Shown: positions 1 through 64,000 of the stretch, piece by piece | Numbering within the stretch: position 1 is the first letter of the stretch | Layout: each line of letters begins with the position of its first letter | Assembly: GCA_964390575.1 (NCBI GenBank) | Contig: CAYMIP010000004.1 | Span: 2,262 to 66,261, forward strand | Source of the DNA: an uncultured Desulfocurvus sp. | GTDB taxonomy: Bacteria; Desulfobacterota; Desulfovibrionia; Desulfovibrionales; Desulfovibrionaceae | Direction: 5' to 3' | DNA: 64,000 nt | The notes under the pieces: generated by a model | Told to the model about the DNA's origin: nothing | Databases searched by the model: none | The model's input: only the letters and a program-made list of their open reading frames with translations | Position numbers and translations under genes: made by a program

Positions 1-2129
1 AGCTGTTGATTGGCGTGACGAGCTTCTTCCGCGACCCGGAAGCCTTCAAGGCGCTTGAGCAGCAGGTCATCCCGCAGCTGTTTGCCGGCAAGCACGCTGG
101 CGCCCAGGTCCGCGTCTGGTCCACGGGCTGCTCCACCGGCGAGGAGGCCTATTCCCTGGCCATCCTGCTCGCCGAGCAGCAGGAGGCGCTGAAGCAGAGT
201 TTCATGGTGCAGGTCTTCGCCACCGACATAGACAGCCGCGCCATTGCCACGGCCCGGATCGGCCGCTATCCGGCCAGCAGCGTCGCCAACATCTCCGCGG
301 AGCGGCTGGCGCGCTATTTTACGGCCGAGGCCGGTGGCAGCACCTATCGCATCCAGAAAAGCATCCGCGACATGCTGGTCTTTTCCGAGCAGGACGTGAT
401 CAAGGATCCGCCCTTCTCCAAGCTTGACCTCATCTGTTGCCGGAACCTCCTGATCTATATGGGCGGCGTCCTGCAAAAGAGACTTATCCCCCTCTACCAT
501 TATGCGCTGAATCCGGGGGGCGCTCTCTTTCTGGGCGCCTCGGAAACCGTGGGCGAGTTTGGCGCCCTGTTCTCCGTGCTGGACCGCAAGGCCAAGCTCT
601 ATCGGCGCAAGGAGGATCTCCCCAGCGCGCAGCGCGTGGCCATGGGCCGCTTCCAGTCACCCGTGCAGTCGCTGGCGGCGGCGCGGACGCAGCCAGCCGT
701 AAAGGCGGTGGGTCGGGAAACAGTGCCGCTGCGGGAACTGACCGAGCAAGCGCTCTTGCAGCAGGTGGCCCCGACCGGGGCGCTCGTCAACGGGCAGGGC
801 GACATCCTGTACCTCCACGGCCGCACCGGGATGTATCTGGAACCCGCTCCGGGCAAGGCTGGAATAAGCAACATTCTGGAGATGGCCCGCGAGGGATTGC
901 GCCGCGACCTGACCACGGCGCTGCACAGGGCCGTGGGGACAAAGACGACGGTTCGCAGCCCAGGCCTGCGCGTCAAGACCAACGGCCACTTCACCGTGGT
1001 CGACCTGACCGTCTGCCCGGTGGAGGCCAGCCCCGGGTCGCAGCCTGGGACGCTTCTGTTCCTGGTCATTCTGGATGAGGCGCCGCCAGTCAGCCCTGAG
1101 CAGGCGGAGGCCAGCGCACTGCGGGCCGACGCAGAAGCGGGCGGCCCGGCGGTGGACGCTGATGCGCGCATCGTGGCGCTCAAGCAGGAATTGCGGGCCA
1201 AGGAGGAACACCTCCAGAGCACCAACGAAGAGCTGGAGACCTCCAACGAAGAGCTTAAATCCGCCAACGAGGAATTGCAGTCCATGAACGAGGAGATGCA
1301 ATCCTCCAATGAAGAGCTGGAGACCTCCAAGGAGGAGCTGCAATCCGTCAATGAGGAATTGGCCACGGTCAACGCCGAGCTGCAAACCAAGGTGGCGGCT
1401 TTGTCGCGCTCCAACAACGACATGAACAACCTGCTGTCTGGCACGGGCATTGCCACCGTGTTCGTGGACTACAACCTGCACATCCTGCGCTTCACCCCGG
1501 CCGCAACCCAGATCATCAACCTGATCTTAAGCGACGTGGGGCGACCCGTGGCGCATATCGTCTCCAATCTTGTCGGCTCTGTGGCCCTGGTGGAGGACGC
1601 GCAGGCCGTGCTGGATACGCTGATCCCCAAGGAACAGGATGTCCAGACAGTCGAGGGCAAGTGGTACACGATGCGCATCAGGCCCTACCGCACCCTCGAC
1701 AACGTCATCGAGGGCGTGGTGCTCACCTTTATTGACGTCACCGAGGAGAAAAGGACCAAGGATGCGCTGCGCAAAGCCAATGATCTCCTTCGGCTGGCCG
1801 TTGTGGTGCGCGATGCTTCCGATGCCATCACCGTGCAGGACCTGGAGGGCCGCATCATAGCCTGGAACCCCGGAGCGGTGCGGATATATGGCTGGAGCGA
1901 AGCCGAGGCGCTGCAACTGAACGTCTGCGACAGGATCCCGGAAAGCATGCGGGCGCGGGCGCTGAAGATCATCCATAAGTTGGCGAAAGCCATTGTCATG
2001 AAGCCATACCGCACGCAGCGGATCGCCAAGGACGGAGCAGTGGTTGATGTCTGGATGACCTCCACAGCCTTGGAGGATGAGGCCGGGCAGATGTACGCCA
2101 TCTCCACCACGGAGCGCAGGACAAAATAG
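1..2129 (+). CDS. CheR-type protein-glutamate methyltransferase fused to a coiled coil and PAS domains (5' end outside window)
   Basis: Frame is open to the window edge. 'GVTSFFRDPEAF...VWSTGCSTGEEAYSLAILL' are CheR SAM-methyltransferase motifs. 'NEELETSNEELKSANEELQSMNEEMQSSNEELETSKEEL' is a heptad coiled coil. PAS-like segments follow to the stop at 2129. Confidence 0.85.
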   Translation, partial: LLIGVTSFFRDPEAFKALEQQVIPQLFAGKHAGAQVRVWSTGCSTGEEAYSLAILLAEQQEALKQSFMVQVFATDIDSRAIATARIGRYPASSVANISAERLARYFTAEAGGSTYRIQKSIRDMLVFSEQDVIKDPPFSKLDLICCRNLLIYMGGVLQKRLIPLYHYALNPGGALFLGASETVGEFGALFSVLDRKAKLYRRKEDLPSAQRVAMGRFQSPVQSLAAARTQPAVKAVGRETVPLRELTEQALLQQVAPTGALVNGQGDILYLHGRTGMYLEPAPGKAGISNILEMAREGLRRDLTTALHRAVGTKTTVRSPGLRVKTNGHFTVVDLTVCPVEASPGSQPGTLLFLVILDEAPPVSPEQAEASALRADAEAGGPAVDADARIVALKQELRAKEEHLQSTNEELETSNEELKSANEELQSMNEEMQSSNEELETSKEELQSVNEELATVNAELQTKVAALSRSNNDMNNLLSGTGIATVFVDYNLHILRFTPAATQIINLILSDVGRPVAHIVSNLVGSVALVEDAQAVLDTLIPKEQDVQTVEGKWYTMRIRPYRTLDNVIEGVVLTFIDVTEEKRTKDALRKANDLLRLAVVVRDASDAITVQDLEGRIIAWNPGAVRIYGWSEAEALQLNVCDRIPESMRARALKIIHKLAKAIVMKPYRTQRIAKDGAVVDVWMTSTALEDEAGQMYAISTTERRTK

Positions 2130-2319
2130 GCCGGGCAACGTGGCAAACGGTCTGGCTGCCTGACGCAGAGCACGGAAAACGCTCAGGAGCTGCACGTTCC
2201 GCGCACTGGACGGAACACGCTGGCCGCGCCCCAGACTGTTGTTGAAGAACAGGGCCGCTTCAAGGTAGCATGGAGACGGGGCAGCCAACAGGGCGCACCA
2301 TGAACAGGAGTGACGCGGC

Positions 2320-2694
2320 ATGCACAAGATATTTCTGCTGGCCCTGGCCGGAGCCTGCGGCACCCTGGCCCGCTACTGGCTCTCGGTCGCGGCCCATGGT
2401 GCCCTCGGGCGGGACTTCCCCTGGGGCACCGCCATTGTGAACCTTGTCGGCTGCCTGCTCTTCGGGCTCATCTGGGTCCTGGCCGATGAACGGCAGCTCA
2501 TCCGCGCCGAGATGCGCGGCATCCTCCTGGTTGGCTTCATGGGTGCCTTCACCACCTTCTCCTCGCTCATCTTCGAGACCAGCGAGCTTCTGCGCGGCTC
2601 CCAGTGGGGCTTTGCCGCGCTCAATCTGGCGGGGCAGAACATCCTGGGCTTCGCGGCCTTCTTCCTCGGCACGGCCCTGGGCCGGAGTCTGTAA
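2320..2694 (+). CDS. crcB: Fluoride ion channel CrcB/FluC
   Basis: 124-aa hydrophobic ORF. 'GTLARYWLS', 'GTAIVNLVGCLLFG' and 'FMGAFTTFSS' match the CrcB signature. AGGAG lies about 11 nt upstream of ATG 2320. Confidence 0.9.
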   Translation: MHKIFLLALAGACGTLARYWLSVAAHGALGRDFPWGTAIVNLVGCLLFGLIWVLADERQLIRAEMRGILLVGFMGAFTTFSSLIFETSELLRGSQWGFAALNLAGQNILGFAAFFLGTALGRSL

Positions 2695-2931
2695 CGGCTC
2701 ATCTGAAGGGCCTGGCCTGAAGCAGCCCGGCCGAAACGGGGGCTCCTCCGCTCCGCGCCGCGCAAGGACAGCGGGCCAGGATTGGCCTTCGTTTCCTGCC
2801 CTGGGGCTGGCCCCGGCGCACCCCTGGAAGCATTTGCGCCAAGGCGCAGAGTATGGCATTGAGGCCCGGACAGGGCAGTGCGGCGGGGATATCGTCGGCA
2901 CGATTATCGGCCCTGTTTCTGGAGTGGGGCG

Positions 2932-3345
2932 ATGCGCATTTTGATAGCCGAGGATGACTTCCTCGGCCTGAAGTTCCTGCTCTCTGTCCTGCAGCCGCAT
3001 GGGCAGTGCCACCCGGCGGAAAACGGCAGGGCGGCCGTGCAGGCCTATTGCCAGGCCGTGGAAGAGTCCAGGCCCTTTGACGTCATCTTCATGGACATCA
3101 TGATGCCGGAGATGAACGGACTGGACGCCCTGGAGCGCATCCGCGAGTTCGAACTCTACAACACGCACCGCATCCCGAGAAACGCCATCGCCATCATGGC
3201 CACCGCCACCAGCAATTCCCAGGACGTTGTGCGGGCCTATTGCTGTTGCAGCGCCTTTGCCTACCTCGTCAAGCCCATCCAGATCGAGGATGTGGAGTCC
3301 GTCATGGCGCGGGTCCGGCGAGAACTCCAGGCCCAGCCGGTCTGA
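2932..3345 (+). CDS. Stand-alone response regulator receiver (REC) protein
   Basis: 'MRILIAEDD...FDVIFMDIMMPEMNGLDALERIRE...LVKPI' is a REC domain. Start placed at internal ATG 2932, where REC homology begins; the ORF-track start 2878 adds an Arg-rich extension. Confidence 0.8.
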   Translation: MRILIAEDDFLGLKFLLSVLQPHGQCHPAENGRAAVQAYCQAVEESRPFDVIFMDIMMPEMNGLDALERIREFELYNTHRIPRNAIAIMATATSNSQDVVRAYCCCSAFAYLVKPIQIEDVESVMARVRRELQAQPV

Positions 3346-3604
3346 TTCCGGCAGGAGCTCCAGCCCGTCCGGCAGCGTTTGCAGCCTCGCCAGTACCTGC
3401 CCTGAGGCCCCTTGTTCTTCCCAGCCGTCCTTGCCTTGGCCGCCCGGTTGTGGCAGCGTTGAGCGTACCCCCTTTGCGCCTGTGCTGTTGCGCGGGCCTG
3501 GTTGACCCACAGCCGTGGTGAATGCAGCCGGGCAGATGCCTGCGGTCGCGGCTACGGCACGGGCGACCGAGTTGAAGGGACTGAGCGGATTGTCGAGGTG
3601 GCAA

Positions 3605-6511
3605 ATGAACAGCAAGGATACCCGACCCGGCGGCGCGGCAGACCTACGCAAGCGGGCCGAGGAGCTCATCCGGGCCAAAGAGGCCGCGCTGCCGGAAAAC
3701 CTCGCGGGCCTGTCGCCCGAGGCCATGCGCCGGGAGCTCCACGAACTGCGCGTGCATCAGCTTGAGCTGGAGATGCAGAATGAGGCGCTGCGCGAGACGC
3801 AGGCCAAGCTGGACGCCGTGCGGGCGCGCTATTTCGACCTCTACGACCTGGCGCCGGTGGGCTATTGCACCATCAGCGAGCACGGGCTGATTCTGGAGGC
3901 CAATCTCACCGCCGCCACCATGCTGGGCGTGGCTCGGAGCACGCTGACCGGGCAGCGGTTCAGCCGGTTCATCCTCCGTGACGACCAGGACAGCTACTAC
4001 CTGCGCCGCAAACAGCTCTTTGAGACAGGTGAACCGCAAGCGATGGAGCTGCGGCTGGTGAAACATGACGGTACGGCCTTCTGGGCGCGGCTGGATGCCA
4101 TCGTTGTGCAGGATGCCGAGGGAACGCCCGAGTGTCGCGTTGTGCTGCGCGACATCACTGTGCGCAAGCAGGCCGAGCAGGAACTCCTGGAAAGCATGGA
4201 GCACTTTCGCGCAATGGTTGACGACCAAATGGAGCTCATCAGCCGCTTTTCCGCCGACGGAACCTTCCTCTTCGTCAACCAGGGGTTCTGCACCTTCTTC
4301 GGCAAGTCCAGGGAGGAGCTCACCGGCACCATCTGGGCGCCAGTGGTGTTTGCAGAAGACTTGCCCCTGGTCCAGGAACAGATGGCCCGGCTCAGCCCGG
4401 GCAACCCGCTGGTGATGATCGAGAACCGCAACCGGAACGCCGACGGCGAAGTGCGCTGGATGCAGTTCAGCAACCGCGCCTTTTTCGATGAGACCGGTGC
4501 GCTCCGGGAGATCCAGTCCGTCGGCCGGGACATCACCGAGCGGATTCAGGCCGAGCAGGCCCTGCGCGAGAGCGAGGGGCGCTATCTGGCGACGCTCACC
4601 GCCGTGAACGACGGGCTTTGGGACTGGCACGTGCCCAGCGGCAAGGCGTATTTCAGTCCCCTCTATTATGCGCTCCTCGGCTACGAGGACAATGCGTTCC
4701 CCGCCTCCTACGCGACCTGGAAGCCGCTGATCCACCCCGAGGATCTGGACCGGGTGGAGCCCGTTCTGCGGCGGAGCATCGAGTCCGGCCAGGGCTTCAG
4801 TGTTGACTTGAGGATGCGCACGAAGGACGGCGCCTGGAAGTGGGTCGCCACGCGCGGAAACGCCATCGAACATGACGCTGCGGGCAATGCGCTGCGCATG
4901 GTCGGCACCTTGAGCGACATCACCGAGCGCAGGGAGCTGGAAGCCCGGCTGCGCGAGAGCGAGCTGCACTTCCGCACCCTGGCCAACAGCGGCCAGGCCC
5001 TGGTCTGGACCTCCGGCCTGGACAAGCTCTGCGACTATTTCAATGAGCCCTGGCTGGCCTTCACCGGCCGCGCCCTGGAGCAGGAGCTGGGCAACGGCTG
5101 GGCCGAGGGCGTGCATCCGGACGACTTCGAGGGCTGCCTGGAGATCTACGTCACGGCCTTTGAACGGCGCGAGAGCTTCAGCATGGAGTACCGCCTGCGC
5201 CACGCCAGCGGCGAGTACCGCTGGATAGTGGACCAGGGCACGCCCCGCCACGACTCCCAGGGCGAATTCCTGGGCTACATCGGCCACTGCCTGGACATCA
5301 CCGAGCGCAAGCGGACAGAGCAGGCCCTGCTGGCCGCCAGAGACGCCGCAGAGGCCGCCAGCCGCGCCAAGGGCGAGTTTCTGGCCAACATGAGCCATGA
5401 GCTGCGCACGCCCATGAACGGCGTCCTGGGCATGCTCCAGCTGCTCCTGATGGAGGAGCTGAGCTCCGGCCAGCAGAACTACGTGCGCAAGGCCTTCGAG
5501 GCCGCCAACAGGCTGTTGTCCCTGCTCAACGACATCCTGGACTTCTCGCGCATCGAGGCCGGAGCGCTGACGTTCAGGCAGGAGCCCTACAGGCTGGCCG
5601 ACATCCTGGCCGCCACCGCCGATGTCTTCGGCCACATCTGCGCGCGCAAGGGCTTGTCCCTGCGCTTTGAGCCGGACCCCGGCCTGCCTGCCGTCCTGGT
5701 GGGCGACGAGGCCCGTCTCCGCCAGATCGTCTTCAACCTCGTGGGCAACGCCGTGAAGTTCACCCGGAAGGGCGGCGTGCGCATCGCGGCCTGGCGCCAG
5801 GACCAGGCCGGGGAAAAACCTGGCCGCCTAGTCATCGCGGTGGCGGACACCGGCGTGGGCATCCCGCAGGACAAGCTCGACAGCGTCTTTGACCGCTTCA
5901 GCCAGGCCGACGGCTCCTACACCCGGCAGTTCGAGGGGGCCGGGCTGGGCCTGGCCATTGTCCGGCGCATCGTGGAGGGTCTGGGCGGCACGCTGTGCAT
6001 CGACTCCGAGCCCGGCTGCGGCACCACCATGGTCCTGTCCCTGCCCGCGCCGACGGCCCAAAACGGCGTCCTGCCCGCGCAGGCCGGGGCCAGTACGGCC
6101 CTGCCGGAAGAATCCGTGGCCCTGCGCATCCTGCTGGCCGAGGACGAACTCATCGGGCAGCTGGGCGCGCGGATGATGCTGGAGCGCATGGGCCACAGCG
6201 TCGTTGCCGTGGGCGACGGCCGGGCCGCCGTGGAATCCGCCCTCGGGGGAGGGTTCGACTGCGTGCTCATGGACATCCAGATGCCCGAGATGGACGGGCT
6301 GGAGGCCACGCGCATCATCCGCAGCAGGAGCCTGCCGGGGAAGGGGCAGCTGCCCATCGTGGCCATGACCGCCTACGCCCTCTCGGGCGATCGCGAGAAG
6401 TTCCTGGCAGCGGGCATGGACGAGTACATCGCCAAGCCCTTCCAGCAGGAAGAGCTGCGCTCACTCTTGCAGGCGGTGGCCAGGACTCTGGGCCAGGGCG
6501 TCCGGCCCTAG
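3605..6511 (+). CDS. Multi-PAS hybrid sensor histidine kinase (PAS x4-5, HisKA, HATPase_c, REC)
   Basis: Repeated PAS/PAC blocks ('DITERK/DITERR'). H-box '[18 protein letters not shown]'. G-boxes 'DTGVGI...GAGLGLAIV'. C-terminal REC 'ILLAEDE...[14 protein letters not shown]'. ATG 3605 is preceded by GAGGTGG. Confidence 0.9.
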
Positions 6512-7947
6512 GACTGCCCGGCCAGCCAGTGCTCCAGGGGCGGGGGCGGGCGCAGCATGCTCGGCACGGCGGGCCACACCGGCGGGCGCGAGAGGTCCGC
6601 ACCCTTCTGTATCACCGAGACAGGACGGTCGGAGGAGACCACCACCACCATGAGCTCCGGGTGGGAGTGCGTGAAGCGCAGGGCCGAGTTGTAGCGCGCC
6701 CCGCGTGAGCGGTCCTCCCCGGGGAAGCTCGGCCCGTCCATGAGGCAGGCAAAGCCGCAGAGCTGGTTGCGCGTGGCCGAGAGGTGCAGCGCGCCGTCCA
6801 CCTTGGCCAGGGCTGCGGCCAGGGCCAGGTGCTCGTCGCCCTCAAGGGGCAGCGGCGTCTCCAGGGTGTGGCCGGAGAGCGGCAAGAGCGGGGTGTAGGG
6901 GTCCACGATGAGCGCGCAGCCGTACTTCTGCTCCCCTGCGGCGGCCACGATGCGCGACACGGACCCGAACAGGGCGTCGCGCTGGGCGCTGTCCAGGGGC
7001 CATTCCAGCAGGGCCTCCTCCAAGATCACCAGGTTGGGCTTGCGGTTGGTGGAGTGGAAGGAGCCGTCGGAGAAGCTGCACACCGGATTGTCGTCCAAAA
7101 AGAGCAGGCCGTGGCGGCCGTTGAACAGCGCGCACAGGCTGGTGGGCGGCAGCTCGCCCACGGCGATGCCGATGATGTGCTCGCCGTCGGACACGAGCAG
7201 GCGCTTGCTGCGCTCCACGGTCTGGAGCATCTTCCGCACGTGCTTGCCGTTGTCCAGCCGGGGCCGCTCGGATTTTGGGAAGCGCATCAGGTAGTGCAGG
7301 CGCGACAGGCGCGAAGGCTCCACAAAGGCCAGGTGCCCGCGCGCCCAGGCACCCTCCTCCGGGGTCTTGGAAATCTGCATGATGGCCCCGAGCAGGTTGT
7401 ACACGCGCAGGCGCGTGTCCGGCCCGGCTGCGCGGGCGCGCTCGTCCACGATGAAGTCGTGCACGGCGTGGGAGGCCATCTCCTGGAGCATGTGCACGGT
7501 GGCGTCCAGGGCCAGCATGTCCTTGGCGGCCAGGTTGTGCGCGAACTGCAGCAGCGCCAGCTCCAGCCAGCGCCTGGTGGGGCCGGGGGAGCACAGGTCC
7601 ACGTGCTGGTCGGTAAACCACATCTGGTAGGCCACGCCGGGCGCCCGCCCGCCCAGGCTGACCACCCCGGCCAGGCCCACGCGCTTGGCCTTGGCCTGGT
7701 CGAAATAGGCCACGTGCTCCGGGTCGGGCAGGCCGTCCAGCCACTCGTTGGTGTCCTGGTAGTATTCCTTGAGCCGGGGCTCATGCCCGCGCAGCAGGTT
7801 CTGCGGGTCCACCACGCGCAAGGGGTCGCCGGGGTTCTGGGCGTAGACAAGGGCCATGCGCGACGGCCCGGAAAACTCGCACAGGCCCAGCCGCAGCCCC
7901 TCGAGCACATTGTGCAGGCTGAGCATGTGGTGGCGGTCCAGGCTCAT
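6508..7947 (-). CDS. Protein with an unassigned N-terminal region and a C-terminal diadenylate-cyclase-like (DisA_N/DAC) domain
   Basis: 479-aa ORF with GAGGAG SD. The C-terminus 'GCALIVDP...VDGALHLS...RSRGARYNSALRF...VVVVSSDRPVSVIQKG' aligns by eye to the DAC fold (GALIVI / DGA / GTRHRxA). The RHR motif reads RYN. Confidence 0.65.
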   Translation of the reverse strand: MSLDRHHMLSLHNVLEGLRLGLCEFSGPSRMALVYAQNPGDPLRVVDPQNLLRGHEPRLKEYYQDTNEWLDGLPDPEHVAYFDQAKAKRVGLAGVVSLGGRAPGVAYQMWFTDQHVDLCSPGPTRRWLELALLQFAHNLAAKDMLALDATVHMLQEMASHAVHDFIVDERARAAGPDTRLRVYNLLGAIMQISKTPEEGAWARGHLAFVEPSRLSRLHYLMRFPKSERPRLDNGKHVRKMLQTVERSKRLLVSDGEHIIGIAVGELPPTSLCALFNGRHGLLFLDDNPVCSFSDGSFHSTNRKPNLVILEEALLEWPLDSAQRDALFGSVSRIVAAAGEQKYGCALIVDPYTPLLPLSGHTLETPLPLEGDEHLALAAALAKVDGALHLSATRNQLCGFACLMDGPSFPGEDRSRGARYNSALRFTHSHPELMVVVVSSDRPVSVIQKGADLSRPPVWPAVPSMLRPPPPLEHWLAGQS

Positions 7948-8044
7948 GGGGACTCCTCGCGGGTGTCAGGGTGGGGCGCAGCGGGGTCTGCCCGGTGGGG
8001 CGGCAGCTCAGAATACTATACGCAGCACGGCCAAAGCGCAACGG

Positions 8045-8069
8045 AAAAGCCGATGGGGCATCGGCTTTT
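8045..8069 (-). terminator. Intrinsic (bidirectional-type) terminator after the TPR gene
   Basis: AAAA-GCCGATG-GGG-CATCGGC-TTTT: 7-bp GC-rich stem (11 bp counting the A/T flanks) with T-runs on both strands, 32 nt downstream of the minus-strand stop at 8101. Confidence 0.7.
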
Positions 8070-8100
8070 CTTCGGGGATTCCGGTGGCTTTGGGGCCGCG

Positions 8101-8874
8101 CTATTTCTTGGTGTTCAGGAATTCGAGGAATTTCCCGACTTCTTCGTGGGCGGGGTTGAGGGTCTTGGCGCGGTCCAGGTGCTCGCGGCACTTGTCCAGG
8201 TCGCCCTTGTCGTAATAGGCGCGGGCCACGTTGTAGTGCAGGTTCTCGTCGGTTTCGGTCATGGTCAGGGCGCGGGTGTAGTATTCAATGGCCTGATCCA
8301 CCATGCGGCCCTTGCGCAGGGAGATGCCGAACTCGTTGAAGAGGTGCTTGTGCTCCGGGGCAAAGGCCGCCTCCAGGCCCACGATGCGGCCCAGGATGTC
8401 CTTGGCCTTGGTGGCCTCGCCGCGCTCCACGTAGGTTAGCCCCAGGCCGAAGTTGGCGCGCACATTCTCCTCGTCCACGGCCAGCGCGTTTTCAAACTCG
8501 AACTGGGCGCTGTAGAGCGCCCCGCGCTGGCGCTGCTCCTCGGCGCGCTGCACCGTGGAGTTGAGCTCCTGCATCTTCGGGTACACGGTCTTGACGTACA
8601 TCTCCGGCTCAGGATTGTACTTGGCCAGGAAATCCTCCAGGGGCACGGGCGTGCTGGCCCCGGCGGGCACGTTGTTCTTGTTCATGGCCTGGACCATGAC
8701 CTCGCCCGAGTCGTTCTGGGTGCAGAACCAGAACATCTTGCTGATGGTCTTGCGCTGGGTGGTGCCGGTGCCGACCTTCTCCACGGTCTGGGTGGAGAAC
8801 AGGCCCTTGATCTTTCTGCTGCCTTCCGGACGGTATACCGGGGCGTGGTCTTCCTGGTTCGGTTGGTTTTCCAT
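8101..8874 (-). CDS. TPR-repeat protein
   Basis: 257-aa ORF with balanced composition. The C-terminal half has TPR-like repeats ('ANFGLGLTYVERGEATKAKDIL', 'AIEYYTRALTM', 'LHYNVARAYYDKGDLDKCREHLDRA'). Confidence 0.75.
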   Translation of the reverse strand: MENQPNQEDHAPVYRPEGSRKIKGLFSTQTVEKVGTGTTQRKTISKMFWFCTQNDSGEVMVQAMNKNNVPAGASTPVPLEDFLAKYNPEPEMYVKTVYPKMQELNSTVQRAEEQRQRGALYSAQFEFENALAVDEENVRANFGLGLTYVERGEATKAKDILGRIVGLEAAFAPEHKHLFNEFGISLRKGRMVDQAIEYYTRALTMTETDENLHYNVARAYYDKGDLDKCREHLDRAKTLNPAHEEVGKFLEFLNTKK

Positions 8875-9142
8875 TGCGGTCTCGATCGGTTGCAGGTGCC
8901 GGGGGAAACCTGGAACCCAAGGCTAGCACCCCTGGCCCGGTGCTGGCAAGCACCCGCAGCGCGCAGGCCGCAGTTGTGATCATTTCACGCAAGAGTGAGT
9001 AAACACCCCGGACAGGTCGACAAAAACCGCCAGTTGCGCTATGGGCATGCGCATTGTGGGGACTGCGGCCCTGGCCCGGATGTCGGGCTTGGGCCGCCTG
9101 TGTGAGAAGAGCAACAGCCAGCGCAGGATCGAGGGTGGTCGC

Positions 9143-9709
9143 ATGGACAGACGAGTGGGTGAGCGCATCCGCGCCTTTCGGGAAAAGCAGAGCCTGAGCC
9201 TGGCGGACTTGGCCGGCCGCACCGGCCTGGAGGAGTCCTTTTTGTCCGCCGTGGAGTCCGAGGACCGCTACCCCTCCCTGGGCCCGCTCTTGAAGATCGC
9301 CCGCGCCCTGGGCCTGCGCCTGGGCACCTTCCTGGACGACCAGGTGAGCCGCGACCCGCTCATCGTGCGCCTGGGCGAGCGGTCCCAGGAGCTGGCCATG
9401 CACCAGAGCGGCGACAAGCCCGCCAGCCATTCCTACTTCTCCCTGGGCCGGGGCAAGACCGACCGGCACATGGAGCCCTTCTTCATCGAGATCAACCCCG
9501 AGCCCGAGGCCGACAAGACGCTCTCCTCCCACGAGGGCGAGGAGTTCATCGTGGTGGTGGCAGGCACGGTGCAGCTCATCTACGGCCGCGAGACCAGCGT
9601 GCTGGAGCCCGGCGACAGCATCTATTTCAACTCCGTGGTGCCGCACAACGTCTCCGCCGCAGGAACGGGCAAGGCGTCCATCTACGCCGTGCTCTACTTC
9701 CCGGAGTGA
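9143..9709 (+). CDS. XRE-family HTH plus cupin-domain transcriptional regulator
   Basis: 'RIRAFREKQSLSLADLAGRTGLEESFLSAVE' is an HTH_3 motif. The C-terminal 'HEGEEFIVVVAGTV...PGDSIYFNSVVPH' is a cupin. ATG 9143 is preceded by GAGGGTGG. Confidence 0.85.
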   Translation: MDRRVGERIRAFREKQSLSLADLAGRTGLEESFLSAVESEDRYPSLGPLLKIARALGLRLGTFLDDQVSRDPLIVRLGERSQELAMHQSGDKPASHSYFSLGRGKTDRHMEPFFIEINPEPEADKTLSSHEGEEFIVVVAGTVQLIYGRETSVLEPGDSIYFNSVVPHNVSAAGTGKASIYAVLYFPE

Positions 9710-9714
9710 CAGCC

Positions 9715-11385
9715 ATGCCGCGACAGACCCCCTTACGCGAGATCACCCTCGGCCAGATGCTGGACGAGACCGTTGCCCAGTGGCCCAGCCGCGACGCCGT
9801 GGTCTACGTGGACCGCGAGTTCCGCCTCAACTGGCGGCAGTTCTCCGACCTGGTGGACGAGGTCGCCTGCGGACTCATGGCCCTGGGCGTCGAGCGCGGC
9901 GAGAAGGTCGCCCTGTGGGCCAACAACGTGCCCTACTGGGTCGTGCTCCAGTTCGCCACGGCCAGGATCGGCGCGGTGCTCCTGACTGTGAACACCCACT
10001 ACCGCCGCTCGGAGCTGGAATACCTGCTCCGGCAGTCCGAGTGCGAAAACATCTTCCTCATGGACGGCTTCCGCGACATCGACTACGTGGGCACACTCTA
10101 CGACCTGGTGCCGGAGCTGAAGACAAGTGAGCGCGGGCGGCTCAACACCGCGCAGTTCCCGCACTTAAGGCGCGTGCTCTTCCTGGGCGCGGAGAAGCAC
10201 CGCGGCATGTACACCCTGCCCGAGATCCTGTCCCTGGCGGTGATGGTTTCCCCGGAACAGTACCAGGCCCGGCAGGACAGCCTCTCGCCCTTCGACGTGG
10301 TGAACATGCAGTACACCAGCGGCACCACGGGCTTTCCCAAGGGCGTGCAGCTGACCCACTACAACATCGGCAACAACGGCTACTGGATCGGCGAGAACCA
10401 GCGCTTCACCGAGCAGGACCGCCTCTGCCTCACGGTGCCCCTGTTCCACTGCTTCGGCTGCGTGCTGGCCGTGCTGGCCGCGGTCTCCCACGGCACGGCC
10501 ATGGTCATCCTGGAGAACTTCGACCCGGTCCTGGCCATGACCTCGGTGGAGGCCGAGAAGTGCACGGCCATCTACGGCGTGCCCACCATGTTCATCAGTA
10601 TGCTGGAGCACAAGCTCTTCCCCCGCTTCGACCTCAAGAGCTTGCGCACCGGCATCATGGCAGGCTCGCCCTGCCCGGTGGAGTTCATGAAGCGCGCCAT
10701 AGCCGAGATGCACATGCGCGAGATCACCATCTGCTACGGCCTGACCGAAGGCTCTCCGGTGATGTCCCAGACGCGCATCGGCGACGATTTGCGCCAGATG
10801 ACCGAGACCGTGGGCCGCGCCATGCCCGAGATCGAGCTGCGCATCGTCAACCCGGAGACCAACGAGGAGTGCGCGCGCGGCGTGGTGGGCGAGATCTGCT
10901 GCCGGGGCTACAACGTCATGAAGGGCTACTACAACAACCCCGAGGGCACGGCCAAGGCCATCGACATGGACGGCTGGCTGCACTCCGGCGACCTGGGCGT
11001 CATGGACGAGGAGGGCTACCTGGCCGTCACCGGACGCCTGAAGGACATGATCATCCGGGGCGGCGAGAACGTCTACCCGCGCGAAATCGAGGAGTTCCTG
11101 TACCGCCTGGAGGGCATCCTGGACGTGCAGGTGGTGGGCGTGCCCAGCCGCAAGTACGGCGAGGAGGTCGGGGCCTTTGTCATCCTCAAGCCCGAGGTGC
11201 GCATGGAGCCCGAGGATGTGCAGGACTTCTGCCGGGGCCAGATCTCGCGCTACAAGATTCCGAAATACGTGGCCTTCATCGAGGCCTACCCCATGACCGC
11301 CAGCGGCAAGATCCAGAAGTACAAACTGCGCGAGCTGGCGGCGGAGCTGTTCCCCCAGGCCATGCAGGAAGCCCCCAAGGCTTAG
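9715..11385 (+). CDS. AMP-forming acyl-CoA synthetase (FadD-like)
   Basis: 'MQYTSGTTGFPKGV' AMP-binding motif, 'YGLTE', 'GWLHSGDLG' and 'PMTASGKIQK' C-terminal motif. ATG 9715; an alternative GTG at 9706 overlaps the upstream stop. Confidence 0.9.
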   Translation: MPRQTPLREITLGQMLDETVAQWPSRDAVVYVDREFRLNWRQFSDLVDEVACGLMALGVERGEKVALWANNVPYWVVLQFATARIGAVLLTVNTHYRRSELEYLLRQSECENIFLMDGFRDIDYVGTLYDLVPELKTSERGRLNTAQFPHLRRVLFLGAEKHRGMYTLPEILSLAVMVSPEQYQARQDSLSPFDVVNMQYTSGTTGFPKGVQLTHYNIGNNGYWIGENQRFTEQDRLCLTVPLFHCFGCVLAVLAAVSHGTAMVILENFDPVLAMTSVEAEKCTAIYGVPTMFISMLEHKLFPRFDLKSLRTGIMAGSPCPVEFMKRAIAEMHMREITICYGLTEGSPVMSQTRIGDDLRQMTETVGRAMPEIELRIVNPETNEECARGVVGEICCRGYNVMKGYYNNPEGTAKAIDMDGWLHSGDLGVMDEEGYLAVTGRLKDMIIRGGENVYPREIEEFLYRLEGILDVQVVGVPSRKYGEEVGAFVILKPEVRMEPEDVQDFCRGQISRYKIPKYVAFIEAYPMTASGKIQKYKLRELAAELFPQAMQEAPKA

Positions 11386-11398
11386 AAGGAGTATCCCC

Positions 11399-11956
11399 AT
11401 GCAGAGTGAACAGGCTTACAAGGACATCGCCTCGCGCCTGCGCGGCCTGCGCGATGCGCTGGACCTGACCGTGGAGGAGCTGGCCGAGAAGACCGGCGTG
11501 GACGCGGCCCTCGTCCGCACCTACGAGGCTGGCCAGACCGAGATCCCCGTGGGCTTCCTCATGAAGGTGGCCCACTCCTGCCATGTGGACCTGACCGTGC
11601 TCATCAGCGGCCTGGAGCCGCACCTCACCGGCTATTCCCTGGTGCGCCGGGGCGAGGGCCTCAGCGTGGAGCGCCGCAAGGACTACGACTACAAGTCCCT
11701 GGCCTACCGCTTCTCGGGCCGCAAGATGGAGCCCTTCCTGATCACCGTGCCGCCCAAGACCCCGGAGGAGATGACGCTCGTGTCGCACTCCGGCCAGGAG
11801 TTCGTGCACGTGCTGGAGGGCCGGCTGGAGCTGCGCCTGGGCGAGGAAGTCCTGGACCTTTCGCCCGGCGACAGCCTGTACTTCGACTCCCAGACCCCGC
11901 ACGCCCTGCGCGGCCTGGACGGACACCCTGCCGTGTTCCTGGATGTGATCCTCTAA
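11399..11956 (+). CDS. XRE-family HTH plus cupin-domain transcriptional regulator (second copy)
   Basis: 'RLRGLRDALDLTVEELAEKTGVDAALVRTYEAG' is an HTH. 'HSGQEFVHVLEGRLELRLG...PGDSLYFDSQTPH' is a cupin. Confidence 0.85.
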   Translation: MQSEQAYKDIASRLRGLRDALDLTVEELAEKTGVDAALVRTYEAGQTEIPVGFLMKVAHSCHVDLTVLISGLEPHLTGYSLVRRGEGLSVERRKDYDYKSLAYRFSGRKMEPFLITVPPKTPEEMTLVSHSGQEFVHVLEGRLELRLGEEVLDLSPGDSLYFDSQTPHALRGLDGHPAVFLDVIL

Positions 11957-11979
11957 CGCCCCGTGGGAGCTTGAGCGAC

Positions 11980-13640
<1,661 letters not shown>

Positions 13641-13641
<1 letters not shown>

Positions 13642-13690
13642 GAGAAGAGCCTCCGGCGGCCGGGGGGCATGATGCCCCCCGAACCCCCTC
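13641..13690 (+). repeat. REP-like repeat, type 1 (GCCTCCGGCGGCC core plus G6/C6 hairpin)
   Basis: AGAGAAGAGCCTCCGGCGGCC-GGGGGGCAT-G-ATGCCCCCC-GAACCCCCTC. Including the preceding GTA, 23 nt are identical to the copy at 19506. It begins at the last base of the TAA stop. Confidence 0.8.
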
Positions 13691-13740
13691 AGTTCAAGGC
13701 AAAGCGCCGGAAACCCCCGCGCTTTCCCTGACTCACCAAA

Positions 13741-13785
13741 GCCGAAAGGGCTGGCTCAGGTTCCTCCTGAGCCAGCCCTTTCGGC
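13741..13785 (+). terminator. Perfect 20-bp stem hairpin (putative terminator or element core)
   Basis: GCCGAAAGGGCTGGCTCAGG-TTCCT-CCTGAGCCAGCCCTTTCGGC, followed by GTATTGT. It lies between the two inverted type-1 repeats. Confidence 0.5.
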
Positions 13786-13791
13786 GTATTG

Positions 13792-13863
13792 TGGGGGTCT
13801 GGGGGGCTTCAAGCCCCCCGGTGGGGTCCCAGGGGCAGCGCCCCTGGCCGCCGGAGGCTCTCA
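13792..13863 (-). repeat. REP-like repeat, type 1, inverted orientation
   Basis: Reverse complement reads GAGAGCCTCCGGCGGCC-AGGGGCGCTGCCCCTG-...-GGGGGGCTT-G-AAGCCCCCC-AGACCCCCAC. Same core, G6/C6 hairpin and AGACCCCC tail as the copy at 19510. Confidence 0.8.
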
Positions 13864-13908
13864 GCCCCAGGCATGACAAGCGCGGCGTGATGCGGTAGGG
13901 ATCGGCGC

Positions 13909-15114
13909 ATGGGTGTTCCGATCAAGGTTATGCACGTCATCACCGGCCTGAACCTGGGCGGTGCCGAGACCTGGCTCACGCGGCTGCTGTCGCGTCTGCC
14001 TGCGGACCGCTTCGAGTGCCAGGTGGTGAGCCTGCTGGACGGCGGCGTGCTGGCCGGGGCCATCCGTTCCCTGGGCGTGCCGGTGCACAGCCTGGGCCTG
14101 GGCCGGGGCGTGGCTGATCCGCGCGGGCTGTGGCGGCTGGCGCGCCTGCTGCGGGAGTTCCGGCCCCAGGTGGTGCAGACCTGGCTGTACCATGCCGACC
14201 TGCTCGGCCTGCTGGCGACGCGCTTGTCCGGCTCTCGCGCGGCGGTGAGCTGGGGCCTGCGCTGCGCGTACATGGACTTGCCCCGCTACGGCCTGGGCAC
14301 GCGGCTGACCCTCAATGCCTGCGCGGCGCTCTCGCGCTGGCCCGAGGCCGTGACGGCCAATTCCCAGGCCGGGGCAGCGCACCATGTGGCCCTGGGCTAC
14401 CGGCCCAGGCGGCTGGTGGTGCTGGAGAACGGCGTGGACGGCGAGCGCTTCCGGCCCGATGCCGAGGCCCGCGCGCGGCTGCGCCGGGACTGGGGCGTGG
14501 CCCAGGATGCGCCGCTCATCGGGCTGGTGGCGCGCATGGACCCCATGAAGGGCCACGCGGTGTTCTGCCAGGCTGCGGAAGTGGTGCTGCGCAAGCGCCC
14601 ACAGGCGCGGTTCGTGTTCTGCGGCGAAGGAACGGAGCAGGGCGGCGCGGAACTGGACGCCTTGGTGGAGCGCCACGGCCTCACGAGCGCTGCGCTGCGT
14701 TTGGGTCGGCGCGAGGACGTGGCCCAGGTCTCTGCGGCCCTGGATGTTCTGGCCCTGCCGTCCCTGGGCGAGGGCTTTCCCAATGCGGTGCTGGAGGCGC
14801 TCTCCTGCGGGGTGCCCTGCGCCTGCCTGGACGCGGGCGATGCGCGGGTCATGTGCGGGCCGGGCGGCCTGGTGGCCCCGGCCGCGCTGTCCGGGCCGGG
14901 CGCGCCAGAGGCGGAGCGGGCGGGGTTCCTGGCGGGCGCGCTGGATGAGCTTTTGGGCCTGACCCCGGCGCAGCGGGCAGGCATGGGCGCGCTGGGCCGG
15001 GCGCACGTGCTGGAGCGCTATGGCCTGGACCGGGCAGTGGAGCGCTGGGCAGCGCACTTCGAATCCCTGGCCAGCGGCCTGCGACAGCCTACCGATAGCC
15101 ACAAAATAAATTGA
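13909..15114 (+). CDS. Glycosyltransferase, GT4/group 1 family
   Basis: 'KVMHVITGLNLGGAETWLTRLL' N-terminus. 'PSLGEGFPNAVLEALSCGVPC' is the E-x7-E GT1 motif region. Confidence 0.85.
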   Translation: MGVPIKVMHVITGLNLGGAETWLTRLLSRLPADRFECQVVSLLDGGVLAGAIRSLGVPVHSLGLGRGVADPRGLWRLARLLREFRPQVVQTWLYHADLLGLLATRLSGSRAAVSWGLRCAYMDLPRYGLGTRLTLNACAALSRWPEAVTANSQAGAAHHVALGYRPRRLVVLENGVDGERFRPDAEARARLRRDWGVAQDAPLIGLVARMDPMKGHAVFCQAAEVVLRKRPQARFVFCGEGTEQGGAELDALVERHGLTSAALRLGRREDVAQVSAALDVLALPSLGEGFPNAVLEALSCGVPCACLDAGDARVMCGPGGLVAPAALSGPGAPEAERAGFLAGALDELLGLTPAQRAGMGALGRAHVLERYGLDRAVERWAAHFESLASGLRQPTDSHKIN

Positions 15115-15156
15115 ATTTATGAAGCTTTTGGGTGTCGGCAAGTTGCCGATGCCGGG

Positions 15157-15864
15157 CTATTTGGACGGGACGGGCAGGGGCTTGAAGCGGTAGCCCACCC
15201 CGCGCACGGTCTCGACCCAGTCCGCATAGGGGCCGAGCTTGCCGCGCAGGCGGCGCATGTGCGTGTCCACGGTGCGCGAGGTGCCGTCAAAGTCCGTGTC
15301 CCAGACCGTGTCCAGCAGCCGTTCGCGCTGCAACACCCGGCCCCTGGCCCGCACCAGCTCCCGCAGGATCTTCTGCTCCGTGGAGGTCAGGGCCACGGGC
15401 AGGCCGTCCACGTGCACGCTGTGCGCCGCAAAGTCGATTGCCAGGCCGCCCTCGCAAAAGCCGTCTGCGGGCTCCTGGGCGCTGGTCCCGGCGCGGCGCA
15501 GCACGGCCTTGATGCGCAGCAGGAGCTCGCGCGGGCTGAAGGGCTTGGCCATGTAGTCCTCGGCCCCCAGCTCCAGGCCCACGATGCGGTCCACCTCATC
15601 GCCCAGGGCGGTGAGCATGATCACCGGCACCGCGCGGGTGCGCTCGTCCTGCTTGAGCCTGCGGCAGATCTCCAGGCCGTCCAGGCCGCCGGGCAGCATC
15701 ACGTCCAGTAGGATCAGGTCCGGCCGGACCCGGGTGGCCAGCTCCAGGGCCTTGACGCCGTCCCCTGCCAGGCGCACGGCGTAGCCCGCGTTCTTGAGGT
15801 TGTAGGACAAAAGCTCCCTGGTCTCCAGGTTGTCCTCCACCACAAGGATGTTCTTCTGGGTCAT
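15157..15864 (-). CDS. OmpR/PhoB-family response regulator (PhoB-like), no adjacent kinase
   Basis: 'ILVVEDN...PDLILLDVMLPGGLDG...MLTALGDEVDRIVGLELGAEDYMAKPFSPRELLLRIKAVLRR' plus winged-helix 'RTVDTHMRRLRGKL...VETVRGVGYRF'. Close by eye to E. coli PhoB. AGGGAG SD. Confidence 0.88.
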   Translation of the reverse strand: MTQKNILVVEDNLETRELLSYNLKNAGYAVRLAGDGVKALELATRVRPDLILLDVMLPGGLDGLEICRRLKQDERTRAVPVIMLTALGDEVDRIVGLELGAEDYMAKPFSPRELLLRIKAVLRRAGTSAQEPADGFCEGGLAIDFAAHSVHVDGLPVALTSTEQKILRELVRARGRVLQRERLLDTVWDTDFDGTSRTVDTHMRRLRGKLGPYADWVETVRGVGYRFKPLPVPSK

Positions 15865-16013
15865 GGCCGCGCTCCCTGTCTGGACTTTCGCTCACGGTGT
15901 AAAGTCCCGGCCTAGCCTGGCCGATACTTGTAGCATGGGCGGAGGATAGCAGCGCCACCCGGTCGCGGCAAGGGCCGGGTGCGGCCGCCCAGGCTACATC
16001 ATGCGGAGGGAGC

Positions 16014-16232
16014 ATGTATTACCACGGATTCGACAAAAAATTCCCCTCCGGCAAGAACCCCTGGACCCACTGCGACGACCAACTGGTGGGTCTGCTCTTT
16101 TCCAAGATCATCACCCGCACGGCCCGTATCGAGGCCAACGGCGTGATCGATTCCCCGGCCCTGGCCGACGAGATGGCCCACAATCTCTTCGACCTCATGC
16201 TCTACATTAACAAAGACTTCCATTCCTGCTAG
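16014..16232 (+). CDS. Small hypothetical protein (72 aa)
   Basis: Strong SD (GGAGGGAG) 5 nt before the ATG. Non-biased composition (K, N, D, F, H, Y rich), unlike the overlapping Arg/Pro/Gly-rich frames. No motif recognised. Confidence 0.6.
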   Translation: MYYHGFDKKFPSGKNPWTHCDDQLVGLLFSKIITRTARIEANGVIDSPALADEMAHNLFDLMLYINKDFHSC

Positions 16233-16315
16233 GACGCAAGCGTCTCCCTGTCGATGACGCGTGCGTCTCTTGTTGAAGACGCAAGCGTCTCCTGTTGGGA
16301 ACGCTGGCGTCTCCG
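16233..16315. repeat. Array of four GACGC-N2-GCGTCTC(C/T) palindromic units at about 22-bp spacing
   Basis: Units start at 16234 (GACGCAAGCGTCTCC), 16257 (GACGCGTGCGTCTCT), 16278 (GACGCAAGCGTCTCC) and 16300 (AACGCTGGCGTCTCC). The array fills the 84-bp gap between two convergent stop codons. Confidence 0.85.
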
Positions 16316-16316
16316 G

Positions 16317-16865
16317 TCAGGCCACAGCCTGGAGCATGGGCCCAGGGCAGGCGAAGTTCCTGGCGCAGGCCAGATAGGCCTGGGTGGCCTGGCGCATGGC
16401 CTGGCGCAGGGAGCGCTCGGTGCGCGCCTGCCCAGCCTGCCCGGTCTGAGCTGCCTGACTGTTCTCCCCCACCCCCTCTGCCCGCGCGCTGGACGCTCCG
16501 GCCTGTGCTGAGTCGGCCTGTGCTGGGGTCTGTCCGGCGGCATCGGCCCGGACCTGGCTGCGGGCCGCCCTGGCCTTCTGGCCCTCGGCCTGGGCCTGTT
16601 GCTGTGCGGCCTGCCACAGGGCCTGCTGGCGGGCTGCCTCCAGGTCCAGGGGAAACGAGCCCGGCGCGGTCTGGGACTCGGCGCGGGGTTGGGTCTCCAC
16701 GGCGGGAGCGGGGTCCACCGGGGGAGATTCCGGGTCCCAGAGCAGACGGTCCGTGGAATAGGTCAGGCCAAAGGCGCCCATGCGCAGCGACACCCGGCGC
16801 GAATGCAGCAGGGGCCGGGCAGCGGCGAAAGGGGAAGCGGACGCTGAACGGATGGGCTCGGACAT
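16317..16865 (-). CDS. Hypothetical Gln/Ala-rich low-complexity protein (182 aa)
   Basis: Internal ATG 16865 of the 602-aa track ORF has GGAG 9 nt upstream. 'MSEPIRSASASPF...QQALWQAAQQQAQAEGQKA...' is the most protein-like of the overlapping frames. No family recognised, so coding status is uncertain. Confidence 0.4.
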   Translation of the reverse strand: MSEPIRSASASPFAAARPLLHSRRVSLRMGAFGLTYSTDRLLWDPESPPVDPAPAVETQPRAESQTAPGSFPLDLEAARQQALWQAAQQQAQAEGQKARAARSQVRADAAGQTPAQADSAQAGASSARAEGVGENSQAAQTGQAGQARTERSLRQAMRQATQAYLACARNFACPGPMLQAVA

Positions 16866-17180
16866 GGCCGACTCCGGGGTTGCCCGGGCTTCGGTCCGCC
16901 AAAAAAAGACCGGAAGCCGCGAGTTCCGCCCTCCGGTCCGCTGCCGAGATCTTCGGCCAGCGGCCCCCTGTCCAGGGGTGCCCGGTGGGCTCCATGCGTC
17001 TTCCGTCCGTGGAAGCCGGGGCGCGGGCCGCTCCACGCGGGAGCTGGCAGGCGCGCCATGAACGGACTGTAACCATACCCCGTCTGCTTGGCAAGTCCCT
17101 GGACGGAAAGAGCCTACGTCTTGCAATCGCGCAGGTGACGGGATACACGCAGCGGAACCCCAAACCTCCGGAAGGTGCCC

Positions 17181-18032
17181 ATGAGCTACAGGATTTTGCA
17201 GAAGAAAATACTCATACCAGGGCAGACCACCCTGCTTGTCATCGATGCGCCGCACGTGGCCCAGAAGGCCAGGCCCGGAAATTTCGTCATCCTGCGGACC
17301 AGCGAGAAGGGCGAGCGCATCCCGCTGACCATCGCCGACTGCGACGCCAAGGCCGGAACCGTGACCATCGTGTTCCTGGTGGTGGGCAAGAGCACTGCGG
17401 AGCTGAACACCATCGAGGAGGGCCAGAGCATTCCCGACTTCTGCGGCCCGCTGGGCAGGCCCACGCACATCGAGCGCCAGGGCACGGTGATCTGCGTGGG
17501 CGGCGGCACGGGCGTCGCCGCCATGCACCACATCGCCAAGGGCCACGCGCAGGCGGGCAACCACGTGGTGGCCGTCATCGGCGCGCGCAACAAAGACCTG
17601 CTCCTGTTCTGCTCCGAGCTCGGCGCCTTCTGCCCCGAGGTCCTGGTGGCCACGGACGACGGCAGCCAGGGTCACAAGGGCTTTGTCACCGAGGTGTTGA
17701 AACAGCGCCTGGAAGAGGACAAGAGCGTGTCCGAGGTCATCGCCATCGGACCCGTGCCCATGATGGAGGCCGTGGCCAAGGTCACCCTGCCCTTTGGCGT
17801 CAAGACCACGGTGAGCCTGAACTCCATCATGGTCGACGGCATCGGCATGTGCGGCGCCTGCCGCTGCACCGTGGGCGGGGAGACGAAGTTCGCCTGCGTG
17901 GACGGCCCGGAGTTCGACGGCCACAAGGTGGACTTCGGCGAGCTGCGCCTGCGTCTGGGCCAGTTCCGGCCCGAGGAGCAGCAGTCCATGAAGCTGTTCC
18001 AGGAAAAATGCCAGTGCGCGGAGGGCAAGTAG
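17181..18032 (+). CDS. nfnA: NfnA/SudB-type FAD/[2Fe-2S] electron-transfer subunit (ferredoxin-NADP reductase-like)
   Basis: 'PGNFVILR...GERIPLTIAD', 'VCVGGGTGVA' and C-terminal 'MVDGIGMCGACRC...KFACVDGPEF' 2Fe-2S motif. Immediately followed by the large subunit gene. Confidence 0.85.
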   Translation: MSYRILQKKILIPGQTTLLVIDAPHVAQKARPGNFVILRTSEKGERIPLTIADCDAKAGTVTIVFLVVGKSTAELNTIEEGQSIPDFCGPLGRPTHIERQGTVICVGGGTGVAAMHHIAKGHAQAGNHVVAVIGARNKDLLLFCSELGAFCPEVLVATDDGSQGHKGFVTEVLKQRLEEDKSVSEVIAIGPVPMMEAVAKVTLPFGVKTTVSLNSIMVDGIGMCGACRCTVGGETKFACVDGPEFDGHKVDFGELRLRLGQFRPEEQQSMKLFQEKCQCAEGK

Positions 18033-18033
18033 C

Positions 18034-19509
18034 ATGAGCGCCAAGCCGATGGACACGACGCCCAAAAAGCCCGCGAAGCGGGTTCCGCGCACTGAAATGC
18101 CCACGCAGCCGCCCATGCTGCGCATCCAGAACTACCTGGAGGTCGCCCTGGGATACACCGAGGCCGAGGCCAAGGCCGAGGCCGGGCGCTGCATCCAGTG
18201 CAAGAAGCCCACCTGCCGCCAGGGCTGCCCGGTGGAGATCGACATCAAGGGCTTCATCGGCCAGCTCCAGAAGAATGATCTGCCCGGCGCGTACAAGGTT
18301 CTGCGCGACTACAATTCCCTGCCCGCTGTCTGCGGCCGGGTGTGCCCGCAGGAGACCCAGTGCGAGGGTGAGTGCATCCTGGGCAAGAATCCGGCCAAGA
18401 CCGGCGGCCCGGTCTGCATCGGACGCCTGGAGCGCTATGTGGCCGACACCTTTGCCGCGCGCCTGGCCGCAGGCGACTCCGCCTGCATCCAGCTCACCGG
18501 CGAGGCCGCCTGCCGCATGGAGCGGCCCGATGTGCGCGTCGCCTGCATTGGCGGCGGGCCTTCCAGCCTCACCGTGGCGGGCTATCTGGCCGCCCTCGGC
18601 ATCAAGGTCACGGTGTTCGAGGCCCTGCACGAGGTCGGCGGGGTGCTCGTCTACGGCATTCCCGAATTCCGCCTGCCCAAGGCCATCGTGCGCCGCGAGA
18701 TCGACGCCATGAAGGAGCTGGGCGTGGAGTTCAAGACCAACTGGGTCGGCGGCAAGGCCATCATGGTCCAGGAACTGCTCGACCAGGGCTACAAGGCCGT
18801 GTTCCTGGGCGTGGGCGCGGGCCTGCCCCAGTTCATGAACGTGCCCGGGGAGAACAACATCGGCGTGTTCTCGGCCAACGAGTACCTGACCCGCGTGAAC
18901 CTGGGCCGGGCCTACGACTTCCCGAACTTCGACACGCCCATCTTCAAGGCCGACAACGTGGCTGTCATCGGCGGCGGCAACGTGGCCATGGACGCCGCGC
19001 GCACGGCCCTGCGCCTGGGCGCCAAGAACGTCTACATCGTCTACCGCCGCACCAAGGACGAGATGCCCGCCCGGCACGAGGAGCTGGAGCACGCCATTGA
19101 AGAGGGCGTGCAGCTCAAGTGCCTGTGCGGGCCGCTGGAGTTCAAGGGCGACGAGAACAAGCGCCTCAAGTCCATCCGCCTCCAGAAGATGTGCCTGGGC
19201 GAGCCCGACGCCTCGGGCCGCTGCCGGCCGCTGCCCATCGAGGGCGGCACCGACGAACTCGAAGTCGGCCTGGCCATCATCGCCGTGGGCACGCGGCCCA
19301 ACCCCATCCTGCTGGAGGCCACGCCAGGCCTGAAGCTGAACAAGCGCGGCTACATCGAGGCCGACCCCGAGACCGGCGAGACGAGCATCTTCGGCGTCTT
19401 CGCGGGCGGCGACATCGTCACCGGCGCGGCCACGGTCATCAGCGCCATGGGCGCGGGCCGCCGCGCGGCCAAGGAGATCGCGCGCAGGCTCCTGGGAGGC
19501 GAGGCGTAA
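18034..19509 (+). CDS. nfnB: NfnB/SudA-type subunit (glutamate synthase small-chain-like, 2x[4Fe-4S] + FAD/NADPH)
   Basis: 'RCIQCKKPTCRQGCPVEIDI', 'CGRVCPQETQCEGECILG', two dinucleotide folds 'VACIGGGPSSL' and 'VAVIGGGNVAMD', and 'VFAGGD'. Confidence 0.88.
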   Translation: MSAKPMDTTPKKPAKRVPRTEMPTQPPMLRIQNYLEVALGYTEAEAKAEAGRCIQCKKPTCRQGCPVEIDIKGFIGQLQKNDLPGAYKVLRDYNSLPAVCGRVCPQETQCEGECILGKNPAKTGGPVCIGRLERYVADTFAARLAAGDSACIQLTGEAACRMERPDVRVACIGGGPSSLTVAGYLAALGIKVTVFEALHEVGGVLVYGIPEFRLPKAIVRREIDAMKELGVEFKTNWVGGKAIMVQELLDQGYKAVFLGVGAGLPQFMNVPGENNIGVFSANEYLTRVNLGRAYDFPNFDTPIFKADNVAVIGGGNVAMDAARTALRLGAKNVYIVYRRTKDEMPARHEELEHAIEEGVQLKCLCGPLEFKGDENKRLKSIRLQKMCLGEPDASGRCRPLPIEGGTDELEVGLAIIAVGTRPNPILLEATPGLKLNKRGYIEADPETGETSIFGVFAGGDIVTGAATVISAMGAGRRAAKEIARRLLGGEA

Positions 19510-19558
19510 GAGAAGAGCCTCCGGCGGCTGGGGGGCTTCAGGCCCCCCAGACCCCCCC
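19510..19558 (+). repeat. REP-like repeat, type 1
   Basis: GAGAAGAGCCTCCGGCGGCT-GGGGGGC-TTCAG-GCCCCCC-AGACCCCCCC. Starts directly after the TAA stop of nfnB. Confidence 0.8.
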
Positions 19559-19562
19559 ATCA

Positions 19563-19610
19563 CGCGAAGGGCTCCTTCCGGCGCAAAGCCGCCGGAAGGA
19601 GCCCTTCGCG
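19563..19610. terminator. Perfect 21-bp stem hairpin between convergent genes
   Basis: CGCGAAGGGCTCCTTCCGGCG-CAAAGC-CGCCGGAAGGAGCCCTTCGCG, followed by TTGGTG. Lies between nfnB (+) and the REC-kinase gene (-). Confidence 0.55.
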
Positions 19611-19675
19611 TTGGTGCGTCACGGGAGAGCAGACGGAAAGGCAGGATAGAGGCACGCGGCCTGGCCGCGCCGGAG

Positions 19676-20860
19676 CTAGCAGGGCAGCGTGACGACGACC
19701 CGGGTGCCCTGGCCGGGCTGGCTGGAGATGACGATGTCGCCGCCCAGGGATTTGACAGTGCCATAGCTGACGGACAGGCCCAGGCCAGAGCCCTGGTCCA
19801 CCTCCTTGGTGGAGAAGAAGGGCTCGAACACGCGGGGCAGGTGCGCCGGGCTGATGCCCTGGCCCGTGTCCTCGATCTCGATGCGGACCTCGTGGTCGTG
19901 CACCGAAGTCACGACATACAGGCGCCCGCCCGTGGGCATGGCGTCCAGCGCGTTGTCCAGGATGTTGCCCAGGGCCGTGGCCAGGTCCGAGCCGGGGAGG
20001 TTTTGCGCGGGCAGGGCCAGGCCCGGCAGCTCCGGGGCGATGGCCGGCAGGGCCGTGATCCCGAGCTGCTCCAGGCGGCCTGCGCGCTCCTCCAGCAGGT
20101 CCTGGATCAGCGCGGCCAAATCCACTTCAGCGGCGGGGTCCGCAGCCGTCCTGGGCCGGGAGCAGGCCTCGGGCCGGGCTCCTGGCTTGGCTTTGTGGCA
20201 CAGGCAAAGCAGCTTGGCCGTGATCTGCTTCACGCGCTGGCCCTGCTCATGGAGCTTGGCCGCGCTCTGGGCGAGCTCCGCCAGCGCGCCGGAGGCGTTG
20301 GCCAGGCCCTCTCCAGGGACAGCGGCAGAAGCCGCGCCAAGGGCGTCCCCCAGGTCGGCCACCAGGTCGTCCATCCACCCGGCCAGGGAGACCATGATAT
20401 TGACGGGATTGTTGATCTCGTGGGCCACGCCCTCGGCCATCTGCCCCAGGGCGGCCATCTTGGCCGTCTCGGCCATGCGCAGGCCCTCCAGCCGCTCCTG
20501 GCGGCGGTCCTGGGCCCGGGCGATGGCCTCCACCAGCCGCTCGATGGGCACGGGCTTGACCAGGTAGTCCGTGGCCCCCAGCTTCATGCCCGCCACGGCG
20601 GTGGCCAGATCGTTCTGGCCCGTGAGCATGAGGGCCTCAACCTGGGGCCGCACCCGCTTGAGCTCGCGCAACAGGGCCAAACCGTCGATGCCCGGCAGGT
20701 TCACGTCCAGCACGGCCACGTCCAGGTCGTGCCCGGCGGCCAGGCGCAGGGCCTCCTCGCCGTCGTAGGCGGTGCGCACCGCAAAGCCCCGGGCCTGGAG
20801 CCGCTCGGCCAAAAGGTCGGCGAAGTCGCGCTCGTCGTCCACCAGCAGGACAGCGTTCAT
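19676..20860 (-). CDS. REC-HisKA-HATPase_c fusion (receiver-coupled histidine kinase)
   Basis: N-terminal REC 'LLVDDERDFADLLAERL...VAVLDVNLPGIDG...LVKPV'. H-box 'GVAHEINNPVN'. 'NILDNALDA', 'DTGQGI' and 'GSGLGLSVS'. Confidence 0.88.
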   Translation of the reverse strand: MNAVLLVDDERDFADLLAERLQARGFAVRTAYDGEEALRLAAGHDLDVAVLDVNLPGIDGLALLRELKRVRPQVEALMLTGQNDLATAVAGMKLGATDYLVKPVPIERLVEAIARAQDRRQERLEGLRMAETAKMAALGQMAEGVAHEINNPVNIMVSLAGWMDDLVADLGDALGAASAAVPGEGLANASGALAELAQSAAKLHEQGQRVKQITAKLLCLCHKAKPGARPEACSRPRTAADPAAEVDLAALIQDLLEERAGRLEQLGITALPAIAPELPGLALPAQNLPGSDLATALGNILDNALDAMPTGGRLYVVTSVHDHEVRIEIEDTGQGISPAHLPRVFEPFFSTKEVDQGSGLGLSVSYGTVKSLGGDIVISSQPGQGTRVVVTLPC

Positions 20861-20872
20861 GGCTGCCCTGGC

Positions 20873-21358
20873 CTACTTTTTGTCGTGCTCGTGGATGACC
20901 TGATCGGCGTCGGCAAAGTCGTTGGCCTCGGCAAAGGTGGCGGCCACCATCATGTCTTCCATCTTCTGGCGGTAGGCGCCCTTGATGCTCTTCACCAGGC
21001 GGTCGATGTCCACGGGCTTCTTGTGGTACTCATACGCGCCGAGCTGCATGCAGACTTCCTGGTCCTGCTCCGAACCGTGGCCGGTCAGGATGATGACCTG
21101 GACGTGGGGGTGCATCTTTTTGACCTTGCGCAGCACCTCCACGCCGTCGATGCCGGGCATGCGCAGGTCCAGCACCATGACGTCGGGCGCCTCGTCCTTG
21201 ACCATCTCGAGAGCGGTCTCGCCGTCATGGGCCACGTCCGAGCCCATGTCGCGCATCTTCATGCGCTCGGCCAGGGTGTTGATGAAATTCTCCTCGTCGT
21301 CGACCAGCAGCAGCTTGATCTTCTTGCTCACTGTGCACTCCTTGTTGCGGGCGCTCAT
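20873..21358 (-). CDS. Stand-alone REC response regulator with a short acidic tail
   Basis: 'IKLLLVDDEENFINTLAERM...VMVLDLRMPGIDGVEVLRKVKK...ILTGHGS...HKKPVDI'. ATG 21358 chosen (MSARNKE...). Confidence 0.85.
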   Translation of the reverse strand: MSARNKECTVSKKIKLLLVDDEENFINTLAERMKMRDMGSDVAHDGETALEMVKDEAPDVMVLDLRMPGIDGVEVLRKVKKMHPHVQVIILTGHGSEQDQEVCMQLGAYEYHKKPVDIDRLVKSIKGAYRQKMEDMMVAATFAEANDFADADQVIHEHDKK

Positions 21359-21431
21359 CGCGCCCTTTTCCGGGGGCCTGGTCCCGGTCACTCGTGTGGC
21401 GAGCCCAGGCCCCTGGTTTTGGGCTTTTCAG

Positions 21432-21722
21432 CTAGGCTTCGGCCAGGCCGTAGGCCACGCTCACCCCGGAGAGCCCGACGGATTCCAGGAATCCGCAGAC
21501 CTTGGGCGTGGGCGCAAGCCGTACGGGGCTCAGTCCCAGCAACTCGCGGGCCTCGGCCGCGCATCCGACTTCGGCAAAGGCGACGGCTGCGTACACGTCC
21601 GACACGGACGCCGTCGTCTCCCTCACCCCGGCCATCTGCATGGCCGTCTGCCGCTCCCCGGCCCCGGCAAAAGCCAGGGCGGCGAAGGTGTCCTCAAGCG
21701 ATTTTCTCAGCATTCCAAACAT
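21432..21722 (-). CDS. Small hypothetical protein (96 aa)
   Basis: Excellent SD (AAGGAGGGAG) 3 nt before the ATG. Internal duplicated motif 'FAALAFAGAGE' / 'YAAVAFAEVGC'. No family recognised. Confidence 0.6.
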   Translation of the reverse strand: MFGMLRKSLEDTFAALAFAGAGERQTAMQMAGVRETTASVSDVYAAVAFAEVGCAAEARELLGLSPVRLAPTPKVCGFLESVGLSGVSVAYGLAEA

Positions 21723-21838
21723 GACTCCCTCCTTGTGTCGTCAACGGGGCGCGCAGGCCGCCCACATGGACCTCTCGAAGATAAGCTGCTGTATGAATGC
21801 TACTCCTCTTTTTCCAGAAATCAATCCCCTGCGGGACC

Positions 21839-22465
21839 TCAGGCCACGGACCTGGGCAGGGCCAGCACCACGCCCAGGCCGCCAAGGCCGGGGGAGAGCC
21901 CGATGCCCAGGGCCGTGGCCAGGGGGGCGAGTTCGGCCCAGGCCGGGGTTCCGCGCAGGGCCTCGAAACCGGGGCCGTCCAGGCGCACCACGGCCAGCCC
22001 ACCCTTCTCCTCCACCGAGAGCAGAACCTGCGAGCCCAGGGGCAGCACCTCCAGGGCGGCTTCCAGGGCCGCGCCCACGGCGTCCATGACCTCCACGGCG
22101 CGCAAGGCCGTGCGCAGGCCGGAGCGGCCAGGGGCCAGCACCAGGGTGGCCTTGCGCCGGGCGGCCTGCCTGCGCGTGAGCCCCACCAGGGCGCGCACGG
22201 CCTCGTTGACATCGGCCCCGGCCGGGCTGGCCTCCGGCGCATGCGCGCAGTAGTTGAGCTGTTCGGAAAGCATCATGCCGCGCTCCACCTGCTCGGCCAG
22301 AACGCGCAAACCCTTCTTGAACCGCTCGGCATGGGCGAATCCTGCGCTGCTCAGGGCCAGCAGGTCCTCCATGAGGCCGGAAGACTCGCGGATGGTGGCC
22401 AGGATGTTTTGCATCTCATGGGTGGCCGCGGCTGTCAGCCTGCCCATGAACAGTGCGTCGCGCAT
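21839..22465 (-). CDS. Sensor-less histidine-kinase-like protein with a degenerate ATP-binding domain
   Basis: H-box-like 'AAATHEMQNILATI' at the extreme N-terminus. G1-like 'RLDGPGF' and G2-like 'GLGGLGV' are present, but no N-box Asn is recognisable ('GAALEAALEV'). No TM or sensor domain. Confidence 0.65.
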   Translation of the reverse strand: MRDALFMGRLTAAATHEMQNILATIRESSGLMEDLLALSSAGFAHAERFKKGLRVLAEQVERGMMLSEQLNYCAHAPEASPAGADVNEAVRALVGLTRRQAARRKATLVLAPGRSGLRTALRAVEVMDAVGAALEAALEVLPLGSQVLLSVEEKGGLAVVRLDGPGFEALRGTPAWAELAPLATALGIGLSPGLGGLGVVLALPRSVA

Positions 22466-22476
22466 GGCCCGTCCCC

Positions 22477-22902
22477 TTACTGCCCGTCGCTCTTGTCGGC
22501 CTGGCTGGCGGCCTGGGTGGCGGCCTTGCAGGCGTAGTCGATGGCCGACTCCATCTTCTCGATGAGCGTGTCGATGTTGAGCGGCTTCATCATGTAGTCA
22601 TAGGCGCCCAGGCGCATGCCTTCGATGCCGTCGCGGGTGCTGCCGTGGCCGGTCAAAAGCAGCACCTGCACGTGCGGGTTGGTGCGCTTCACGCGCTCCA
22701 GCACCTCCAGGCCCTTGATGCCGGGCATGAGCACGTCGAGCACCACCACTTGCGGCTCCTCGGCGGCGATGGCCTCCAGGGCGCTCTCCCCGTCAAAGAC
22801 CACGCGGGCGGGGATGCCCCGCAGCTCCAGGCGCTCGGCCAGGGTGGTGATGAACTCGCGCTCATCGTCCACGAGCAGGATCTTCCAGTCTTTCGCGTTC
22901 AT
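22477..22902 (-). CDS. Stand-alone REC response regulator
   Basis: 'KILLVDDEREFITTLAERLELRG...VVVLDVLMPGIKGLEVLERVKR...LLTGHGS...MMKPLNI'. The start overlaps the upstream kinase stop (ATGA). Confidence 0.88.
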   Translation of the reverse strand: MNAKDWKILLVDDEREFITTLAERLELRGIPARVVFDGESALEAIAAEEPQVVVLDVLMPGIKGLEVLERVKRTNPHVQVLLLTGHGSTRDGIEGMRLGAYDYMMKPLNIDTLIEKMESAIDYACKAATQAASQADKSDGQ

Positions 22903-24623
22903 GCCGCTGCCTCCCGCTGCCCCTTGGGCAGGGTGATGGTGAGCGTGGTGCCCACGCCCTGTTCGCTCTCGACGGCGATGTCGCCGCCCAGGCGCTTGAT
23001 GATGCCATAGGTGATGGACAGGCCCAGGCCCGTGCCCTTGCCCTTCTTGGTGGTGAAGAAGGGCTCGAAAATATGCTTCAAGGTCTCATCAGACATGCCG
23101 CAGCCGTTGTCGCGCACGCTGATTTCCACATTGTCCCCGACTTCCCGGGCCGTGCCCAGGATGCGCCCGCCATCGGCCACGGCGGCCAGGGCGTTGTTGA
23201 ACAGATTCAGGAACACCTGCTGGAGCTGGCTGCGGTCGGAGTGGATGCGCGGCAGCTCCGGGTCGATCTCCAGGCGGAGCTCCACCTGGCGGTGCATGGC
23301 CTCGTTGGTGAGAAAGCCCATGGTCTCCTTGATGATCTCGCCCACGTCCAGCTCCTCGATGCTCACGTCCATGCGCCGGGCAAAGCCGAGCATGCGGTGG
23401 GTGATGCCCCGGCAGCGGTCCACCGCGCGCAGGATGCTTTCCACCTGAGCCAGGATGCGGTCGCGCACGGGAAAGTCGGGCTGGCCCGCGAGCAGGTCGT
23501 TCATGAGCCCGGCCTTCTCGTTGATGATGGCCAGCGGGTTGTTGATCTCATGCGCCACGCCTGCGGCCAGCCGCCCGATGCTGGAGAGCTTCTGCGAATG
23601 CTCCACGTGGCGCAGGGCCAGCTCGCGCCGCTCCTCAGACTCCTTCATGCGCCGGATGAGCAGGTCCGTGACGCGCACGGCGGCCAGGAGCACTGCGGCC
23701 ACGCCCACCACAAAGATGAACAGGAGGTCGCCGCGCACCGTGTACCAGGTCTTGAGCACGCTGCCCTTGGGCTTCACGGCCATGAGCACGAAGTCCGCCT
23801 CCGGGAAGTAGGCGTAGGCCAGGAAAACCTCCCGCCCCAGGGGGTCGGTGAAGTTCAGCACCGCCGGTTCAAAGGTCTTGGGCGGCAGCTGGAAGGTCAG
23901 CTTTTCCAGCACCTTGCCATAGGAGTTGGAGTTGGTCTGCATGAGCCCCTGGCTGTTCACCAGAAAGGCGTCGGCGTCGGGCTCCAGGCTCATGGAGGCG
24001 ATGAAGCGCTCGAACTGGCGGGTGTCCAGGGTGGCGCGCAGGATCCACACCCGGCCGTCCTCGGTCCTGTGCTGCACGGCCACGATGACGTGGGGGAAGT
24101 TGCGGAAGCCCATGAACACGTCGCTGACGTACTTGCCCTTGATCCGCACTTCCTGGAACCAGCGCTGCTCGGCGTAGTTCTTGCCCTGCAGCGCGTACGG
24201 GCCCACGTAGTTGACCTGGGTGCCGTGCTCGTCGATGAGCCCCAGGTCCACGAAGCCCTCGAACTCCTTGGTCATCACATTGAAGATGCGCGCCAGGTGC
24301 CGCTCGCTGGAGAGCTCCTGGTAGGAGTAGGCCGAGGCGATGAGGCTCACCGTGGAGGAGCGCTCGGTGAGGAAGAGCTCAAAGGAGTTCTTGGTCTTGT
24401 TCACCAGCACGCGCAAAGGGTTCTGGATCTCTCTGGTCATGGCGTTCTGGTGCTCATAGTAGTTGAGCACGGCCATGACCGTGAGCGGTATGAGCGTGGC
24501 CGCAGCCATGATGCCGATGATCTTGCGGCGCAGCAGGGTGTAGCGCTCGGGGCTCACGGCCTCGTCCACGTCGCTTTGCAGCTCGCGCAGCGGGTTTCGT
24601 ATGAGCGCCACGAGCTTACGCAT
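22899..24623 (-). CDS. Cache-domain transmembrane sensor histidine kinase
   Basis: TM1 'IIGIMAAATLIPLTVMAVL'. Periplasmic Cache-like region ('GLIDEHGTQVNYVGPY...WFQEV...YVSDVF'). TM2. H-box 'GVAHEINNPLAII'. 'NLFNNALAA', 'DNGCGM' and 'GTGLGLSITY'. Confidence 0.9.
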   Translation of the reverse strand: MRKLVALIRNPLRELQSDVDEAVSPERYTLLRRKIIGIMAAATLIPLTVMAVLNYYEHQNAMTREIQNPLRVLVNKTKNSFELFLTERSSTVSLIASAYSYQELSSERHLARIFNVMTKEFEGFVDLGLIDEHGTQVNYVGPYALQGKNYAEQRWFQEVRIKGKYVSDVFMGFRNFPHVIVAVQHRTEDGRVWILRATLDTRQFERFIASMSLEPDADAFLVNSQGLMQTNSNSYGKVLEKLTFQLPPKTFEPAVLNFTDPLGREVFLAYAYFPEADFVLMAVKPKGSVLKTWYTVRGDLLFIFVVGVAAVLLAAVRVTDLLIRRMKESEERRELALRHVEHSQKLSSIGRLAAGVAHEINNPLAIINEKAGLMNDLLAGQPDFPVRDRILAQVESILRAVDRCRGITHRMLGFARRMDVSIEELDVGEIIKETMGFLTNEAMHRQVELRLEIDPELPRIHSDRSQLQQVFLNLFNNALAAVADGGRILGTAREVGDNVEISVRDNGCGMSDETLKHIFEPFFTTKKGKGTGLGLSITYGIIKRLGGDIAVESEQGVGTTLTITLPKGQREAAA

Positions 24624-24966
24624 TGGGGCGCCCCGCGAAAAGGATGGCGCCTGCGGACAGCTCGCCCTTCAGGTACTGGGCCAGGGCCTCCCCGGCCAGA
24701 CCGGCCACGGCGTCGAGCACCTCCACGCGCTTCCAGCGCAGGTAGTGGTAATGCTCCTCCTCGATGCCGCCGGTGATGACCGCGGCCACCTCGCGGTCCA
24801 GAATGAGGTCGCAGAGGTCGTCGGCGCTGGAATGGGCCAGCACCAGGTCCTGCCTGCGCACCTCATGGCCTGTGGCGTCCACGGTGACGAGCAGCACCTC
24901 GGAGCAGAGGTCGAAGCGCGGGGCCACCTCGTCGCGGTACAGCGTCACCAGGATCTTCTTGCCCAT
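24616..24966 (-). CDS. NifX/NifB-C-terminal-like (Nitro_FeMo-Co family) small protein
   Basis: 116 aa. Pattern 'KILVTL...VAPRFDLCSEVLLVTVD...AAVITGGIEEEHYHYL...VEVLD' resembles the dinitrogenase FeMo-cofactor-binding fold family. Assignment by eye only. Confidence 0.55.
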   Translation of the reverse strand: MGKKILVTLYRDEVAPRFDLCSEVLLVTVDATGHEVRRQDLVLAHSSADDLCDLILDREVAAVITGGIEEEHYHYLRWKRVEVLDAVAGLAGEALAQYLKGELSAGAILFAGRPNA

Positions 24967-24975
24967 GACCGCCCC

Positions 24976-26247
24976 CTATGCCTTTTTCCGCACTGCGGAT
25001 TTTGGGGCGGGCTTGCCCGCCGCCGCAGGCCTGGAGCCCGGTTCCGAGGGCAGGCGCACGTGCGGAGGCAGGTGCTCGGGCAGGATCTGCTCGCCCGTGC
25101 AGACCATCGCCGCGTACTCCACCATGTTGCGCAGCTCGCGCACGTTGCCGGGGTAGCTGTAGGCCGAGAGCAGGGCCAGGGCGGCCTCGGAGAAGCCCTG
25201 CACCTGCTTGCGGAACTTGGCCGCGTAGATGTTCAGGAAGTGGGCCAGCAGGAACTGCACGTCCTCGCCGCGCTCGCGCACGGGGGGCAGGTGCAGGCGC
25301 ACGGCGTTCAGGCGGTGGAGCAGATCCTCGCGCAGCAGCCCGGCCTTGACCAGGGCCTCGGGGTCGCGGTTGGTGGCCGCCACCACGCGCACGTTCAGGC
25401 GCATGGGCCGCTCGCCCCCGGCGGGCAGCACGGCCTTCTCGTCCAGCAGGCGCAGCAGCCGGCCCTGCTGGGCCAGCGGCATGTCGGCGATTTCGGAAAG
25501 ATAGAGGGTGCCGTTCTGGGCCAGCTGGAACTTGCCGGGCCGCGCCCCTCCGCCCCCGGTCTGGGGCCCCTCGGCCTGGGGGCCATCGGCCTGGCCACCG
25601 GCCTGGCCGAAGAGCTCCACGTCGAGCAGGGCCTCGGGCATGGGCGTGGCGTTGACGCGCACAAAGCCCTCGCGCGCCCGGGGGCTGGCCCGGTGCAGGG
25701 CCTCGGCCAGCAGATCCTTGCCCGTGCCGGACTCCCCGGTGAGCAGCACGGTGGCGTCGCTCTGGGCCACGGCGGGCAGGATGCGCAGCAGATGCTCCAT
25801 GACCGCGCAGCGGCCCACGACCTGCCCCGGCCCGGCGGAGTGCGACAGCCGCGCCTCCAATTCCTTCAGGGCCGAGAGGTCCTCAAGAACGTCCAGGGTG
25901 CACAGGAAGGCCCCGTCGCGGTCCAGCACGGGCACGGAGGTCAGGCGCACGGGCACTTTCCGGCGGTGCCGGTTGATGAGGGTGCCCTCGACACTGCACG
26001 GCTCCGCGCCAGAGCAGGCAAGTCGGGGGCAGCCGTGCAGGCAGAAGCTGCCGCGCAACACGTGCCGGCAGGGCACGCCCCTCACCTCAGCGGTGGTGTA
26101 CCCGGTGAGGCTTTCCAGCGTGCGGTTCATGAACAGCGTGCGCCGCTCCTCGTCCAGGGCGACCACCCCGAAGGGCAGCTCGGAAAGGACGCGGGGCAGG
26201 TCGGCACGGTCCAGGCCGCAGATGTTCATGAGGGTGTTCTGGTGCAA
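24976..26247 (-). CDS. PAS-AAA+ protein of the sigma-54 activator family, degenerate (no GAFTGA, Walker-B D to S, no HTH)
   Basis: 'VLLTGESGTGKDL' Walker A. 'VELFGQAGGQADGPQAEGPQTGGGGARPGKF' replaces the ELFGHEKGAFTGA loop. 'GTLYLSEI' stands for GTLFLDEI. 'VVAATNRD' and 'GNVRELRN' are retained. The protein ends 'AAGKPAPKSAVRKKA' with no Fis-type HTH. TTG start with GGGAGGAC SD. Confidence 0.85.
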   Translation of the reverse strand: MHQNTLMNICGLDRADLPRVLSELPFGVVALDEERRTLFMNRTLESLTGYTTAEVRGVPCRHVLRGSFCLHGCPRLACSGAEPCSVEGTLINRHRRKVPVRLTSVPVLDRDGAFLCTLDVLEDLSALKELEARLSHSAGPGQVVGRCAVMEHLLRILPAVAQSDATVLLTGESGTGKDLLAEALHRASPRAREGFVRVNATPMPEALLDVELFGQAGGQADGPQAEGPQTGGGGARPGKFQLAQNGTLYLSEIADMPLAQQGRLLRLLDEKAVLPAGGERPMRLNVRVVAATNRDPEALVKAGLLREDLLHRLNAVRLHLPPVRERGEDVQFLLAHFLNIYAAKFRKQVQGFSEAALALLSAYSYPGNVRELRNMVEYAAMVCTGEQILPEHLPPHVRLPSEPGSRPAAAGKPAPKSAVRKKA

Positions 26248-26309
26248 GGCGCGTCCTCCCAGGGATTGCGTTTCCGGCGCACTGGCGCGGCCCCCAGGAT
26301 GGGGGAGCG

Positions 26310-26732
26310 CTAGTGCGCGCCTCCGCCCACGATGCCGGACGCGGCAAAGGCGAGCACCAGGATCTCGGCCAGGGCCAGCCCGGCGAAGACGTATTCCTTG
26401 CGCTTCAGGAAGACCGGAATGAGGGGAATGTAGCAGACAATGGTCATGCCCGCCAGGAGCACGATGCCCAGGAAGTTGAGGAAGTCGCCCTTGGCGATGA
26501 GCACGGCCCAGCCCCAGCCGTGGGGGACCTTGCCAATCTCAAGGTAGGTGCCCACGGGCTGCGACCAGAGCAGGGGCACCTTCTCCAGGGGGATATGCGG
26601 GGTGATGAGGCCGCTGACGTACAGCAGGTAGGTCACGGCCATGAGGGCCAGGCCGCCCCAGCAGCCGTAGAACAGCATGTTGGCGTAGGTAATCTGCTCC
26701 GGGGTGGCCTTTCCGGTATGAATCTGGCTCAT
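26310..26732 (-). CDS. Small integral membrane protein (DUF1634-like partner of TauE permeases)
   Basis: About 140 aa with 3-4 hydrophobic helices. GGAGG SD before ATG 26732. Sits immediately downstream of a TauE/SafE gene, a common pairing. Family call is tentative. Confidence 0.6.
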   Translation of the reverse strand: MSQIHTGKATPEQITYANMLFYGCWGGLALMAVTYLLYVSGLITPHIPLEKVPLLWSQPVGTYLEIGKVPHGWGWAVLIAKGDFLNFLGIVLLAGMTIVCYIPLIPVFLKRKEYVFAGLALAEILVLAFAASGIVGGGAH

Positions 26733-26772
26733 AGTGTCCTCCAAGGATGATGCGTGCCGAGTGCGCCGCGGA

Positions 26773-27798
26773 TTAGATGCCCAGGCCTTTTAAAAGCGCC
26801 TTGCCGCCCGCGAAGAGCAGCACGCCGATGACCATGTAGCGGATGAACGTGGGCTTGGCCTTGGCCAGGAGCCGCACGCCGACAAAGGAGCCCAGCATGA
26901 GGCCGATGATGCTCGGTATGGCCATGAGCGGGATGACGCAGCCCTTGTTCAGGTAGACCCAGGCCGCAGAGGTGTCGGTGATGGAGAGCAGGAACTTGCT
27001 GGTGCCCACGGCCACCTTGAGCGGGGCGCCCATCATCAGGTTCAGCACCGGCACGTTGGCCCAGCCCGCGCCCAGGCCGAACATGCCGGCCATGATGCCG
27101 ATGATGACGAACATGAACAGGCCCGGCAGGGTGCGGTGGGTCTTCCACTGCACCAGCTGGCCGGTGGAGGGGTCGTTGTAGGCGCCGTCCATGCCCAGGG
27201 CCATGCTCAGGGCATCTTGCTTGGTCACCACGGGGTAGGCCGTGTTCTTGGAGCACAAGAGCAGGATGGCGATGCCCATGATGGTGATGCCCAGGCAGAG
27301 CTGCACGACGTTGGTGGGCAGGGCCATGCCCAGAAACGCGCCCACGATGGCGCAGGAGGAGGCGATGAGCGCCACGGGCAGGGCCAGGCGCAAGGACGCG
27401 AAGTTGCGCTTCAAGAGACCGGGCCCGGCCGCCAGCGCGCCAGCCAGGGCCACCATGAGGCCCGCTCCGCGCACAAAGTCGAGGTGGAAGGGAAAAAAGC
27501 CGCTGACCAGGGGCACGTAGAGCACGCCGCCGCCCACACCCGCCAGCACCGCGATGATGCCCAGGACGAAGCAGAAGAACAGCAGCACCAGGGGCCACAC
27601 CCACCAGGCCACGCCGGTTTCCTTGCCAAGCTGCACGGCCGCGTCGGCCATGTCCTGGCCCGCGCCGGCCACGGCGTTTTGCACGGCGGACCCATCCGTG
27701 GCGGCGCCGGAGGCATAGGCGGCCACGGCAAAAAGCAGCACGCCGAACATAACAAACAGGGCGATTTTCGCCGGGTGACTCAGTCGATCCATCATCAT
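26773..27798 (-). CDS. TSUP-family anion exporter (TauE/SafE sulfite/sulfonate exporter-like)
   Basis: Duplicated 4-TM halves with 'GVGGGVLYVPL' and 'GLGAGWANVPVLNLMMGAPLKVAVGTS' motifs. AGGAG SD before the ATGATGATG at 27798; the track ORF start 27984 is a spurious extension. Confidence 0.85.
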   Translation of the reverse strand: MMMDRLSHPAKIALFVMFGVLLFAVAAYASGAATDGSAVQNAVAGAGQDMADAAVQLGKETGVAWWVWPLVLLFFCFVLGIIAVLAGVGGGVLYVPLVSGFFPFHLDFVRGAGLMVALAGALAAGPGLLKRNFASLRLALPVALIASSCAIVGAFLGMALPTNVVQLCLGITIMGIAILLLCSKNTAYPVVTKQDALSMALGMDGAYNDPSTGQLVQWKTHRTLPGLFMFVIIGIMAGMFGLGAGWANVPVLNLMMGAPLKVAVGTSKFLLSITDTSAAWVYLNKGCVIPLMAIPSIIGLMLGSFVGVRLLAKAKPTFIRYMVIGVLLFAGGKALLKGLGI

Positions 27799-27877
27799 TC
27801 CCGCTCCTCTGATCGTCTCTGGATTGCCCAGCCTGCCTCGCCAACCCCTCGGGCCGCGCAGTGGACGCCCCATACTA

Positions 27878-27891
27878 TCAAGAAACGTGCC
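27878..27891 (-). promoter_or_regulatory. Candidate sigma-54 (-24/-12) promoter for the tauE-led operon
   Basis: Minus strand reads aGGCACGtttcTTGAt: GGCAC-N5-TTGA with correct -24/-12 spacing, but TTGA instead of TTGC. About 80 nt upstream of the tauE start, facing a divergent sigma-54 activator gene. Confidence 0.35.
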
Positions 27892-27945
27892 TCTGGATAA
27901 CCAGCTGAAATAACAGGCTTGACTGCGACAACAAGAGGGAGTAAA

Positions 27946-27975
27946 CGGCAAGAACTTGCCGCTGTTGCGGCAAGG
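27946..27975. promoter_or_regulatory. Palindromes CGGCAAG-AA-CTTGCCG and TTGC-G-GCAA (possible activator UAS)
   Basis: A 7-2-7 perfect inverted repeat at 27946-27961, followed by TTGCGGCAA at 27965-27973. About 60-90 bp upstream of the candidate -24/-12 element. Confidence 0.3.
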
Positions 27976-28125
27976 GTGCGCCAAAAGGCGGTCCGCTGCC
28001 GCCTGTGCCCCACGGCAAAAGCAGTTGCGCAGCCACCCCAGCCCTGGGTCAGGGCGCGGTGCTGCCCGGATGCTGTAATTTTATTAGCGATAGAGCGATG
28101 TTGTGAAAAAGGAGGGGGCTGGGTG

Positions 28126-29202
28126 ATGAGCATGGACCCACGGGCCTACGGCGGCAAGTTTTTGCCGCATGACCTGGACGCCGACCCCGAAGCGCGCGCC
28201 GCCATGAACGAGGCCGGGCTGCTCTTCCGCTCCGATGCCATGCGTGCCCTGTACCGCGTGGCCATCCAGGTGGCCGGGTCCGATGCCCCGGTGCTGCTCA
28301 CCGGGGAGTCCGGCACGGGCAAGGAGCTGTTCGCCCGCCTCCTGCACACCTTAAGCAACCGCAGCGGGCGGCCCTTTGTGCCTGTGAACTGCGGCGTGCT
28401 CTCGGGCGAACTCTTTGCCGACAAGTTCTTCGGGCACGAATCCGGGGCCTTCACCGGGGCCGTGCGCCTGCAAAAGGGCAGCTTCGAACTGACCGGGGAC
28501 GGCACCCTGTTTCTGGACGAGGTGGGGGAGATCCCGCTCGCCAACCAGGTGGATTTCCTGCGCGTGCTGGAGGAGCGCAGCTTCAAGCGCCTGGGCGGAG
28601 AGAAGGACCTGGGCTTCCGCGCCCGCATCGTCACCGCCACCAACCGCTCCCTGCCGGACATGGTGCGCTCCGGCCACTTCCGCGCCGACCTGTTCTACCG
28701 CCTGAACGTCATCCCCATCGCCCTGCCCTCCCTGCGCGAGCGCCGCGAGGACATTGCGCCCCTGGCCGAGTACTTCCTCTGGCTTTTCGGGCACCACTAC
28801 CACAGGCCGAACCTCAGCCTCTCGTCCGGGGCCCTGGGGCTGCTCACCCGGCACAACTGGCCGGGCAACGTGCGCGAGCTCAAGAATCTCATGGAGCGCG
28901 TGGCCCTGCTGCACAAGGGCGAGGCCCCGGTCCGGGCCCAGGATCTGCCCCTGGAGATGCGCCTGGAGCTGGGTGAAGAGCTGCCCCCGGACCTGTGCCG
29001 CGAGGGGCTGGCCGGGGCTGGCCCTGGCGCAGATGACGCAGCGGGGTTCAATCTGGAGGCCGTGGTGCGCCGGGCGGAGATCGCCGCCATGATCGGGGCC
29101 TACAAGGCCACGGGGCGCAGCAAGCAGCGCACTGCGGAGCTGCTCGGCATCAGCCCGCGCACCCTGCGCCACAAGCTGGCGCAATACGAGCTCAAGCTGT
29201 AG
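28126..29202 (+). CDS. Sigma-54-dependent activator, AAA+ plus Fis-HTH only (no N-terminal sensory domain)
   Basis: About 35 aa precede 'VLLTGESGTGKE'. Intact 'FFGHESGAFTGA', 'GTLFLDEVGE', 'IVTATNRS' and 'GNVRELKN'. C-terminal 'RSKQRTAELLGISPRTLRHKL'. AGGAGG SD before ATG 28126. Confidence 0.88.
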   Translation: MSMDPRAYGGKFLPHDLDADPEARAAMNEAGLLFRSDAMRALYRVAIQVAGSDAPVLLTGESGTGKELFARLLHTLSNRSGRPFVPVNCGVLSGELFADKFFGHESGAFTGAVRLQKGSFELTGDGTLFLDEVGEIPLANQVDFLRVLEERSFKRLGGEKDLGFRARIVTATNRSLPDMVRSGHFRADLFYRLNVIPIALPSLRERREDIAPLAEYFLWLFGHHYHRPNLSLSSGALGLLTRHNWPGNVRELKNLMERVALLHKGEAPVRAQDLPLEMRLELGEELPPDLCREGLAGAGPGADDAAGFNLEAVVRRAEIAAMIGAYKATGRSKQRTAELLGISPRTLRHKLAQYELKL

Positions 29203-29264
29203 GAGCTGGCCGTGCGGCGGCAAAAGGGCGTTGCGCCCTGCTTCGGCCGTCCCCGTCCTTGGCC

Positions 29265-29794
29265 CTAGCCCTCCGGGGTCAGCTGCGCGATGTGCCGGGC
29301 GTAGGCCGGGTAGGCGGCCTGGAGTTCGGCGCGCTGGCCATGCTCGTAATCCTCGAACTCGAAGCCCGGCGACACGGTGCAGCCGAGCAGGGCGAAGCGC
29401 CCGCCGGGCCGAAGCCGCGTGCCCTGCCAGACCCCGCGCCGGACCACGGCCTGGGGCCGCTGCCCGGCCAGGATGTCGCCGCCGAGGGTCAGGGTCTGGC
29501 CGGAGCCGTCGGGGCAGAGCTGGAGCATCTCCACGGGGTCGCCCAGGTAGAAGTGGAAGATTTCGGTGCTGGCCACGCGGTGCAGGGCGGAGAAGCACGC
29601 GGGCGTGATCAGGTAGTAGATGGCCGTGGCGCAGCGCCGGGGGCCGCTCTGGCGGCCGGGCATGGTTCCGCCGGGGATGACGCCGCCAGAACGGTATGTT
29701 TCGGCGTACAGGCCGCCCTCCTCGGGCAGGGGCGTCAGCCCCAAGGCGCGGATCAGGGCTGCGACATGGGCCTCGGAGCCCCATTCCGGGCTGC

Positions 29795-29798
<4 letters not shown>
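29265..29798 (-). CDS. Cupin-superfamily protein (DUF985-like)
   Basis: 'LGLTPLPEEGGLYAETYRS...TAIYYLI...FSALHRVASTEIFHFYLGDPVEM...GCTVSPGFEFEDYE' matches the DUF985 cupin pattern. GTG start overlaps the upstream kinase stop (GTGA). Confidence 0.75.
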
Positions 29799-35143
<5,345 letters not shown>

Positions 35144-35345
35144 TGTGTTCTCGCCCCCCGGCTTGTGGCCGACGGCCGGTTCGGGTCCGCCCGCCTTCTG
35201 CCCGTGTGTCGCCAAGACCTTCGCACTTTGGCCTGCCGGAGCAGGGGGGGCGGACCGTGGCTGGATGTCTGGTCTGCCCTGGCGGCAGAGAACGCGAATC
35301 TAGCAAAATACGTAGCCGCGCACAAGGGCGCGCCGGGAATTCCCG

Positions 35346-36356
35346 CTACTGGCTGTAAGCCGGGGTCCAGAGGTAGTACATGCCGGCCCGGGGCGGCAGC
35401 AGGCCGTCCAGGTCCAGGTGCAGGAGCGCCGGGCCGGCGTCCCCGGCCTCCACGCCGGGCAGGTAGTACGTGCCGTCGGCCGCCGGGCGGCGGCGGTAGG
35501 CCACGACCTTGGCGTCCTTGGGCAGCCCGGCCAGGCTCCTGGCTGTGCCCAGGGCGTCGTCCAGGTAGCCCACGGAGTCGATCAGGCCCAGCTCCTTGGC
35601 TTCATCTGCGCTGAACACCCGGGCCGAGGACACGACGCCCAAAGCAGCGGGCGCGAGCCTGCGGTGCTGCTGCACCAGGTCCAGAAAGCGCGCGGCCTGG
35701 GCCTGGGTCATGGCTGCGGTGAGCTTCTTTTCCTCCTCGGTGGCCGGGCGGAAGGGCGAGCCCATGTCCTTGAGCGGGCCGGACTTGGTCACGTCCACGC
35801 CCAGGCCGATCTTGTCCATGAGCCCGGCCACGCGCGGCTGCAAAAAGATGACGCCCACGCTGCCGGTGATGGTGGTGGGGTGGGCCATGATGTGGTCTGC
35901 GGGCAGGGCCACGTAATAGCCGCCCGAGGCCGCCAGGCCCATCATGGCCGCCACCAGCGTGGCCTTGCTCTCGGCCTTGTAGGCCATGAGCTCATGGTAC
36001 AGGATGTCGCTGGCCGTGGTGGTGCCGCCGGGGGAGTCGATCTTGAGCACCACGGCCTTGATGGCCTTGTCCTTGCGGGCCAGCCTCAGCTGCGCCACCA
36101 GCTCCTGCACGCTGCTGGGCCGGGTGCGCAGCAGGCCCTCGCGCGCGTGCTCGCTGATCAGCCCGTCGAGGCCCAGGAGCAGGATCTTGTCCTGGCCCTG
36201 GCCCTCCAGCACCTGCTCCTTGTAGGGCGCGCCGGGGTCGCCGAAGAGGTCGACCTTGACCTGCACGCACCCGCCCAGGGCAGAGCAGACGAGGGCCAGG
36301 CAGGCCAGGGTCAGGCCGGCGGTCATCAGGCGGGCGGAGAACAGGGGACGCGGCAT
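35346..36356 (-). CDS. sppA: Signal peptide peptidase SppA (36K type), lipoprotein-type signal
   Basis: 'VVLKIDSPGGTTTASDILYHEL...GLAASGGYYVALPADHIMAHPTTITGSVGV' ClpP/SppA S49 motifs. N-terminal 'LVCSALGGC' lipobox. Confidence 0.9.
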   Translation of the reverse strand: MPRPLFSARLMTAGLTLACLALVCSALGGCVQVKVDLFGDPGAPYKEQVLEGQGQDKILLLGLDGLISEHAREGLLRTRPSSVQELVAQLRLARKDKAIKAVVLKIDSPGGTTTASDILYHELMAYKAESKATLVAAMMGLAASGGYYVALPADHIMAHPTTITGSVGVIFLQPRVAGLMDKIGLGVDVTKSGPLKDMGSPFRPATEEEKKLTAAMTQAQAARFLDLVQQHRRLAPAALGVVSSARVFSADEAKELGLIDSVGYLDDALGTARSLAGLPKDAKVVAYRRRPAADGTYYLPGVEAGDAGPALLHLDLDGLLPPRAGMYYLWTPAYSQ

Positions 36357-36380
36357 GAGTGCCTCCAGCGGGTGTCCGGT

Positions 36381-37121
36381 TCAGGGGGCCGTGGCCAGGG
36401 CATAGCCCAGCCCGGCGGAAATTTCGCCCAGGATGATGGCCGCGCCCAGGAAGTCGCCGTTGACCCCGCCGACGGCGGAAACGAGCCTGCGCAGCGGCGT
36501 GAGCAGGATCAGGGCGGCGGCCACGGCCCAGAGCGCGGCAAAGGGGCGCAGCCAGAGCGCCGGGGCCAGGGCGGCGGCCAGCGCCCAGAGCGCGGCGGGC
36601 GCGTTCGCCCCGGCCAGAAACAGCCCGCCCAGGCCAGGCCGCGCGTAGCCCCGCGTTGTCCAGCCAAAGACCACGGCGCAGGCGCGGCCAAAGACCACGG
36701 CCCAGATGACGGCCCACCAGTCCCCGGCGCGCAGCATCTCGCTCAAAAGCACGCCCTGCCCGCCCAGGGCCAGGACCAGGGCGGCCACGCCAAAGGCCCC
36801 GCAGCGGCTGTCCTTGACGATGGCCCAGAAGCGCTCCGGCTCCACGTGGGCTGCGGCCCCGTCGGCCACGTCGGACAGCCCGTCCAGGTGCAGCCCGCGC
36901 GTGACCCAGGCCAGCAGCAGCACGGCCAGCCAGGCCTGGATGAGCGGCCGGCCCGCGAACAGCCCCAGGGCCGCCGGGGCGGCGATCACCGCGCCGATGA
37001 CCAGCCCGCTTAGTGGCAGGTGGAACATGGCCCGGCGTAAGGAGTCTTCGGGCAGCACGCGGGCCGGGGCCAGCCGCGAAAGAAAGCCCAGGGTGGCCAG
37101 GAATCGTGCGGGCGCGCTCAC
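36381..37121 (-). CDS. cobS: Adenosylcobinamide-GDP ribazoletransferase (cobalamin synthase)
   Basis: 'FLSRLP...LPLSGLVIG...TRGLHLDGLSDVADG...DSRCGAFGV' CobS motifs on a polytopic membrane protein. GTG start overlaps the upstream stop (GTGA). Confidence 0.88.
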   Translation of the reverse strand: MSAPARFLATLGFLSRLAPARVLPEDSLRRAMFHLPLSGLVIGAVIAAPAALGLFAGRPLIQAWLAVLLLAWVTRGLHLDGLSDVADGAAAHVEPERFWAIVKDSRCGAFGVAALVLALGGQGVLLSEMLRAGDWWAVIWAVVFGRACAVVFGWTTRGYARPGLGGLFLAGANAPAALWALAAALAPALWLRPFAALWAVAAALILLTPLRRLVSAVGGVNGDFLGAAIILGEISAGLGYALATAP

Positions 37122-37933
37122 GGCTTTTGCTGCTCCGGGCCTTCAGTGTACAGGATGCGCACCGGGTCGCCGGGGCGCAGGGTCAGCCGCGTGGCCGCCG
37201 AGTCCTGGTTGACCGCCAGCTCGTAGAAGCCCTGGCTGCCCAGGAGCAGGCCCGCCTCGCCGGGCCCAAGCTCGGCGTAGGCGCGCACCCGGCGCAGGTC
37301 CAGCCGCTCGCCCGGCCCCAGGGACAGCCCGGCCACCGGGCCGGCAAAGAGGAAGCCCTGGCGCAGGGAGAGCACGCAGTTGCCGAAATGGTCCACGTGC
37401 AGCACATGCGCCAGCACGGCCCCGTCCTCGGCCAGGGGTGCGGCCCAGGTCTGCTGCAGCACGGCCTTCCGCTCCAGCGGCGTTCCGAGGGACTCCAGGG
37501 TCTCCCCGCCGGAGAGCCGCGCGGCCAGGGGCGCAAAAACGTCGCGGCCATGGAAGGTGGCCGAGAGGCCATAGTCGGCGGCAATGGCCGAGAGGTCGAA
37601 GATGCGGACCGCGGGCAGGCCGGGGGTGTCCAGCAGCAGGTCCAGGAGCCCGCCGTCCGGGGCCAGGTAGCTCTGGCTGCGGACCTGCGCGCCCAGAATC
37701 CTGCGGCTGGTGCCCACGCGCGGGTCCACCACGCAGAGGAACACCGTGTCGGCCGGGAAGTGCGGGGCGCTGGCGGCCAGGAAGAAGGCCGCCTGGGCCG
37801 TGCCAAAGGGCTCCACCTGGTGGCTGATGTCGAGCAGCGGCGCGCCCGGGGCCAGGCGCGTCAGCGCGGCGTGCATCTGGCCCACGTAGGGGTCGGTGAG
37901 GCCGAAGTCGGTCAACAGGGCGATGGGTCGCAT
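37118..37933 (-). CDS. SAM hydroxide adenosyltransferase / chlorinase-fluorinase family protein (DUF62)
   Basis: 'IALLTDFGLTDPYVGQMHAAL...ISHQVEPF...VVDPRVGTSRR...HVDHFGNCV' typical DUF62 motifs. ATG 37933. Confidence 0.85.
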   Translation of the reverse strand: MRPIALLTDFGLTDPYVGQMHAALTRLAPGAPLLDISHQVEPFGTAQAAFFLAASAPHFPADTVFLCVVDPRVGTSRRILGAQVRSQSYLAPDGGLLDLLLDTPGLPAVRIFDLSAIAADYGLSATFHGRDVFAPLAARLSGGETLESLGTPLERKAVLQQTWAAPLAEDGAVLAHVLHVDHFGNCVLSLRQGFLFAGPVAGLSLGPGERLDLRRVRAYAELGPGEAGLLLGSQGFYELAVNQDSAATRLTLRPGDPVRILYTEGPEQQKP

Positions 37934-37934
37934 G

Positions 37935-38822
37935 TCAGTAGACCTTCCTTTTCGAGAAGCCCTGGCCCAGCACGTGGAAGCCCGAGCCCATGATGGTGAA
38001 CGCGCCGGGGTCGATCTCGTAGACGAGCTCCTCCAGGCGCTTGCACTCAAGGTTGTTGAGCATGGTCAGGACCACCTTGCGGGACTCCCCGCTCCAGCCC
38101 CCCCGGGCTTCGAGCACCGTGGCCCCGCGCCCCAGGCGGTGCAGCACGGCCTGGACAATGGCCTCCGGGTGCTCGGAGATGACCAGCGCCATGCGCCGCT
38201 CGCTGAACAGGGTCAGGCAGGCGTCGGCCACCCAGCCCACCAGGAAGTTCATGGCCACGGAGTAGAGCACGGCCTCCAGCTTCAAAAAGGCCAGGCCCAA
38301 GGCGAACACGCCCAGGTTGAACAGGAACTCGAAGCGGCCGATGGGCATGTTGTAGCGCTCGCGCACGATGACGGCCAGGATGTCCGCGCCGCCGGTGGAG
38401 CCCAGCGAGCGCAGGGCCACGCCGACGCCAGCGCCGAGGGTCACGCCGCAGGCGATGACCGCCAGCCAGGGGTCGCTCACGGGCAGGATGTAGGTGATGC
38501 GGTCGATGAGCAGGCTGGTGGCGGCCATGCCAAACAGGCTGTAAAGCACGAAGCGGCGGCTGACCAGCTTCAGGCCCAGGAGCATGATGGGCACGTTGAG
38601 CAGGAAGTACCAGGCGCCGGGCTGAAGCTCTGGCGCCATGTAGTAGCACAACAGGCCCAGGCCCGAGACTCCGCCCGTGAGCAGGCCGTGGGGCACGGCC
38701 ACGGACTTCACGGCAAAGGCCACCAGGGCCGAACCAGCCGTGAGCAGGAGCAGGTTCCAGGGCACGGTGAAGGCGTAGCGCCGGAGGCTTTGGCGCGGGT
38801 GTGCGTCGCTCGTGTTCGTCAT
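37935..38822 (-). CDS. YitT-family membrane protein (with C-terminal DUF2179)
   Basis: 'FAVKSVAVPHGLLTGGVSGLGLL', 'GSTGGADILAVIV' and C-terminal 'GATVLEARGGWSGESRKVVLTML...EIDPGAFTIM'. Confidence 0.85.
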   Translation of the reverse strand: MTNTSDAHPRQSLRRYAFTVPWNLLLLTAGSALVAFAVKSVAVPHGLLTGGVSGLGLLCYYMAPELQPGAWYFLLNVPIMLLGLKLVSRRFVLYSLFGMAATSLLIDRITYILPVSDPWLAVIACGVTLGAGVGVALRSLGSTGGADILAVIVRERYNMPIGRFEFLFNLGVFALGLAFLKLEAVLYSVAMNFLVGWVADACLTLFSERRMALVISEHPEAIVQAVLHRLGRGATVLEARGGWSGESRKVVLTMLNNLECKRLEELVYEIDPGAFTIMGSGFHVLGQGFSKRKVY

Positions 38823-38947
38823 GGCGGCAGTGTACGGGATTCAGCCATGCAGGGAAAGGGCCGCGCCAGGGGCGGGATACAGGCCAACACTTGGCCGCCG
38901 GAGTGTTTCCGGCGGACCACGCAGGTGGCAGCGTCTGGTCTCCCGTC

Positions 38948-39313
38948 CTACATGGCGTGGATCATGCGGGAGACGCTCAGGCACTCGGCGTGGTGCGCGC
39001 AGCCGCCCTGGTCGCAGTAGCCGTTTGCGGCCCGGCCGAAGCAGTCGAAATGACCCTCTTGGCGCTGCACCAGGCGCACGGCTTCCACCCGCGCCAGCAT
39101 GGCCTCCTGGCTGGACTTCTTCTTGGCCGGGGCCTTGGCCGCGGGCTTGGCCGCGGGCTTGGCCGCAGCAGGCTTGGCCTTGGCTGCGGGCTTGGCCGCA
39201 GCAGGCTTGGCCTTGGCCGACGCCTTGGCTACAGCAGGTTTGGCCGCAGCAGGCTTGGCCTTGGCTGGCGCCTTGGCCGCTCCCTTGGCGGGTTGCGCTT
39301 TCATCATGCTCAT
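38948..39313 (-). CDS. Histone-H1-like Ala/Lys/Pro-repeat protein with a C-terminal Cys4 domain
   Basis: 'KAQPAKGAAKAPAKAKPAAAKPAVAKASAKAKPAAAKPAAKAKPAAAKPAAKPAAKAPAKKK', then 'GHFDCFGRAANGYCDQGGCAHHAEC' (C-x8-C-x4-C-x5-C). GGAGCAGGAG SD. Confidence 0.75.
   Translation of the reverse strand: MSMMKAQPAKGAAKAPAKAKPAAAKPAVAKASAKAKPAAAKPAAKAKPAAAKPAAKPAAKAPAKKKSSQEAMLARVEAVRLVQRQEGHFDCFGRAANGYCDQGGCAHHAECLSVSRMIHAM
39121..39290 (-). repeat. Coding tandem repeats (AKP repeats); 27-nt unit TTGGCCGCAGCAGGCTTGGCCTTGGC x3
   Basis: Identical 27-mers at 39159, 39192 and 39239, embedded in degenerate 12-15-nt GGCTTGGCCGC(R) units. All lie inside the H1-like CDS. Confidence 0.85.
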
Positions 39314-39514
39314 GTCGCTCCTGCTCCTCTCGGTTGGGGATGAAGGGCATGGGATATACGGACCAAGAATACGACATTGCCGGGAGCATGCAAGCAGTTT
39401 CTACAGCCGGGAACCGTTTTAAACGTATTTCCTGCGCCGGGACGGCCCTGCCTTGCAAATCCGCGCCGATTTCACTAGACCAGGGGCACCAACCGAACCC
39501 ATCTGGAGCAGACC

Positions 39515-40795
39515 ATGAACGTGCTTGTTGTGGGCTCCGGCGGCAGGGAGCACGCCCTGTGCTGGAAGCTTAAAAATTCACCCCGGGTGAGCCGCGTCCT
39601 GGCTGCGCCCGGCAATGGCGGCACCGCCCGCGAGGCCGTGAACGTGGCCGTAAAGGACGACGACATCGCTGGGCTGGTGGCCCTGGCCAAGGCCGAGAAC
39701 GTGGGCCTGGTGGTGGTCGGGCCGGAGGCCCCGCTGGTGCTCGGCCTGGCCGACGCCCTGGCCCGGGAGGGCATCCCCTGCTTCGGCCCCTGCGCCTATG
39801 CCGCGCAGCTTGAGGGCAGCAAGGCCTTTGCCAAGGCCGTCATGCGCGCCTCTGGCGTGCCCACGGCGGACTTCCAGGTCTTTGACGAGCCCGAGGCGGC
39901 CAAGGCCTACGTGCGGCGGCAGGGCGCGCCCCTGGTGGTCAAGGCCGACGGCTTGGCTGCGGGCAAGGGCGTGGTCGTGGCCCAAAGCGTGGACGAGGCG
40001 TGCGCCGCCATCGACGACATGATGGTGCAGAGGAGCTTCGGCGCGGCGGGCGCGCGCGTGGTGGTGGAGGAGGCCCTGCAGGGCGAGGAGGCCTCGTTTC
40101 TGGCCTTCTGCGACGGCGAGAATTTCGCGCTTCTGCCCTCGGCCCAGGACCACAAGGCCGCTTTCGAGGGCGACAGCGGCCCCAACACCGGCGGCATGGG
40201 CGCCTACAGCCCGGCCCCGGTGCTGCCCGAGGCCAAGTACGCCGAGACCGCCGAGCTCTGCATCCGGCCCATCTTGCAGCACCTCAAGGCAGTCGGCCAC
40301 CCCTTCAAGGGTGTGCTCTACGCCGGGCTCATGTTCACCCAAAAGGGGCCCATGGTGCTGGAGTACAACGTGCGCTTCGGCGATCCCGAGTGCCAGCCCC
40401 TGCTGATGCGCCTGGACAGCGAGCTGGTGGACATCATGCTGGCCTGCGCCGAGGGCCGGCTGACCCCGGACATGGTGCGCGTGCGGCCCGAGACCGCCAT
40501 CTGCGTGGTCCTGGCCGCGCCCGGCTATCCCGGCAGCTACCCCAAGGGCATGGAGATACACGGGCTGGACGCGGCCGACGCCATTCCTGGCGTTAAAGTG
40601 TTCCAGGCCGGGACAAAGATCCAAGACGGGAAGACCGTCACCAGCGGCGGGCGCGTGCTGGGCGTCACGGCCCTGGGCGCGCCGCTTTCCGAGGCCAAGG
40701 CGAGAGCCTACGAGGCCGTGGCCAGGGTCCATTTCGAGGGCTGCTTTTTCCGCCGCGACATCGGCGACAAGGGCATTGCCCGCAGCAAGCAGTAG
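39515..40795 (+). CDS. purD: Phosphoribosylamine--glycine ligase
   Basis: 'MNVLVVGSGGREHALCWKL...APGNGGTA...VVKADGLAAGKGVVV...' is a full-length PurD pattern. Confidence 0.95.
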   Translation: MNVLVVGSGGREHALCWKLKNSPRVSRVLAAPGNGGTAREAVNVAVKDDDIAGLVALAKAENVGLVVVGPEAPLVLGLADALAREGIPCFGPCAYAAQLEGSKAFAKAVMRASGVPTADFQVFDEPEAAKAYVRRQGAPLVVKADGLAAGKGVVVAQSVDEACAAIDDMMVQRSFGAAGARVVVEEALQGEEASFLAFCDGENFALLPSAQDHKAAFEGDSGPNTGGMGAYSPAPVLPEAKYAETAELCIRPILQHLKAVGHPFKGVLYAGLMFTQKGPMVLEYNVRFGDPECQPLLMRLDSELVDIMLACAEGRLTPDMVRVRPETAICVVLAAPGYPGSYPKGMEIHGLDAADAIPGVKVFQAGTKIQDGKTVTSGGRVLGVTALGAPLSEAKARAYEAVARVHFEGCFFRRDIGDKGIARSKQ

Positions 40796-40805
40796 GGAGG
40801 TCAGC

Positions 40806-41318
40806 ATGGTGAAGGTTGCTGTGTTCATGGGCAGCGCGTCCGACGAGGACCTGATGAAGCCCTGCGCCGAGGTTTTGCACAGGCTCGGCATCGACTACGT
40901 GTTCACCGTGACCTCCGCCCACCGCACGCCGGAGCGCACCGAGCGCCTGGTGGCCGAGCTGGAGGCCCAGGGCTGCCAGGTCTTCATCTGCGCGGCGGGC
41001 ATGGCCGCACACCTGGCCGGGGCCGTGGCCGCGCGCACCACCAAACCCGTGCTGGGCGTGCCGCTCAATGCCTCGCCCCTGGGCGGCATGGACGCGCTCC
41101 TGGCCACGGTGCAGATGCCGCCCGGCTTCCCCGTGGGCACCCTGGCGCTGGACAAGGCCGGGGCCAGGAACGCCGCCTGGCTGGCCGCCCAGATCCTGGC
41201 CCTCAGCGACCCGGCCCTGGCCGGGCGCATCCGCGCCGAGCGCGCCGGGTTCATCACCTCGGTGGAGCAGGCCGCAGCCAAGGTGGAGGCCGCCGATGCC
41301 GGACGCCGCGCCAAGTAG
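40806..41318 (+). CDS. purE: N5-carboxyaminoimidazole ribonucleotide mutase (PurE)
   Basis: 'VAVFMGSASDEDLM...VTSAHRTPER...ICAAGMAAHLAGAVAARTTKPVLGVP'. AGGGAGG SD before ATG 40806. Confidence 0.92.
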   Translation: MVKVAVFMGSASDEDLMKPCAEVLHRLGIDYVFTVTSAHRTPERTERLVAELEAQGCQVFICAAGMAAHLAGAVAARTTKPVLGVPLNASPLGGMDALLATVQMPPGFPVGTLALDKAGARNAAWLAAQILALSDPALAGRIRAERAGFITSVEQAAAKVEAADAGRRAK

Positions 41319-42339
41319 CCCGGCTGCGGGCGCACTCAGTGACGGCAAAGCCCTTACCGACGGCCGTGGCCGGAGCGTCAGCTACCTGCGCCTGTCCGTC
41401 ACCGACCGCTGCAACCTGCGCTGTCTGTATTGCGACAGCCGGATGCGCCAGTGGCTTAACCACGACGAGGTGCTGCGCTACGAGGAGTTCCTGGACCTCA
41501 TGGGCCTGGCCATGGGGCTGGGCATCGGCAAGGTGCGCCTGACCGGCGGCGAGCCCTTTGCCCGCAGGGGCTTCATGGAGTTCGTGGAGGCCGCGCGCGC
41601 GCGTTTCCCGGCCCTTGACCTGCGCCTGACCAGCAACGCCACCCTCATCGCTCCCTTTGCCCCGCGCCTGGCAACGGCGGGCGTCACGCGCATCAATATT
41701 TCGCTCGACACCCTGGACCCCGCCACCTTTGCCCGGGTCACCGGCCAGGACCTGTACCTTGAGGTGCGCCGGGGCATCGAGGCCTGCCTGGCTGCGGGCA
41801 TCCGCGTGAAGCTGAACGCCGTGGCCATGCGCGGGGTCAACGACGGCGAGCTGGCCGGGTTCCTGGACCTGGCGCGGCGGCTGCCCATCGACGTGCGCTT
41901 CATCGAGTACATGCCCATGGGCGGGTCCGAGTGGCGGCCCGAGCAGGTCTGGAGCGCGGCGGACATCCTGGCCGAGGCCCGGACCCTGGCGGAGCTGACC
42001 CCCATCGAGCACGGCGCCGGGGGCTCCGGCCCGGCGCAGATGTTCTCCATCCAGGGCGGGGCGGGCCGCTTCGGGCTCATCACGCCGCTGTCCAACCACT
42101 TCTGCGGCGCCTGCAATCGCCTGCGCATCACCAGCGGCGGGGTGCTGCGCACCTGCCTGTTCTCCGACCGCGTGTACCGCCTGCGCGGGGCGCTGCGCCA
42201 CCCGAAGCTGGGCCTGGCGTTCGTGGAGCGCATCCTGCGCCGGGCCAGCCAGGTGAAGCCCCTGGGCTTCGAGCTCCTGGCCGCCCGGCGCGCGGGCGCA
42301 GGCGTCTGCGATACGGCCATGTCCGCCATCGGCGGCTAG
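41296..42339 (+). CDS. moaA: GTP 3',8-cyclase (molybdenum cofactor biosynthesis protein A)
   Basis: 'YLRLSVTDRCNLRCLYCDS' radical-SAM CxxxCxxC. 'VRLTGGEPF'. C-terminal 'CGACNRLRITSGGVLRTCLF'. ATG 41296 overlaps the purE end by 23 nt; the track ORF start 41068 is a spurious extension. Confidence 0.92.
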   Translation: MPDAAPSSPAAGALSDGKALTDGRGRSVSYLRLSVTDRCNLRCLYCDSRMRQWLNHDEVLRYEEFLDLMGLAMGLGIGKVRLTGGEPFARRGFMEFVEAARARFPALDLRLTSNATLIAPFAPRLATAGVTRINISLDTLDPATFARVTGQDLYLEVRRGIEACLAAGIRVKLNAVAMRGVNDGELAGFLDLARRLPIDVRFIEYMPMGGSEWRPEQVWSAADILAEARTLAELTPIEHGAGGSGPAQMFSIQGGAGRFGLITPLSNHFCGACNRLRITSGGVLRTCLFSDRVYRLRGALRHPKLGLAFVERILRRASQVKPLGFELLAARRAGAGVCDTAMSAIGG

Positions 42340-42461
42340 CTAGCCCCCAGCCAGATCCCCGGCCATGTACGAGGCCAAAAAGAGCGCCGGAACCGGGTGG
42401 AGCCGCTGTCGCTCGTCCCGGCTCCGGCGCGGAGCTGATGGGGTCGGCCTGAAGGGGGCCT

Positions 42462-42725
42462 TTAATTTACGGGCGCTCTTTGGGCGCGGGCGCGGCCTTC
42501 CGCAGACTTGCGCAGGCGCACCACCTGGGTGCTGAAGCTGCTCTTGCCCGGCTGGCAGGTGGGGCAGCCGTCGGAAACGAGCATGCACTTCTCGTCCAGG
42601 GCGCGCGCGTCGATGCCTGCCCAGGCCAAGATGCGCGTGGTGTCGCCCGGGCTCCAAAGCACAGGCTGTCCGCAACGTTCGCATTCCACGTACAGAAGTT
42701 CGGGGTCGAACCGCTTCACGTCCAT
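42462..42725 (-). CDS. Small zinc-ribbon protein (87 aa)
   Basis: ATG 42725 with GGGAGG SD. 'ECERCGQP...DGCPTCQPG' forms two CxxC pairs. Basic C-terminal tail. Confidence 0.6.
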   Translation of the reverse strand: MDVKRFDPELLYVECERCGQPVLWSPGDTTRILAWAGIDARALDEKCMLVSDGCPTCQPGKSSFSTQVVRLRKSAEGRARAQRAPVN

Positions 42726-43019
42726 GTCGACCTCCCTGGGTTGTTCAAGCCGGTGTCCGGGCCTGTGCCTTTCCTCCGACTCCAACATAAGCTTCTCTGC
42801 ATAAAGCGCAAGCCCCCCTCTTGCTGAAAAGGATGGCTGGAGTGCAGGCATGGCAAAGGTATTTCTGCGCATACGTATATCTTTGTGCATAATAATTCCG
42901 GATTACAACTTTACATCAGCGGACTGATTCCGTATTTTCCCCCGCGCAGGCCCGCTTACTACCGTGTAGCAGTTGCTCCACGCGCCCAAGCGGGCGAACC
43001 CCCCCCTGAGGAGGACGCA

Positions 43020-43415
43020 ATGGACGATTTTTTGAAGGAAGCGCTCGATATCGTCAAAGCACAGGCGACTGTCCGGACCATGACAGAGGATGAAATCCTG
43101 TCCATGGTCAGGAACCTGGAGAGCGGCATCCGCAAACTTGGCGGGGTGGCCGTGGGTGCTGAAGAGGAGGCCAGCGTGCCGCTGACAGACCCCAAGAAGG
43201 CTATCCGCGAGAAGCGCATCATCTGCCTGGAGTCCGGCAAGAGCTTCAAGGTGCTGACCAAGCGCCACCTGATCAAGTTCGGCCTGACCCCGGACGAGTA
43301 TCGCGCGAAGTGGGGCTATGCCAAGAAGACCCCGCTGGTGTGCAAGGAGCTGCAGCGCCAGCGCCGCAACAAGATGAAGGAAATGAAGCTCTGGGAGAAG
43401 CGCGTCAAGAAATAG
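43020..43415 (+). CDS. MucR/Ros-family transcriptional regulator lacking two of the four zinc ligands
   Basis: 'IICLESGKSFKVLTKRHLIKFGLTPDEYRAKWGY' compares with the Ros/MucR 'CLECGKxFKxLKRHLxxHHGLTPxEYRxKWGL'. The second Cys is Ser and the distal His is absent. GAGGAGG SD. Confidence 0.8.
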   Translation: MDDFLKEALDIVKAQATVRTMTEDEILSMVRNLESGIRKLGGVAVGAEEEASVPLTDPKKAIREKRIICLESGKSFKVLTKRHLIKFGLTPDEYRAKWGYAKKTPLVCKELQRQRRNKMKEMKLWEKRVKK

Positions 43416-43438
43416 CGCGCGCGCATGGAAACGTGGAA

Positions 43439-43465
43439 GGGGGGCCGGAAGGCCCCCCTTTTTTT
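43439..43465 (+). terminator. Rho-independent terminator
   Basis: GGGGGGCC-GGAA-GGCCCCCC followed by TTTTTTT. Lies between the convergent mucR-like gene (+) and pstA (-). Confidence 0.85.
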
Positions 43466-43484
43466 GCGCCTGGTGCTGGGCCCG

Positions 43485-44408
43485 TTACTTTTCGCCGCGG
43501 CGCTGGAGCCAGGCCCGCAGGAAGATGGCCGCCAGGTTCATGCCGAGCACGAGGGCGATGAGCACGAGCGCCGTGCCGTACTGGATGGGCCGGGTCTTCT
43601 CGATCTCCGTGCCCGCCGTGGCCAGCACGTAGATGTGGTAGGGCAGGGCCATGACGTCGGAGAAGACCGAGTCCGGCATCTTGGGCGTGTAGAACACCGC
43701 CGCCGTGAACATGATGGCCGCGGTCTCGCCCGCGGCGCGGCTGATGCCCAGGATGGAGCCCGTGAGGATGCCCGGCAGGGCGGATGGCAGCACCACCCGC
43801 CAGATGGTCTGCCACTTGGTGCCGCCCAGGGCCAGGGAGGCCTCGCGGTAGGTGTTGGGCACGCTGCGCAGGGCCTCCTCCGTGGTGCCGATGATCACCG
43901 GCAGGCAGAGCACGCCGAGGGTCAGCCAGCCCGAAAGCAGCGACACCCCGAGATCCATGGCCGTGACAAAGAGCCCCAGGCCGAACAGCCCGAAGACCAC
44001 CGAGGGCACGCCCGCCAGGTTGCTCACTCCGAGACGGATGATGCGCATGAGTTTGCCCGGCAGGGCGTACTCGTGCAGGTAGATGGCGCTGGCCACCCCC
44101 AGCGGCAGGGCCACGGCCATGGCCCCGAGCGAGAGCAGCAGCGTGCCCACGATGCACGGCCAGACGCCGCCTTCGGTCATGTAGTTGCGCGGGGCCTCGG
44201 TGAGGAACTCCCAGGAGATGGCGGAGATGCCGTTCTTGACCAAAAAGCCCAGGATGACGAAGAGGGCGGCGGCCACCACCAGGATGGCCCCGCGCAGCAG
44301 CAGGAAGGCCAGCCTCTGCGCGATCCTGCGGCGGCGGTCGCGGCCCGTGGCAAAGGAAAGGGACGGGCGCGGCTGGGGGCTTGCGCTGAGGACGGCTTCG
44401 GTTGTCAT
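43485..44408 (-). CDS. pstA: Phosphate ABC transporter permease PstA
   Basis: '...LGVSNLAGVPSVVFGLFG...EEALRSVPNTYREASLALGGTKWQTIWRVVLP...ISRAAGETA'. ATG 44408; the 635-aa track ORF reads through into pstC in another frame. Confidence 0.92.
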   Translation of the reverse strand: MTTEAVLSASPQPRPSLSFATGRDRRRRIAQRLAFLLLRGAILVVAAALFVILGFLVKNGISAISWEFLTEAPRNYMTEGGVWPCIVGTLLLSLGAMAVALPLGVASAIYLHEYALPGKLMRIIRLGVSNLAGVPSVVFGLFGLGLFVTAMDLGVSLLSGWLTLGVLCLPVIIGTTEEALRSVPNTYREASLALGGTKWQTIWRVVLPSALPGILTGSILGISRAAGETAAIMFTAAVFYTPKMPDSVFSDVMALPYHIYVLATAGTEIEKTRPIQYGTALVLIALVLGMNLAAIFLRAWLQRRGEK

Positions 44409-44425
44409 GGTTCGCCTCGCTGGCG

Positions 44426-45316
44426 TTACAGGCTGGCCGAGCCGACCTGGCGGTGCTTGTGGGAGATGTAGTCGGCCAGGATGTTGAAGCTGAGCGTCAC
44501 CAGGAAGAGCACCATGGCCGTGGCGAAGAGCGCGTGGTAGTGGTGGCTGCGAAAAGGCGCCTCGGCCATCTCCGCCGCGATGCTCGCGGGCATGGGCCTG
44601 ACCGGGCTCCAGAGCGAGTCCGGCAGCACGGCTGCGCCGCCCGCCACCATGAGCACCACCATGGTCTCGCCGATGGCCCGGCTCATGCCCAGGATCACGG
44701 CGGTGCCGATGCCGGAGAGCGCGGCCGGGAGGGTCACGCGCAGCAGCGTCTCCAGGTGCGTGGCCCCCAGCGCCAGGCTGGCCTCCTTCAGCTCGCGCGG
44801 CACGGCGTAAATGGCGTCCTCGGACACGCTGGCGATGGTCGGCACGCTCATGAAGGCCAGCATCAGGGCGGCGTTGAACAGGTTCAGGCCCACCGGGATG
44901 TCGAAGAATTCCTGGAGGAACGGGGCCATGACCACCATGCCGAAAAAGCCGATGACCACCGAGGGCAGGGAGGCCAGCATCTCCACCACGGGCTTGACCA
45001 CGGCGCGCACGCGCGGGGAGGCGATCTCGGCCAGGTACACCGCGGTCATGACGCCCAGGGGGATGGCCAGGAGCGAGGACAGAAGCGTCACCGCGCCGCT
45101 GGCGGCGATGAGCGGCAGGATGCCGTAGTCGGGCCGGGCCTCGTCCGTGGGGTACCATTCCAGGCCCAGGAGGAATTTCTTCACGCTCACAAAGCTGAAG
45201 GTGGGCAGCCCTTCCATGAACAGAAAGACCATGATCAGGGCCAGCACCGCCAGCGAGGTCACGGCCGTGGCCAGAAAGGCCTGCTTGATGAGGGTTTCCC
45301 TGGTGCTGCGGCGCAT
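44426..45316 (-). CDS. pstC: Phosphate ABC transporter permease PstC
   Basis: 'GILPLI..S...LLAIPLGV..AVYLAE...SEDAIYAVPRELKEASLALGATHLETLLRVTLP...MSRAIGETM'. AGGAGAGG SD before ATG 45316. Confidence 0.92.
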   Translation of the reverse strand: MRRSTRETLIKQAFLATAVTSLAVLALIMVFLFMEGLPTFSFVSVKKFLLGLEWYPTDEARPDYGILPLIAASGAVTLLSSLLAIPLGVMTAVYLAEIASPRVRAVVKPVVEMLASLPSVVIGFFGMVVMAPFLQEFFDIPVGLNLFNAALMLAFMSVPTIASVSEDAIYAVPRELKEASLALGATHLETLLRVTLPAALSGIGTAVILGMSRAIGETMVVLMVAGGAAVLPDSLWSPVRPMPASIAAEMAEAPFRSHHYHALFATAMVLFLVTLSFNILADYISHKHRQVGSASL

Positions 45317-45455
45317 GGGCTGGCCTCTCCTGTCTGAGTGGTGTTGCCCCTCGCCCCTGCCCGGATGGGCCGGGCAGAGGGGAGGGGCGCAAAGGAAGGT
45401 GGACAAAGGCTGCGGGAAAGAATGACGACGTCTTTGCCTTCTATTTCTTTGCCGT

Positions 45456-46322
45456 CTACTTCTTTGCCTTTTGGGCGCCCTTGGCGGCCTGGCCCTTTCC
45501 GGCCATGCCGCGCACGGGCACGTACTCCACCTGGGCCACGATCTTCTGGCCCTCGTCGGAGAGGATGAAGTTCACGAGCTTGGCCACGTCGCCGCTGGGC
45601 TCGCCGTTGGTGTACAGGTACAGCCCGCGGGAGATGGGATAGGTGCCGTTCAGGGTGTTCTCCACGCTGCCGGCCACGCCGTCCACGCTCACGGCCTTGA
45701 GGCCCGGGTTCTTGGTGTAGGCCAGGCCCACGTAGCCGATGGCCGACTTCTGCTTGGACACGGTCTGGGCCACGGCGCCGCTGGAGGCCTGCATCTGGGC
45801 GCGGGCAAAGACGCGCTCCTTCTTCAAAACGTGCTCGTTCCAGTATTCAAAGGTGCCGGAGGAGGAGTCGCGGGAGACCACGGAGATGGGGCCGGGGCTT
45901 CCGCCCAGTTCCTTCCAGTCCGTGATCTTGCCGGTGTAGATGTCCTTCAGCTGGTCCATGGTCAGGTTCTTCACCGCATTGGAGGGGTGCACGATGGGGG
46001 TCAGGCAGTCGTAGGCGATGAGGATCTGCTTGGGGCTCACGCCCTTGTCCTTGGCCTGCTTGAGCTCGGACTCCTTCATCTCGCGGCTCATCATGGCCAG
46101 GGGCGTGCTGCCGTCGATGAGGGCCTTGGCCCCGTCGCCGGAGCCCGAGGCGGAGATGGAGACGCTGATGCCTTTGTTCTTGGCCATGAAGAGTTCCACG
46201 GCCTTCTGCATGATGGGCTGGACCGTGGTGGAGCCTTTCACGGGGATGTCGGCGGCGAAGGCCGTGGCCCCAAGGCCGAGCACGGCCAGGGCGGTTAGCG
46301 CGGCGGAGAGCAGACGTTTCAT
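45456..46322 (-). CDS. pstS: Phosphate-binding protein PstS
   Basis: Signal peptide 'MKRLLSAALTALAVLGLGATAFA'. 'KGSTTVQP', 'SGSGDG', 'VVSRDSSSGTFEYW' and 'IGYVGLAY'. GGAGG SD before ATG 46322. Confidence 0.92.
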   Translation of the reverse strand: MKRLLSAALTALAVLGLGATAFAADIPVKGSTTVQPIMQKAVELFMAKNKGISVSISASGSGDGAKALIDGSTPLAMMSREMKESELKQAKDKGVSPKQILIAYDCLTPIVHPSNAVKNLTMDQLKDIYTGKITDWKELGGSPGPISVVSRDSSSGTFEYWNEHVLKKERVFARAQMQASSGAVAQTVSKQKSAIGYVGLAYTKNPGLKAVSVDGVAGSVENTLNGTYPISRGLYLYTNGEPSGDVAKLVNFILSDEGQKIVAQVEYVPVRGMAGKGQAAKGAQKAKK

Positions 46323-46381
46323 GGATGGTCCTCCGAAGGGGTTGATGTTCATGCGTGCACGAGGCATGATCTAAATGCGCC

Positions 46382-46423
46382 GTGTGACGGTTGTGTGACG
46401 GCCGGGAGAAAGATGCGTGACGC
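46382..46423 (-). promoter_or_regulatory. Pho-box-like direct repeats upstream of pstS
   Basis: Minus strand reads CCGTCACACAA-CCGTCACACGG (11-bp period), with a third GCGTCAC 22 bp further upstream. Compare the E. coli Pho box CTGTCAT-N4-CTGTCAT. A TTTAGAT -10-like element lies about 10 nt downstream. 60-100 bp upstream of the pstS ATG. Confidence 0.5.
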
Positions 46424-46540
46424 CTGCGGGCGGCGGGAAACACTTTTCCGGCATGATTCGTGATATGCCGACTGCGTGTGGCGCGCAAGCGGCAAGATTG
46501 ACCCGTCGCAAGTCCGTGCGCGCCGTTTGGGGAGAGTGCC

Positions 46541-47929
46541 ATGCAGGTCGACTACGCCATCATCGGGGCCGGACCCACGGGCCTGGGGGCCGCGCGCAGG
46601 CTTGCGGAGCTGGGTGTCCATAATTTCGTGGTGCTGGAAAAAAATGCCCATCCCGGCGGCCTGGCCGCCAGCTTCCAGGACGCCCAGGGCTACACCTGGG
46701 ACATCGGCGGGCACGTGGTGTTCTCGCACTACGAGTATTTCGACCGCCTGCTGGACGAGCTCCTGGGCGCGGACACGCTCAAGCACGAGCGCCGGGCCTT
46801 CATCCGGGCGCGCGGGGCCTGGGTGCCCTATCCCTTCCAGAACAACATCCGCCACCTGCCGCGCCCGGCGCGCTGGGAATGCGTGCGCGGGCTTCTGCCC
46901 GGCCAGCGGCCCGCAGGCCCGCCCAAGAATTTCCACGAGTGGATCCACTGCGTGTTCGGCGAGGGCATCGGCAACGTCTTTCTCTGGCCCTACAACGCCA
47001 AGGTCTGGGCCATCCCGCCCGCGCAGATGTCGGCCTCCTGGGTGGGCGAGCGGGTCAGCATCGTGGGCCTGGAAGGGGTGCTCAAGAACATCATCCTGGA
47101 GCTGGACGAGGTCGGCTGGGGGCCGAACAACGCCTTCACCTTCCCGGCCTCTGGCGGCACGGGCGAGATCTTCCGGCGCATGGCCAGGCCCCTTGAGGCC
47201 CGCATCCGCTACGGCGACGGGGTGGCGCGCATCGACGCGGCGAGCAAGACCCTGACCACGGCCTCGGGGCAGAGCGTGGCCTACGGCGCGCTCCTGAACA
47301 CCGGGCCGCTGGACCTGCTGCTGACGAAGCAGCTGCTCTCGCCCCCGGACGATGCCGTGGAGGCCGCGCAGCTGCTCAAGCACAACGGGGTCTACGTGGC
47401 GGGCGTGGGCGTGGCGGCGCGGCCCCTGTTCGAGGGCAAAAAGGACAAGCGCTGCTGGATGTATTTCCCGGAGGACGACTGCCCGTTCTACCGCGTGACC
47501 AATTTTCACAACTACGCGCCGGCCAATGTGCCAGGCAACGCGCCGAGCACGCCAAAAGGCCCCAAGCGCGCCGCGTTCTTGTGCGAGACGAGCTTCTCCG
47601 GCCACAAGCCCGAGGACCTGTCCACGCTCATGGCGCGCACCGAGCAGGGGCTGGAGAACGTGGGCCTCTTGCCCGCCTCGGCCAGAAGCAAGGTCGAGAG
47701 CCGCTTCGAGCTCGCCGTGGACTACGGCTACCCCGTGCCCTGCCTGGAGCGCGACCTGGCCCTGCGCACGCTCCAGCCCTGGCTGGAGGCGCGGCAGATT
47801 TACTCGCGCGGGCGTTTTGGCGGCTGGAAGTACGAGGTGGGCAACATGGACCACAGCGTCATGCAGGGCGTGGAGTGGGCCGAGCGCATGGTGCTCAAAC
47901 ACCAGGAGAAAACCTACACGTGGACCTGA
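46541..47929 (+). CDS. FAD-dependent flavoprotein resembling eukaryote-type UDP-galactopyranose mutase
   Basis: 'IIGAGPTGLGAARRL', 'GGHVVFSHYEYFD', 'WVPYPFQNNI', 'KVWAIP...WVGERV', 'WGPNNAFTFPASGGTG', 'KRCWMYFPEDDCPFYRVTNF', 'DYGYPVP', 'SRGRFGGWKYEVGNMDHS'. From memory these match Aspergillus/Leishmania UGM blocks. Confidence 0.7.
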   Translation: MQVDYAIIGAGPTGLGAARRLAELGVHNFVVLEKNAHPGGLAASFQDAQGYTWDIGGHVVFSHYEYFDRLLDELLGADTLKHERRAFIRARGAWVPYPFQNNIRHLPRPARWECVRGLLPGQRPAGPPKNFHEWIHCVFGEGIGNVFLWPYNAKVWAIPPAQMSASWVGERVSIVGLEGVLKNIILELDEVGWGPNNAFTFPASGGTGEIFRRMARPLEARIRYGDGVARIDAASKTLTTASGQSVAYGALLNTGPLDLLLTKQLLSPPDDAVEAAQLLKHNGVYVAGVGVAARPLFEGKKDKRCWMYFPEDDCPFYRVTNFHNYAPANVPGNAPSTPKGPKRAAFLCETSFSGHKPEDLSTLMARTEQGLENVGLLPASARSKVESRFELAVDYGYPVPCLERDLALRTLQPWLEARQIYSRGRFGGWKYEVGNMDHSVMQGVEWAERMVLKHQEKTYTWT

Positions 47930-49002
47930 CCGCAGACCGCACCCGGTATGAGAACCGCCGCGAGCGCTTGCACGCGCTGCTGGCCGAGGCGGGCCTCCCG
48001 GCCCTGCTTGTGTCCTTCGCCGCCAACCGCTACTATCTGTCCGGCTTCGAGCAGCACGACTCCCAGTGCAACGAGTCCGTGGGCTGGCTGGTGGTCACGG
48101 CCAATGGCCGCGACGCCCTGTTCACGGACGCGCGCTTCACCGACGCGGCCCTGCGTCTGTGGCCCCAGGAAGACCTGTGCATCTACGGCGCAGGCAGGCA
48201 CGCGGCCCTGGCCGATTTTTTGAAGGGCCGGGGCGTGACCACGCTCGGCTTTGACCCCAAGGCCGTCAGCGTCTTTGACCACGAAAAGCTGCGCGAGCAC
48301 TTCGAGCTGGTGAGCGCCGAGGGTCTGGTGGAGCGCCTGCGGCTCATCAAGGAGCCCGGCGAGGTGGAGCTTTTGCGCGCGGCCTGCGGGCTCAACCACC
48401 GGATCATGCGCGCCCTGCCCGACGTGCTGGTGCCCGGCCTGACCGAGGACGAGGTGGCCTGGCAGATCGAGCGCCTGTTCCGCGAGGCCGGGGCCCAGGG
48501 CTTGAGCTTCCCGTCCATCGTGGGCGTGGGCAAAAACGCGGCCCTGCCCCACGCCATCCCCGGCGAGACGAAAATCGAGCGCGACAGCCTGGTGCTGGTG
48601 GACGCGGGCTGCCGCCTGGGCGGCTATTGCTCGGACCAGACGCGCACCTTCTGGGTGGGCCGCGAACCGAGCGAGCGCTTCCAGGAGACCAAGCGCCTGG
48701 TCCTGGCTGCGCAGAAGGCGGCCCTGGACAGCATCAAGCCCGGCCTGGCCATTGCCGAGGCCTACCGCGCCGCGCGCCGGGTCTTTGAGGACGCGGGCGT
48801 GGCCGAGCAGTTCACCCATTCCCTGGGCCACGGCATCGGCCTGGAGACCCACGAGGGGCCGAGCCTCTCGCCCCGGGCCGAGGGCGTGTTCGCGCCCGGC
48901 ATGGTCGTCACCGTGGAGCCCGGCCTGTACGACGCGGCCTGGGGTGGCGTGCGCTGGGAATACATGGTGGTCGTGACCCCGGAGGGCTGCAAGGCCCTCT
49001 AG
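47920..49002 (+). CDS. M24-family Xaa-Pro aminopeptidase
   Basis: 'LRLIKEPGEVELLRAAC', 'SFPSIVGVGKNAALPHA', 'LVDAGCRLGGYCSDQTRTF', 'HSLGHGIGLETHE' and 'VTVEPGLY' are the metal-ligand motifs. GTG 47920 (AGGAGA upstream) overlaps the previous gene by 10 nt. Confidence 0.85.
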   Translation: MDLTADRTRYENRRERLHALLAEAGLPALLVSFAANRYYLSGFEQHDSQCNESVGWLVVTANGRDALFTDARFTDAALRLWPQEDLCIYGAGRHAALADFLKGRGVTTLGFDPKAVSVFDHEKLREHFELVSAEGLVERLRLIKEPGEVELLRAACGLNHRIMRALPDVLVPGLTEDEVAWQIERLFREAGAQGLSFPSIVGVGKNAALPHAIPGETKIERDSLVLVDAGCRLGGYCSDQTRTFWVGREPSERFQETKRLVLAAQKAALDSIKPGLAIAEAYRAARRVFEDAGVAEQFTHSLGHGIGLETHEGPSLSPRAEGVFAPGMVVTVEPGLYDAAWGGVRWEYMVVVTPEGCKAL

Positions 49003-49048
49003 TAGAGACGTCGGCTGCAAAGCCCTCTACCAACAACAAGGAACAACA

Positions 49049-49978
49049 ATGTCCAACGTCTTTCGCTTCGGCCACGTGGCCCTCATGGGTCCGCCCAATG
49101 CCGGGAAAAGCACGCTGCTCAACCACATCCTGGGGCAGAAGCTGGCCATCGTCTCGCCCAAGCCCCAGACCACGCGCAACGCCATCAGCGGCATCCTGAC
49201 CACGGACGAGGCCCAGGTGGTGTTCCTGGACACCCCGGGCGTGCACCGCATGGCCGGGCGCATGAACCGCCTGCTCCTGCAGGCCGCCTGGGGCGCGCTG
49301 CACCAGGCCGACGCCGTGGTGCTCATCCTGGACGCCCAGCTCTACACCCAGAAGGGGCACCTCTTTGACCGCGAGATCTGCCCCCTGACCGACCCCGTGC
49401 GCCGCGCCGAGCGGCCCGTGTTCATCGCCGTGAACAAGGTGGACGCAGTAAAGCCCAAACCGAAGCTCCTGCCGCTGCTCGAAAAAATCGGCCAGGCCTT
49501 CCCCGGCGCCGAGATCTATCCCATCTCCGCAGCCACGGGCGACGGGGTGGACCTGCTCCTGGCGGCAGTCACCAAGGCCCTGCCCGAAGGCCCGGCCCAG
49601 TACCCCGAGGACCAGTTGTCCACCGCGTCCCTGCGCTTTCTGGCGGCAGAGACCATCCGCGAGAAGCTCTTTCTCGAGCTGGAGCAGGAGCTGCCCTACA
49701 ACACCCTGGTGGAGATCGAGACCTGGGAGGAGCCTGAAGCCGTTGACGGGAAACTCCCCGCCGTGCGCATCGCCGCCGCCATCCACGTGGCCCGGGCCAG
49801 CCACAAGGGCATGGTCATTGGCAAGGGCGGCCAGATGCTGAAGAAGATCGGCACCATGGCGCGCATCGAGCTGGAAGTGCTCATGGAGCGCCCGGTGCTG
49901 CTGGAGCTCTGGGTGCGCGTGCGCGAGGACTGGACCGAAGACCCCGGCTTCCTGAGCGAGATGGGCCTGGGGGAGTAG
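49049..49978 (+). CDS. era: GTPase Era
   Basis: 'GHVALMGPPNAGKSTLLN', 'SPKPQTTRN', 'DTPGVH', 'VNKVD' and a C-terminal KH domain 'VARASHKGMVIGKGGQMLKKIG'. Confidence 0.95.
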   Translation: MSNVFRFGHVALMGPPNAGKSTLLNHILGQKLAIVSPKPQTTRNAISGILTTDEAQVVFLDTPGVHRMAGRMNRLLLQAAWGALHQADAVVLILDAQLYTQKGHLFDREICPLTDPVRRAERPVFIAVNKVDAVKPKPKLLPLLEKIGQAFPGAEIYPISAATGDGVDLLLAAVTKALPEGPAQYPEDQLSTASLRFLAAETIREKLFLELEQELPYNTLVEIETWEEPEAVDGKLPAVRIAAAIHVARASHKGMVIGKGGQMLKKIGTMARIELEVLMERPVLLELWVRVREDWTEDPGFLSEMGLGE

Positions 49979-50001
49979 GAGAGAGAGAAATTTTTTTCTT
50001 T

Positions 50002-50030
50002 GGGGGCATGATGCCCCCCAAACCCCCTCA
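50002..50030 (+). repeat. Partial REP-like type-1 repeat (hairpin plus tail only)
   Basis: GGGGGCATGATGCCCCCCAAACCCCCTCA is nearly identical to 13662-13691. It lacks the GCCTCCGGCGGCC core and is preceded by a T7 run after the era stop. Confidence 0.7.
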
Positions 50031-50035
50031 TGTGC

Positions 50036-50078
50036 TTGCTGCGGTTTTGTGGCGGGAACCGCCGCGAAACCGCAGCAA
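50036..50078. other. Composite nested hairpin (12-bp outer plus 5-bp inner stem)
   Basis: TTGCTGCGGTTT-...GGCGG-GAA-CCGCC...-AAACCGCAGCAA in the era-ndh intergenic region. Confidence 0.6.
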
Positions 50079-50091
50079 AATGGGGAGACCA

Positions 50092-50143
50092 GAGGGCCTC
50101 AGGCCCTTTGGCGGGGGGTGCAGGGGGCAGAGCCCCCTGAGAG
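50092..50143 (+). repeat. REP-like repeat related to type 2 (AGGGCC..GGCCCTTTGG module)
   Basis: GAGGGCCTCAGGCCCTTTGGCGGGGGGTGCAGGGGGCAGAGCCCCCTGAGAGG. Shares GGCCCTTTGG and the terminal TGAGAGG with the copies at 58271 and 59290. Confidence 0.55.
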
Positions 50144-50152
50144 GACACGCCC

Positions 50153-51436
50153 ATGCAGCAGCACAGGCCGCGCGTCATCATCGTGGGCGCCGGGTTCGCC
50201 GGGATCTTTGCCGCGCGCGAGCTGGCCGGGGCCGAGGCTGACGTGCTCCTCATCGACCGCAACAACGCCCACGCCTTCCTGCCGCTGCTCTACCAGGTGG
50301 CCACTGCGGCCGTGGAGTCCGAGCACATCGCCGCGCCAGTGCGCGGCATCATCCGCGCCATGGGCCGCCGCGCCGCGAACCTGGACTTCTGCATGGCCGA
50401 GGTGCGCGGCGTGGACTTCAAGGGGCGTCTCGTCCTGGCTGAGGGCCAGGACGGCCAAAGCCTGGCCCTGCCCTACGACTATCTTCTGCTCGCGCCCGGC
50501 AGCGTGACCAACACCTTCGGGGTGCCCGGCGCGGACGAGCAGGCTTTCTCGCTCAAGAACCTGGAGGAGGCCGTGCGTTTGCGCAACCACATCCTGCGCA
50601 GCTTCGAGGCCGCGGCCTGGACAGCGGACGCGGACATGCGCCAGCACAAGCTCTGCTTCGTGGTGGTGGGCGGCGGGCCCACGGGGGTGGAGCTGGCCGG
50701 GGCCATGGCCGAGCTCATGGCCGGGGCCTTGCGCCGCGATTTTCCCCGGCTCGGGCTGGCCAGTCCCTGCGTGACCCTGCTGGAGGCCTCGGACGGCCTC
50801 TTGCCCGGATTTCCCCAACGGCTCCGGGACTATGCCCGGCAGAAGCTCGAGGCCCTGGGCGTGGATGTGCGCACGCGCGCGCAGGTTGAGCGCGTGACGG
50901 AGCAGGGCGCGTTTCTTCAGGACGGCAGCGCGTGTCTGGCGGCCACGGTGGTCTGGACCGCCGGGGTCAAGGGTGAACCCGTGGCCGCGCGCCTGGGCCT
51001 GGCCGTGGCCGGGAACGGCCAGGTGCTGACGCTACCCACGCTCCAGGCCCAGGCGCAGCCCGAGATCTTTCTGGCCGGGGACATCTGCCGGGCCGAGCAT
51101 GAGGGCCGACCCCTGCCCATGTTTGCGCCCCCGGCCATCCAGGAGGGCCGCCACGCGGCGCAAAACATCCTGCGCCTGCTGCGCGGGCAGGAGCCCACGC
51201 GGTTCCGGTATGTGGACAAGGGAATGATGGCCACCATCGGCAAGAAGGCCGCAGTGGTGCGCCTGGGGCGGGTTTCCTTCACGGGTCTGCCCGCCTGGCT
51301 GCTCTGGCTGGCGGTGCACCTGACCTCTCTCATCGGCTTCCGCAACCGGCTCTTTGTCCTGGCCAACTGGGCCGTGGACTACTTTTTGTCCGAGCGTTGC
51401 GTGCGGCTCATCAGCAGAAAGAACCCGCTGGCCTGA
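50153..51436 (+). CDS. ndh: Type II NADH dehydrogenase (NDH-2)
   Basis: 'RVIIVGAGFAGIFAAREL', 'FLPLLYQVA', second dinucleotide fold 'FVVVGGGPTGVELAGA', 'FLAGD' and a C-terminal membrane-anchor helix. Confidence 0.88.
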   Translation: MQQHRPRVIIVGAGFAGIFAARELAGAEADVLLIDRNNAHAFLPLLYQVATAAVESEHIAAPVRGIIRAMGRRAANLDFCMAEVRGVDFKGRLVLAEGQDGQSLALPYDYLLLAPGSVTNTFGVPGADEQAFSLKNLEEAVRLRNHILRSFEAAAWTADADMRQHKLCFVVVGGGPTGVELAGAMAELMAGALRRDFPRLGLASPCVTLLEASDGLLPGFPQRLRDYARQKLEALGVDVRTRAQVERVTEQGAFLQDGSACLAATVVWTAGVKGEPVAARLGLAVAGNGQVLTLPTLQAQAQPEIFLAGDICRAEHEGRPLPMFAPPAIQEGRHAAQNILRLLRGQEPTRFRYVDKGMMATIGKKAAVVRLGRVSFTGLPAWLLWLAVHLTSLIGFRNRLFVLANWAVDYFLSERCVRLISRKNPLA

Positions 51437-51487
51437 GGCGGCTGGCGCCGGGCGCCAGCCCGGACCATCCGCCCGGACCAGCCACCC

Positions 51488-51523
51488 GGACCTGGGCGCT
51501 GCCAAAGGGTGGCGCCCAGGTCC
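51488..51523. terminator. 12-bp stem hairpin between convergent ndh and yqjK-like genes
   Basis: GGACCTGGGCGC-(12-nt loop)-GCGCCCAGGTCC. No flanking U-tract, so terminator function is uncertain. Confidence 0.3.
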
Positions 51524-51544
51524 GGGGAAGCTGAACAGGGGTGG

Positions 51545-51763
51545 TTACGAGCCCTGATCCCTGCGTTTGCGCAGGTAGCCGAGGACGAGCCCGGACACCT
51601 GGAGGCCGAGGCTGAAGCCAAGGCTCGCATAGGAGAGCTTGCGGCGCACCGCCGCCCAGGCCGCGTGGGCCTCCAGCAGGACCAGCTGCCGACGCAGGTC
51701 GCAGCGTGTGCTGAGGCGCGCCTTGGCCGCCTGGATTTCCCGCAGGTCGCTGTCTAGAAACAT
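51545..51763 (-). CDS. YqjK-like small protein
   Basis: 72 aa from ATG 51763, overlapping the upstream gene by 10 nt. 'RCDLRRQLVLLEAHAAW' helix plus a C-terminal TM. The third gene of a yqjD-yqjE-yqjK-type triad. Confidence 0.55.
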   Translation of the reverse strand: MFLDSDLREIQAAKARLSTRCDLRRQLVLLEAHAAWAAVRRKLSYASLGFSLGLQVSGLVLGYLRKRRDQGS

Positions 51764-52131
51764 GCCTTGTCCTTTTCCAGTTCCGCCATGCTTTGGGCAA
51801 AGACGCCGGGCCTGGCCATCAGCCGCTGGCGCAGGGAGCAGAGCGCCACCCCGCCCGCCAGCAGCGCCGCCACGGCCGCAAGGGTCAGCCCGGCCAGCCG
51901 CCATTCGGCCGGCAGGGCGGAGATCCCGGCCACGACCAGCAGAAGCAGCCCGAACAGGACCAGCGCCGTGCCCAGAAAGGCCAGGATCAGCACCTGGATG
52001 ATGCGGATCTTGTCCTCGCGCAGTTCCAGGGCCATGAGCTCCAGACGGTCCCTCAGGATCTCGGCGGCCTGGCCGCCCAGCCGCCCTGCGGCCCCGGCGA
52101 GCTCCAGAAGAGCAGAGGACACCCCGGACAT
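51754..52131 (-). CDS. YqjE-like (Holin-X/DUF1469) inner-membrane protein
   Basis: 'RDRLELMALELREDKIRIIQVLILAFLGTALVLFGLLLLVVAG' with two TM helices. Position after the ElaB/YqjD-like gene. Confidence 0.7.
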   Translation of the reverse strand: MSGVSSALLELAGAAGRLGGQAAEILRDRLELMALELREDKIRIIQVLILAFLGTALVLFGLLLLVVAGISALPAEWRLAGLTLAAVAALLAGGVALCSLRQRLMARPGVFAQSMAELEKDKACF

Positions 52132-52132
52132 G

Positions 52133-52441
52133 CTACTTCCTCGACAGGACCCAGCCGAGCAGCAGGCCCACGATGAAAGTCCCGCCGATGACGTAGTAGG
52201 GCTTGTCCTGGACCATCTTGTCGGCGTCGCCAGCGGCGCTCTTCATGGTGTCCAGGAAGCGGCCCTCATAGGTGCCGTACTTGTCCTTGGCCACGTCCAG
52301 GTATTCGGACAGCGTCTTGCGCGCCTTCTTCACCTGCTCGTCGACCTCACCGCTGGTGGCCTCCAGAAGCGCGCGGGAGTGCTGCATGATCTCGTGCAGT
52401 TCGGCGTTCATCCGCTCGGTATTGCTCAGAGACTTTTCCAT
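52133..52441 (-). CDS. ElaB/YqjD/DUF883-family membrane-anchored protein
   Basis: 102 aa. Helical N-terminus ('ELHEIMQHSRALLEATSGEVDEQVKKARKTL') and C-terminal TM 'YYVIGGTFIVGLLLGWVL'. Confidence 0.8.
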   Translation of the reverse strand: MEKSLSNTERMNAELHEIMQHSRALLEATSGEVDEQVKKARKTLSEYLDVAKDKYGTYEGRFLDTMKSAAGDADKMVQDKPYYVIGGTFIVGLLLGWVLSRK

Positions 52442-52730
52442 ACGTTTGTCCTCCTTGGAATGTGTCAGGGCCGGACGAGATGCCCGCCCAATGGGTCGTC
52501 ATATCTCTCCATGTGCATCCCATATAACACGCTTCGCGTGGCTTTGTCGATGTTTGTGCAGGGCATTTTCACTTTTCTGCGCCCAGGGCGACCTGACCCC
52601 TGCAGTCCCTGCCCTCCCCCGTTTACCTGCGCGCGGTTTTGCTCTAGAAGGACGGCAGGCGGGCCACCCGCCTGCGGGACGTACGTCTGCGTAACGCACG
52701 CCAAACGGCCAGACACAGCGGCCAGACAGA

Positions 52731-53921
52731 ATGGACGGACATCTGATGCGCATCTCCGACAGACTCAAGAAGCTCAAGCCCTCGGCCACCCTGGCCGTCA
52801 ACGCCAAGGCCCAGGAGCTCAGAGCCCAGGGCCGCGAGGTCATCAGCCTGGCCGTGGGCGAGCCGGACTTCGGCACGCCCCTGCACGTTTGCCTGGCCGC
52901 CAAAAAGGCCATCGACGACGGCTTCACCCGCTACACCCCGGTGCCGGGCATTCCGGACCTGCGCGCGGCCATCGCCGGGTACTACAGCCAGTTCTACGGG
53001 GTCGGCGCCAAGGCCGAGAACACCATGGCCAGCACCGGCGGCAAGCAGGTGCTCTACAACCTGCTCATGGCCCTCATTAATCCGGGCGACGAGGTGCTCA
53101 TCCCCGCGCCCTACTGGGTGAGCTATCCGCCCATGGTGGAGCTGGCGGGCGGGCTGCCCGTCATCGTGCCCACCACGCCCGAGAGCGGCTTCCTCGTCAC
53201 CGTGCGCGACCTGGAGGCCGCCTGCACTCCGCGCACTGCGGTGCTCCTGTTGAACACGCCAAGCAACCCCACGGGCGGCCACTATAGCCAGGACGCCCTG
53301 GACGTCATCGCCCGCTGGGCCAAGGCGCGCGGCATCTTCATCATCTCCGACGAGGTCTACGACCGCCTGGTCTACGAGCCCGCCAAGCCCAGCACCTGCT
53401 CTGGCTTCTGGCAGCGGCACCCGGAGCACGTGGCCGTGGTGGGCGCGCTGTCCAAGAGCTTTTGCATGACCGGCTGGCGCATGGGCTGGCTGCTCGGCCA
53501 CGCCGACCTGGTCAAGGCCTGCACCAAGATCCAGGGCCAGAGCACCTCGAACATCACCAGCATCACCCAGAAGGCGGCCCTTGCGGCCCTGACCGGCCCC
53601 TGGGACCTGGTGGAGGAGATGAAGACGGCTTTTGTGCGCCGCCGCGACCTGGCGCTTTCCGTCATCCGCTCCTGGCCGGGCGTCACCTGCCCCAAGCCCG
53701 ACGGCGCGTTCTACCTCTTCCCGGTGCTGGACAGCTACTACACCAGGGAGACGCCGGACTCCGCCGCGCTGTGCACCAAGTTTCTGGAGGAGGCTGGCGT
53801 GGCGCTGGTGCCGGGCTCGGCCTTCGGCGACGACCGCTGCGTGCGCTTCTCCTACGCCGTGGCCGACGAGGTGCTCCTGAGCGCCCTGGCCAAGGTGGGC
53901 AAGGTTCTGCTCGGCACGTGA
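52731..53921 (+). CDS. Aspartate/aromatic aminotransferase (class I PLP)
   Basis: 'SLAVGEPDFGTP', 'RYTPVPGIPDLR', 'NTPSNPTGG', 'SDEVYDRLVY', 'ALSKSFCMTGWRMGW' (PLP Lys) and 'RFSYA'. Alternative ATG at 52746. Confidence 0.9.
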   Translation: MDGHLMRISDRLKKLKPSATLAVNAKAQELRAQGREVISLAVGEPDFGTPLHVCLAAKKAIDDGFTRYTPVPGIPDLRAAIAGYYSQFYGVGAKAENTMASTGGKQVLYNLLMALINPGDEVLIPAPYWVSYPPMVELAGGLPVIVPTTPESGFLVTVRDLEAACTPRTAVLLLNTPSNPTGGHYSQDALDVIARWAKARGIFIISDEVYDRLVYEPAKPSTCSGFWQRHPEHVAVVGALSKSFCMTGWRMGWLLGHADLVKACTKIQGQSTSNITSITQKAALAALTGPWDLVEEMKTAFVRRRDLALSVIRSWPGVTCPKPDGAFYLFPVLDSYYTRETPDSAALCTKFLEEAGVALVPGSAFGDDRCVRFSYAVADEVLLSALAKVGKVLLGT

Positions 53922-53960
53922 CCCGGCCCTGACACAGCAAACCCGTAGAGGGGGACTCCC

Positions 53961-55364
53961 ATGACCGCAGGTTCGACGCATCTGGACATTCTGGACTGGA
54001 CCAACGCCTCGTGGGAGCGCCTGCCCACCTCGCCCTCCCTGCGCGCCCGCGCCGGGGAGATGGCGGCCCGGCTTGCGGGCGAAGTCGCTGCGGGCAGGCT
54101 GCCGTTTCTGGCCCTGCCCTTCATGGCGGCCCTGGAAAAGGATCTGGCCGAGCTGGAGTCCGGGTTTCTGAAGCGCTTCGAGCACATGCTGCTTTTGGGC
54201 ATTGGCGGCTCGGCGCTGGGGGCGCGCGCCCTGCAAAAGGCCTTTGCCCCGTCCCAGGACCTGCCCGGGCACAGCGGCAAAAGCCTCTGGATCATGGACA
54301 ACGTGGACGCGGGCGTGCTTCAAGCGCACCTGGACCGCCTGCCGCCGGACAAGACCCTGGTCTATGTGGTCAGCAAGTCCGGCGACACCATCGAAACCAT
54401 CGGCCAGTACTTCCTGGTCAAGCAGTGGCTGAAGGCGGCCCTGCCCGGCGCCTGGAAGGACCACCTGCTGCTCAACACCGACGAGAACAAGGGCTACCTG
54501 CGCGAGGAGGCCAGCGCCTTCGGCATGCGCACCCTGCCCGTGCCGGACAACCTGGGCGGCCGCTACTCGGCGCTCTCCGCCGTGGGCCTGGTGCCGGCCG
54601 CGTTCCTGGGCCTGGACTGGCGGGGGCTGGTGCGCGGCTTTAAGGAAGTGGCCGCGCCCCTGGCCGAGCCCGTCCTCGCGGGCAAGGGGCTCGACGCCGC
54701 CACCCTCGCGGCGCACCCGGCCTTTGAGTTCGCGGTCTGGGGCAAGGCCCTTATGGATGCGGGCTACAGCGAGCTCATCACCTTCTTCTACATCCCGCAG
54801 TGGGCCAGCTTCGCGGACTGGTTCGCGCAGCTCTGGGCCGAGAGCCTGGGCAAGGACGGACAGGGCTCCCAGCCCATCCCGGCCGTGGGCGCCACGGACC
54901 AGCACAGCGTGAACCAGATGTTTCTGGACGGCCCGCGCAACAAGGCCTGCCTGTTCGTGGAGCGGTCCTCCTCAGCACAGGGCGGCCCTCCGGGCCTGGC
55001 CTTCCCCCAGGACATGCCCGGCATCTTCGACTACTTGCAGGGCAAGCGCTTTGGCGAACTTCTGCCCGCCCTGGCCCTGGGCACGCGCATGGCGCTCACC
55101 CAGAGCCAGGTGCCGCTGGTAGCCTTGCGCCTGGGCCAGGACGACGCCCGCGCCGCAGGCAAGATGATGGCGCTCTTGGGCGCGGCCACGCTGCTCACCG
55201 GCTGGCTCATGGGCATCAACCCCGTGGACCAGCCCGCCGTGGAGCTGGGCAAGCGCCTGGCCAAGGCGCGTCTGGGCGCTTCCGGCCTGGCCGAGGAGAA
55301 GGCTGCGCTCGCCGCCTTTACGGGTCTTGGCGGCACCGGCGGCCGCGACGAGCGGGGGTTCTAG
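53961..55364 (+). CDS. pgi: Glucose-6-phosphate isomerase
   Basis: 'LLLGIGGSALGARAL', 'VVSKSGDTIETI', 'NLGGRYSALSAVGL' and 'VGATDQHSVNQMFLDG'. Confidence 0.9.
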   Translation: MTAGSTHLDILDWTNASWERLPTSPSLRARAGEMAARLAGEVAAGRLPFLALPFMAALEKDLAELESGFLKRFEHMLLLGIGGSALGARALQKAFAPSQDLPGHSGKSLWIMDNVDAGVLQAHLDRLPPDKTLVYVVSKSGDTIETIGQYFLVKQWLKAALPGAWKDHLLLNTDENKGYLREEASAFGMRTLPVPDNLGGRYSALSAVGLVPAAFLGLDWRGLVRGFKEVAAPLAEPVLAGKGLDAATLAAHPAFEFAVWGKALMDAGYSELITFFYIPQWASFADWFAQLWAESLGKDGQGSQPIPAVGATDQHSVNQMFLDGPRNKACLFVERSSSAQGGPPGLAFPQDMPGIFDYLQGKRFGELLPALALGTRMALTQSQVPLVALRLGQDDARAAGKMMALLGAATLLTGWLMGINPVDQPAVELGKRLAKARLGASGLAEEKAALAAFTGLGGTGGRDERGF

Positions 55365-55367
55365 CCC

Positions 55368-56837
55368 TTGGGCATCTACAAGAGCCTGTTGGGGACGCAC
55401 AAGCCCCTGCAGTTCGTGAAGGTCCTGACCTGGACCTTCCTTATCCTGATCCTGGTGACCAACCTGGGCCTGGCCGTGTTCTTGTCCAAGTACGCCGAGC
55501 GCGTGCTGCTGGAGAAGCAGAAGGAGTTCGGCCTGCTGCTGGCCGAGAACCTCTCGCACCAGATCTTCACGCGCTTCACCCTGCCCACCATCATCGGCTA
55601 CGGGCAGATCTCCCTGCGCAACCCGGAGCAGTTCACACGGCTCGATCAGGTGGTGCGCACCACCATCCACAGCTTCCACGTGCGCGAGGTGCGCATCTAC
55701 GACCCCGAGTTCCGCATCACCTACAGCACGGACCCGAACCTGGTGACGCGCACGGGCCTGGCCGGGGAGGGCGTCAAGCGCGCCTTCACCCTGGAGGAGC
55801 CGAGCTTCGAGCTGTTCAGCAGCGTTTCCGTGGTCACGGCCCTGTTCCGGCTGGAGCTCAAGCCCGGCAGCGTGCTCATGCGCGGGCACGCGCCCCTGCG
55901 CCTGGAGCGCAGCTTCGGACCCGGGGTCAAGAATCCCATCATGGGCATTCTGGAGTTCAGCCAGGACATCACCGAGGACTACATGTCCGTGGTCAACTTC
56001 GAGCGCCTGGTCTACTCGTCCTCGCTTCTGACCAGCATGGTCCTGTTCTTCCTCATCGTGTCCATCCTGCGCCGGGCCGACCGCATGGGCGCAGAGCGTC
56101 AGGCCGAGAAGGAGAAGCTGCTGCGCGAGCTGCACCAGCAGGAGAAGCTGGCGGGCATGGGCCGCATGGTGGCCGGCGTGGCCCACGAGATAAGAAACCC
56201 GCTGGGCATCATCCAGAGCAGCGCCGAGCTGGTGCTCAAGAAGGCCAAGGCCGACAACCATCCGCACACGCGCATCATCGAGGCCATCTACGACGAGTCC
56301 CGGCGGCTCTCGCGCACGGTGAACGACTTTCTGGACTATGCCCGGCCGCGCCAGCCGCGCATGGCCGAGGTGGACATCTGCCGCATTCTGGAGCAGGCGG
56401 CGGTGTTCCTGGAGCGCGAGTGCGAGGCCAAGGGCATCCGCCTGGAGCGCGACTGCCCGCCCGGCACCGGCGTGCTCGGCGACAAGGACCTGCTCTACCG
56501 CGCGGTGTACAATGTGCTGGGCAACGCCATGCAGGCCATGACCGAGGGCGGGCTGCTCCAGGTGGCTGTGCGGCCCGTGGTCCCGGCGGAGGGCGGGGCG
56601 CCTGCCGAGGGCGGCCCCTGGCTGGCGGTCAGCGTGCGTGACTCCGGCTCGGGCTTCGACGAGGGCAACCTGGACAAGATGAAGGATCCCTTCTTCAGCA
56701 CCAAGGACACGGGTACTGGCCTGGGCCTGGCCATCGTCACCAGCATCGTGGAGAGCCACGGCGGGCGGGTGGTTTTGCAGAACCATCCCGAGGGCGGGGC
56801 CGTGGTCACGCTGATCCTGCGCGCCGCAATGGGGTAG
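55368..56837 (+). CDS. Membrane sensor histidine kinase (NtrB/AtoS-like)
   Basis: TM 'LTWTFLILILVTNLGLAVFL', second TM, H-box 'GVAHEIRNPLGII', 'NVLGNAMQAM', 'DSGSGF' and 'GTGLGLAIV'. Only a TTG start is available (55368, 3 nt after the pgi stop), so the start is uncertain. Confidence 0.85.
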   Translation: MGIYKSLLGTHKPLQFVKVLTWTFLILILVTNLGLAVFLSKYAERVLLEKQKEFGLLLAENLSHQIFTRFTLPTIIGYGQISLRNPEQFTRLDQVVRTTIHSFHVREVRIYDPEFRITYSTDPNLVTRTGLAGEGVKRAFTLEEPSFELFSSVSVVTALFRLELKPGSVLMRGHAPLRLERSFGPGVKNPIMGILEFSQDITEDYMSVVNFERLVYSSSLLTSMVLFFLIVSILRRADRMGAERQAEKEKLLRELHQQEKLAGMGRMVAGVAHEIRNPLGIIQSSAELVLKKAKADNHPHTRIIEAIYDESRRLSRTVNDFLDYARPRQPRMAEVDICRILEQAAVFLERECEAKGIRLERDCPPGTGVLGDKDLLYRAVYNVLGNAMQAMTEGGLLQVAVRPVVPAEGGAPAEGGPWLAVSVRDSGSGFDEGNLDKMKDPFFSTKDTGTGLGLAIVTSIVESHGGRVVLQNHPEGGAVVTLILRAAMG

Positions 56838-56898
56838 GCCGGGGCCGTCACGCCGCCCCCCAGGCAAGAGACCGGTAACAGCATCACGGAGCACGCAC

Positions 56899-58272
56899 AT
56901 GTCAGGCAATATTCTCATTCTGGACGACGAGCAGAACTACCTGCTCGTGCTCGACGCCATCCTGTCCGACGCGGGCTACAAGGTCACCACCCTGTCCGAC
57001 CCGGAGATGGGCCTGGCCTTTCTCGAGGAATCCGAGGTCGACGTGGTGGTGACGGACATGAAGATGCCCAAGCTCACGGGCAAGGAGGTGCTCGACCACG
57101 TCAAGAAGCACTATTCCTACATCCCGGTGCTCATCATGACCGCCTTCGGCAGCATCGAGGCCGCAGTGGAGGCCATGCGCACCGGCGCCTTTGACTACAT
57201 CACCAAGCCCTTCTCCAACGAGGAGCTGCTGCTCTCCATCTCCAAGGCCATGCAGTTCGCCCGGGCCCAGCAGGAGAACCGCCACCTGCGCAGGCAGATC
57301 CAGGAGCGCTTCGGCCCGGAGAACATCGTGGCGCGCGACAAGAGCATGCGCCACGTGCTGGACATGGTCCACCGCGCCGCGCCCAGCCGCAGCACCGTGC
57401 TCGTCACGGGCGAGTCCGGCACGGGCAAGGAGCTTGTGGCCAAGGCCATCCACAACCAGTCCCCGCGCAAGGACGGGCCGTTCATCTCGGTCAACTGCAT
57501 GGCGCTCAATCCCGGCGTGCTGGAGAGCGAGCTCTTCGGGCATGAGAAGGGCAGCTTCACCGGCGCGGTGTCGCGGCGGCGCGGGCGCTTCGAGCTGGCG
57601 GACAAGGGCACCCTGTTTCTGGACGAGATCGGCGAGCTCTCCCACGACATGCAGGTGAAGCTGCTGCGCGTGTTGCAGGAGCGCCGCTTCGAGCGCGTGG
57701 GCGGCACCGACTCCATCGAGGTGGACATCCGCATCGTGGCCGCCACCAACCGCGACCTGACCAAGGCCATTGTGGACGGCCGCTTCCGCGAGGATTTGTT
57801 CTACCGCCTGAACGTGGTCAGCATCCATCTCCCTCCATTACGGGAGCGGCGCGAGGACATCCCGTTTCTGGCCGCGCACTTCCTGGACCGCTATGCTGCG
57901 GAGAACGGGCGCGAGCTCAAGGGCTTCACCGCGCGCGCCATGGACTACCTCTCGGCCTACGAATGGCCGGGCAACGTGCGCCAGCTGGAGAACGTCATCG
58001 AGCGCTGCGTGGTGCTCTCCTCCACCGACACCGTGGACGCCGAGGACCTGCCGCCGGAGATTCGGGACGAGGAGTCGCAGTTCAAGAGCGCCGTGGACCT
58101 CTTGCCCACCAAGCTGGACCTCTCCGAGACCCTGGAAAAGATCGAGGCGGCGGTGATCCGCCGGGCCCTGGTCCGGGCCGACTTCGTGCAGGTCAAGGCG
58201 GCGGAGCTCTTGAACGTGTCCAAGAGCCTGCTCCAGTACAAGCTCAAGAAGTACAATATTTCAGCGAAGTAG
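56899..58272 (+). CDS. NtrC-family sigma-54-dependent response regulator (REC-AAA+-HTH)
   Basis: 'ILILDDE...VVVTDMKMPKLTG', 'VLVTGESGTGKE', 'ELFGHEKGSFTGA', 'GTLFLDEIGE', 'GNVRQLEN' and HTH 'KAAELLNVSKSLLQYKLKK'. Confidence 0.93.
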   Translation: MSGNILILDDEQNYLLVLDAILSDAGYKVTTLSDPEMGLAFLEESEVDVVVTDMKMPKLTGKEVLDHVKKHYSYIPVLIMTAFGSIEAAVEAMRTGAFDYITKPFSNEELLLSISKAMQFARAQQENRHLRRQIQERFGPENIVARDKSMRHVLDMVHRAAPSRSTVLVTGESGTGKELVAKAIHNQSPRKDGPFISVNCMALNPGVLESELFGHEKGSFTGAVSRRRGRFELADKGTLFLDEIGELSHDMQVKLLRVLQERRFERVGGTDSIEVDIRIVAATNRDLTKAIVDGRFREDLFYRLNVVSIHLPPLRERREDIPFLAAHFLDRYAAENGRELKGFTARAMDYLSAYEWPGNVRQLENVIERCVVLSSTDTVDAEDLPPEIRDEESQFKSAVDLLPTKLDLSETLEKIEAAVIRRALVRADFVQVKAAELLNVSKSLLQYKLKKYNISAK

Positions 58273-58351
58273 GGGGGAGGCATCGGCCTCCGGCGGCCAC
58301 AGGGCCCTCTTTTTTGAGGGGGGGCCCCTTGGAATCCCCAGGGGTGAGAGG
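58271..58351 (+). repeat. REP-like repeat, type 2 (GTAG head, GCCTCCGGCGGCC core, hairpin, TTGGAATCCCC tail)
   Basis: (GT)AGGGGGGAGGCATCGGCCTCCGGCGGCCACAGGGCCCTC-T6-GAGGGGGGGCCCCTTGGAATCCCCAGGGGTGAGAGG. Its TAG is the stop codon of the NtrC-family gene. Confidence 0.8.
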
Positions 58352-58383
58352 CTGGATTGCGCGCAGGCGGAGGAGGAGAACTC

Positions 58384-59292
58384 ATGCAGATGAACGCACA
58401 AAAGAAGCAGCTGCTGGTCTGGGGCGCTCTGGCCCTGGCTGGCGTGGCGGCGGCGATCCTCGTGCTGCCGCTTTTGTCCGGCCCGCGCGGCCCGCGCTTT
58501 GAGGAGATTTTTGGCCGCAACATCATGAAGGCCAGGCTGGTGGGCCAGATGCGCGTCAGCCTGCTGGCTGCGGCCGAGGCCGAGAAGAGCGCCGTGCTGG
58601 CCGAGACCGACGAGGCCTCGGTGGAGTTCGCCCGGCGGGCGCGGCTTTCCGTGGAGCAGGTGGCCACGGCCCTGGCCGAGTGCAAGGGGCTGGTCAGCGC
58701 GCAAACGCCCGATGCGGACATGCTGCTGCGCTTTGAGGAGGCCTTTGGCGAGTACCGCAAGGTGGACGAGGAAGTGCTGGCCCTGGCCGTGCAGAACACC
58801 AATGTGAAGGCCCAGGCCCTGTCCTTTGATCAGGCCTCGGCGGCCTTGGCGCGCATGGAGCAGGCCCTGTCTGGGCACCTGGGGGCCAAGCGCGGCACGC
58901 CCCAGGCGGTCCAGGCCGGTCGTCTGGCCGCGCGCGCCCTGGCCGAGGCCTTGCGCATCCAGACCCTGCACGCCCCGCACATCATGGAAAAGACCGAGGC
59001 GCGCATGGACGAGCTGGAGGCGCGCATGGCCAAGGCCGACAAGCTGGTCCGGGCCTCGCTGGCGTCCCTGTCTGACCAGGGGGGGCAGGCGGCCGTGGTC
59101 CCGGCCCTCGCCGCGTACGAGGATTTCCAGAAGGTCACGGCCGAGGTGGTGCGCCTGTCGCGCCAGAACACCAACGTGCTCTCCCTGGCGCTGTCGCTGG
59201 ACCGCAAGACCAAGGTCCTGGCCGTGTGCGACGAGGCCCTGCGGGCTCTGGAGGAGAAGATCCAGGCGGACATGGCCAAGGGCACGCGGTAG
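58384..59292 (+). CDS. Membrane-anchored all-helical protein (4-helix-bundle MCP-like sensor module, no output domain)
   Basis: N-terminal TM 'LLVWGALALAGVAAAILVLPLL', then about 270 aa of Ala/Glu/Leu/Arg-rich helices. GGAGGAGGAG SD before ATG 58384. Family call is tentative. Confidence 0.6.
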   Translation: MQMNAQKKQLLVWGALALAGVAAAILVLPLLSGPRGPRFEEIFGRNIMKARLVGQMRVSLLAAAEAEKSAVLAETDEASVEFARRARLSVEQVATALAECKGLVSAQTPDADMLLRFEEAFGEYRKVDEEVLALAVQNTNVKAQALSFDQASAALARMEQALSGHLGAKRGTPQAVQAGRLAARALAEALRIQTLHAPHIMEKTEARMDELEARMAKADKLVRASLASLSDQGGQAAVVPALAAYEDFQKVTAEVVRLSRQNTNVLSLALSLDRKTKVLAVCDEALRALEEKIQADMAKGTR

Positions 59293-59345
59293 GGGGGAGA
59301 TAGCCTCCGGCGGCCAAAGGGCCTGCGGCCCTTTGGAATCCCCAT
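59290..59345 (+). repeat. REP-like repeat, type 2
   Basis: (G)TAGGGGGGAGATAGCCTCCGGCGGCC-AAAGGGCC-TGC-GGCCCTTT-GGAATCCCCAT. Its TAG is the stop codon of the preceding CDS. Confidence 0.85.
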
Positions 59346-59411
59346 AGAGGAGCTCGGTTCCTTTCCTGTGGTGAGGGTGGGTCGGAGAAATCTGGGCCGC
59401 CCTCGTTGTCG

Positions 59412-59471
59412 AAAGGGGATCCAAGGGGCGATAGCCCCTTGGCCGCCGGAGGCTTATCCCCTACACTCCCC
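59412..59471 (-). repeat. REP-like repeat, type 2, inverted orientation
   Basis: Reverse complement reads GTAGGGGATAAGCCTCCGGCGGCC-AAGGGGC-TATC-GCCCCTT-GGATCCCCTT. Paired changes in the stem keep the hairpin intact relative to 59290. Confidence 0.85.
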
Positions 59472-59581
59472 CATGCCCCCCCATCGCCGAATACACCGCC
59501 GCGCTCCTGGCCTCGGCGCGCCCATCCGGATGTCAGTCAAAGACCGCGCCTGAAATCGCCACGGCCCCACAGGAGGAGTCC

Positions 59582-60178
59582 ATGTCCGCCGCCATGCTCA
59601 AGGAAGGAATCCTGCCCGGCATCGAAATGCCCGCCCTCCACAGCCCCAGGCGCTTCGCCGTGGTGGACGTGGAGACCAGGCGCAGCGCGGCCGAGGTCGG
59701 CGGCTGGACGCGCGCGGACCTCATGGGCGTGTCCATCGCCGTGCTCTACGACTCCGGCACGGACGAGTACACGGACTACCAGGAGCACGAGATTTCGGCC
59801 CTGGCCGAACGCCTGAAAGCCTTTGATCTGGTGGTGGGCTTCAACATCCTGCGGTTTGACTACTCCGTGCTGGCCGGGGTACACCCCTTCGCCTACGCGG
59901 CCCTGCCCACCCTGGACATGCTGGCCCATGTGCATGAGCGCCTGGGCTACCGGCTGAAGCTGGACAACCTGGCCCAGGCCACCCTGAACGTGGGCAAGAG
60001 CGCCGACGGCCTGCAAGCCCTGCAATGGTGGAAAGAGGGCAGGCTGGACGAGATTACTCACTACTGCCGCCAGGACGTGGCCGTGACGCGCGACCTGTAC
60101 CTGTATGGCCGGGAGAACAAGCACGTGCTGTTCTCCAACAAGGCCGGACAAAAGGCGCGCCTGCCCGTTGGGTGGTAA
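59582..60178 (+). CDS. DEDDh-type 3'-5' exonuclease (RNase H-like fold)
   Basis: 'FAVVDVETR' (Exo I), 'VVGFNILRFDYSVL' (Exo II) and 'HYCRQDVAVTRDLY' (Exo III, H-x4-D). AGGAGGAG SD. Confidence 0.75.
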   Translation: MSAAMLKEGILPGIEMPALHSPRRFAVVDVETRRSAAEVGGWTRADLMGVSIAVLYDSGTDEYTDYQEHEISALAERLKAFDLVVGFNILRFDYSVLAGVHPFAYAALPTLDMLAHVHERLGYRLKLDNLAQATLNVGKSADGLQALQWWKEGRLDEITHYCRQDVAVTRDLYLYGRENKHVLFSNKAGQKARLPVGW

Positions 60179-60256
60179 GGGGGGCTGGTAAGAGCAGGGA
60201 ATATGCTCCGCAGGCCGGGGGAACGAGTCCCCCCGGACCCCCATCAAGGAAAGACA

Positions 60257-61168
60257 ATGCACGGACGACTGCTCAAGGCCGACGGCCTGCTCCTGCTCAC
60301 CGCGCTCATCTGGGGCGCGGCCTTTGTGGCCCAGCGCCTGGGCATGGAGCACGTCGGCCCGTTCACCTTCAACGCCGTGCGCTTCGCCCTGGGCGCGCTG
60401 GCCTTGCAGCCGCTCATCTGGCGCATGCAGCGCACCCGCACCCGCGAGGGCAGGACTTCGGACCTGCATCAGGGCATCGATTCCGCGCGCCTCATCCGCT
60501 GCGGGCTCTTGGCCGGGTGCGTGCTCTTTGCGGGCGCAGCCTTGCAGCAGGTGGGCATTGTCTACACCACGGCGGGCAAGGCCGGGTTCATCACGGGCCT
60601 GTACGTGGTCATGGTGCCGCTGTTCGGGCTTGTGCTGGGCCAGCGGGCCGGGGCAGGCACCTGGGGCGGAGCCGTGGCTGCGGCCGTGGGCCTGTACCTG
60701 CTCTCGGTGAACGAGGATTTCAGCGTTGCCTACGGGGACGTGCTGGAGCTCATCGGCGCGGTGTTCTGGGCCGGGCACGTGCTGCTCATTGGGCGGCTCT
60801 CGCCGGGCATGGACGCCACGGATGCCGTGAAGCTGGCCTCAGCGCAATTCGCGGTGTGCTCGATCCTGAGCCTGGGCGTGGCCGTGGCCACGGAGCCCAT
60901 GGCCCTGGCGGGTATCGCCAAGGCGGCCGTGCCCATCCTGTACGGCGGCCTCATGAGCGTGGGCATTGCCTACACCCTGCAGGTGGTGGCCCAGCGCGAC
61001 GCCAACCCGGCCCACGCGGCCATCATCCTGAGCCTGGAGGCCGTGTTCGCGGCCGTGGCCGGCTACTTCCTGCTGGGCGAGGTGCTTTCCATGCGCGCGC
61101 TCATCGGCTGCGGGCTCATGCTCGGCGGCATGCTGCTCTCGCAGCTCAGACCTGAGGCCAGGCCTTGA
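60257..61168 (+). CDS. DMT-superfamily (EamA-like) transporter
   Basis: 10 predicted TM helices in two EamA-like halves ('LLLLTALIWGAAFVAQRLG', 'LIGAVFWAGHVLLIGRL'). ATG 60257. Confidence 0.85.
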   Translation: MHGRLLKADGLLLLTALIWGAAFVAQRLGMEHVGPFTFNAVRFALGALALQPLIWRMQRTRTREGRTSDLHQGIDSARLIRCGLLAGCVLFAGAALQQVGIVYTTAGKAGFITGLYVVMVPLFGLVLGQRAGAGTWGGAVAAAVGLYLLSVNEDFSVAYGDVLELIGAVFWAGHVLLIGRLSPGMDATDAVKLASAQFAVCSILSLGVAVATEPMALAGIAKAAVPILYGGLMSVGIAYTLQVVAQRDANPAHAAIILSLEAVFAAVAGYFLLGEVLSMRALIGCGLMLGGMLLSQLRPEARP

Positions 61169-61226
61169 CGAAGGGCCGGCAAATGCTTTCTATTCGCCGC
61201 ACGTCAGAAGCGGAGGAACACCCCGA

Positions 61227-62090
61227 ATGAGCATCCTGTTCGGCGCGCGCGCGCCCTTCTACAAGCTGCAAGGCTGCGGCAACGACTTCGTGGCCATGGA
61301 CAACCGCGTGCTGCGCCTGCCCGAGGCCCTGATGGCCGAGTGGGCGCGCAAAATCTGTCCGCGCGCCTTTGGCGTGGGCGCAGACGGCCTGTTCTTTCTG
61401 GATCGTCCGGCCGCCGGGACGGACGCCGACTACCGCTGGCATTTCTTCAACGCCGACGGCTCGCGCGCGGAGATGTGCGGCAATGCAAGCCGCTGCGCCG
61501 GACGCCTGGCCTTTGCCCTGGGCCTGGCCGGGCTGCGCCAGCGCCTGGCCACCGACGCCGGGACCATCGCCATCGAGGTGCTGCCGGATGCGGGCCAGGT
61601 CAAGGTGCAGCTCACCAGGCCCAAAGGCATGGTGCTGGGCGCGCTCCTCAGCGTGCTGGGCCGCGAGACCGAGGTCCATTTCGTGAACACCGGCGTGCCC
61701 CATGCGGTGATCTTCGTGGACGACGTGCGCGCGCTGGACGTGGCGGCCATGGGCCGGGCGGTGCGCTTCCACGAGCACTTCGCCCCGGCGGGCGCCAACG
61801 CCAATTTCGTCCAGGTGCTGGACTCTCGCAGCGCCCTGGTGCGCACCTACGAGCGCGGGGTGGAGGCTGAGACCTATGCCTGCGGCACGGGCGTCTCGGC
61901 CGTGCAGGTGGTGGCCCAGGCCCTGGGCCTGGCCGGGGAGCGCGTGGAGAACACCACCACCGGCGGCGAAATTCTTGTGACGAGCCTGGAGGACGGCAGC
62001 GTGTTCCTGCAAGGCGCGGCGGAGCTGACCTTTACGGGCGAGCTGAACCTCCCGGCCCTGGGCTTGACCCTGCCCGGCGCGCCGGGCTGA
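61227..62090 (+). CDS. dapF: Diaminopimelate epimerase
   Basis: 'FYKLQGCGNDFV', 'GADGLFFL', 'FFNADGSRAEMCGNASRC' and 'ETYACGTGVSA' (the two catalytic Cys motifs). Confidence 0.93.
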   Translation: MSILFGARAPFYKLQGCGNDFVAMDNRVLRLPEALMAEWARKICPRAFGVGADGLFFLDRPAAGTDADYRWHFFNADGSRAEMCGNASRCAGRLAFALGLAGLRQRLATDAGTIAIEVLPDAGQVKVQLTRPKGMVLGALLSVLGRETEVHFVNTGVPHAVIFVDDVRALDVAAMGRAVRFHEHFAPAGANANFVQVLDSRSALVRTYERGVEAETYACGTGVSAVQVVAQALGLAGERVENTTTGGEILVTSLEDGSVFLQGAAELTFTGELNLPALGLTLPGAPG

Positions 62091-62101
62091 TCCACACGCC
62101 C

Positions 62102-64000
62102 CTACGGGAAGGACTCCCGGGCCCCCCGGAGGGCCTCCTGCGTGGCCTCCAGCAGGCTGTCCAGGGTTTCGCAGAGGCCCGGCAGCAGCGCGGACAGGCC
62201 GTCCTTGGCGGCATCCTCCAGGTTTGCTGCGGCCCGGCTGGCCGGACCTGCCCCCACGCTGCCGCTGGAGCTCTTGAGGGAGTGCGCGGCCAGGCGCAGG
62301 GCGGCCATGTCGCCCTGTTGCAGCGCCTGCTGCAAGGCCTGGCGCTTGCCGGGCAGATCGGCCAGGTAGGTGTCCAAGACTTCCTCAAAAAGTTCGCGGT
62401 GCCCGGCCAGCATGTCCAGGGCGGTGCGCAGGTCCACCAGATCCTCCCTGGGCCTGGGCGCTTTCCCGGGTCGGTGTTCCGGCGTGCTGGCGCTCTCGCC
62501 AGCCAGGATGTCGGCCAGCTCGCGGAAGCTTACGGGCTTGGGCACAAACCCGGTCATGCCCGCCTCGGCGCATTGTTCCCGGTAGGAGCCCAGGGCGTGG
62601 GCGGTCATGGCCAGCACCGGCACCAGGCGGTTGCGCTCTCCGGCCTCCCCGGCGCGCAGCCGCCTGGTGGCTTCCAGGCCGTCCATGCGCGGCATCTCCA
62701 CGTCCATGAGCACCAGGTCGAAGTCCTCCTGGCGCAGGAGTTCCAGGGCCTCTAGGCCGTCTTGCGCGTGGCGCACGCTGTGCCCCAGCCGCCGCAGGAA
62801 GGCCTGGGCGATGACCACGTTGGCCGGGGTGTCCTCGGCCAGGAGGACGCGCAGGGGCCGGGCCTGCGGCTCACAGCTTGGGGCCAAGGCGGGTCCCTCT
62901 GCCTGAAGATGGGCCGGGGCCGAGGCCCGGGCAAAGGGCAGGCTGACGAAGAAGGTGCTGCCTTGGCCGGGCTCGCTGCTGAGCCAGATGTCTCCGCCCA
63001 TGAAGCGCACCAGCTGTCTGCAGATGGCCAGGCCGAGCCCGGTGCCGCCATACTTGCGCGAGGTGGAGCTGTCGGCCTGGGTGAAGTTCTCAAACACCAG
63101 GTGCTGGACGTCCTCGGGGATGCCGATGCCGGTGTCCTGCACGCGCAGCAGAAGCTGCACCCCGCCCAGGAGTGGCCCGGAGGGGTTTTGGGCCCTGGGC
63201 GGCGAATCCGGCCCCACCACCTCCAGGCTGACGTCCACCACACCCTCGGATGTGAATTTGACGGCATTGGCCGCCAGGTTGACGAGGATCTGGCGCAGGC
63301 GCACGGGGTCTCCGCTCACGTAGGGCGGCACGTCCTGGCCTATGCGCACGGTGAGCCTGAGGCCCTTGCGCTCGGCCTCCAGCATGAGGTGCTCCACTGC
63401 GGTCGTGACCACCTGGCGCAGGTCAAAGGGGATGCGCTCCAGGCTCATGCGCCCGGACTCCACCCGGGCGAGGTCGAGGATGTCGTTGACCAGGGTCAGC
63501 AGAGTGCGCCCGGACTCGCGCAGGGAGGTCAGGAAGTGGCCGCGCTCCTCGTCCGAGGCGGTCATCTCGGCCAGTTCGGAGAAGCCCAGCACGGCGTTGA
63601 GCGGCGTGCGGAGTTCGTGGCTCATCTTGGCCAGGAACTCGGTCTTGGCGCGGCTGGCCTCCTCGGCTGTTTCCTTGGCGGCGCGCAACTCGCGCTCCAG
63701 GCGCATGCGCTCGGTGTAGTCTATGGAGATGGTGCAGACCTTGTCCGGGATGCCGGCCTCGTCGCGCAGGGGGAACTTGGAGACGTGCAGGGTGATGCTG
63801 CCGCCATCGGGCGTGGGGAAGTCTTCGATTTTGGTCAGGGGCAGGCCGGAGTCCAGGATGTCCCTGTCCTCTTTCCGGACAAAAGCGGCGATGGCTGGCG
63901 GGAAAATATCTTCTGTGGTCTTGCCGATGGCCTCAGCCGCCGGGCGGCCCCAGACCTCTATGAGGCGTTTGCTGGCCAGGAGGAAGCGGCCTTCGCGGTC
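62102..64000 (-). CDS. PAS-HisKA-HATPase_c-REC-Hpt hybrid sensor kinase (5' end outside window)
   Basis: The frame stays open upstream of the track's Met 63706 to the window edge and encodes a PAS block ('...FPTPDGGSITLHVSKFPLRDEAGIPDKVCTISIDYTERM'). H-box '[18 protein letters not shown]'. 'DTGIGI..GTGLGLAIC'. REC 'VLLAEDT...DLVLMDVEMPRMDG'. Hpt 'AAHSLKSSSGSVGA'. Confidence 0.9.
   Translation of the reverse strand, partial: DREGRFLLASKRLIEVWGRPAAEAIGKTTEDIFPPAIAAFVRKEDRDILDSGLPLTKIEDFPTPDGGSITLHVSKFPLRDEAGIPDKVCTISIDYTERMRLERELRAAKETAEEASRAKTEFLAKMSHELRTPLNAVLGFSELAEMTASDEERGHFLTSLRESGRTLLTLVNDILDLARVESGRMSLERIPFDLRQVVTTAVEHLMLEAERKGLRLTVRIGQDVPPYVSGDPVRLRQILVNLAANAVKFTSEGVVDVSLEVVGPDSPPRAQNPSGPLLGGVQLLLRVQDTGIGIPEDVQHLVFENFTQADSSTSRKYGGTGLGLAICRQLVRFMGGDIWLSSEPGQGSTFFVSLPFARASAPAHLQAEGPALAPSCEPQARPLRVLLAEDTPANVVIAQAFLRRLGHSVRHAQDGLEALELLRQEDFDLVLMDVEMPRMDGLEATRRLRAGEAGERNRLVPVLAMTAHALGSYREQCAEAGMTGFVPKPVSFRELADILAGESASTPEHRPGKAPRPREDLVDLRTALDMLAGHRELFEEVLDTYLADLPGKRQALQQALQQGDMAALRLAAHSLKSSSGSVGAGPASRAAANLEDAAKDGLSALLPGLCETLDSLLEATQEALRGARESFP

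Follow-up and report, generated by a model that had tools for sequence, protein, structure and literature searches.

A probably old and vertically inherited REPIN/BIME-like family of extragenic palindromes in part of the Desulfovibrionaceae

Introduction

Among the non-coding repeats of bacteria, the REP type is the commonest, and the REPs of enterobacteria have a RAYT (yafM). The bacterial interspersed mosaic elements (BIMEs) of enterobacteria, known from the work of Gilson, Bachellier, Hofnung and colleagues, are assembled from modules that are bound by gyrase, IHF or Pol I, and the Correia elements of Neisseria and the ERIC/IRU elements of enterobacteria and Yersinia are palindromic MITEs, studied by De Gregorio and colleagues. 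REPs of Escherichia coli were reportedly found by Liang, Rudd and Deutscher in 2015 to lie no more than 15 nt from stop codons. Short inverted repeats that stand close together are known to invert the DNA between them without a dedicated enzyme. The REPIN and REP systems used here for comparison are those of Pseudomonas, E. coli and Neisseria, which come with RAYT transposases, and REPINs decay after RAYT loss (PMC3116915; PMC3337134; 10.1101/2021.07.10.451892). According to the current view, REPINs persist only alongside a RAYT transposase.

In this work, we characterized 225 bp (13639-13863) that follow an acyl-CoA ligase gene in a window of 64,000 nucleotides, the whole stretch of DNA analysed, from an uncultured Desulfocurvus sp. 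whose genome (2.9 Mb, 66% GC) is 98.8% complete. With a probability of about 0.58, we interpret these 225 bp as one locus of an old, vertically inherited REPIN/BIME-like extragenic palindromic family found in part of the Desulfovibrionaceae. The family is a previously undescribed, RAYT-independent variant of REP/REPIN/BIME-type elements; a literature search returned nothing on its core, or on REPs or MITEs of Desulfovibrio.

Results

Organization of the locus

The repeats are built from recurrent modules. Module A opens with a GA-rich leader, continues with an invariant 13-nt core (GCCTCCGGCGGCY) and between one and three G/C hairpins, and closes with a C-rich tail. Usually it is joined (CCCCCATTGCGCC) to module B, in which a hairpin of 20-22 bp precedes a short T-run. 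In a composite, two inverted A modules with their cores outward enclose B. The parts of the locus are as follows.

13639..13641, plus strand: TAA stop of the AMP-binding acyl-CoA ligase gene (11971/11980-13641; ORF list, Pfam AMP-binding and AMP-binding_C)
13642..13648, plus strand: GA-rich leader of the plus copy, GAGAAGA
13649..13661, plus strand: core of the plus copy, GCCTCCGGCGGCC
13661..13681, plus strand: beta-type hairpin of the plus copy, CGGGGGGCAT-G-ATGCCCCCCG
13682..13691, plus strand: C-rich tail of the plus copy, AACCCCCTCA
13697..13729, strand not applicable: small imperfect hairpin with 14-nt arms, 86% complementary
13739..13787, minus strand: module B, 20-22-bp hairpin GCCGAAAGGGCTGGCTCAGG / CCTGAGCCAGCCCTTTCGGC, which goes with the minus copy
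13788..13847, minus strand: alpha-type body of the minus copy
13829-13847, read on the minus strand: hairpin of the minus copy, CCAGGGGC-GCT-GCCCCTGG
13801-13819, read on the minus strand: hairpin of the minus copy after a spacer, GGGGGGCTTGAAGCCCCCC
13788-13800, read on the minus strand: tail of the minus copy, AGACCCCCACAATAC
13846-13858, minus strand: core of the minus copy, GGCCGCCGGAGGC (reverse complement)
13846..13863, minus strand: core of the minus copy with its short leader TCTCA (reverse complement TGAGA)

The original prediction had described inverted copies of one motif around a structured interior without an ORF, and all of these features were found in place, including a perfect 20-bp stem (arms 13741-13760 and 13766-13785) and a 23-mer, GTAAGAGAAGAGCCTCCGGCGGC, that occurs exactly twice, at 13638 and 19506 (0 expected). 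A predicted 7-bp hairpin at 13701-13725 is also present, but it is better drawn with 14-nt arms at 13697-13710 and 13716-13729 (86%); unlike A and B, this small hairpin was not seen to recur as a module. Two inverted repeats link the plus and minus copies, one of 21 nt with 95% complementarity and one of 32 nt with 84%. The beta-type hairpin of the plus copy is shared with several further loci, and the alpha-type two-hairpin layout of the minus copy recurs at C12 16193, at C76 1118 and in genome G007. Homology assigns the 20-bp hairpin to the minus-strand copy; on that strand its loop reads AGGAA, and TTTGG follows the hairpin. The minus-copy core points to the start of a GT4 glycosyltransferase gene at 13909, and the minus copy has no minus-strand gene upstream ('opp 46').

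These features lie far above chance level. The core, with up to two mismatches, was found six times in the window against 1.7 expected, a count that none of 100 shuffles reached; the G6C..GC6 hairpin was observed four times against 0.13 expected, and the folding energy of the region is -174 kcal/mol (z = -11.4). Comparison of the locus with the Rfam 15 covariance models yielded chance-level matches alone (E of at least 0.3, far under the gathering scores). A scan of 13500-14000 for the intrinsic-terminator consensus found no passing hairpin with T-run; module B is reversed at this locus.

Further copies were identified in the same window.

19506..19620, plus strand: solo copy at the TAA stop of an NfnB/GltD-like gene
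49977..50140: decayed composite without a core, with a partial nhmmer match
58271..58330, plus strand: family copy from the TAG stop of a sigma-54-activator-like gene onward
59287..59468: second inverted pair of copies, with cores at 59303-59315 (plus strand) and 59441-59453 (minus strand)

The solo copy is ordered as leader, core GCCTCCGGCGGCT, hairpin, tail AGACCCCCCC and a 21-23-bp hairpin of the B' type. In the decayed composite, a beta-type hairpin after TAG-GAGAGAGAGA is followed by a long hairpin and two reversed alpha-type hairpins.

A dispersed family with conserved cores and covarying stems

The motif is neither confined to the window nor always coding elsewhere: the genome holds 81 exact cores, of which approximately 65 stand in element context, and 75-94 nhmmer matches, nearly all of them intergenic; the family has about 75-90 copies. 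These genome-wide copies support the predicted dispersed repeat family of the REP/BIME type. True inverted pairs number 16, all in plus-then-minus order and never the reverse, and solo copies are more numerous than pairs. At least five compact composites, 128-153 bp long, share the layout of the ligase locus. Homology between copies begins somewhere between positions -10 and +2 relative to one core and stops at the other core; the best pair of copies shares 91% identity, none being near-identical. Furthermore, the set comprises alpha-type A, beta-type A, B, B' and a further module C, in combinations that vary between gene ends.

In an alignment of 42 copies, most columns of the core show either no variation or at least 90% conservation, and the core, an imperfect palindrome centred on CCGG, is identical in approximately 65 copies and in several genera. 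GTAG occurs only where a TAG stop happens to follow G, the conserved flank being GCCTCCGGCGGCY. The B family has 26 copies, 24 of which have an A module within 120 nt; in other copies, 2-7 T come after forward-oriented B, and in G003, G005 and G007 the hairpin runs into TTTTG.

The hairpins of module A are G/C stems of 9-10 bp that covary: 97.1% of the stem cells are paired, double changes were found in seven of nine pairs, and 69 stem cells are changed on both sides against 19 in shuffles. Neither A nor B stems displayed a wobble signature of sense RNA, as G-U was not favoured on the sense strand (14 A.C against 1 G.T in A stems; 16 G.T against 19 A.C in B stems). The 14:1 asymmetry of the A stems stems from one alignment column and related copies, and was therefore not used to name the folded strand. 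A leader-tail helix was rejected, since a copy's own leader-tail pairings were no better than cross pairings.

Placement at stop codons and gene ends

For the position statistics, genes were called with a GC3-based caller made for this analysis. Among 57 stringent copies, 50 have an upstream gene on the same strand, and in 35 the core lies at most 16 nt from the stop codon, against 7.5 +/- 1.9 expected. By type of intergenic region, 31 copies are convergent, 17 tandem sense, 6 tandem antisense and 1 divergent, the genome totals being 257 convergent, 859 tandem and 282 divergent gaps; the family thus prefers convergent and tandem gene ends. In several composites, both ends abut the stops of two convergent genes. 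Adjacency to stop codons was also observed for 30 of 65 copies in other genomes. That the locus starts at a stop codon, as originally noted, is correct, yet it is a general property of the family and not peculiar to this site.

All three kinds of stop codon are found at the copies, with variable spacing, and the leader ranges from -1 to 46 nt across orthologous sites. Stop-codon capture was discarded as a general rule: the C-termini of the ligase, QueF, HemW-like and M16 proteins are unchanged, and queC, whose ORF extends into the element to give a QueC end of ASGG..A*, is the sole case. The shrinking of the leader from 46 nt to overlap with the stop, together with ORFs that end inside the element, favours deletion down to the coding limit over targeted insertion. 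Integron attC sites, DNA uptake sequences, SECIS elements and read-through signals were also considered and dropped, because there are no GTTRRRY boxes or cassette arrays, the copies are too few, all three stops are used and the spacing varies.

Taxonomic distribution and turnover at orthologous sites

The family is present in many species of the same genus (records titled Humidesulfovibrio and Desulfovibrio sp. DV) and, beyond it, in at least four genera of Desulfovibrionaceae (g6, g11, g12 and g16). No copies were found in other families of the order, and plasmid and phage collections gave no real match to the element.

Copies are retained at orthologous sites, yet some have been gained, lost or replaced, and some cores have decayed. 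The ligase site is filled in 6 genomes and empty in 13, which requires at least two gain or loss events, and the ligase C-terminus (..ERMNM*) is identical in orthologues with or without the element. Ordinary terminators occupy the empty ligase sites. The proposed comparison of empty and filled sites recovered both kinds, but in place of a clean insertion the whole 3' region is replaced. The queF site carries hairpins of different types and is occupied in at least 14 of 20 genomes, in a comparison where core variants (ACCTCCGGTGGCC) within the genus blur presence and absence; at the queF, hemW and M16 sites, some cores are decayed or deleted next to an intact flanking gene. Between orthologues, the core is conserved above third codon positions (65-84% identical).

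Composite sites also differ in orientation between species. At the ligase site of G007, the homologous A-B sequence forms a single plus-strand unit, and flipping the G000 interior in silico raised the alignment score against G007 from 52 to 186; at the M16 site (contig C18, 37042-37251), an interior flip raised the score against G003 from 124 to 250. Thus, two of the four composite sites compared, including the ligase locus (interior 13662-13845), are inverted between species; the breakpoints fall at the cores, with leader and core staying put. As the sister species carries the same sequence as a single plus-strand unit, the layout in the present genome is the product of an inversion. Only one other assembly has the same ligase; it breaks off halfway through the beta hairpin and shows the orientation seen in the window. 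A look-up of the glycosyltransferase for further assemblies of the locus gave no match, and a metagenome scan recovered two fairly close relatives only, both with empty sites.

Search for a mobilising enzyme or parent element

The RAYT partner proposed for such repeats was not found: this genome has no RAYT/Y1 gene (PF01797), nor have 20 of the 21 genomes in the genus, and in other copy-rich genera no core lies within 1.5 kb of a Y1 gene. Genes with a copy on either side are ordinary, none being transposase-like and no recombinase being linked to copies. Likewise, core pairs 0.4-8 kb apart enclose ordinary genes and no autonomous copy, and a self-BLAST of the genome for a parent insertion sequence found only a Mu-like transposase and paralogous genes. 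No direct repeats were found at the flanks of the ligase locus or of the compact composites, where the variable GA tract could hide a duplication of 2-3 bp. The original view of the 225 bp as a mobile element holds in that its composite layout recurs, but not as regards a target-site duplication, a parent insertion sequence or near-identical copies. Nor do the 225 bp form a discrete mobile unit, as each core belongs to a gene end and the 20-bp hairpin is itself a repeated module.

Discussion

The reading that we favour, a REPIN/BIME-like family, would see the ligase locus as a beta-type A module on the plus strand at the ligase stop, joined by an alpha-type A-B unit on the minus strand. Such a family may descend from a palindromic mobile element that was non-autonomous and depended on an enzyme since lost or not recognised. 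As neither a transposase, nor a target-site duplication, nor a clean empty/filled pair was found, the argument for mobility is drawn from copy number, subfamilies and turnover of sites. What is maintained could be the DNA palindrome, as a single-strand hairpin or cruciform, rather than a fold of the sense RNA. Retention might follow from A-B now giving the upstream gene its 3'-end hairpins or a predicted terminator; the family is probably a gene-end terminator region. Deletions in a slippage-prone GA leader would have shortened it and drawn the core to the stop codon, and close inverted cores may allow occasional flips of the interior through template switching or recombination. The uniformity of the core, together with its conservation between orthologues, speaks for a trans-acting factor or for gene conversion and runs against a purely decaying selfish remnant.

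A host-selected RNA element of the 3'-UTR would explain part of these observations differently. On this account, a protein, nuclease or small RNA binds the single-stranded core, which contains CCUCC, and the hairpin, so that mRNA 3' ends are marked or stabilised, and the copy number reflects recruitment by many genes. The sense orientation close to stop codons, the invariant core among copies and genera, the retention of orthologous copies conserved above third codon positions, and a mobilising enzyme that was not found all fit this account. Nevertheless, G-U pairs are almost absent from the sense strand, antisense partner copies such as that of the ligase locus have no upstream gene, cores are deleted or decayed at several orthologous sites with the neighbouring gene intact, sister species have ordinary terminators at the same sites, and Rfam gave no match; we thus regard it as unlikely. 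Improbable too is a classical MITE in which the A modules are terminal inverted repeats around a central B, moved by the DDE transposase of an insertion sequence with the same ends, solo A-B units being broken halves. Its small size and terminal-inverted-repeat layout, the recurrent compact composites of 128-153 bp with homology ending at the cores, and the existence of both filled and empty orthologous sites would be expected of it, but solos exceed pairs, near-identical copies are absent, target-site duplications were not seen, the genome contains neither an insertion sequence nor an ORF with such ends (the single transposase seen is Mu-like), several composites end on both sides at the stops of two convergent genes, and filled sites represent a replaced 3' region rather than a clean insertion.

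The inverted composites raise the question of a dedicated invertible gene-end cassette, in which a site-specific recombinase would cross over at the core and so flip or exchange the hairpin interior, each flip changing which neighbouring gene faces the T-run side of B. The interspecies flips at two of the four orthologous composites, which left leader and core where they were, the hairpin types that vary between species at one site around a constant core, and the imperfect palindrome centred on CCGG agree with such a cassette; against it, no recombinase is linked to the copies, approximately 80 inter-recombining sites would scramble the genome, and flips between close short inverted repeats are known to occur without a dedicated enzyme, which makes it quite improbable. 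A canonical REP/REPIN population mobilised by a RAYT shares extragenic palindromes, single copies with inverted doublets, and vertical inheritance (PMC3116915; 10.1101/2021.07.10.451892), but this genome lacks PF01797, as do 20 of 21 in the genus, no core flanks the Y1 genes found in other copy-rich genera, and the GTAG head is missing; this explanation is already largely refuted, and its probability is very low. A bolder and rather unlikely proposal is that the core serves as the handle of an undescribed, RAYT-independent machinery of Desulfovibrionaceae that maintains, flips and exchanges gene-end hairpin cassettes between two cores, which would jointly explain the uniform core, the hairpin types differing at one site and the repeated inversions at cores.

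For the REPIN/BIME-like family that we favour, the combination of a REPIN layout, vertical inheritance and a uniform core without RAYT would mean either that another enzyme or host function maintains the repeats, or that the rule tying REPINs to RAYTs is not general. The family offers material for asking why hairpin repeats sit on stop codons, as well as for the study of gene-end remodelling by close inverted repeats, with two independent interior flips. In practical terms, assemblies of these groundwater sulfate reducers are fragmented by the repeats, which can also lengthen annotated proteins, such as QueC.

Compared with REPINs and REPs (PMC3116915; PMC3337134; 10.1101/2021.07.10.451892), the present repeats are likewise short extragenic palindromes with a conserved single-stranded flank and a covarying hairpin, occur as singles and inverted doublets in tens to hundreds of copies, and are chromosomal, vertically inherited, kept at orthologous sites and diverse within a genome. 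They differ in that the RAYT is missing from 20 of 21 genomes of the genus, a 13-nt core replaces GTAG, hairpin B (20-22 bp) is present inside the doublet as a third repeated module, and the copies are strictly polar with respect to the upstream gene, whose stop codon they touch. Whereas REPINs without RAYT decay, the core here stays uniform. As in enterobacterial BIMEs, several repeated modules form mosaics, which lie at the ends of operons or where two genes converge. The sequences of the modules are unrelated, and the comparison of the two covers mosaic organisation. With Correia and ERIC/IRU elements, the composites share an imperfect palindrome of 100-160 bp with terminal inverted repeats, predicted co-transcription with neighbours, no known dedicated transposase and possible effects on mRNA ends. 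Unlike Correia elements, which have a TA target duplication and defined ends, they show a variable GA tract and no visible duplication, and, in contrast to both Correia and ERIC/IRU, solo half-units are the majority. Finally, like the E. coli REPs near stops, the copies start within the ribosome footprint of the stop codon; there this applies to a subset, whereas here it involves about two thirds of the copies, and some ORFs end inside the element.

Sequence features of the ligase locus

The region downstream of the acyl-CoA ligase gene carries two inverted copies of a repeat, here designated module A (a GA-rich leader, an invariant 13-nt core, one or more G/C hairpins and a C-rich tail), with further hairpins between them, as follows:

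13639-13641, plus strand: TAA stop codon of the AMP-binding acyl-CoA ligase gene (Pfam)
Between this TAA and the core, plus strand: leader of the plus copy, GAGAAGA
13649-13661, plus strand: core of the plus copy, GCCTCCGGCGGCC
13661-13681, plus strand: hairpin of the plus copy, CGGGGGGCAT-G-ATGCCCCCCG, then AACCCCCTCA
13697-13729: small imperfect hairpin between the two copies
13741-13785: perfect 20-bp stem between the two copies
13863 down to about 13788, minus strand: whole minus copy, with leader TGAGA and tail AGACCCCCACAATAC
13858-13846, minus strand: core of the minus copy
13847-13829 and 13819-13801, minus strand: two hairpins of the minus copy

The sequence features listed in the original prediction were all found as described, with chance ruled out by shuffle controls, and the region folds with z = -11.4. 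Likewise, the 23-mer spanning the ligase stop codon has its exact second occurrence at the stop codon of an NfnB/GltD-like gene (19506).

Genome-wide family and module A

The genome to which the window belongs (G000; 2.92 Mb, 148 contigs, 66% GC) contains 81 exact GCCTCCGGCGGC cores; in about 65 cases a hairpin and a C-run come next. A profile made from core-hairpin copies gave 94 matches, 75 covering the core region. Seven copies lie inside the window, including a decayed one near 50000 whose core is gone. Module A comprises a leader of variable length, the core, a 9-10-bp stem, with T-G-A as the loop in most copies, and then G(A/G)A(A/C/T)CCCC. In an alignment of 42 copies, 97.1% of the stem cells are paired, two-sided changes occur in 7 of 9 stem pairs, and double-change cells number 69 against 19 in shuffles, with almost no one-sided (wobble) changes. 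The hairpins belong to discrete types repeated across many loci and several genomes, such as CAAGGGGCC, CAAAGGGCC, CGGGGGGCAT and TGGGGGGCTT.

Variant arrangements were also observed. At L039 3913-3990 (HGW-Deltaproteobacteria-8) and at loci L032, L038, L051 and L075, two to three tandem units of a 13-nt spacer plus core, repeating every 26 nt, lie ahead of one hairpin; at L039 the partial reverse complement of the core directly follows it (GCCTCCGG-CGG-CCGGAGGC). In the queF-queC spacer of two relatives (L091 and L093, from G004 and G021), two or three A-type hairpins form an array beside a hairpin of the B' type described below; an ACCCCGC-like tail follows each of them, and no core is present. 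On contig C124 (about 1345-1375), a reverse-orientation copy brings the GGAGG of its reverse-complemented core to 9 nt 5' of a gene's ATG, where it could serve as that gene's ribosome-binding site.

Module B, inverted pairs and composites

A hairpin scan of the same genome returned 100 long hairpins, 45 of which lie within 120 nt of a module A. Family B accounts for 26, with the pattern ..CGCC-GAAAGGGCTGG..CAGG-loop-CCTG..CCAGCCCTTTC-GGCT.., and 24 of these adjoin an A; six others, including the one at nfnB, form the related family B'. The commonest unit is A-CCCCCATTGCGCC-B, then 2-7 T. A third module (ATTGGSCTGGGCC ... GGCAGAGGC ... CAATGCG, an inner hairpin, then CGGTTGGCC) was found repeatedly in the longer spacers of several species, at several sites unrelated to one another (C74 8560-8700; C18 15560-15640; loci L082, L083, L086, L105, L127 and L128). 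Since the 20-bp hairpin and the third segment are repeated modules of their own, the organisation is a mosaic, and the proposal that the 225 bp form a discrete unit was not borne out.

Read in the forward direction, hairpin B has the loop AGGAA (13761-13765 in the window, and in 26 other B copies genome-wide), set within CAGGAGGAACCUG; this is Shine-Dalgarno-like and includes GGA, and the core includes CCUCC. Pairing of the core with the B loop, or a GGA-binding protein, is conceivable.

We identified 16 true inverted pairs in the genome, every one plus then minus with the cores outward; the single reverse-ordered pair of core matches has no element context. Five are compact composites of 128-153 bp, consisting of an A with an alpha-type hairpin, B, and an A with a beta-type hairpin at the T-run side of B. 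Homology between composite copies (70-91% identity) begins within 10 nt of one core and stops at the other. The predicted layout of terminal inverted repeats around a structured interior is thus a recurrent one; compared with the compact composites, the ligase locus has an additional small hairpin and an alpha arm of two hairpins.

Position relative to genes and distribution

Position statistics were based on our own GC3-based gene caller, which is crude (2360 genes, 83% coverage). A same-strand upstream gene is present at 50 of 57 stringent copies, and for 37 no more than 16 nt separate the end of its stop codon from the core; 35 copies were observed near a stop, against 7.5 +/- 1.9 expected under uniform placement within the same gaps. 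By gap type, 31 copies are in convergent, 17 in tandem sense and one in divergent gaps; the latter are avoided, yet they equal convergent gaps in frequency in the genome. In several convergent gaps both stop codons are touched by the two cores, and antisense copies, such as the minus copy at the ligase locus, are frequently partnered with a sense copy. Among loci of other genomes, 30 of 65 copies lie within 24 nt of the stop codon of a long, high-GC3 ORF.

Many genomes of the genus are rich in the core-plus-hairpin pattern, and so are four other genera of the family (matches include Humidesulfovibrio sp., Desulfovibrio sp. DV, a Desulfocurvus MAG and groundwater MAGs), and the pattern search found none in other families of the order. 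Genomes that appear low-copy carry variant cores, e.g., ACCTCCGGTGGCC. Plasmid and phage collections gave no real match, no Rfam family matches the element, and the literature searched held nothing on the family. The palindromes break short-read assemblies: an independent assembly with an identical ligase gene (L153 2737-2769; Logan contig, SRR13723397) ends exactly at the centre of the beta hairpin, and many contigs of one relative (G032) start 20-50 nt from a core.

Comparison of orthologous sites

Orthologous comparison covered four sites, with most relatives represented by draft MAGs. At the ligase site, the element is present in six genomes (G000, G003, G005, G007, G015 and G018), beginning at the stop codon in each and leaving the ligase C-terminus (..ERMN(M/L)*) unaltered; 13 genomes have ordinary hairpin-plus-T-run terminators instead. 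The gene tree requires at least two gain/loss events, and what distinguishes a filled from an empty site is a replaced 3' region, not a clean insertion. Between the convergent queF and queC genes, a copy follows queF in 14 or more of 20 genomes; its leader is 8-17 nt long, and its hairpin type differs among species. In five species (L078, L079, L082, L083 and L086; C2 79585-79625 is the queC 3' end in the window's genome), queC has no stop before the element and its frame continues through the core (GCC TCC GGC GGC, ASGG) and closes within the element or directly downstream of it; in four of the five the stop is the hairpin-loop TGA, giving the protein end ASGG(Q/P)(G/R)A*. In genomes farther off within the genus, the core is missing there and the C-terminus differs. 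At a HemW-like gene, the TAG stop shares one base with the core in G000, the leader is 20 nt in G007, and the core is decayed in G012 and lost in G003. At an M16-peptidase-like gene, the leader is 2, 6 or 46 nt long, and G005 and G007 have a deletion of the core.

These four sites indicate that the copies are old and inherited, with leader length altered by insertions and deletions, and the position against the stop codon looks like a limit of deletion rather than targeted insertion. Orthologous cores are mostly identical, against 65-84% identity at the third codon positions of flanking genes in the compared species, which argues that the core is either constrained or homogenised.

Inversion of the interior

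In G007, the ligase stop is followed by a single plus-strand unit (leader, core, two hairpins, tail, B and TTTTG). When the G000 interior between the cores was flipped in silico, it aligned to this unit over 144 nt, the first 41 identical, with a score of 186 against 52 unflipped. At the M16 site, flipping the G000 interior raised the score from 124 to 250 against G003 and from 125 to 208 against G007, whereas G012 aligned better with it unflipped (111 vs 85); comparison among relatives revealed no flip at the queF/queC and HemW sites. The ligase and M16 alignments indicate at least two interior flips whose breakpoints lie at the cores. As a result of the flip at the ligase locus, B faces away from the ligase gene: on the plus strand it runs into GTATTGTG, with no T-run, and a consensus terminator scan found no match. 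Close, short inverted repeats are known to invert without a dedicated enzyme; a dedicated recombinase is a less likely, though conceivable, source of these flips.

Nature of the family and relation to known systems

A fold selected in the sense transcript should accept G-U pairs and reject A-C pairs. Stem mismatches, a small sample from related copies, comprise 14 A.C and 12 T.C against one G.T in module A, and 16 G.T against 19 A.C in module B; furthermore, no leader-tail covariation was found in module A. These results fit a palindrome maintained as DNA, like those of REPs and MITEs, better than they fit a motif of the sense RNA.

Regarding mobility, the original reading as a REP/BIME-like repeat cluster with a MITE-like layout holds for the kind of element; for the mechanism it is mistaken or unsupported, as no RAYT (the Y1 transposase of REP/REPIN systems), target duplication or parent element was found. 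The RAYT search it had called for (PF01797) gave no match in the window's genome or in 20 of 21 genomes of the genus, the richest in copies included, while control genomes did respond. Y1 genes occur in copy-rich genera elsewhere in the family, none with a core within 1.5 kb. Repeats above 250 bp in the window's genome consist of either paralogous genes or duplicated segments; one such segment codes for a Mu-like (rve-type) transposase, the sole transposase seen in the assembly (two 98%-identical copies, C24 92-2281 and C69 258-2104). Distant core pairs enclose only ordinary genes, and genes with copies on both flanks are ordinary as well. Separately, a 2-kb segment with small genes of unknown function is shared by C103 and C107 (98%).

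REPINs are reported to decay after RAYT loss (10.1101/2021.07.10.451892). With no RAYT in the window's genome, this family lacks a defining feature of the REPIN-RAYT system. We class it with REPIN/BIME-type elements, of which it is a new, RAYT-independent form; it is probably kept as gene-end hairpins and shares with BIMEs a mosaic organisation of repeated modules.

What the first reader, a model, noticed from the sequence alone, without database searches (positions are those of the whole stretch)
24976..29202. Hypothesis: a split enhancer-binding protein (PAS-sensing dead subunit plus sensor-less AAA+-HTH subunit)
The divergently transcribed activator (28126-29202) is the exact complement of the degenerate protein. 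It has an intact GAFTGA, Walker B and HTH, but only about 35 residues before the AAA+ core, so it has no regulatory domain (a PspF-like architecture, which in the PspF case needs a trans-acting regulator). The degenerate protein supplies a PAS sensor but none of the output functions. It is encoded in the operon that the sensor-less activator is positioned to control, via the candidate -24/-12 element at 27878. bEBPs work as hexamers, and hetero-oligomeric bEBPs (HrpR/HrpS) are known. Mixed rings in which the PAS subunit gates the active subunit would be a feedback-wired, two-polypeptide bEBP. This is inference from domain complementarity and gene arrangement only.
Basis: inference. Interest (0 to 1): 0.68.

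Follow-up and report, generated by a model that had tools for sequence, protein, structure and literature searches.

The report
Sensor-less sigma-54 activator with output-dead partner
A sulfate-reducer operon is switched on by a sigma-54 activator that has no sensor domain, and the operon encodes a conserved relative that keeps a probable iron-sulfur redox sensor and an ATP-binding core but has lost DNA binding and sigma-54 contact; this gene pair was already noticed in Desulfovibrio vulgaris (DVU2956/DVU2960), and whether the two proteins work together is still untested.

Summary
EBP2 (28126-29202, +) has about 33 N-terminal residues, then an AAA+ core with GAFTGA and a DE Walker B, then HTH_8. 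EBP1 (24976-26247, -) has a PAS domain, an AAA+ core and a lid. Its L1 loop is scrambled, its Walker B is SE, and it has no HTH.

The locus is orthologous to D. vulgaris DVU2956 / DVU2957-2967. Kazakov 2015 showed there that only DVU2956 binds the promoter region, and called DVU2960 (GAFPGA) of unclear function.

New results here:
- Of 47 loci anchored on the neighbouring membrane-protein gene, 40 have both EBPs, 7 have neither and none has only one.
- Four of four EBP2-anchored loci also carry EBP1.
- Outgroups that lack EBP2 carry a complete PAS-EBP (GAFTGA plus HTH).
- The states form a series: GAFTGA+HTH, then GAFPGA+HTH, then GAFSWA-type without HTH, then a scrambled loop.
- The EBP1 AAA+ core is under purifying selection (dN/dS 0.11). 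Walker A, the arginine fingers and sensor II are conserved.
- The EBP1 PAS domain carries OrpR's C-x8-C-x3-C motif.

It is not a gene fission, and EBP1 is not fully dead. The best reading is that EBP1 regulates EBP2 in trans through AAA+ hetero-oligomers, more likely as an inhibitor. That interaction is inferred only.

The parts
28126..29202 (+). EBP2: sensor-less sigma-54 activator, orthologue of DVU2956. About 33 N-terminal residues, then an AAA+ core with GAFTGA and a DE Walker B, a lid, and a Fis-type HTH. The true start may be GTG 28123.
   Evidence: Pfam domains. Motifs conserved in all 51 orthologues examined. The HTH 'LLGISPRTLRHKLAQY' resembles the DVU2956 HTH 'LLGVSPRTLRYKFAEY'. AAA+ dN/dS is 0.08.
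28151..28168 (.). Distal operator GCGGCAAGTTTTTGCCGC, a perfect DVU2956-type site that lies inside EBP2 codons 9-15 (GGKFLP).
   Evidence: Pattern search. In 37 non-redundant loci the codons read GGC-AAx-xxx-TTG-CCG, with the rare Leu codon TTG in about 33 of 36. Kazakov's site table lists distal sites at -346/-348.
27945..27973 (-). Proximal upstream activating sequence with three half-sites: TTGCCGC-AACA-GCGGCAA-GTTC-TTGCCG. It lies 55-80 bp upstream of the -24 element.
   Evidence: The same triple half-site is found in L082, L083, L086 and L088. It matches the DVU2956 motif GCGGCAA-N4-TTGCCGC and the 'three conserved half-sites' bound by DVU2956 in EMSA.
27877..27892 (-). Sigma-54 promoter aGGCACGtttcTTGAt. 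The -24 GG is at 27891-27890 and the -12 element is TTGA.
   Evidence: The position is conserved in orthologous loci, and the published DVU2957 promoter is equivalent.
26773..27798 (-). TauE/SafE (TSUP) family membrane transporter, orthologue of DVU2958 and first gene of the operon. The ATG is at 27798.
   Evidence: Pfam PF01925. 72-91% identical across loci.
26310..26744 (-). 144-aa conserved membrane protein (p144), orthologue of DVU2959.
   Evidence: No Pfam hit. Mean column identity 71% in alignment A2. Used as the neutral anchor for the metagenome scan.
24976..26247 (-). EBP1: output-dead PAS-AAA+ protein, orthologue of DVU2960. It has a PAS domain with a Cys triad, an AAA+ core and a lid, but no GAFTGA and no HTH.
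   Evidence: AF2 mean pLDDT 85.
26029..26070 (-). PAS-domain Cys triad C60-x8-C69-x3-C73 (PCRHVLRGSFCLHGCP), a candidate [4Fe-4S] site.
   Evidence: C60, C69 and C73 are each conserved in at least 90% of 69 family members. The spacing is the same as OrpR C52/C61/C65, which are required for sensing by the [4Fe-4S]-containing PAS domain of OrpR.
25534..25605 (-). Remnant of the L1 (GAFTGA) loop, now low-complexity sequence encoded by a 12/15-nt tandem repeat.
   Evidence: Mean conservation is 0.25, against 0.72-0.76 for the flanking core. dN/dS is 0.40.
24616..24966 (-). NifX/NifB-like (Nitro_FeMo-Co domain) protein, orthologue of DVU2961. It is always inherited together with the EBP1 lineage.
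   Evidence: Pfam PF02579. Present with EBP1 and with the complete PAS-EBP outgroups, and absent where EBP1 is absent.
22899..24623 (-). dCache-type sensor histidine kinase, orthologue of DVU2962.
   Evidence: Pfam; synteny.
22477..22902 (-). Stand-alone receiver-domain response regulator, orthologue of DVU2963.
   Evidence: Pfam.
21839..22465 (-). 208-aa HisKA-like protein without an ATPase domain, orthologue of DVU2964.
   Evidence: Weak HisKA match. Conserved position in all loci.
20873..21391 (-). Second stand-alone receiver protein. The start codon is uncertain.
   Evidence: Pfam.
19676..20860 (-). Receiver-histidine kinase hybrid, orthologue of DVU2967 and last gene of the operon.
   Evidence: Pfam. 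A convergent gltD-like gene follows at 18034-19509.

Best explanation
This is the Humidesulfovibrio-type version of the Desulfovibrionales module DVU2956 / DVU2957-2967.

Shown, partly through orthologues: EBP2 is the only DNA-binding, sigma-54-contacting activator at the locus. It recognises GCGGCAA-N4-TTGCCGC operators, at 27945-27973 and at one site inside its own codons 9-15. It is positioned to drive the -24/-12 promoter at 27892-27877. That promoter would transcribe tauE, p144, EBP1, the nifX-like gene, the dCache kinase, the receiver proteins and the rest of the operon.

Shown by comparison: EBP1 descends from a complete PAS-AAA+-HTH activator. After EBP2 appeared at the locus, this lineage lost first the GAFTGA threonine, then the HTH, then the whole L1 loop. 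It kept an OrpR-like Cys-triad PAS domain, Walker A, the Walker B Glu, both arginine fingers and sensor II under strong purifying selection.

Inferred: EBP1 is the trans-acting sensory partner of the sensor-less EBP2. It docks on EBP2 through the ordinary AAA+ protomer interface, as a heterodimer or as part of a mixed ring. The state of its PAS cofactor (probably redox, possibly served by the co-inherited NifX-like protein) would decide whether it does so. A subunit with no L1 loop cannot engage sigma-54. EBP1 is also made from the operon that EBP2 activates. The most likely sign is therefore inhibitory: a signal-gated negative feedback on EBP2.
For: - Orthology to DvH. P0118 carries the exact DVU2960 HTH string. 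The operator motif, the promoter and the gene order all match Kazakov's supplement.
- EMSA: DVU2956 binds upstream of DVU2957 and DVU2960 does not.
- Co-occurrence: 40 loci with both, 0 with only one, 7 with neither, from a neutral anchor; 37 of the pairs are non-redundant. Four of four EBP2-anchored loci carry EBP1.
- Outgroups L001, L002, L003 and L087 have a complete PAS-EBP followed by the nifX-like gene (plus the HK, RR and p208 genes in L001, L003 and L087), and have no EBP2.
- Loci lacking both EBPs: three of the four with full 10-kb upstream flanks have an HK gene plus an EBP gene upstream, confirmed by Pfam in L153 as a HAMP kinase plus a receiver-fused complete EBP.
- A neighbour-joining tree gives a single ordered degeneration series.
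- EBP1 core dN/dS is 0.108, against 0.082 for EBP2. The ATP-site and arginine-finger motifs are near-invariant while L1 has conservation 0.25.
- The C-x8-C-x3-C motif is conserved and matches OrpR, whose PAS domain acts negatively.
- Distances between the two AAA+ cores correlate at r = 0.89 (partial r = 0.65 after controlling for TauE and p144), as high as between domains of one protein. This is only suggestive.
- Precedents exist for bEBP hetero-oligomers: HrpRS, FleQ/FleT, RedR1/R2 and VnfA paralogues.
- For the inhibitory sign: both GAFTGA motifs are required in HrpRS. According to a review, DVU2956 expressed from a plasmid produces phenotypes, including in D. alaskensis G20. Kazakov's site table lists no DVU2956 site for G20.
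Against: - There is no physical or genetic evidence that EBP1 and EBP2 interact. Co-occurrence is equally expected if EBP2 merely replaced the lost output of EBP1.
- The operon also encodes a kinase and three or four stand-alone receiver proteins. These could be the real input to EBP2.
- The Ser/Thr in Walker B also occurs in the apparently functional relatives, so the ATPase status of EBP1 is unknown.
- The Fe-S assignment rests only on the Cys spacing. OrpR's conserved Asp/Glu at position +2 is His in EBP1.
- The mirror-tree correlation is not independent of shared phylogeny and was not tested for significance.
- The sign of regulation is inferred from analogy only.
Confidence: 0.5

Rival explanations
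1. Replacement without contact. EBP2 simply took over transcriptional output. EBP1 is retained for an ancestral job that does not involve EBP2, for example an ATP- and redox-dependent scaffold or partner for the co-inherited NifX-like protein and the dCache kinase and receiver proteins. Input to EBP2, if any, would come from a stand-alone receiver protein or only from its own expression level through the intragenic operator.
For: - EBP1-lineage proteins and the NifX-like gene are inherited as a unit, with or without EBP2.
- In three of the four outgroups (L001, L003, L087) the complete PAS-EBP also sits next to the same kinase/receiver cassette.
- The operon has several receiver-only proteins with no output domain.
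- The EBP2 gene contains its own operator, which suggests autoregulation.
Against: - The kinase/receiver cassette occurs in all three regulatory configurations. EBP2 is found only with a degenerate EBP1.
- This reading gives no specific reason why arginine fingers and a full AAA+ core should be conserved as tightly as in EBP2.
- The evolutionary distances of the two AAA+ cores track each other closely.
Confidence: 0.28
2. Obligate co-activator, the positive form of the first reader's idea. EBP2 cannot form an active hexamer alone. EBP1 protomers complete an active mixed ring, or nucleate its assembly on DNA, so that the PAS signal switches the ring on, as with the co-dependent HrpR/HrpS or FleQ/FleT pairs.
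For: - Strict co-occurrence.
- The trans-acting arginine fingers conserved in EBP1 could complete the ATP sites of EBP2.
- Co-dependent bEBP pairs are known.
Against: - In HrpRS both GAFTGA motifs are strictly required.
- Current PspF structures have successive L1 loops tracking the sigma-54 N-terminus, so protomers without L1 should stall the ring.
- DVU2956 alone binds DNA.
- According to a review, DVU2956 alone produces phenotypes when over-expressed, including in a host for which no DVU2956 site is listed.
- OrpR's homologous type of PAS domain acts negatively.
Confidence: 0.15
3. EBP1 is a decaying relic of a once-functional activator and has no present function.
For: - Loss of GAFTGA and of the HTH.
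- Slippage-type tandem repeat in the L1 remnant.
- Variable C-terminal tail, dN/dS 0.68.
Against: - An intact ORF in every locus where the gene is fully covered, across the 37 non-redundant pairs, with identities of 46-82% over the order.
- AAA+ core dN/dS of 0.108.
- Near-invariant ATP-site motifs and PAS cysteines.
- A confident AF2 fold.
Confidence: 0.03

Closest known systems
DVU2956 / DVU2960 of Desulfovibrio vulgaris Hildenborough (Kazakov et al. 2015, PMC4641369; Zhu et al. 2019, known here only through PMC8586430)
   Same: Orthologous locus. It has the same gene order (TSUP transporter, membrane protein, PAS-EBP, hypothetical protein, kinase, response regulator and so on), the same operator GCGGCAA-N4-TTGCCGC, the same kind of sigma-54 promoter with a non-GC -12 element, and a divergent activator with no N-terminal domain. 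EMSA showed that only DVU2956 binds.
   Different: DVU2960 still has GAFPGA and a Fis-type HTH. The window protein has lost the whole L1 motif and the HTH, which is the derived end of the series. DvH also has an extra small ORF (DVU2957) in front of the transporter. The authors left the role of DVU2960 open and did not name it as the partner of DVU2956.
HrpR/HrpS hetero-hexameric bEBP, with HrpV and HrpG, of Pseudomonas syringae (PMC3105312)
   Same: Two AAA+ sigma-54-family proteins at one promoter. Partial degeneration of a paralogue creates specialised subunits. The activator has no sensor domain and is controlled in trans.
   Different: HrpR and HrpS are recent tandem paralogues. Both keep a sigma-54-contacting GAFTGA-type motif and an HTH, and both motifs are required. 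Neither has a sensory domain, and regulation comes from the non-AAA+ protein HrpV. Here the partner has no L1 loop and no HTH, carries the only sensor, and is not a close paralogue of the activator.
PspF/PspA
   Same: A constitutively competent activator with no N-terminal domain, divergently transcribed from its target operon. The operon's own product feeds back negatively on the activator (established knowledge; also invoked for DVU2956).
   Different: PspA is a coiled-coil protein, not an AAA+ protein. It binds a surface patch of PspF rather than occupying a protomer position.
OrpR (DVU2106), an Fe-S PAS bEBP (PMC8359166)
   Same: A PAS domain with a C-x8-C-x3-C triad. In OrpR the PAS domain holds a redox-sensitive [4Fe-4S] cluster, needs the three cysteines for sensing, and represses the AAA+ domain. 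NifX-like (Nitro_FeMo-Co) proteins are encoded nearby in both systems.
   Different: OrpR is a complete, self-contained activator with GAFTGA and an HTH. Its HTH sequence belongs to a different clade. Cofactor binding by EBP1 is untested.
FleQ/FleT, RedR1/RedR2 and VnfA1/VnfA2/VnfA3 interacting bEBPs (PMC9542535, PMC10084136)
   Same: Documented hetero-oligomerisation between bEBPs as a regulatory device. The VnfA study also explicitly suggests negative regulation through hetero-oligomer formation.
   Different: As far as those papers describe them, the partners are themselves competent activators. None is reported as a conserved partner that has lost both the L1 loop and the DNA-binding domain.

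Membership tests
Bacterial enhancer-binding protein (sigma-54 activator): EBP2 | AAA+ sigma-54 interaction domain with Walker A and a Walker B DE pair | tested here: met
   PF00158 E = 8e-60. GESGTGKE and GTLFLDEVGEI are conserved in all orthologues.
Bacterial enhancer-binding protein (sigma-54 activator): EBP2 | GAFTGA L1 loop that contacts sigma-54 | tested here: met
   GAFTGA in the window. Among 51 orthologues the motif is GAFTGA, GAYTGA or GAFTSA.
Bacterial enhancer-binding protein (sigma-54 activator): EBP2 | C-terminal DNA-binding domain, with a cognate upstream activating sequence next to a -24/-12 promoter | tested here: met
   HTH_8. Conserved operators and promoter. The orthologue DVU2956 binds this motif in EMSA.
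Bacterial enhancer-binding protein (sigma-54 activator): EBP2 | ATP-dependent open-complex formation with sigma-54 RNA polymerase | not testable with these tools
   Needs in vitro transcription.
Bacterial enhancer-binding protein (sigma-54 activator): EBP1 | AAA+ sigma-54 interaction domain | tested here: met
   PF00158 E = 2e-47. Best matches among solved structures are ZraR and NtrC1.
Bacterial enhancer-binding protein (sigma-54 activator): EBP1 | GAFTGA L1 loop | tested here: not met
   Replaced by a variable low-complexity loop. The critical Phe and Thr are not conserved in any HTH-less orthologue.
Bacterial enhancer-binding protein (sigma-54 activator): EBP1 | DNA-binding domain | tested here: not met
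   No HTH_8. Only about 58 residues follow PGNVRE, against 99-134 in EBP2 and its orthologues and in HTH-bearing relatives. The next gene starts 9 nt after the stop. Even the HTH-bearing orthologue DVU2960 did not bind the promoter region.
Hetero-hexameric bEBP of the HrpR/HrpS type | Two co-encoded AAA+ sigma-54-family proteins that always occur together | tested here: met
   40 loci with both, 0 with only one, 7 with neither; plus 4/4 EBP2-anchored loci.
Hetero-hexameric bEBP of the HrpR/HrpS type | Both partners contact sigma-54 through GAFTGA-type loops, and both loops are required | tested here: not met
   EBP1 has no such loop. The requirement in HrpRS is documented.
Hetero-hexameric bEBP of the HrpR/HrpS type | The partners are close paralogues from a local duplication | tested here: not met
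   The AAA+ cores of EBP1 and EBP2 are 37-40% identical. That is lower than EBP2 against unrelated EBPs, at 45-52%.
Hetero-hexameric bEBP of the HrpR/HrpS type | Physical mixed-composition ring | not testable with these tools
   No multimer prediction or wet-lab assay is available. Only an indirect distance correlation of r = 0.89.
OrpR-type Fe-S PAS redox sensor | Three conserved PAS cysteines with C-x8-C-x3-C spacing | tested here: met
   C60, C69 and C73 are each conserved in at least 90% of 69 sequences. OrpR has C52/C61/C65.
OrpR-type Fe-S PAS redox sensor | Bound [4Fe-4S] cluster and a redox-dependent change in activity | not testable with these tools
   Needs anaerobic purification with UV-visible and EPR spectroscopy.

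The most novel reading that the evidence does not exclude
EBP1/DVU2960-type proteins are a conserved class of 'pseudo-activators'. They would be AAA+ sigma-54-family proteins that have given up sigma-54 contact and DNA binding. They would survive only as redox-sensing (Fe-S PAS) poison or gate subunits that occupy protomer positions in the ring of a separate, sensor-less activator. Because they are encoded in that activator's target operon, this would give signal-gated negative feedback. It would be the first bEBP system in which sensing and output sit on two different AAA+ polypeptides. Living intermediates of the transition exist: GAFTGA+HTH, then GAFPGA+HTH, then no motif and no HTH.
Probability: 0.35. 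Interest if true: 0.72.

Novelty: new variant of a known kind. Interest (0 to 1): 0.55.

Why it matters
Desulfovibrio species carry unusually many sigma-54 activators, and how sensor-less ones such as DVU2956 receive signals is not known. According to a review, DVU2956 affects biofilm formation.

If the output-dead paralogue is the missing sensor, the system would show how an AAA+ ring can be regulated by a catalytically and functionally specialised pseudo-subunit. It would also document stepwise subfunctionalisation in extant genomes. The system can be tested directly in the genetically tractable D. vulgaris Hildenborough.

If the rival explanation holds, the locus is still a clean example of one activator being displaced by another, with the displaced protein kept for a different role.

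Tried and rejected
1. The genome-contig scan with the EBP1 alignment chose generic Walker A and sensor II patterns. It returned mostly unrelated EBPs, and only L001-L003 were useful as outgroups. Synteny was recovered with the look-up of encoding contigs and a metagenome scan anchored on p144.
2. I first read the conserved G-[KN]-x-L-P motif in the EBP2 N-terminus as a possible protein docking motif for a partner. I rejected this. It is the protein-level shadow of a DNA operator, GGCAA-N4-TTGCC, with the rare TTG Leu codon fixed.
3. Literal gene fission or recent duplication as the origin of the pair was rejected on AAA+ core identities.
4. A pseudogene or relic reading was rejected by dN/dS and motif conservation.
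5. I did not use the Walker B Asp-to-Ser change as proof that the ATPase is dead, because complete GAFTGA-bearing relatives have Thr at that position.
6. The Zhu et al. 2019 paper on DVU2956 is not held. Only a review's summary could be used.
7. The AF2 monomer model of EBP1 confirmed a well-folded PAS plus AAA+ plus lid with a lower-confidence L1 region. It gives no information on partners, and no multimer prediction was possible.
8. The other GGCAYG-N4-TTG matches in the window (1440, 9044, 26438, 49808) did not look like intergenic promoters from their context. I did not pursue them.

Full report
**1. The observation**

The two ORFs are at the stated coordinates.

EBP2 (28126-29202, +, 358 aa):
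- Pfam places the sigma-54 interaction domain at residues 34-198, the AAA+ lid at 204-279 and a Fis-type HTH_8 at 327-354. Nothing precedes residue 34.
- It carries GESGTGKE, GAFTGA and GTLFLDEVGEI.
- A strong AAGGAGG Shine-Dalgarno sequence lies 7-10 nt before GTG28123/ATG28126.

EBP1 (24976-26247, -, 423 aa):
- Pfam finds a PAS domain (16-118), the sigma-54 interaction domain (144-318) and the lid (324-402), but no HTH.
- Aligned with ZraR and NtrC1, the L1 loop has a 9-residue insertion and GAFTGA is replaced by low-complexity sequence.
- That sequence is encoded by a 12/15-nt tandem repeat.
- Walker B reads LYLSEI.
- The next gene begins 9 nt after the EBP1 stop, so no HTH remnant is hidden downstream.
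- An AF2 model is confident overall (mean pLDDT 85) and dips in the L1 region.

**2. The locus and its orthologues**

The minus-strand operon runs as follows:

| Gene | Coordinates |
|---|---|
| tauE (TSUP transporter) | 27798-26773 |
| p144 membrane protein | 26744-26310 |
| EBP1 | 26247-24976 |
| NifX-like protein | 24966-24616 |
| dCache histidine kinase | 24623-22899 |
| receiver protein | 22902-22477 |
| HisKA-like 208-aa protein | 22465-21839 |
| second receiver | 21391-20873 |
| receiver-kinase hybrid | 20860-19676 |

The closest homologues are from Humidesulfovibrio.

The same arrangement, with a divergent EBP2, is found in:
- D. aminophilus, Desulfomicrobium, Thermodesulfomicrobium and a Desulfovibrio sp. 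(OttesenSCG isolate), plus several metagenomic contigs;
- a Desulfolutivibrio-related contig that is cut before the EBP2 position.

It is the locus described in D. vulgaris Hildenborough as DVU2956 / DVU2957-DVU2967:
- Homologue P0118 ends with exactly the DVU2960 HTH string given in Kazakov's supplement.
- The EBP2 HTH resembles that of DVU2956.
- The gene list matches one-to-one.

Kazakov et al. reported the following:
- DVU2956 lacks an N-terminal domain, and they suggested a partner protein or a regulatory cascade.
- DVU2960 has GAFPGA and is of unclear function.
- The two genes are co-localised with the same sigma-54 promoter in several genomes.
- In EMSA only DVU2956 binds upstream of DVU2957.

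**3. Cis elements**

- On its own it is unremarkable: 5 matches to the looser pattern in the window against 2.0 expected.
- The equivalent element lies 93-106 nt before tauE in L082, L083, L086 and L088.
- The published DVU2957 promoter (…GGCACGGAACTTGTTA) likewise lacks a GC at -12.
- Between 55 and 80 bp upstream lies TTGCCGC-AACA-GCGGCAA-GTTC-TTGCCG (27973-27946). This is three half-sites of the DVU2956 motif GCGGCAA-N4-TTGCCGC, conserved in the orthologous loci.
- A second, perfect site (28151-28168) lies inside EBP2 codons 9-15. See section 8.

**4. Co-occurrence**

I anchored a metagenome scan on the neighbouring p144 gene, so that neither EBP biased the sampling.

- Of 47 loci with enough flank on both sides, 40 have both EBP1 (just downstream of p144) and EBP2 (divergent from tauE).
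- Seven have neither, and none has only one.
- Thirty-seven of the pairs are non-redundant at below 97% identity.
- Four further loci found through EBP2 homologues all contain an HTH-less EBP1.

Loci with neither EBP:
- Where the downstream flank is long enough, tauE-p144 is followed directly by the dCache kinase and receiver cassette.
- They also lack the NifX-like gene.
- Three of the four with full 10-kb upstream flanks have an HK gene plus an EBP gene upstream. Pfam confirms this in L153 as a HAMP kinase plus a receiver-fused complete EBP.

Outgroups:
- Four loci (Desulfohalobiaceae, Syntrophaceae, Desulfobulbaceae and one metagenomic contig) have a complete PAS-EBP followed by the nifX-like gene. 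In L001, L003 and L087 the kinase, receiver and p208 genes follow as well.
- This PAS-EBP has GAFTGA plus an HTH of the DVU2960 type, …LGWGRSTLWRKMKQYGL.
- They have no EBP2, tauE or p144.

EBP2 therefore occurs only where the PAS-EBP lineage is degenerate. The PAS-EBP lineage and the NifX-like gene travel together.

**5. A graded series**

The in-operon protein shows these states:

| L1 motif | HTH | EBP2 at the locus | Examples |
|---|---|---|---|
| GAFTGA | yes | no | outgroups |
| GAFPGA | yes | yes | DVU2960 type: L081, L114, L127, P0118, P0119 |
| GAFSWA / GAAPWA / GSYPWA | no | yes (not checked for P0120) | P0120, L086, L136 |
| scrambled loop of variable length | no | yes | window and most others |

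A neighbour-joining tree orders these as nested clades with a single loss of the HTH. The tree has no bootstrap support and is indicative only.

The Thr-to-Pro change is reported to inactivate NifA.

**6. EBP1 is selected, not decaying**

Across the 37 non-redundant loci:
- Walker A, the Walker B Glu, both arginine fingers (LREDLLHRL) and sensor II are near-invariant.
- The L1 stretch has mean conservation 0.25, against 0.72-0.76 for the flanking core.

Within the Humidesulfovibrio-like subset:

| Region | dN/dS |
|---|---|
| EBP1 AAA+ core | 0.108 |
| EBP2 AAA+ core | 0.082 |
| EBP1 L1 remnant | 0.40 |
| EBP1 C-terminal tail | 0.68 |

- The Ser at the Walker B Asp position cannot be read as inactivation. 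The complete GAFTGA-bearing relatives have Thr at that position.
- The PAS domain carries C60-x8-C69-x3-C73, each cysteine conserved in at least 90% of 69 sequences.
- That is the spacing of the three cysteines required for sensing in OrpR, whose PAS domain holds a redox-sensitive [4Fe-4S] cluster and represses the AAA+ domain.

**7. Not a literal split**

The EBP2 AAA+ core is 45-52% identical to assorted unrelated EBPs but only 37-40% identical to EBP1. EBP2 was recruited to the locus. It is not the other half of a fissioned gene.

**8. A motif that turned out to be DNA**

- The otherwise variable EBP2 N-terminus has a conserved G-[KN]-x-L-P.
- Its codons are GGC-AAx-xxx-TTG-CCG in nearly all loci, using the rare Leu codon TTG. 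That is the operator GGCAA-N4-TTGCC.
- The conservation is therefore at the DNA level. It marks an intragenic, probably autoregulatory or distal-enhancer site, not a docking peptide.

**9. Mechanism**

Shown: EBP2 is a complete sensor-less activator with conserved operators next to a conserved sigma-54 promoter. Its DvH orthologue binds that DNA.

Inferred: EBP1 acts on EBP2. The arguments for this are:
- the all-or-none association;
- the absence of EBP2 wherever the PAS-EBP is complete;
- the retention of exactly the features an AAA+ protomer needs to sit in a ring (nucleotide binding and trans-acting arginine fingers), while the features needed for output are lost;
- distances between the two AAA+ cores that correlate as tightly (r = 0.89; partial r = 0.65 after controlling for TauE and p144) as distances between two domains of one protein (not independent of phylogeny, no significance test).

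Hetero-oligomeric bEBPs are documented but rare.

On the sign of regulation:
- In HrpRS a T-to-A change in the GAFTGA of either partner abolishes activation.
- In PspF structures the L1 loops of successive protomers track the sigma-54 N-terminus.
- OrpR's PAS domain is inhibitory.
- According to a review, DVU2956 expressed alone gives phenotypes, including in D. alaskensis G20. No DVU2956 site is listed for G20.

I therefore favour a signal-gated inhibitory (poison-subunit or capping) role, which would make a negative feedback loop. I put the obligate co-activator version lower.

The main rival is that EBP2 merely replaced the output of EBP1 and the two never touch. EBP1 would then work with the NifX-like protein and the kinase/receiver proteins, and a stand-alone receiver might be the input to EBP2.

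**10. Verdict**

Co-occurrence and complementarity are strong. 'Split' and 'dead' are inaccurate. The interaction itself is untested.
- The gene pair is already in the literature for D. vulgaris.
- New here: the order-wide all-or-none pattern, the degeneration series, the selection analysis, the OrpR-type Cys triad, the NifX-like linkage and the intragenic operator.
- I class it as a new variant of a known kind (trans-regulated or hetero-oligomeric bEBPs), of moderate interest, and directly testable in D. vulgaris.

Noticed in passing
window 28151-28168 (inside EBP2 codons 9-15): A perfect DVU2956-type operator, GCGGCAAGTTTTTGCCGC, lies within the EBP2 coding sequence. It explains the conserved G-[KN]-x-L-P 'peptide motif': the codons are fixed as GGC-AAx-xxx-TTG-CCG, with the rare TTG Leu, in about 33 of 36 loci. 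It is probably an autoregulatory or distal enhancer site.
   Followed up: yes
window 25552-25608: The remnant of the EBP1 L1 loop is encoded by a 12/15-nt tandem repeat. The nearest homologue, P0001 (97% identical), is 9 residues shorter exactly here, so slippage-type indels are still occurring in the former GAFTGA loop.
   Followed up: partly
L001, L002, L003, L087; P0109-P0117: The complete, GAFTGA-bearing relatives of EBP1 all have Thr in place of the Walker B Asp (L[F/Y]LTEIGDL). This looks like an apparently functional bEBP clade with a non-canonical Walker B.
   Followed up: partly
L153, L154, L159 (also L140, L142, L145, L147, L150, L151, L158, L160): The tauE-p144-dCache kinase-receiver cassette also exists without EBP1, the NifX-like gene or EBP2. 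In L153, L154 and L159 an HK gene plus an EBP gene lie upstream, confirmed by Pfam in L153 as a HAMP kinase plus a receiver-fused complete EBP. This is a third regulatory configuration of the same cassette.
   Followed up: partly
L083 16581-20526 (Desulfomicrobium): An orp-like cluster (DUF134, CbiA/ParA-type Fe-S ATPases, Nitro_FeMo-Co proteins) lies immediately downstream of the operon. The operon's own NifX-like gene belongs to the same domain family as those Nitro_FeMo-Co proteins.
   Followed up: no
window 29795-35215 (-) and 29265-29798 (-): Next to EBP2 lies a giant 1806-aa hybrid kinase (MASE1, several PAS domains, GAF, HisKA/HATPase, receiver, Hpt), followed by a DUF985 cupin. No link to the EBP pair was examined.
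   Followed up: no
window 1440-1452 (+): TCTGGCACGGGCATTGCC is a near-consensus -24/-12 match (TGGCAC-N5-TTGC). From its context it appears to lie in coding sequence. The matches at 9044, 26438 and 49808 are weaker.
   Followed up: no
L081 4413-4619; DvH: In the DvH-type loci the sigma-54 promoter sits about 200 nt upstream of tauE, because an extra small ORF (DVU2957, hypothetical) precedes the transporter. The window and most other loci lack this ORF.
   Followed up: partly

Follow-up and report, generated by a model that had tools for sequence, protein, structure and literature searches.

A family of short palindromic modules placed just behind stop codons was identified in the genome of an uncultured Desulfocurvus sp. 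Three of its copies (E, F and G) lie in the window, i.e. the whole stretch of 64 000 nucleotides that was analysed. They are best read as members of a BIME-like family of 3'-UTR modules, independent of RAYT and widespread in Desulfovibrionaceae, and not as REP sequences of the GTAG/RAYT type; we put the probability of this reading at roughly 0.6. The family is large and apparently undescribed. A full-text literature search using the head sequence, and using Desulfovibrio together with REP-type terms, returned no description of it, and an Rfam search over the whole window gave zero matches at the gathering score and only chance matches below it.

All three copies were recovered at the positions proposed in the first-pass annotation, both by sequence and with a covariance model trained on other copies (Table 1). 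A fourth copy close by, carrying the variant head, had been overlooked there, so that the local group is larger than the three copies described; it begins 26 nt after the TAA stop (60176–60178) of an RNase_H-like exonuclease gene. The core GCCTCCGGCGGCCA occurs five times in the window (0.28 expected). For the hairpin of copy E, a headless and partly homologous remnant was found in the relative G003. Gene positions were taken from our own retrained gene caller, which agreed with Pfam at the E–F–G locus. A minus-strand open reading frame at 59537–60778 was rejected as a gene, the Pfam search having identified the plus-strand exonuclease (59582–60178) as the real one.

Table 1. Positions of the repeat copies and neighbouring features in the window. 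Copy G is given as it reads on the plus strand.
Feature	Position	Strand	Basis or remark
Regulator stop TAG	58270–58272	+	Ends the sigma-54 (NtrC-type) response-regulator ORF 56899–58272 (Pfam domains); outside the repeat
Copy E, whole	58276–58340	+	Covariance model from other copies, 42.8 bits
Copy E leader GGGGGAGGCATCG	58273–58285	+	G-rich; pairing possible with head and with tail (fold)
Copy E head GCCTCCGGCGG	58286–58296	+	Sequence and covariance model
Copy E hairpin	58297–58332	+	Atypical stem, T-rich expanded centre (fold)
Copy E tail AATCCCC	58333–58339	+	Tail conserved in the alignment of copies
4HB-like gene stop TAG	59290–59292	+	Ends ORF 58384–59292; outside the repeat
Copy F, whole	59293–59344	+	Covariance model from other copies, 68 bits
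Copy F leader GGGGGAGATA	59293–59302	+	Sequence
Copy F head	59303–59313	+	
Copy F stem, first arm	59314–59323	+	
Copy F loop TGC	59324–59326	+	
Copy F stem, second arm	59327–59336	+	
Copy F tail AATCCCC	59337–59343	+	
Central imperfect hairpin of the F–G unit	59373–59404		Occupies the place of the long L1/L2 terminator-like hairpin in other units
Copy G, whole	59413–59463	-	Covariance model from other copies, 53.8 bits
Copy G, parts below together	59415–59461	-	
Copy G tail complement GGGGAT	59415–59420	-	
Copy G stem, first arm	59421–59429	-	
Copy G loop	59430–59433	-	
Copy G stem, second arm	59434–59442	-	
Copy G head complement	59443–59453	-	
Copy G leader complement	59454–59461	-	
Conserved CCCTACACTCCCCC-ATG segment	59461–59478	+	Upstream of the next gene; contains the CTAC taken in the first-pass annotation as the GTAG of copy G
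Fourth copy, whole	60195–60244	+	Hairpin, ACCCCC tail; covariance model, 28.1 bits
Fourth copy, variant head GCTCCGCAGGC	60205–60215	+	

Each module consists of a purine-rich leader of variable length, an 11-nt head (GCCTCCGGCGG), a GC hairpin of 8–12 bp with covarying arms and a C-run tail. The head is invariant and unpaired; a variant form, GCTCCGCAGGC, also occurs. The leader is 80% purine, compared with 51% after stop codons generally. A census of the 2.9 Mb genome (98.8% complete) yielded 70 copies with the head and 16 without it; a further 12 or so carry the variant head. The many copies bear out the earlier proposal of a dispersed, REP-like palindromic family, for which a genome-wide count had been called for.

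The modules are positioned relative to genes with considerable precision. In 50 of the 70 head-bearing copies the head starts between -1 and 22 nt past a stop codon on the same strand, most often 7–14 nt after the stop of its own gene; random placement would give 5.3% (p about 1e-47). The hairpin consequently begins about 18–25 nt after the stop. At such a distance the footprint of a terminating ribosome would end just before the hairpin. Heads point toward a gene start in ten copies and lie 32–147 nt from a stop in another five, and all except about five of the 70 are situated between called genes. Sorted by spacer, 36 repeat units fall between convergent, 24 between tandem and three between divergent genes, against a background of 175, 647 and 293 spacers, respectively (p = 2e-16). 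Between convergent genes the units occupy the full stop-to-stop interval, and the mirrored arrangement there results in inverted pairs. A hairpin of at least 12 bp follows within 130 nt downstream of 50 of the 70 modules (within 11 nt in 37), and in 17 of these 50 cases at least three T residues are present in the next 8 nt; the long, near-perfect downstream hairpins thus partly qualify as rho-independent terminators.

The genome contains 16 true convergent pairs and no divergent pair. F and G form one of the inverted, BIME/REPIN-like units, as had been proposed; the inverted arrangement held, and the intervening spacer was counted as about 68 nt in place of the 66 claimed. The F–G unit (185 nt) folds at -120.6 kcal/mol (z = -7.5). 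Its arms occur separately in relatives, F alone in G003 and G alone in G019 and G014, and many copies in the genome are likewise single. Several stem types and two head types are combined with the long L1/L2 hairpins, and a tandem array of four 156-bp units was found in the relative G013. In this the family conforms to a BIME mosaic, in which REP types of alternating orientation are separated by a few recurrent linkers and sometimes form arrays. The two leaders of one unit are unequal in length, and the ends of units show no direct repeats.

The compensatory stem change that had been noted between F and G was reproduced: the F stem (CCAAAGGGCC/GGCCCTTTGG) and the G stem (CCAAGGGGC/GCCCCTTGG) are each fully paired. 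Covariation extends throughout this genome, where seven of the ten stem pairs have changed on both sides among the copies, and to other genomes. In 148 copies from the latter, the two stem positions left unconstrained by the search pattern contained GC in 91 and AU in 53 copies and GC in 102 and AU in 37 copies, with no more than five unpaired cells each. Mismatches on the sense strand of the gene were A–C in 20 cells and G–T in seven, an excess that runs contrary to what selection on the sense RNA would predict, and folding energies did not differ significantly between the strands (p = 0.41 and 0.17). As the tail, (A)ACCCCC, is C-rich and has no U-tract, the REP hairpin itself is not a canonical intrinsic terminator. 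A terminator search of 58100–59700 found none at E, F or G and returned a single weak match, at shuffle level, in the regulator coding sequence.

Covariance-model matches were obtained in 90 of 151 genomes, representing 43 of 72 genera of Desulfovibrionaceae (Solidesulfovibrio, Nitratidesulfovibrio, Humidesulfovibrio, Desulfocurvus and Bilophila among them). Throughout these 43 genera the head is invariant and the stems vary. Turnover is pronounced: copy numbers in sister species range from 0 to at least 39, a head-bearing copy is missing at about half of the orthologous gene ends, and both the module subtype and the length of the leader vary from species to species at one and the same gene end. 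GCC/GCT forms the centre of the long hairpin here and TTT/CTT does so at the same sites in most relatives, with both arms changed together, and the dominant variants differ from genome to genome. The presence of unlike variants at orthologous gene ends shows that variants are exchanged among loci and suggests copy-and-paste turnover. Copy F is letter-identical to its orthologue in G003 except for the leader (GGGGGCG there), compared with about 78% identity in the coding DNA on its flanks; orthologues of copy G are present in G019 and G014. A metagenome scan for an empty site of the same species at the 3' end of the regulator gene matched only other species (87–92% identity).

The stop codons beside the repeats are native and belong to the neighbouring genes. 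TAG does adjoin both plus-strand copies as the stop of the preceding gene, as had been noted, and the GTAG at E and F consists of the final base of a sense codon and this native TAG. Capture of the stop codon by the repeat, which had been proposed on these grounds, is contradicted by the orthologues, in which the same stop is retained whether or not a repeat follows. All of 20 relatives terminate the regulator with AAG-TAG or TAA, and none of them has an intact E-type head-bearing repeat (an inverted G-type copy lies nearby in two and decayed repeat traces are visible in two), and the same ending is present in seven metagenome contigs. Twelve further gene ends with a repeat were compared with 59 orthologues, of which 56 have the stop at the same codon and three have it shifted by no more than one codon. 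Orthologues of the 4HB-like gene in G007, G012, G018, G020 and G002 end in the same TAG with no intact repeat behind it, a degenerate F/G-like pair persisting in G018. On the other side of the unit, the CCCTACACTCCCCC-ATG segment is kept in G020 without an adjoining repeat, and also in G019 and G014. GTAG is therefore a flank of the three window copies that repeat-free orthologous loci also possess, and not part of the repeat consensus. Nor is it conserved among copies: only 16 of 70 have a GTAG no more than 30 nt from the head, and its offset in these ranges between 5 and 22 nt.

These observations bear directly on the first-pass reading, according to which GTAG-tagged REPs supply the stop codon and are cut or copied by a RAYT (Y1/HUH) transposase. 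In its favour, GTAG precedes the head in all three window copies, inverted doublets are present, and the conserved single-stranded segment 5' of the hairpin recalls the substrates of HUH enzymes (reviewed in PMC3733652). The supposed tag, however, is native stop context at E and F and a conserved segment kept by repeat-free loci at G, and the enzyme is missing. The window had been noted to contain no RAYT gene, and the search with the PF01797 (Y1/RAYT) profile, which covered this genome and 60 relatives, gave no match in the whole genome. Nor did it match in 20 of the 21 genus relatives (with this genome, one match in 22 genus genomes searched), while the repeat occurs in 19 of those 22. The negative genomes include nearly closed ones with at least 39 copies. 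Twelve Y1-transposase loci from relatives were scanned with the repeat model, and none has a repeat nearby. Mobilization by RAYT is accordingly extremely improbable. Of the three observations named in the first-pass annotation as counting against its reading, one was made, the lack of GTAG conservation among copies; the other two, scarcity of copies and lack of covariation, were not. A search for a repeat-bracketed enzyme gene ('REPtron') yielded only three bracketed genes, which were ordinary-looking and not transposase-like as judged from translation alone, and the candidate was dropped. It is also very unlikely that the modules are TA-targeting MITEs of the IS630/Tc1 type that insert into the TA of a stop codon and rebuild the stop. 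Such a mechanism would account for the enrichment of TAG and TAA and the depletion of TGA beside repeats (TGA in 6 of 50, compared with 34%; p = 3e-4), for the TA at both flanks of the F–G unit and of the unit at C12:38452-38632, and for the purine that always begins the leader, since TA plus leader would then read as a stop. Against it, the head follows the stop or TA at intervals anywhere between -1 and 22 nt, and the interval is unequal between species at one site. In 14 of the 70 copies the 34 nt next to the head contain no TA, and the paired leaders of one unit are not equally long. Filling of convergent spacers from stop to stop is not achievable by one insertion, each of the arms F and G is inherited without the other, and no parent insertion sequence turned up among the repeat-bracketed genes. 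A TA-duplicating MITE was rejected on the basis of the variable leaders, the TA-less copies and the independently inherited arms.

Two further explanations were considered. The repeats might be palindromic DNA of a selfish or neutral kind that does nothing for the host; gene conversion or some enzyme would spread the copies, which would survive only where harmless, past stops and between convergent genes. The turnover of variants at orthologous sites, the genome-specific dominant variants, the tandem arrays, the range of copy number between sister species and the many orthologous gene ends that have no head-bearing copy would all fit, but we regard this as unlikely. The preferred distance of 7–14 nt and the fixed orientation go beyond what tolerance alone would produce (71% compared with a 5% null within spacers), the head is invariant across genera despite the change in stems, and copy F has stayed letter-identical in two species whose flanking genes have diverged. 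Alternatively, the module could be a DNA-level site, with the near-palindromic head (GCCTCCGG|CGGC) and the cruciform-prone hairpin bound at gene ends by a putative nucleoid or topology protein. BIMEs of E. coli bind gyrase and IHF, and the architecture of the present units is BIME-like. The head equals its own reverse complement at ten of 12 positions (a perfect palindrome, GCCTCCGGAGGC, in one copy), and stem mismatches show no clear sense-strand bias. The variant head GCTCCGCAGGC is non-palindromic, however, and the strict orientation and stop-based distance suggest a process that reads the strand of the gene, so that a DNA-level site appears rather improbable.

The RAYT-independent module family shares much with REP/BIME sequences of enterobacteria and pseudomonads, the REPIN doublets and their RAYT transposases (PMC2817692, PMC3116915, PMC3733652). 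Common to both are short, GC-rich imperfect palindromes in tens to hundreds of extragenic copies, mostly downstream of genes, mosaic units and arrays built from inverted copies and linker motifs, and compensatory upkeep of the hairpin. Unlike the GTAG REP/RAYT systems, the Desulfovibrionaceae family has neither the GTAG tag nor a RAYT gene. A conserved single-stranded head of 11–12 nt and a purine-rich leader replace the 4-nt tag, the heads of a pair lie outward around a long terminator-like hairpin, and the spacing to the stop codon is tight. The CGTC-tagged REPs form a superfamily without a known dedicated transposase that is mostly found downstream of coding regions and is probably transcribed (Di Nocera et al., 2013; PMC3733652). 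They resemble the present family in that a dedicated transposase is likewise not known and copies lie mostly 3' of coding regions, but belong to another taxon and have another consensus; CGTC/GACG was absent from either end of the module in both consensus and alignment. As with the Correia/NEMIS MITEs of Neisseria, units of 130–280 bp have inverted ends, occupy gene-end sites, are probably co-transcribed, and are present in some species but not in others. Unlike those elements they have no constant terminus and no target-site duplication, no parent insertion sequence was seen among the repeat-bracketed genes, and their arms are inherited independently. In E. coli, translation of genes with a REP near the stop codon is reportedly reduced because ribosomes stall, a result credited to Liang, Rudd and Deutscher (in Mol Cell, 2015). 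The present hairpins similarly lie within about 15–25 nt of termination codons. They differ in usually starting about 18–25 nt past the stop, probably just outside the ribosome.

Under the preferred reading, the module would be transcribed together with the upstream gene and may act as an mRNA 3'-end structure, either as an exonuclease barrier or as an insulator of termination. The head might be the recognition site for a putative factor, and spread and homogenization would proceed by copy and paste, through gene conversion or a non-Y1 enzyme. We would further suggest, tentatively and from sequence features, that the head could be bound by a putative 3'-UTR RNA-binding protein or nuclease, or be copied by a non-HUH enzyme. 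The modules would then constitute a clade-wide marking of gene ends and a third type of REP beside GTAG and CGTC, with its own machinery; this is possible but doubtful.

REP repeats are understood chiefly through the gammaproteobacterial GTAG/RAYT model. The family from Desulfovibrionaceae has the REP/BIME architecture and clear selection on the hairpin, yet is without tag and without RAYT, and it persists in most of the sampled genera, among them some with laboratory strains. For annotation it is of consequence that the modules create long spurious antisense open reading frames; they also appear to break assemblies, because many repeat matches sit at contig ends. The tight, oriented spacing to the stop codon and the invariant 11-nt head make both the maintenance of the repeats and a role in shaping mRNA 3' ends testable in model sulfate reducers.

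The core GCCTCCGGCGGCCA occurs five times in the window (0.28 expected) and is present in each of the three related segments E, F and G described by the first-pass annotation. These were recovered by direct reading of positions 58000-59700 together with a repeat finder; in all three the core is followed by a GC hairpin and then a tail, (A)ATCCCC. As had been stated, both plus-strand copies adjoin TAG stops, the stems of F and G differ by paired, compensatory changes, and F and G are inverted; folded jointly, they make a single long hairpin (−120.6 kcal/mol, z = −7.5). A fourth copy, absent from the earlier list, carries a variant head, and its placement together with those of E and F gives three consecutive plus-strand genes, each with a plus-oriented module downstream.

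Repeat copies and neighbouring features at the E–G locus (window coordinates)
Feature	Position	Strand	Remarks
TAG stop of sigma-54-type response regulator gene	58270-58272	+	Response_reg, Sigma54_activat and HTH_8 domains
Copy E	58276-58340	+	
TAG stop of 4HB-like gene	59290-59292	+	4HB_MCP_1 match weak (24.4 bits; cut-off 27 bits)
Copy F	59293-59344	+	
Copy G	59413-59463	−	
Putative truncated gene remnant	59475-59553		Upstream of exonuclease gene
Spurious antisense ORF	59537-60778	−	Reaches copy G
Fourth copy, variant head GCTCCGCAGGC	60195-60244	+	26 nt past the TAA of an RNase_H-like exonuclease gene

The genome searched, to which the window belongs, was a 2.92 Mb draft in 148 contigs with 66% GC. 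Searching with the core returned dozens of copies with varied stems. A covariance model was built from an alignment of 46 clean copies and run on the genome, yielding 70 head-bearing modules and 16 with hairpin and tail only; about 12 further modules carry the second head type, so that the suggested genome-wide census did uncover many additional copies. The module consists of a leader rich in purines (mostly A or G at −10 to −2, A or T at −1), the nearly invariant head GCCTCCGGCGG, a stem of ∼10 bp with a loop of 3–5 nt, usually TGA, and a tail with the consensus (A)ACCCCC. The 'type-1' and 'type-2' repeats distinguished earlier are stem subtypes within one family. In other species the variant and standard heads sit at opposite ends of one unit. 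Rfam contained no family matching the repeat.

Both-side changes were found at seven of ten stem pairs in the own-genome alignment, and the score collapsed when the partners were slid. The percentage paired among these copies is circular because they were chosen for pairing; for a fairer test, 148 copies were drawn from other genomes (about 100 contigs) and aligned to the model. The pattern used to fetch them left two stem positions free, of which one was GC in 91, AU in 53 and CG in two copies (one unpaired cell) and the other GC in 102 and AU in 37 (five unpaired cells). A clean double change was seen at the nfnB gene end, with CCGGGGGG...CCCCCCGG in one genus relative (G003) and CTGGGGGG...CCCCCCAG in another (G005). 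The covariation thus upholds the proposed selection on structure, and the hairpin is genuinely under selection, at the RNA or DNA level.

Gene positions were taken from a retrained gene caller, which agreed with Pfam at the E–G locus. With a simple codon-usage caller, long spurious antisense ORFs beat real genes in this GC-rich genome, and the one reaching G would falsely imply a convergent gene. In 50 of the 70 modules the head starts −1 to 22 nt past the final base of a stop codon on the same strand (mode 7–14 nt), where random spacer placement would give 5.3% near stops (p about 1e-47); ten of the remaining 20 face a gene start, five lie farther from a stop and five overlap called genes. 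Repeat units lie in 36 convergent, 24 tandem and three divergent spacers (background 175, 647 and 293). All 16 true close pairs are convergent with heads outward, none being divergent, and in several cases the unit occupies the whole stop-to-stop spacer. Downstream of 50/70 modules, and no more than 11 nt away in 37, is a long near-perfect hairpin (12–28 bp); these hairpins form a few families, among them L1 (GCCGAAAGGGCTGG...) and L2 (GCGAAGGG...CCGGCGCAAAGCC...), and some have T-rich tails. The usual order is therefore stop, leader, head, REP hairpin, C-run and long hairpin, mirrored toward a convergent neighbour.

The L1 hairpin constitutes a repeat family of its own, with ∼20 perfect pairs and a loop that reads AGGAA or TTCCT depending on its orientation (e.g. 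window 13739-13787 and contig C68, 5246-5290); the AGGAA form exposes a GGA motif in the loop. At the orthologues of the window 13636 gene end in G012 and G017 (loci L160 and L162) the repeat is absent and a canonical intrinsic terminator, AAAGGCTCCGTCCGGCAGTGCGCCAGGCGGAGCCTTTTGATTT, stands close behind the stop, where others carry the repeat.

Neither a conserved GTAG head nor capture of stop codons by the repeat, both proposed earlier, survived comparison with orthologous loci. A GTAG lies no more than 30 nt 5' of the head in 16/70 copies, with offsets that range from 5 to 22 nt, and arises wherever the codon before a TAG stop ends in G, as in 33% of TAG-terminated genes. Among the 20 genus relatives compared, the regulator gene terminates with AAG-TAG in 18 and with TAA in two; no intact E-type head-bearing repeat follows it in any of them, and seven metagenome contigs show the same end. 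Relatives lacking an intact repeat still have TAG at the end of the 4HB-like gene, often with GGGG after it; G018 retains a degenerate repeat pair behind this gene. The 'CTAC' beside G belongs to a conserved stretch, CCCTACACTCCCCC-ATG; this stretch lies upstream of the following gene and is kept in G020 with no repeat adjoining. At 12 further repeat-bearing gene ends, compared across six species, the stop fell at the same codon in 56/59 loci and no more than one codon away in the remaining three. Since stops are conserved with or without the repeat, the repeats do not donate stop codons but adjoin native ones, and GTAG is flank and not repeat. Stops adjacent to heads were TAG (32), TAA (12) and TGA (six), with TGA depleted (p = 3e-4). 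In the gene calls, TAG outnumbers each of the other stops across the genome (TAG 47%, TGA 34%, TAA 19%), a pattern unusual in a bacterium of 66% GC.

The 4HB-like gene is missing in G019 and G014, and in G012 (L151/L133) the 4HB-like stop is closely followed by an orphan second copy of the regulator gene's final ∼60 nt (...CTCCAGTACAAGCTGAAGAAGTACAACATCTCGGCGAAGTAG). This suggests insertion of the 4HB-like gene behind the regulator with junction duplication, which would explain the flank TAGGGGGGAG common to E and F. The putative remnant comprises the first ∼17 codons (ATGCCC..ATCGCCGAATACAT.GCCGC.CTGCTGGCC) of a gene that relatives carry at full length, presumably a helicase judging from similar N-termini; it differs from them by a C-run length difference with divergence after it, and looks like a truncated gene.

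At the 12 orthologous gene ends a head-bearing module was present in roughly half of the relatives, usually with a stem subtype, head type and leader length unlike those of the own genome. The dominant L1 stem centre is genome-specific, being GCC or GCT in the own genome and TTT (or CTT) at the same sites in G003, G005, G012 and G017; the swap alters both arms together, which requires copy-paste and not point mutation. Copy F is letter-identical in G003 despite ∼78% identity of the flanking genes. F occurs without G in G003 and G without F in G019 and G014, so that the 182 bp F–G segment, previously likened to a MITE/BIME, is not one mobile piece. A model of insertion at TA dinucleotides was tested across copies and rejected. 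G013 carries tandem arrays of four 156 bp units, 94% alike (L218 176-787 on contig C7; L219 on C13), each running from a standard head and hairpin through a central hairpin to a second hairpin and a variant head.

The suggested link to RAYT transposases found no support. Pfam gave no Y1_Tnp (PF01797) match in the own genome (98.8% complete), and when 12 Y1-transposase loci from relatives were scanned with the covariance model, none contained the repeat. The repeat pattern was present in 19/22 genus genomes (own included) and a Y1 match in only one, weakly; G003 (100% complete, about ten contigs) has at least 39 copies and no Y1 match. The repeat works in the manner of REP/BIME elements but lacks both the GTAG tag and the RAYT that define the GTAG-REP/RAYT family, as well as the tag of the CGTC-tagged REP superfamily (PMC3733652). 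A literature search returned no paper with the head sequence in this context and none describing such repeats in Desulfovibrio. A model search found the family in 90/151 genomes and 43/72 genera of the taxonomic family, named carriers including Solidesulfovibrio, Nitratidesulfovibrio, Humidesulfovibrio, Desulfocurvus and Bilophila; judged by these carriers, the own genome would fall within Desulfovibrionaceae.

The head looks like a recognition site, being invariant while the stems drift. The module is most likely transcribed within the 3' UTR of the upstream gene, because it sits in fixed orientation between that gene's stop and a terminator-like hairpin. In that position it would give the transcript a structured 3' end, serving either as an exonuclease barrier or as a partial terminator or insulator, roles that have been proposed for REPs generally (PMC3733652, PMC2817692).
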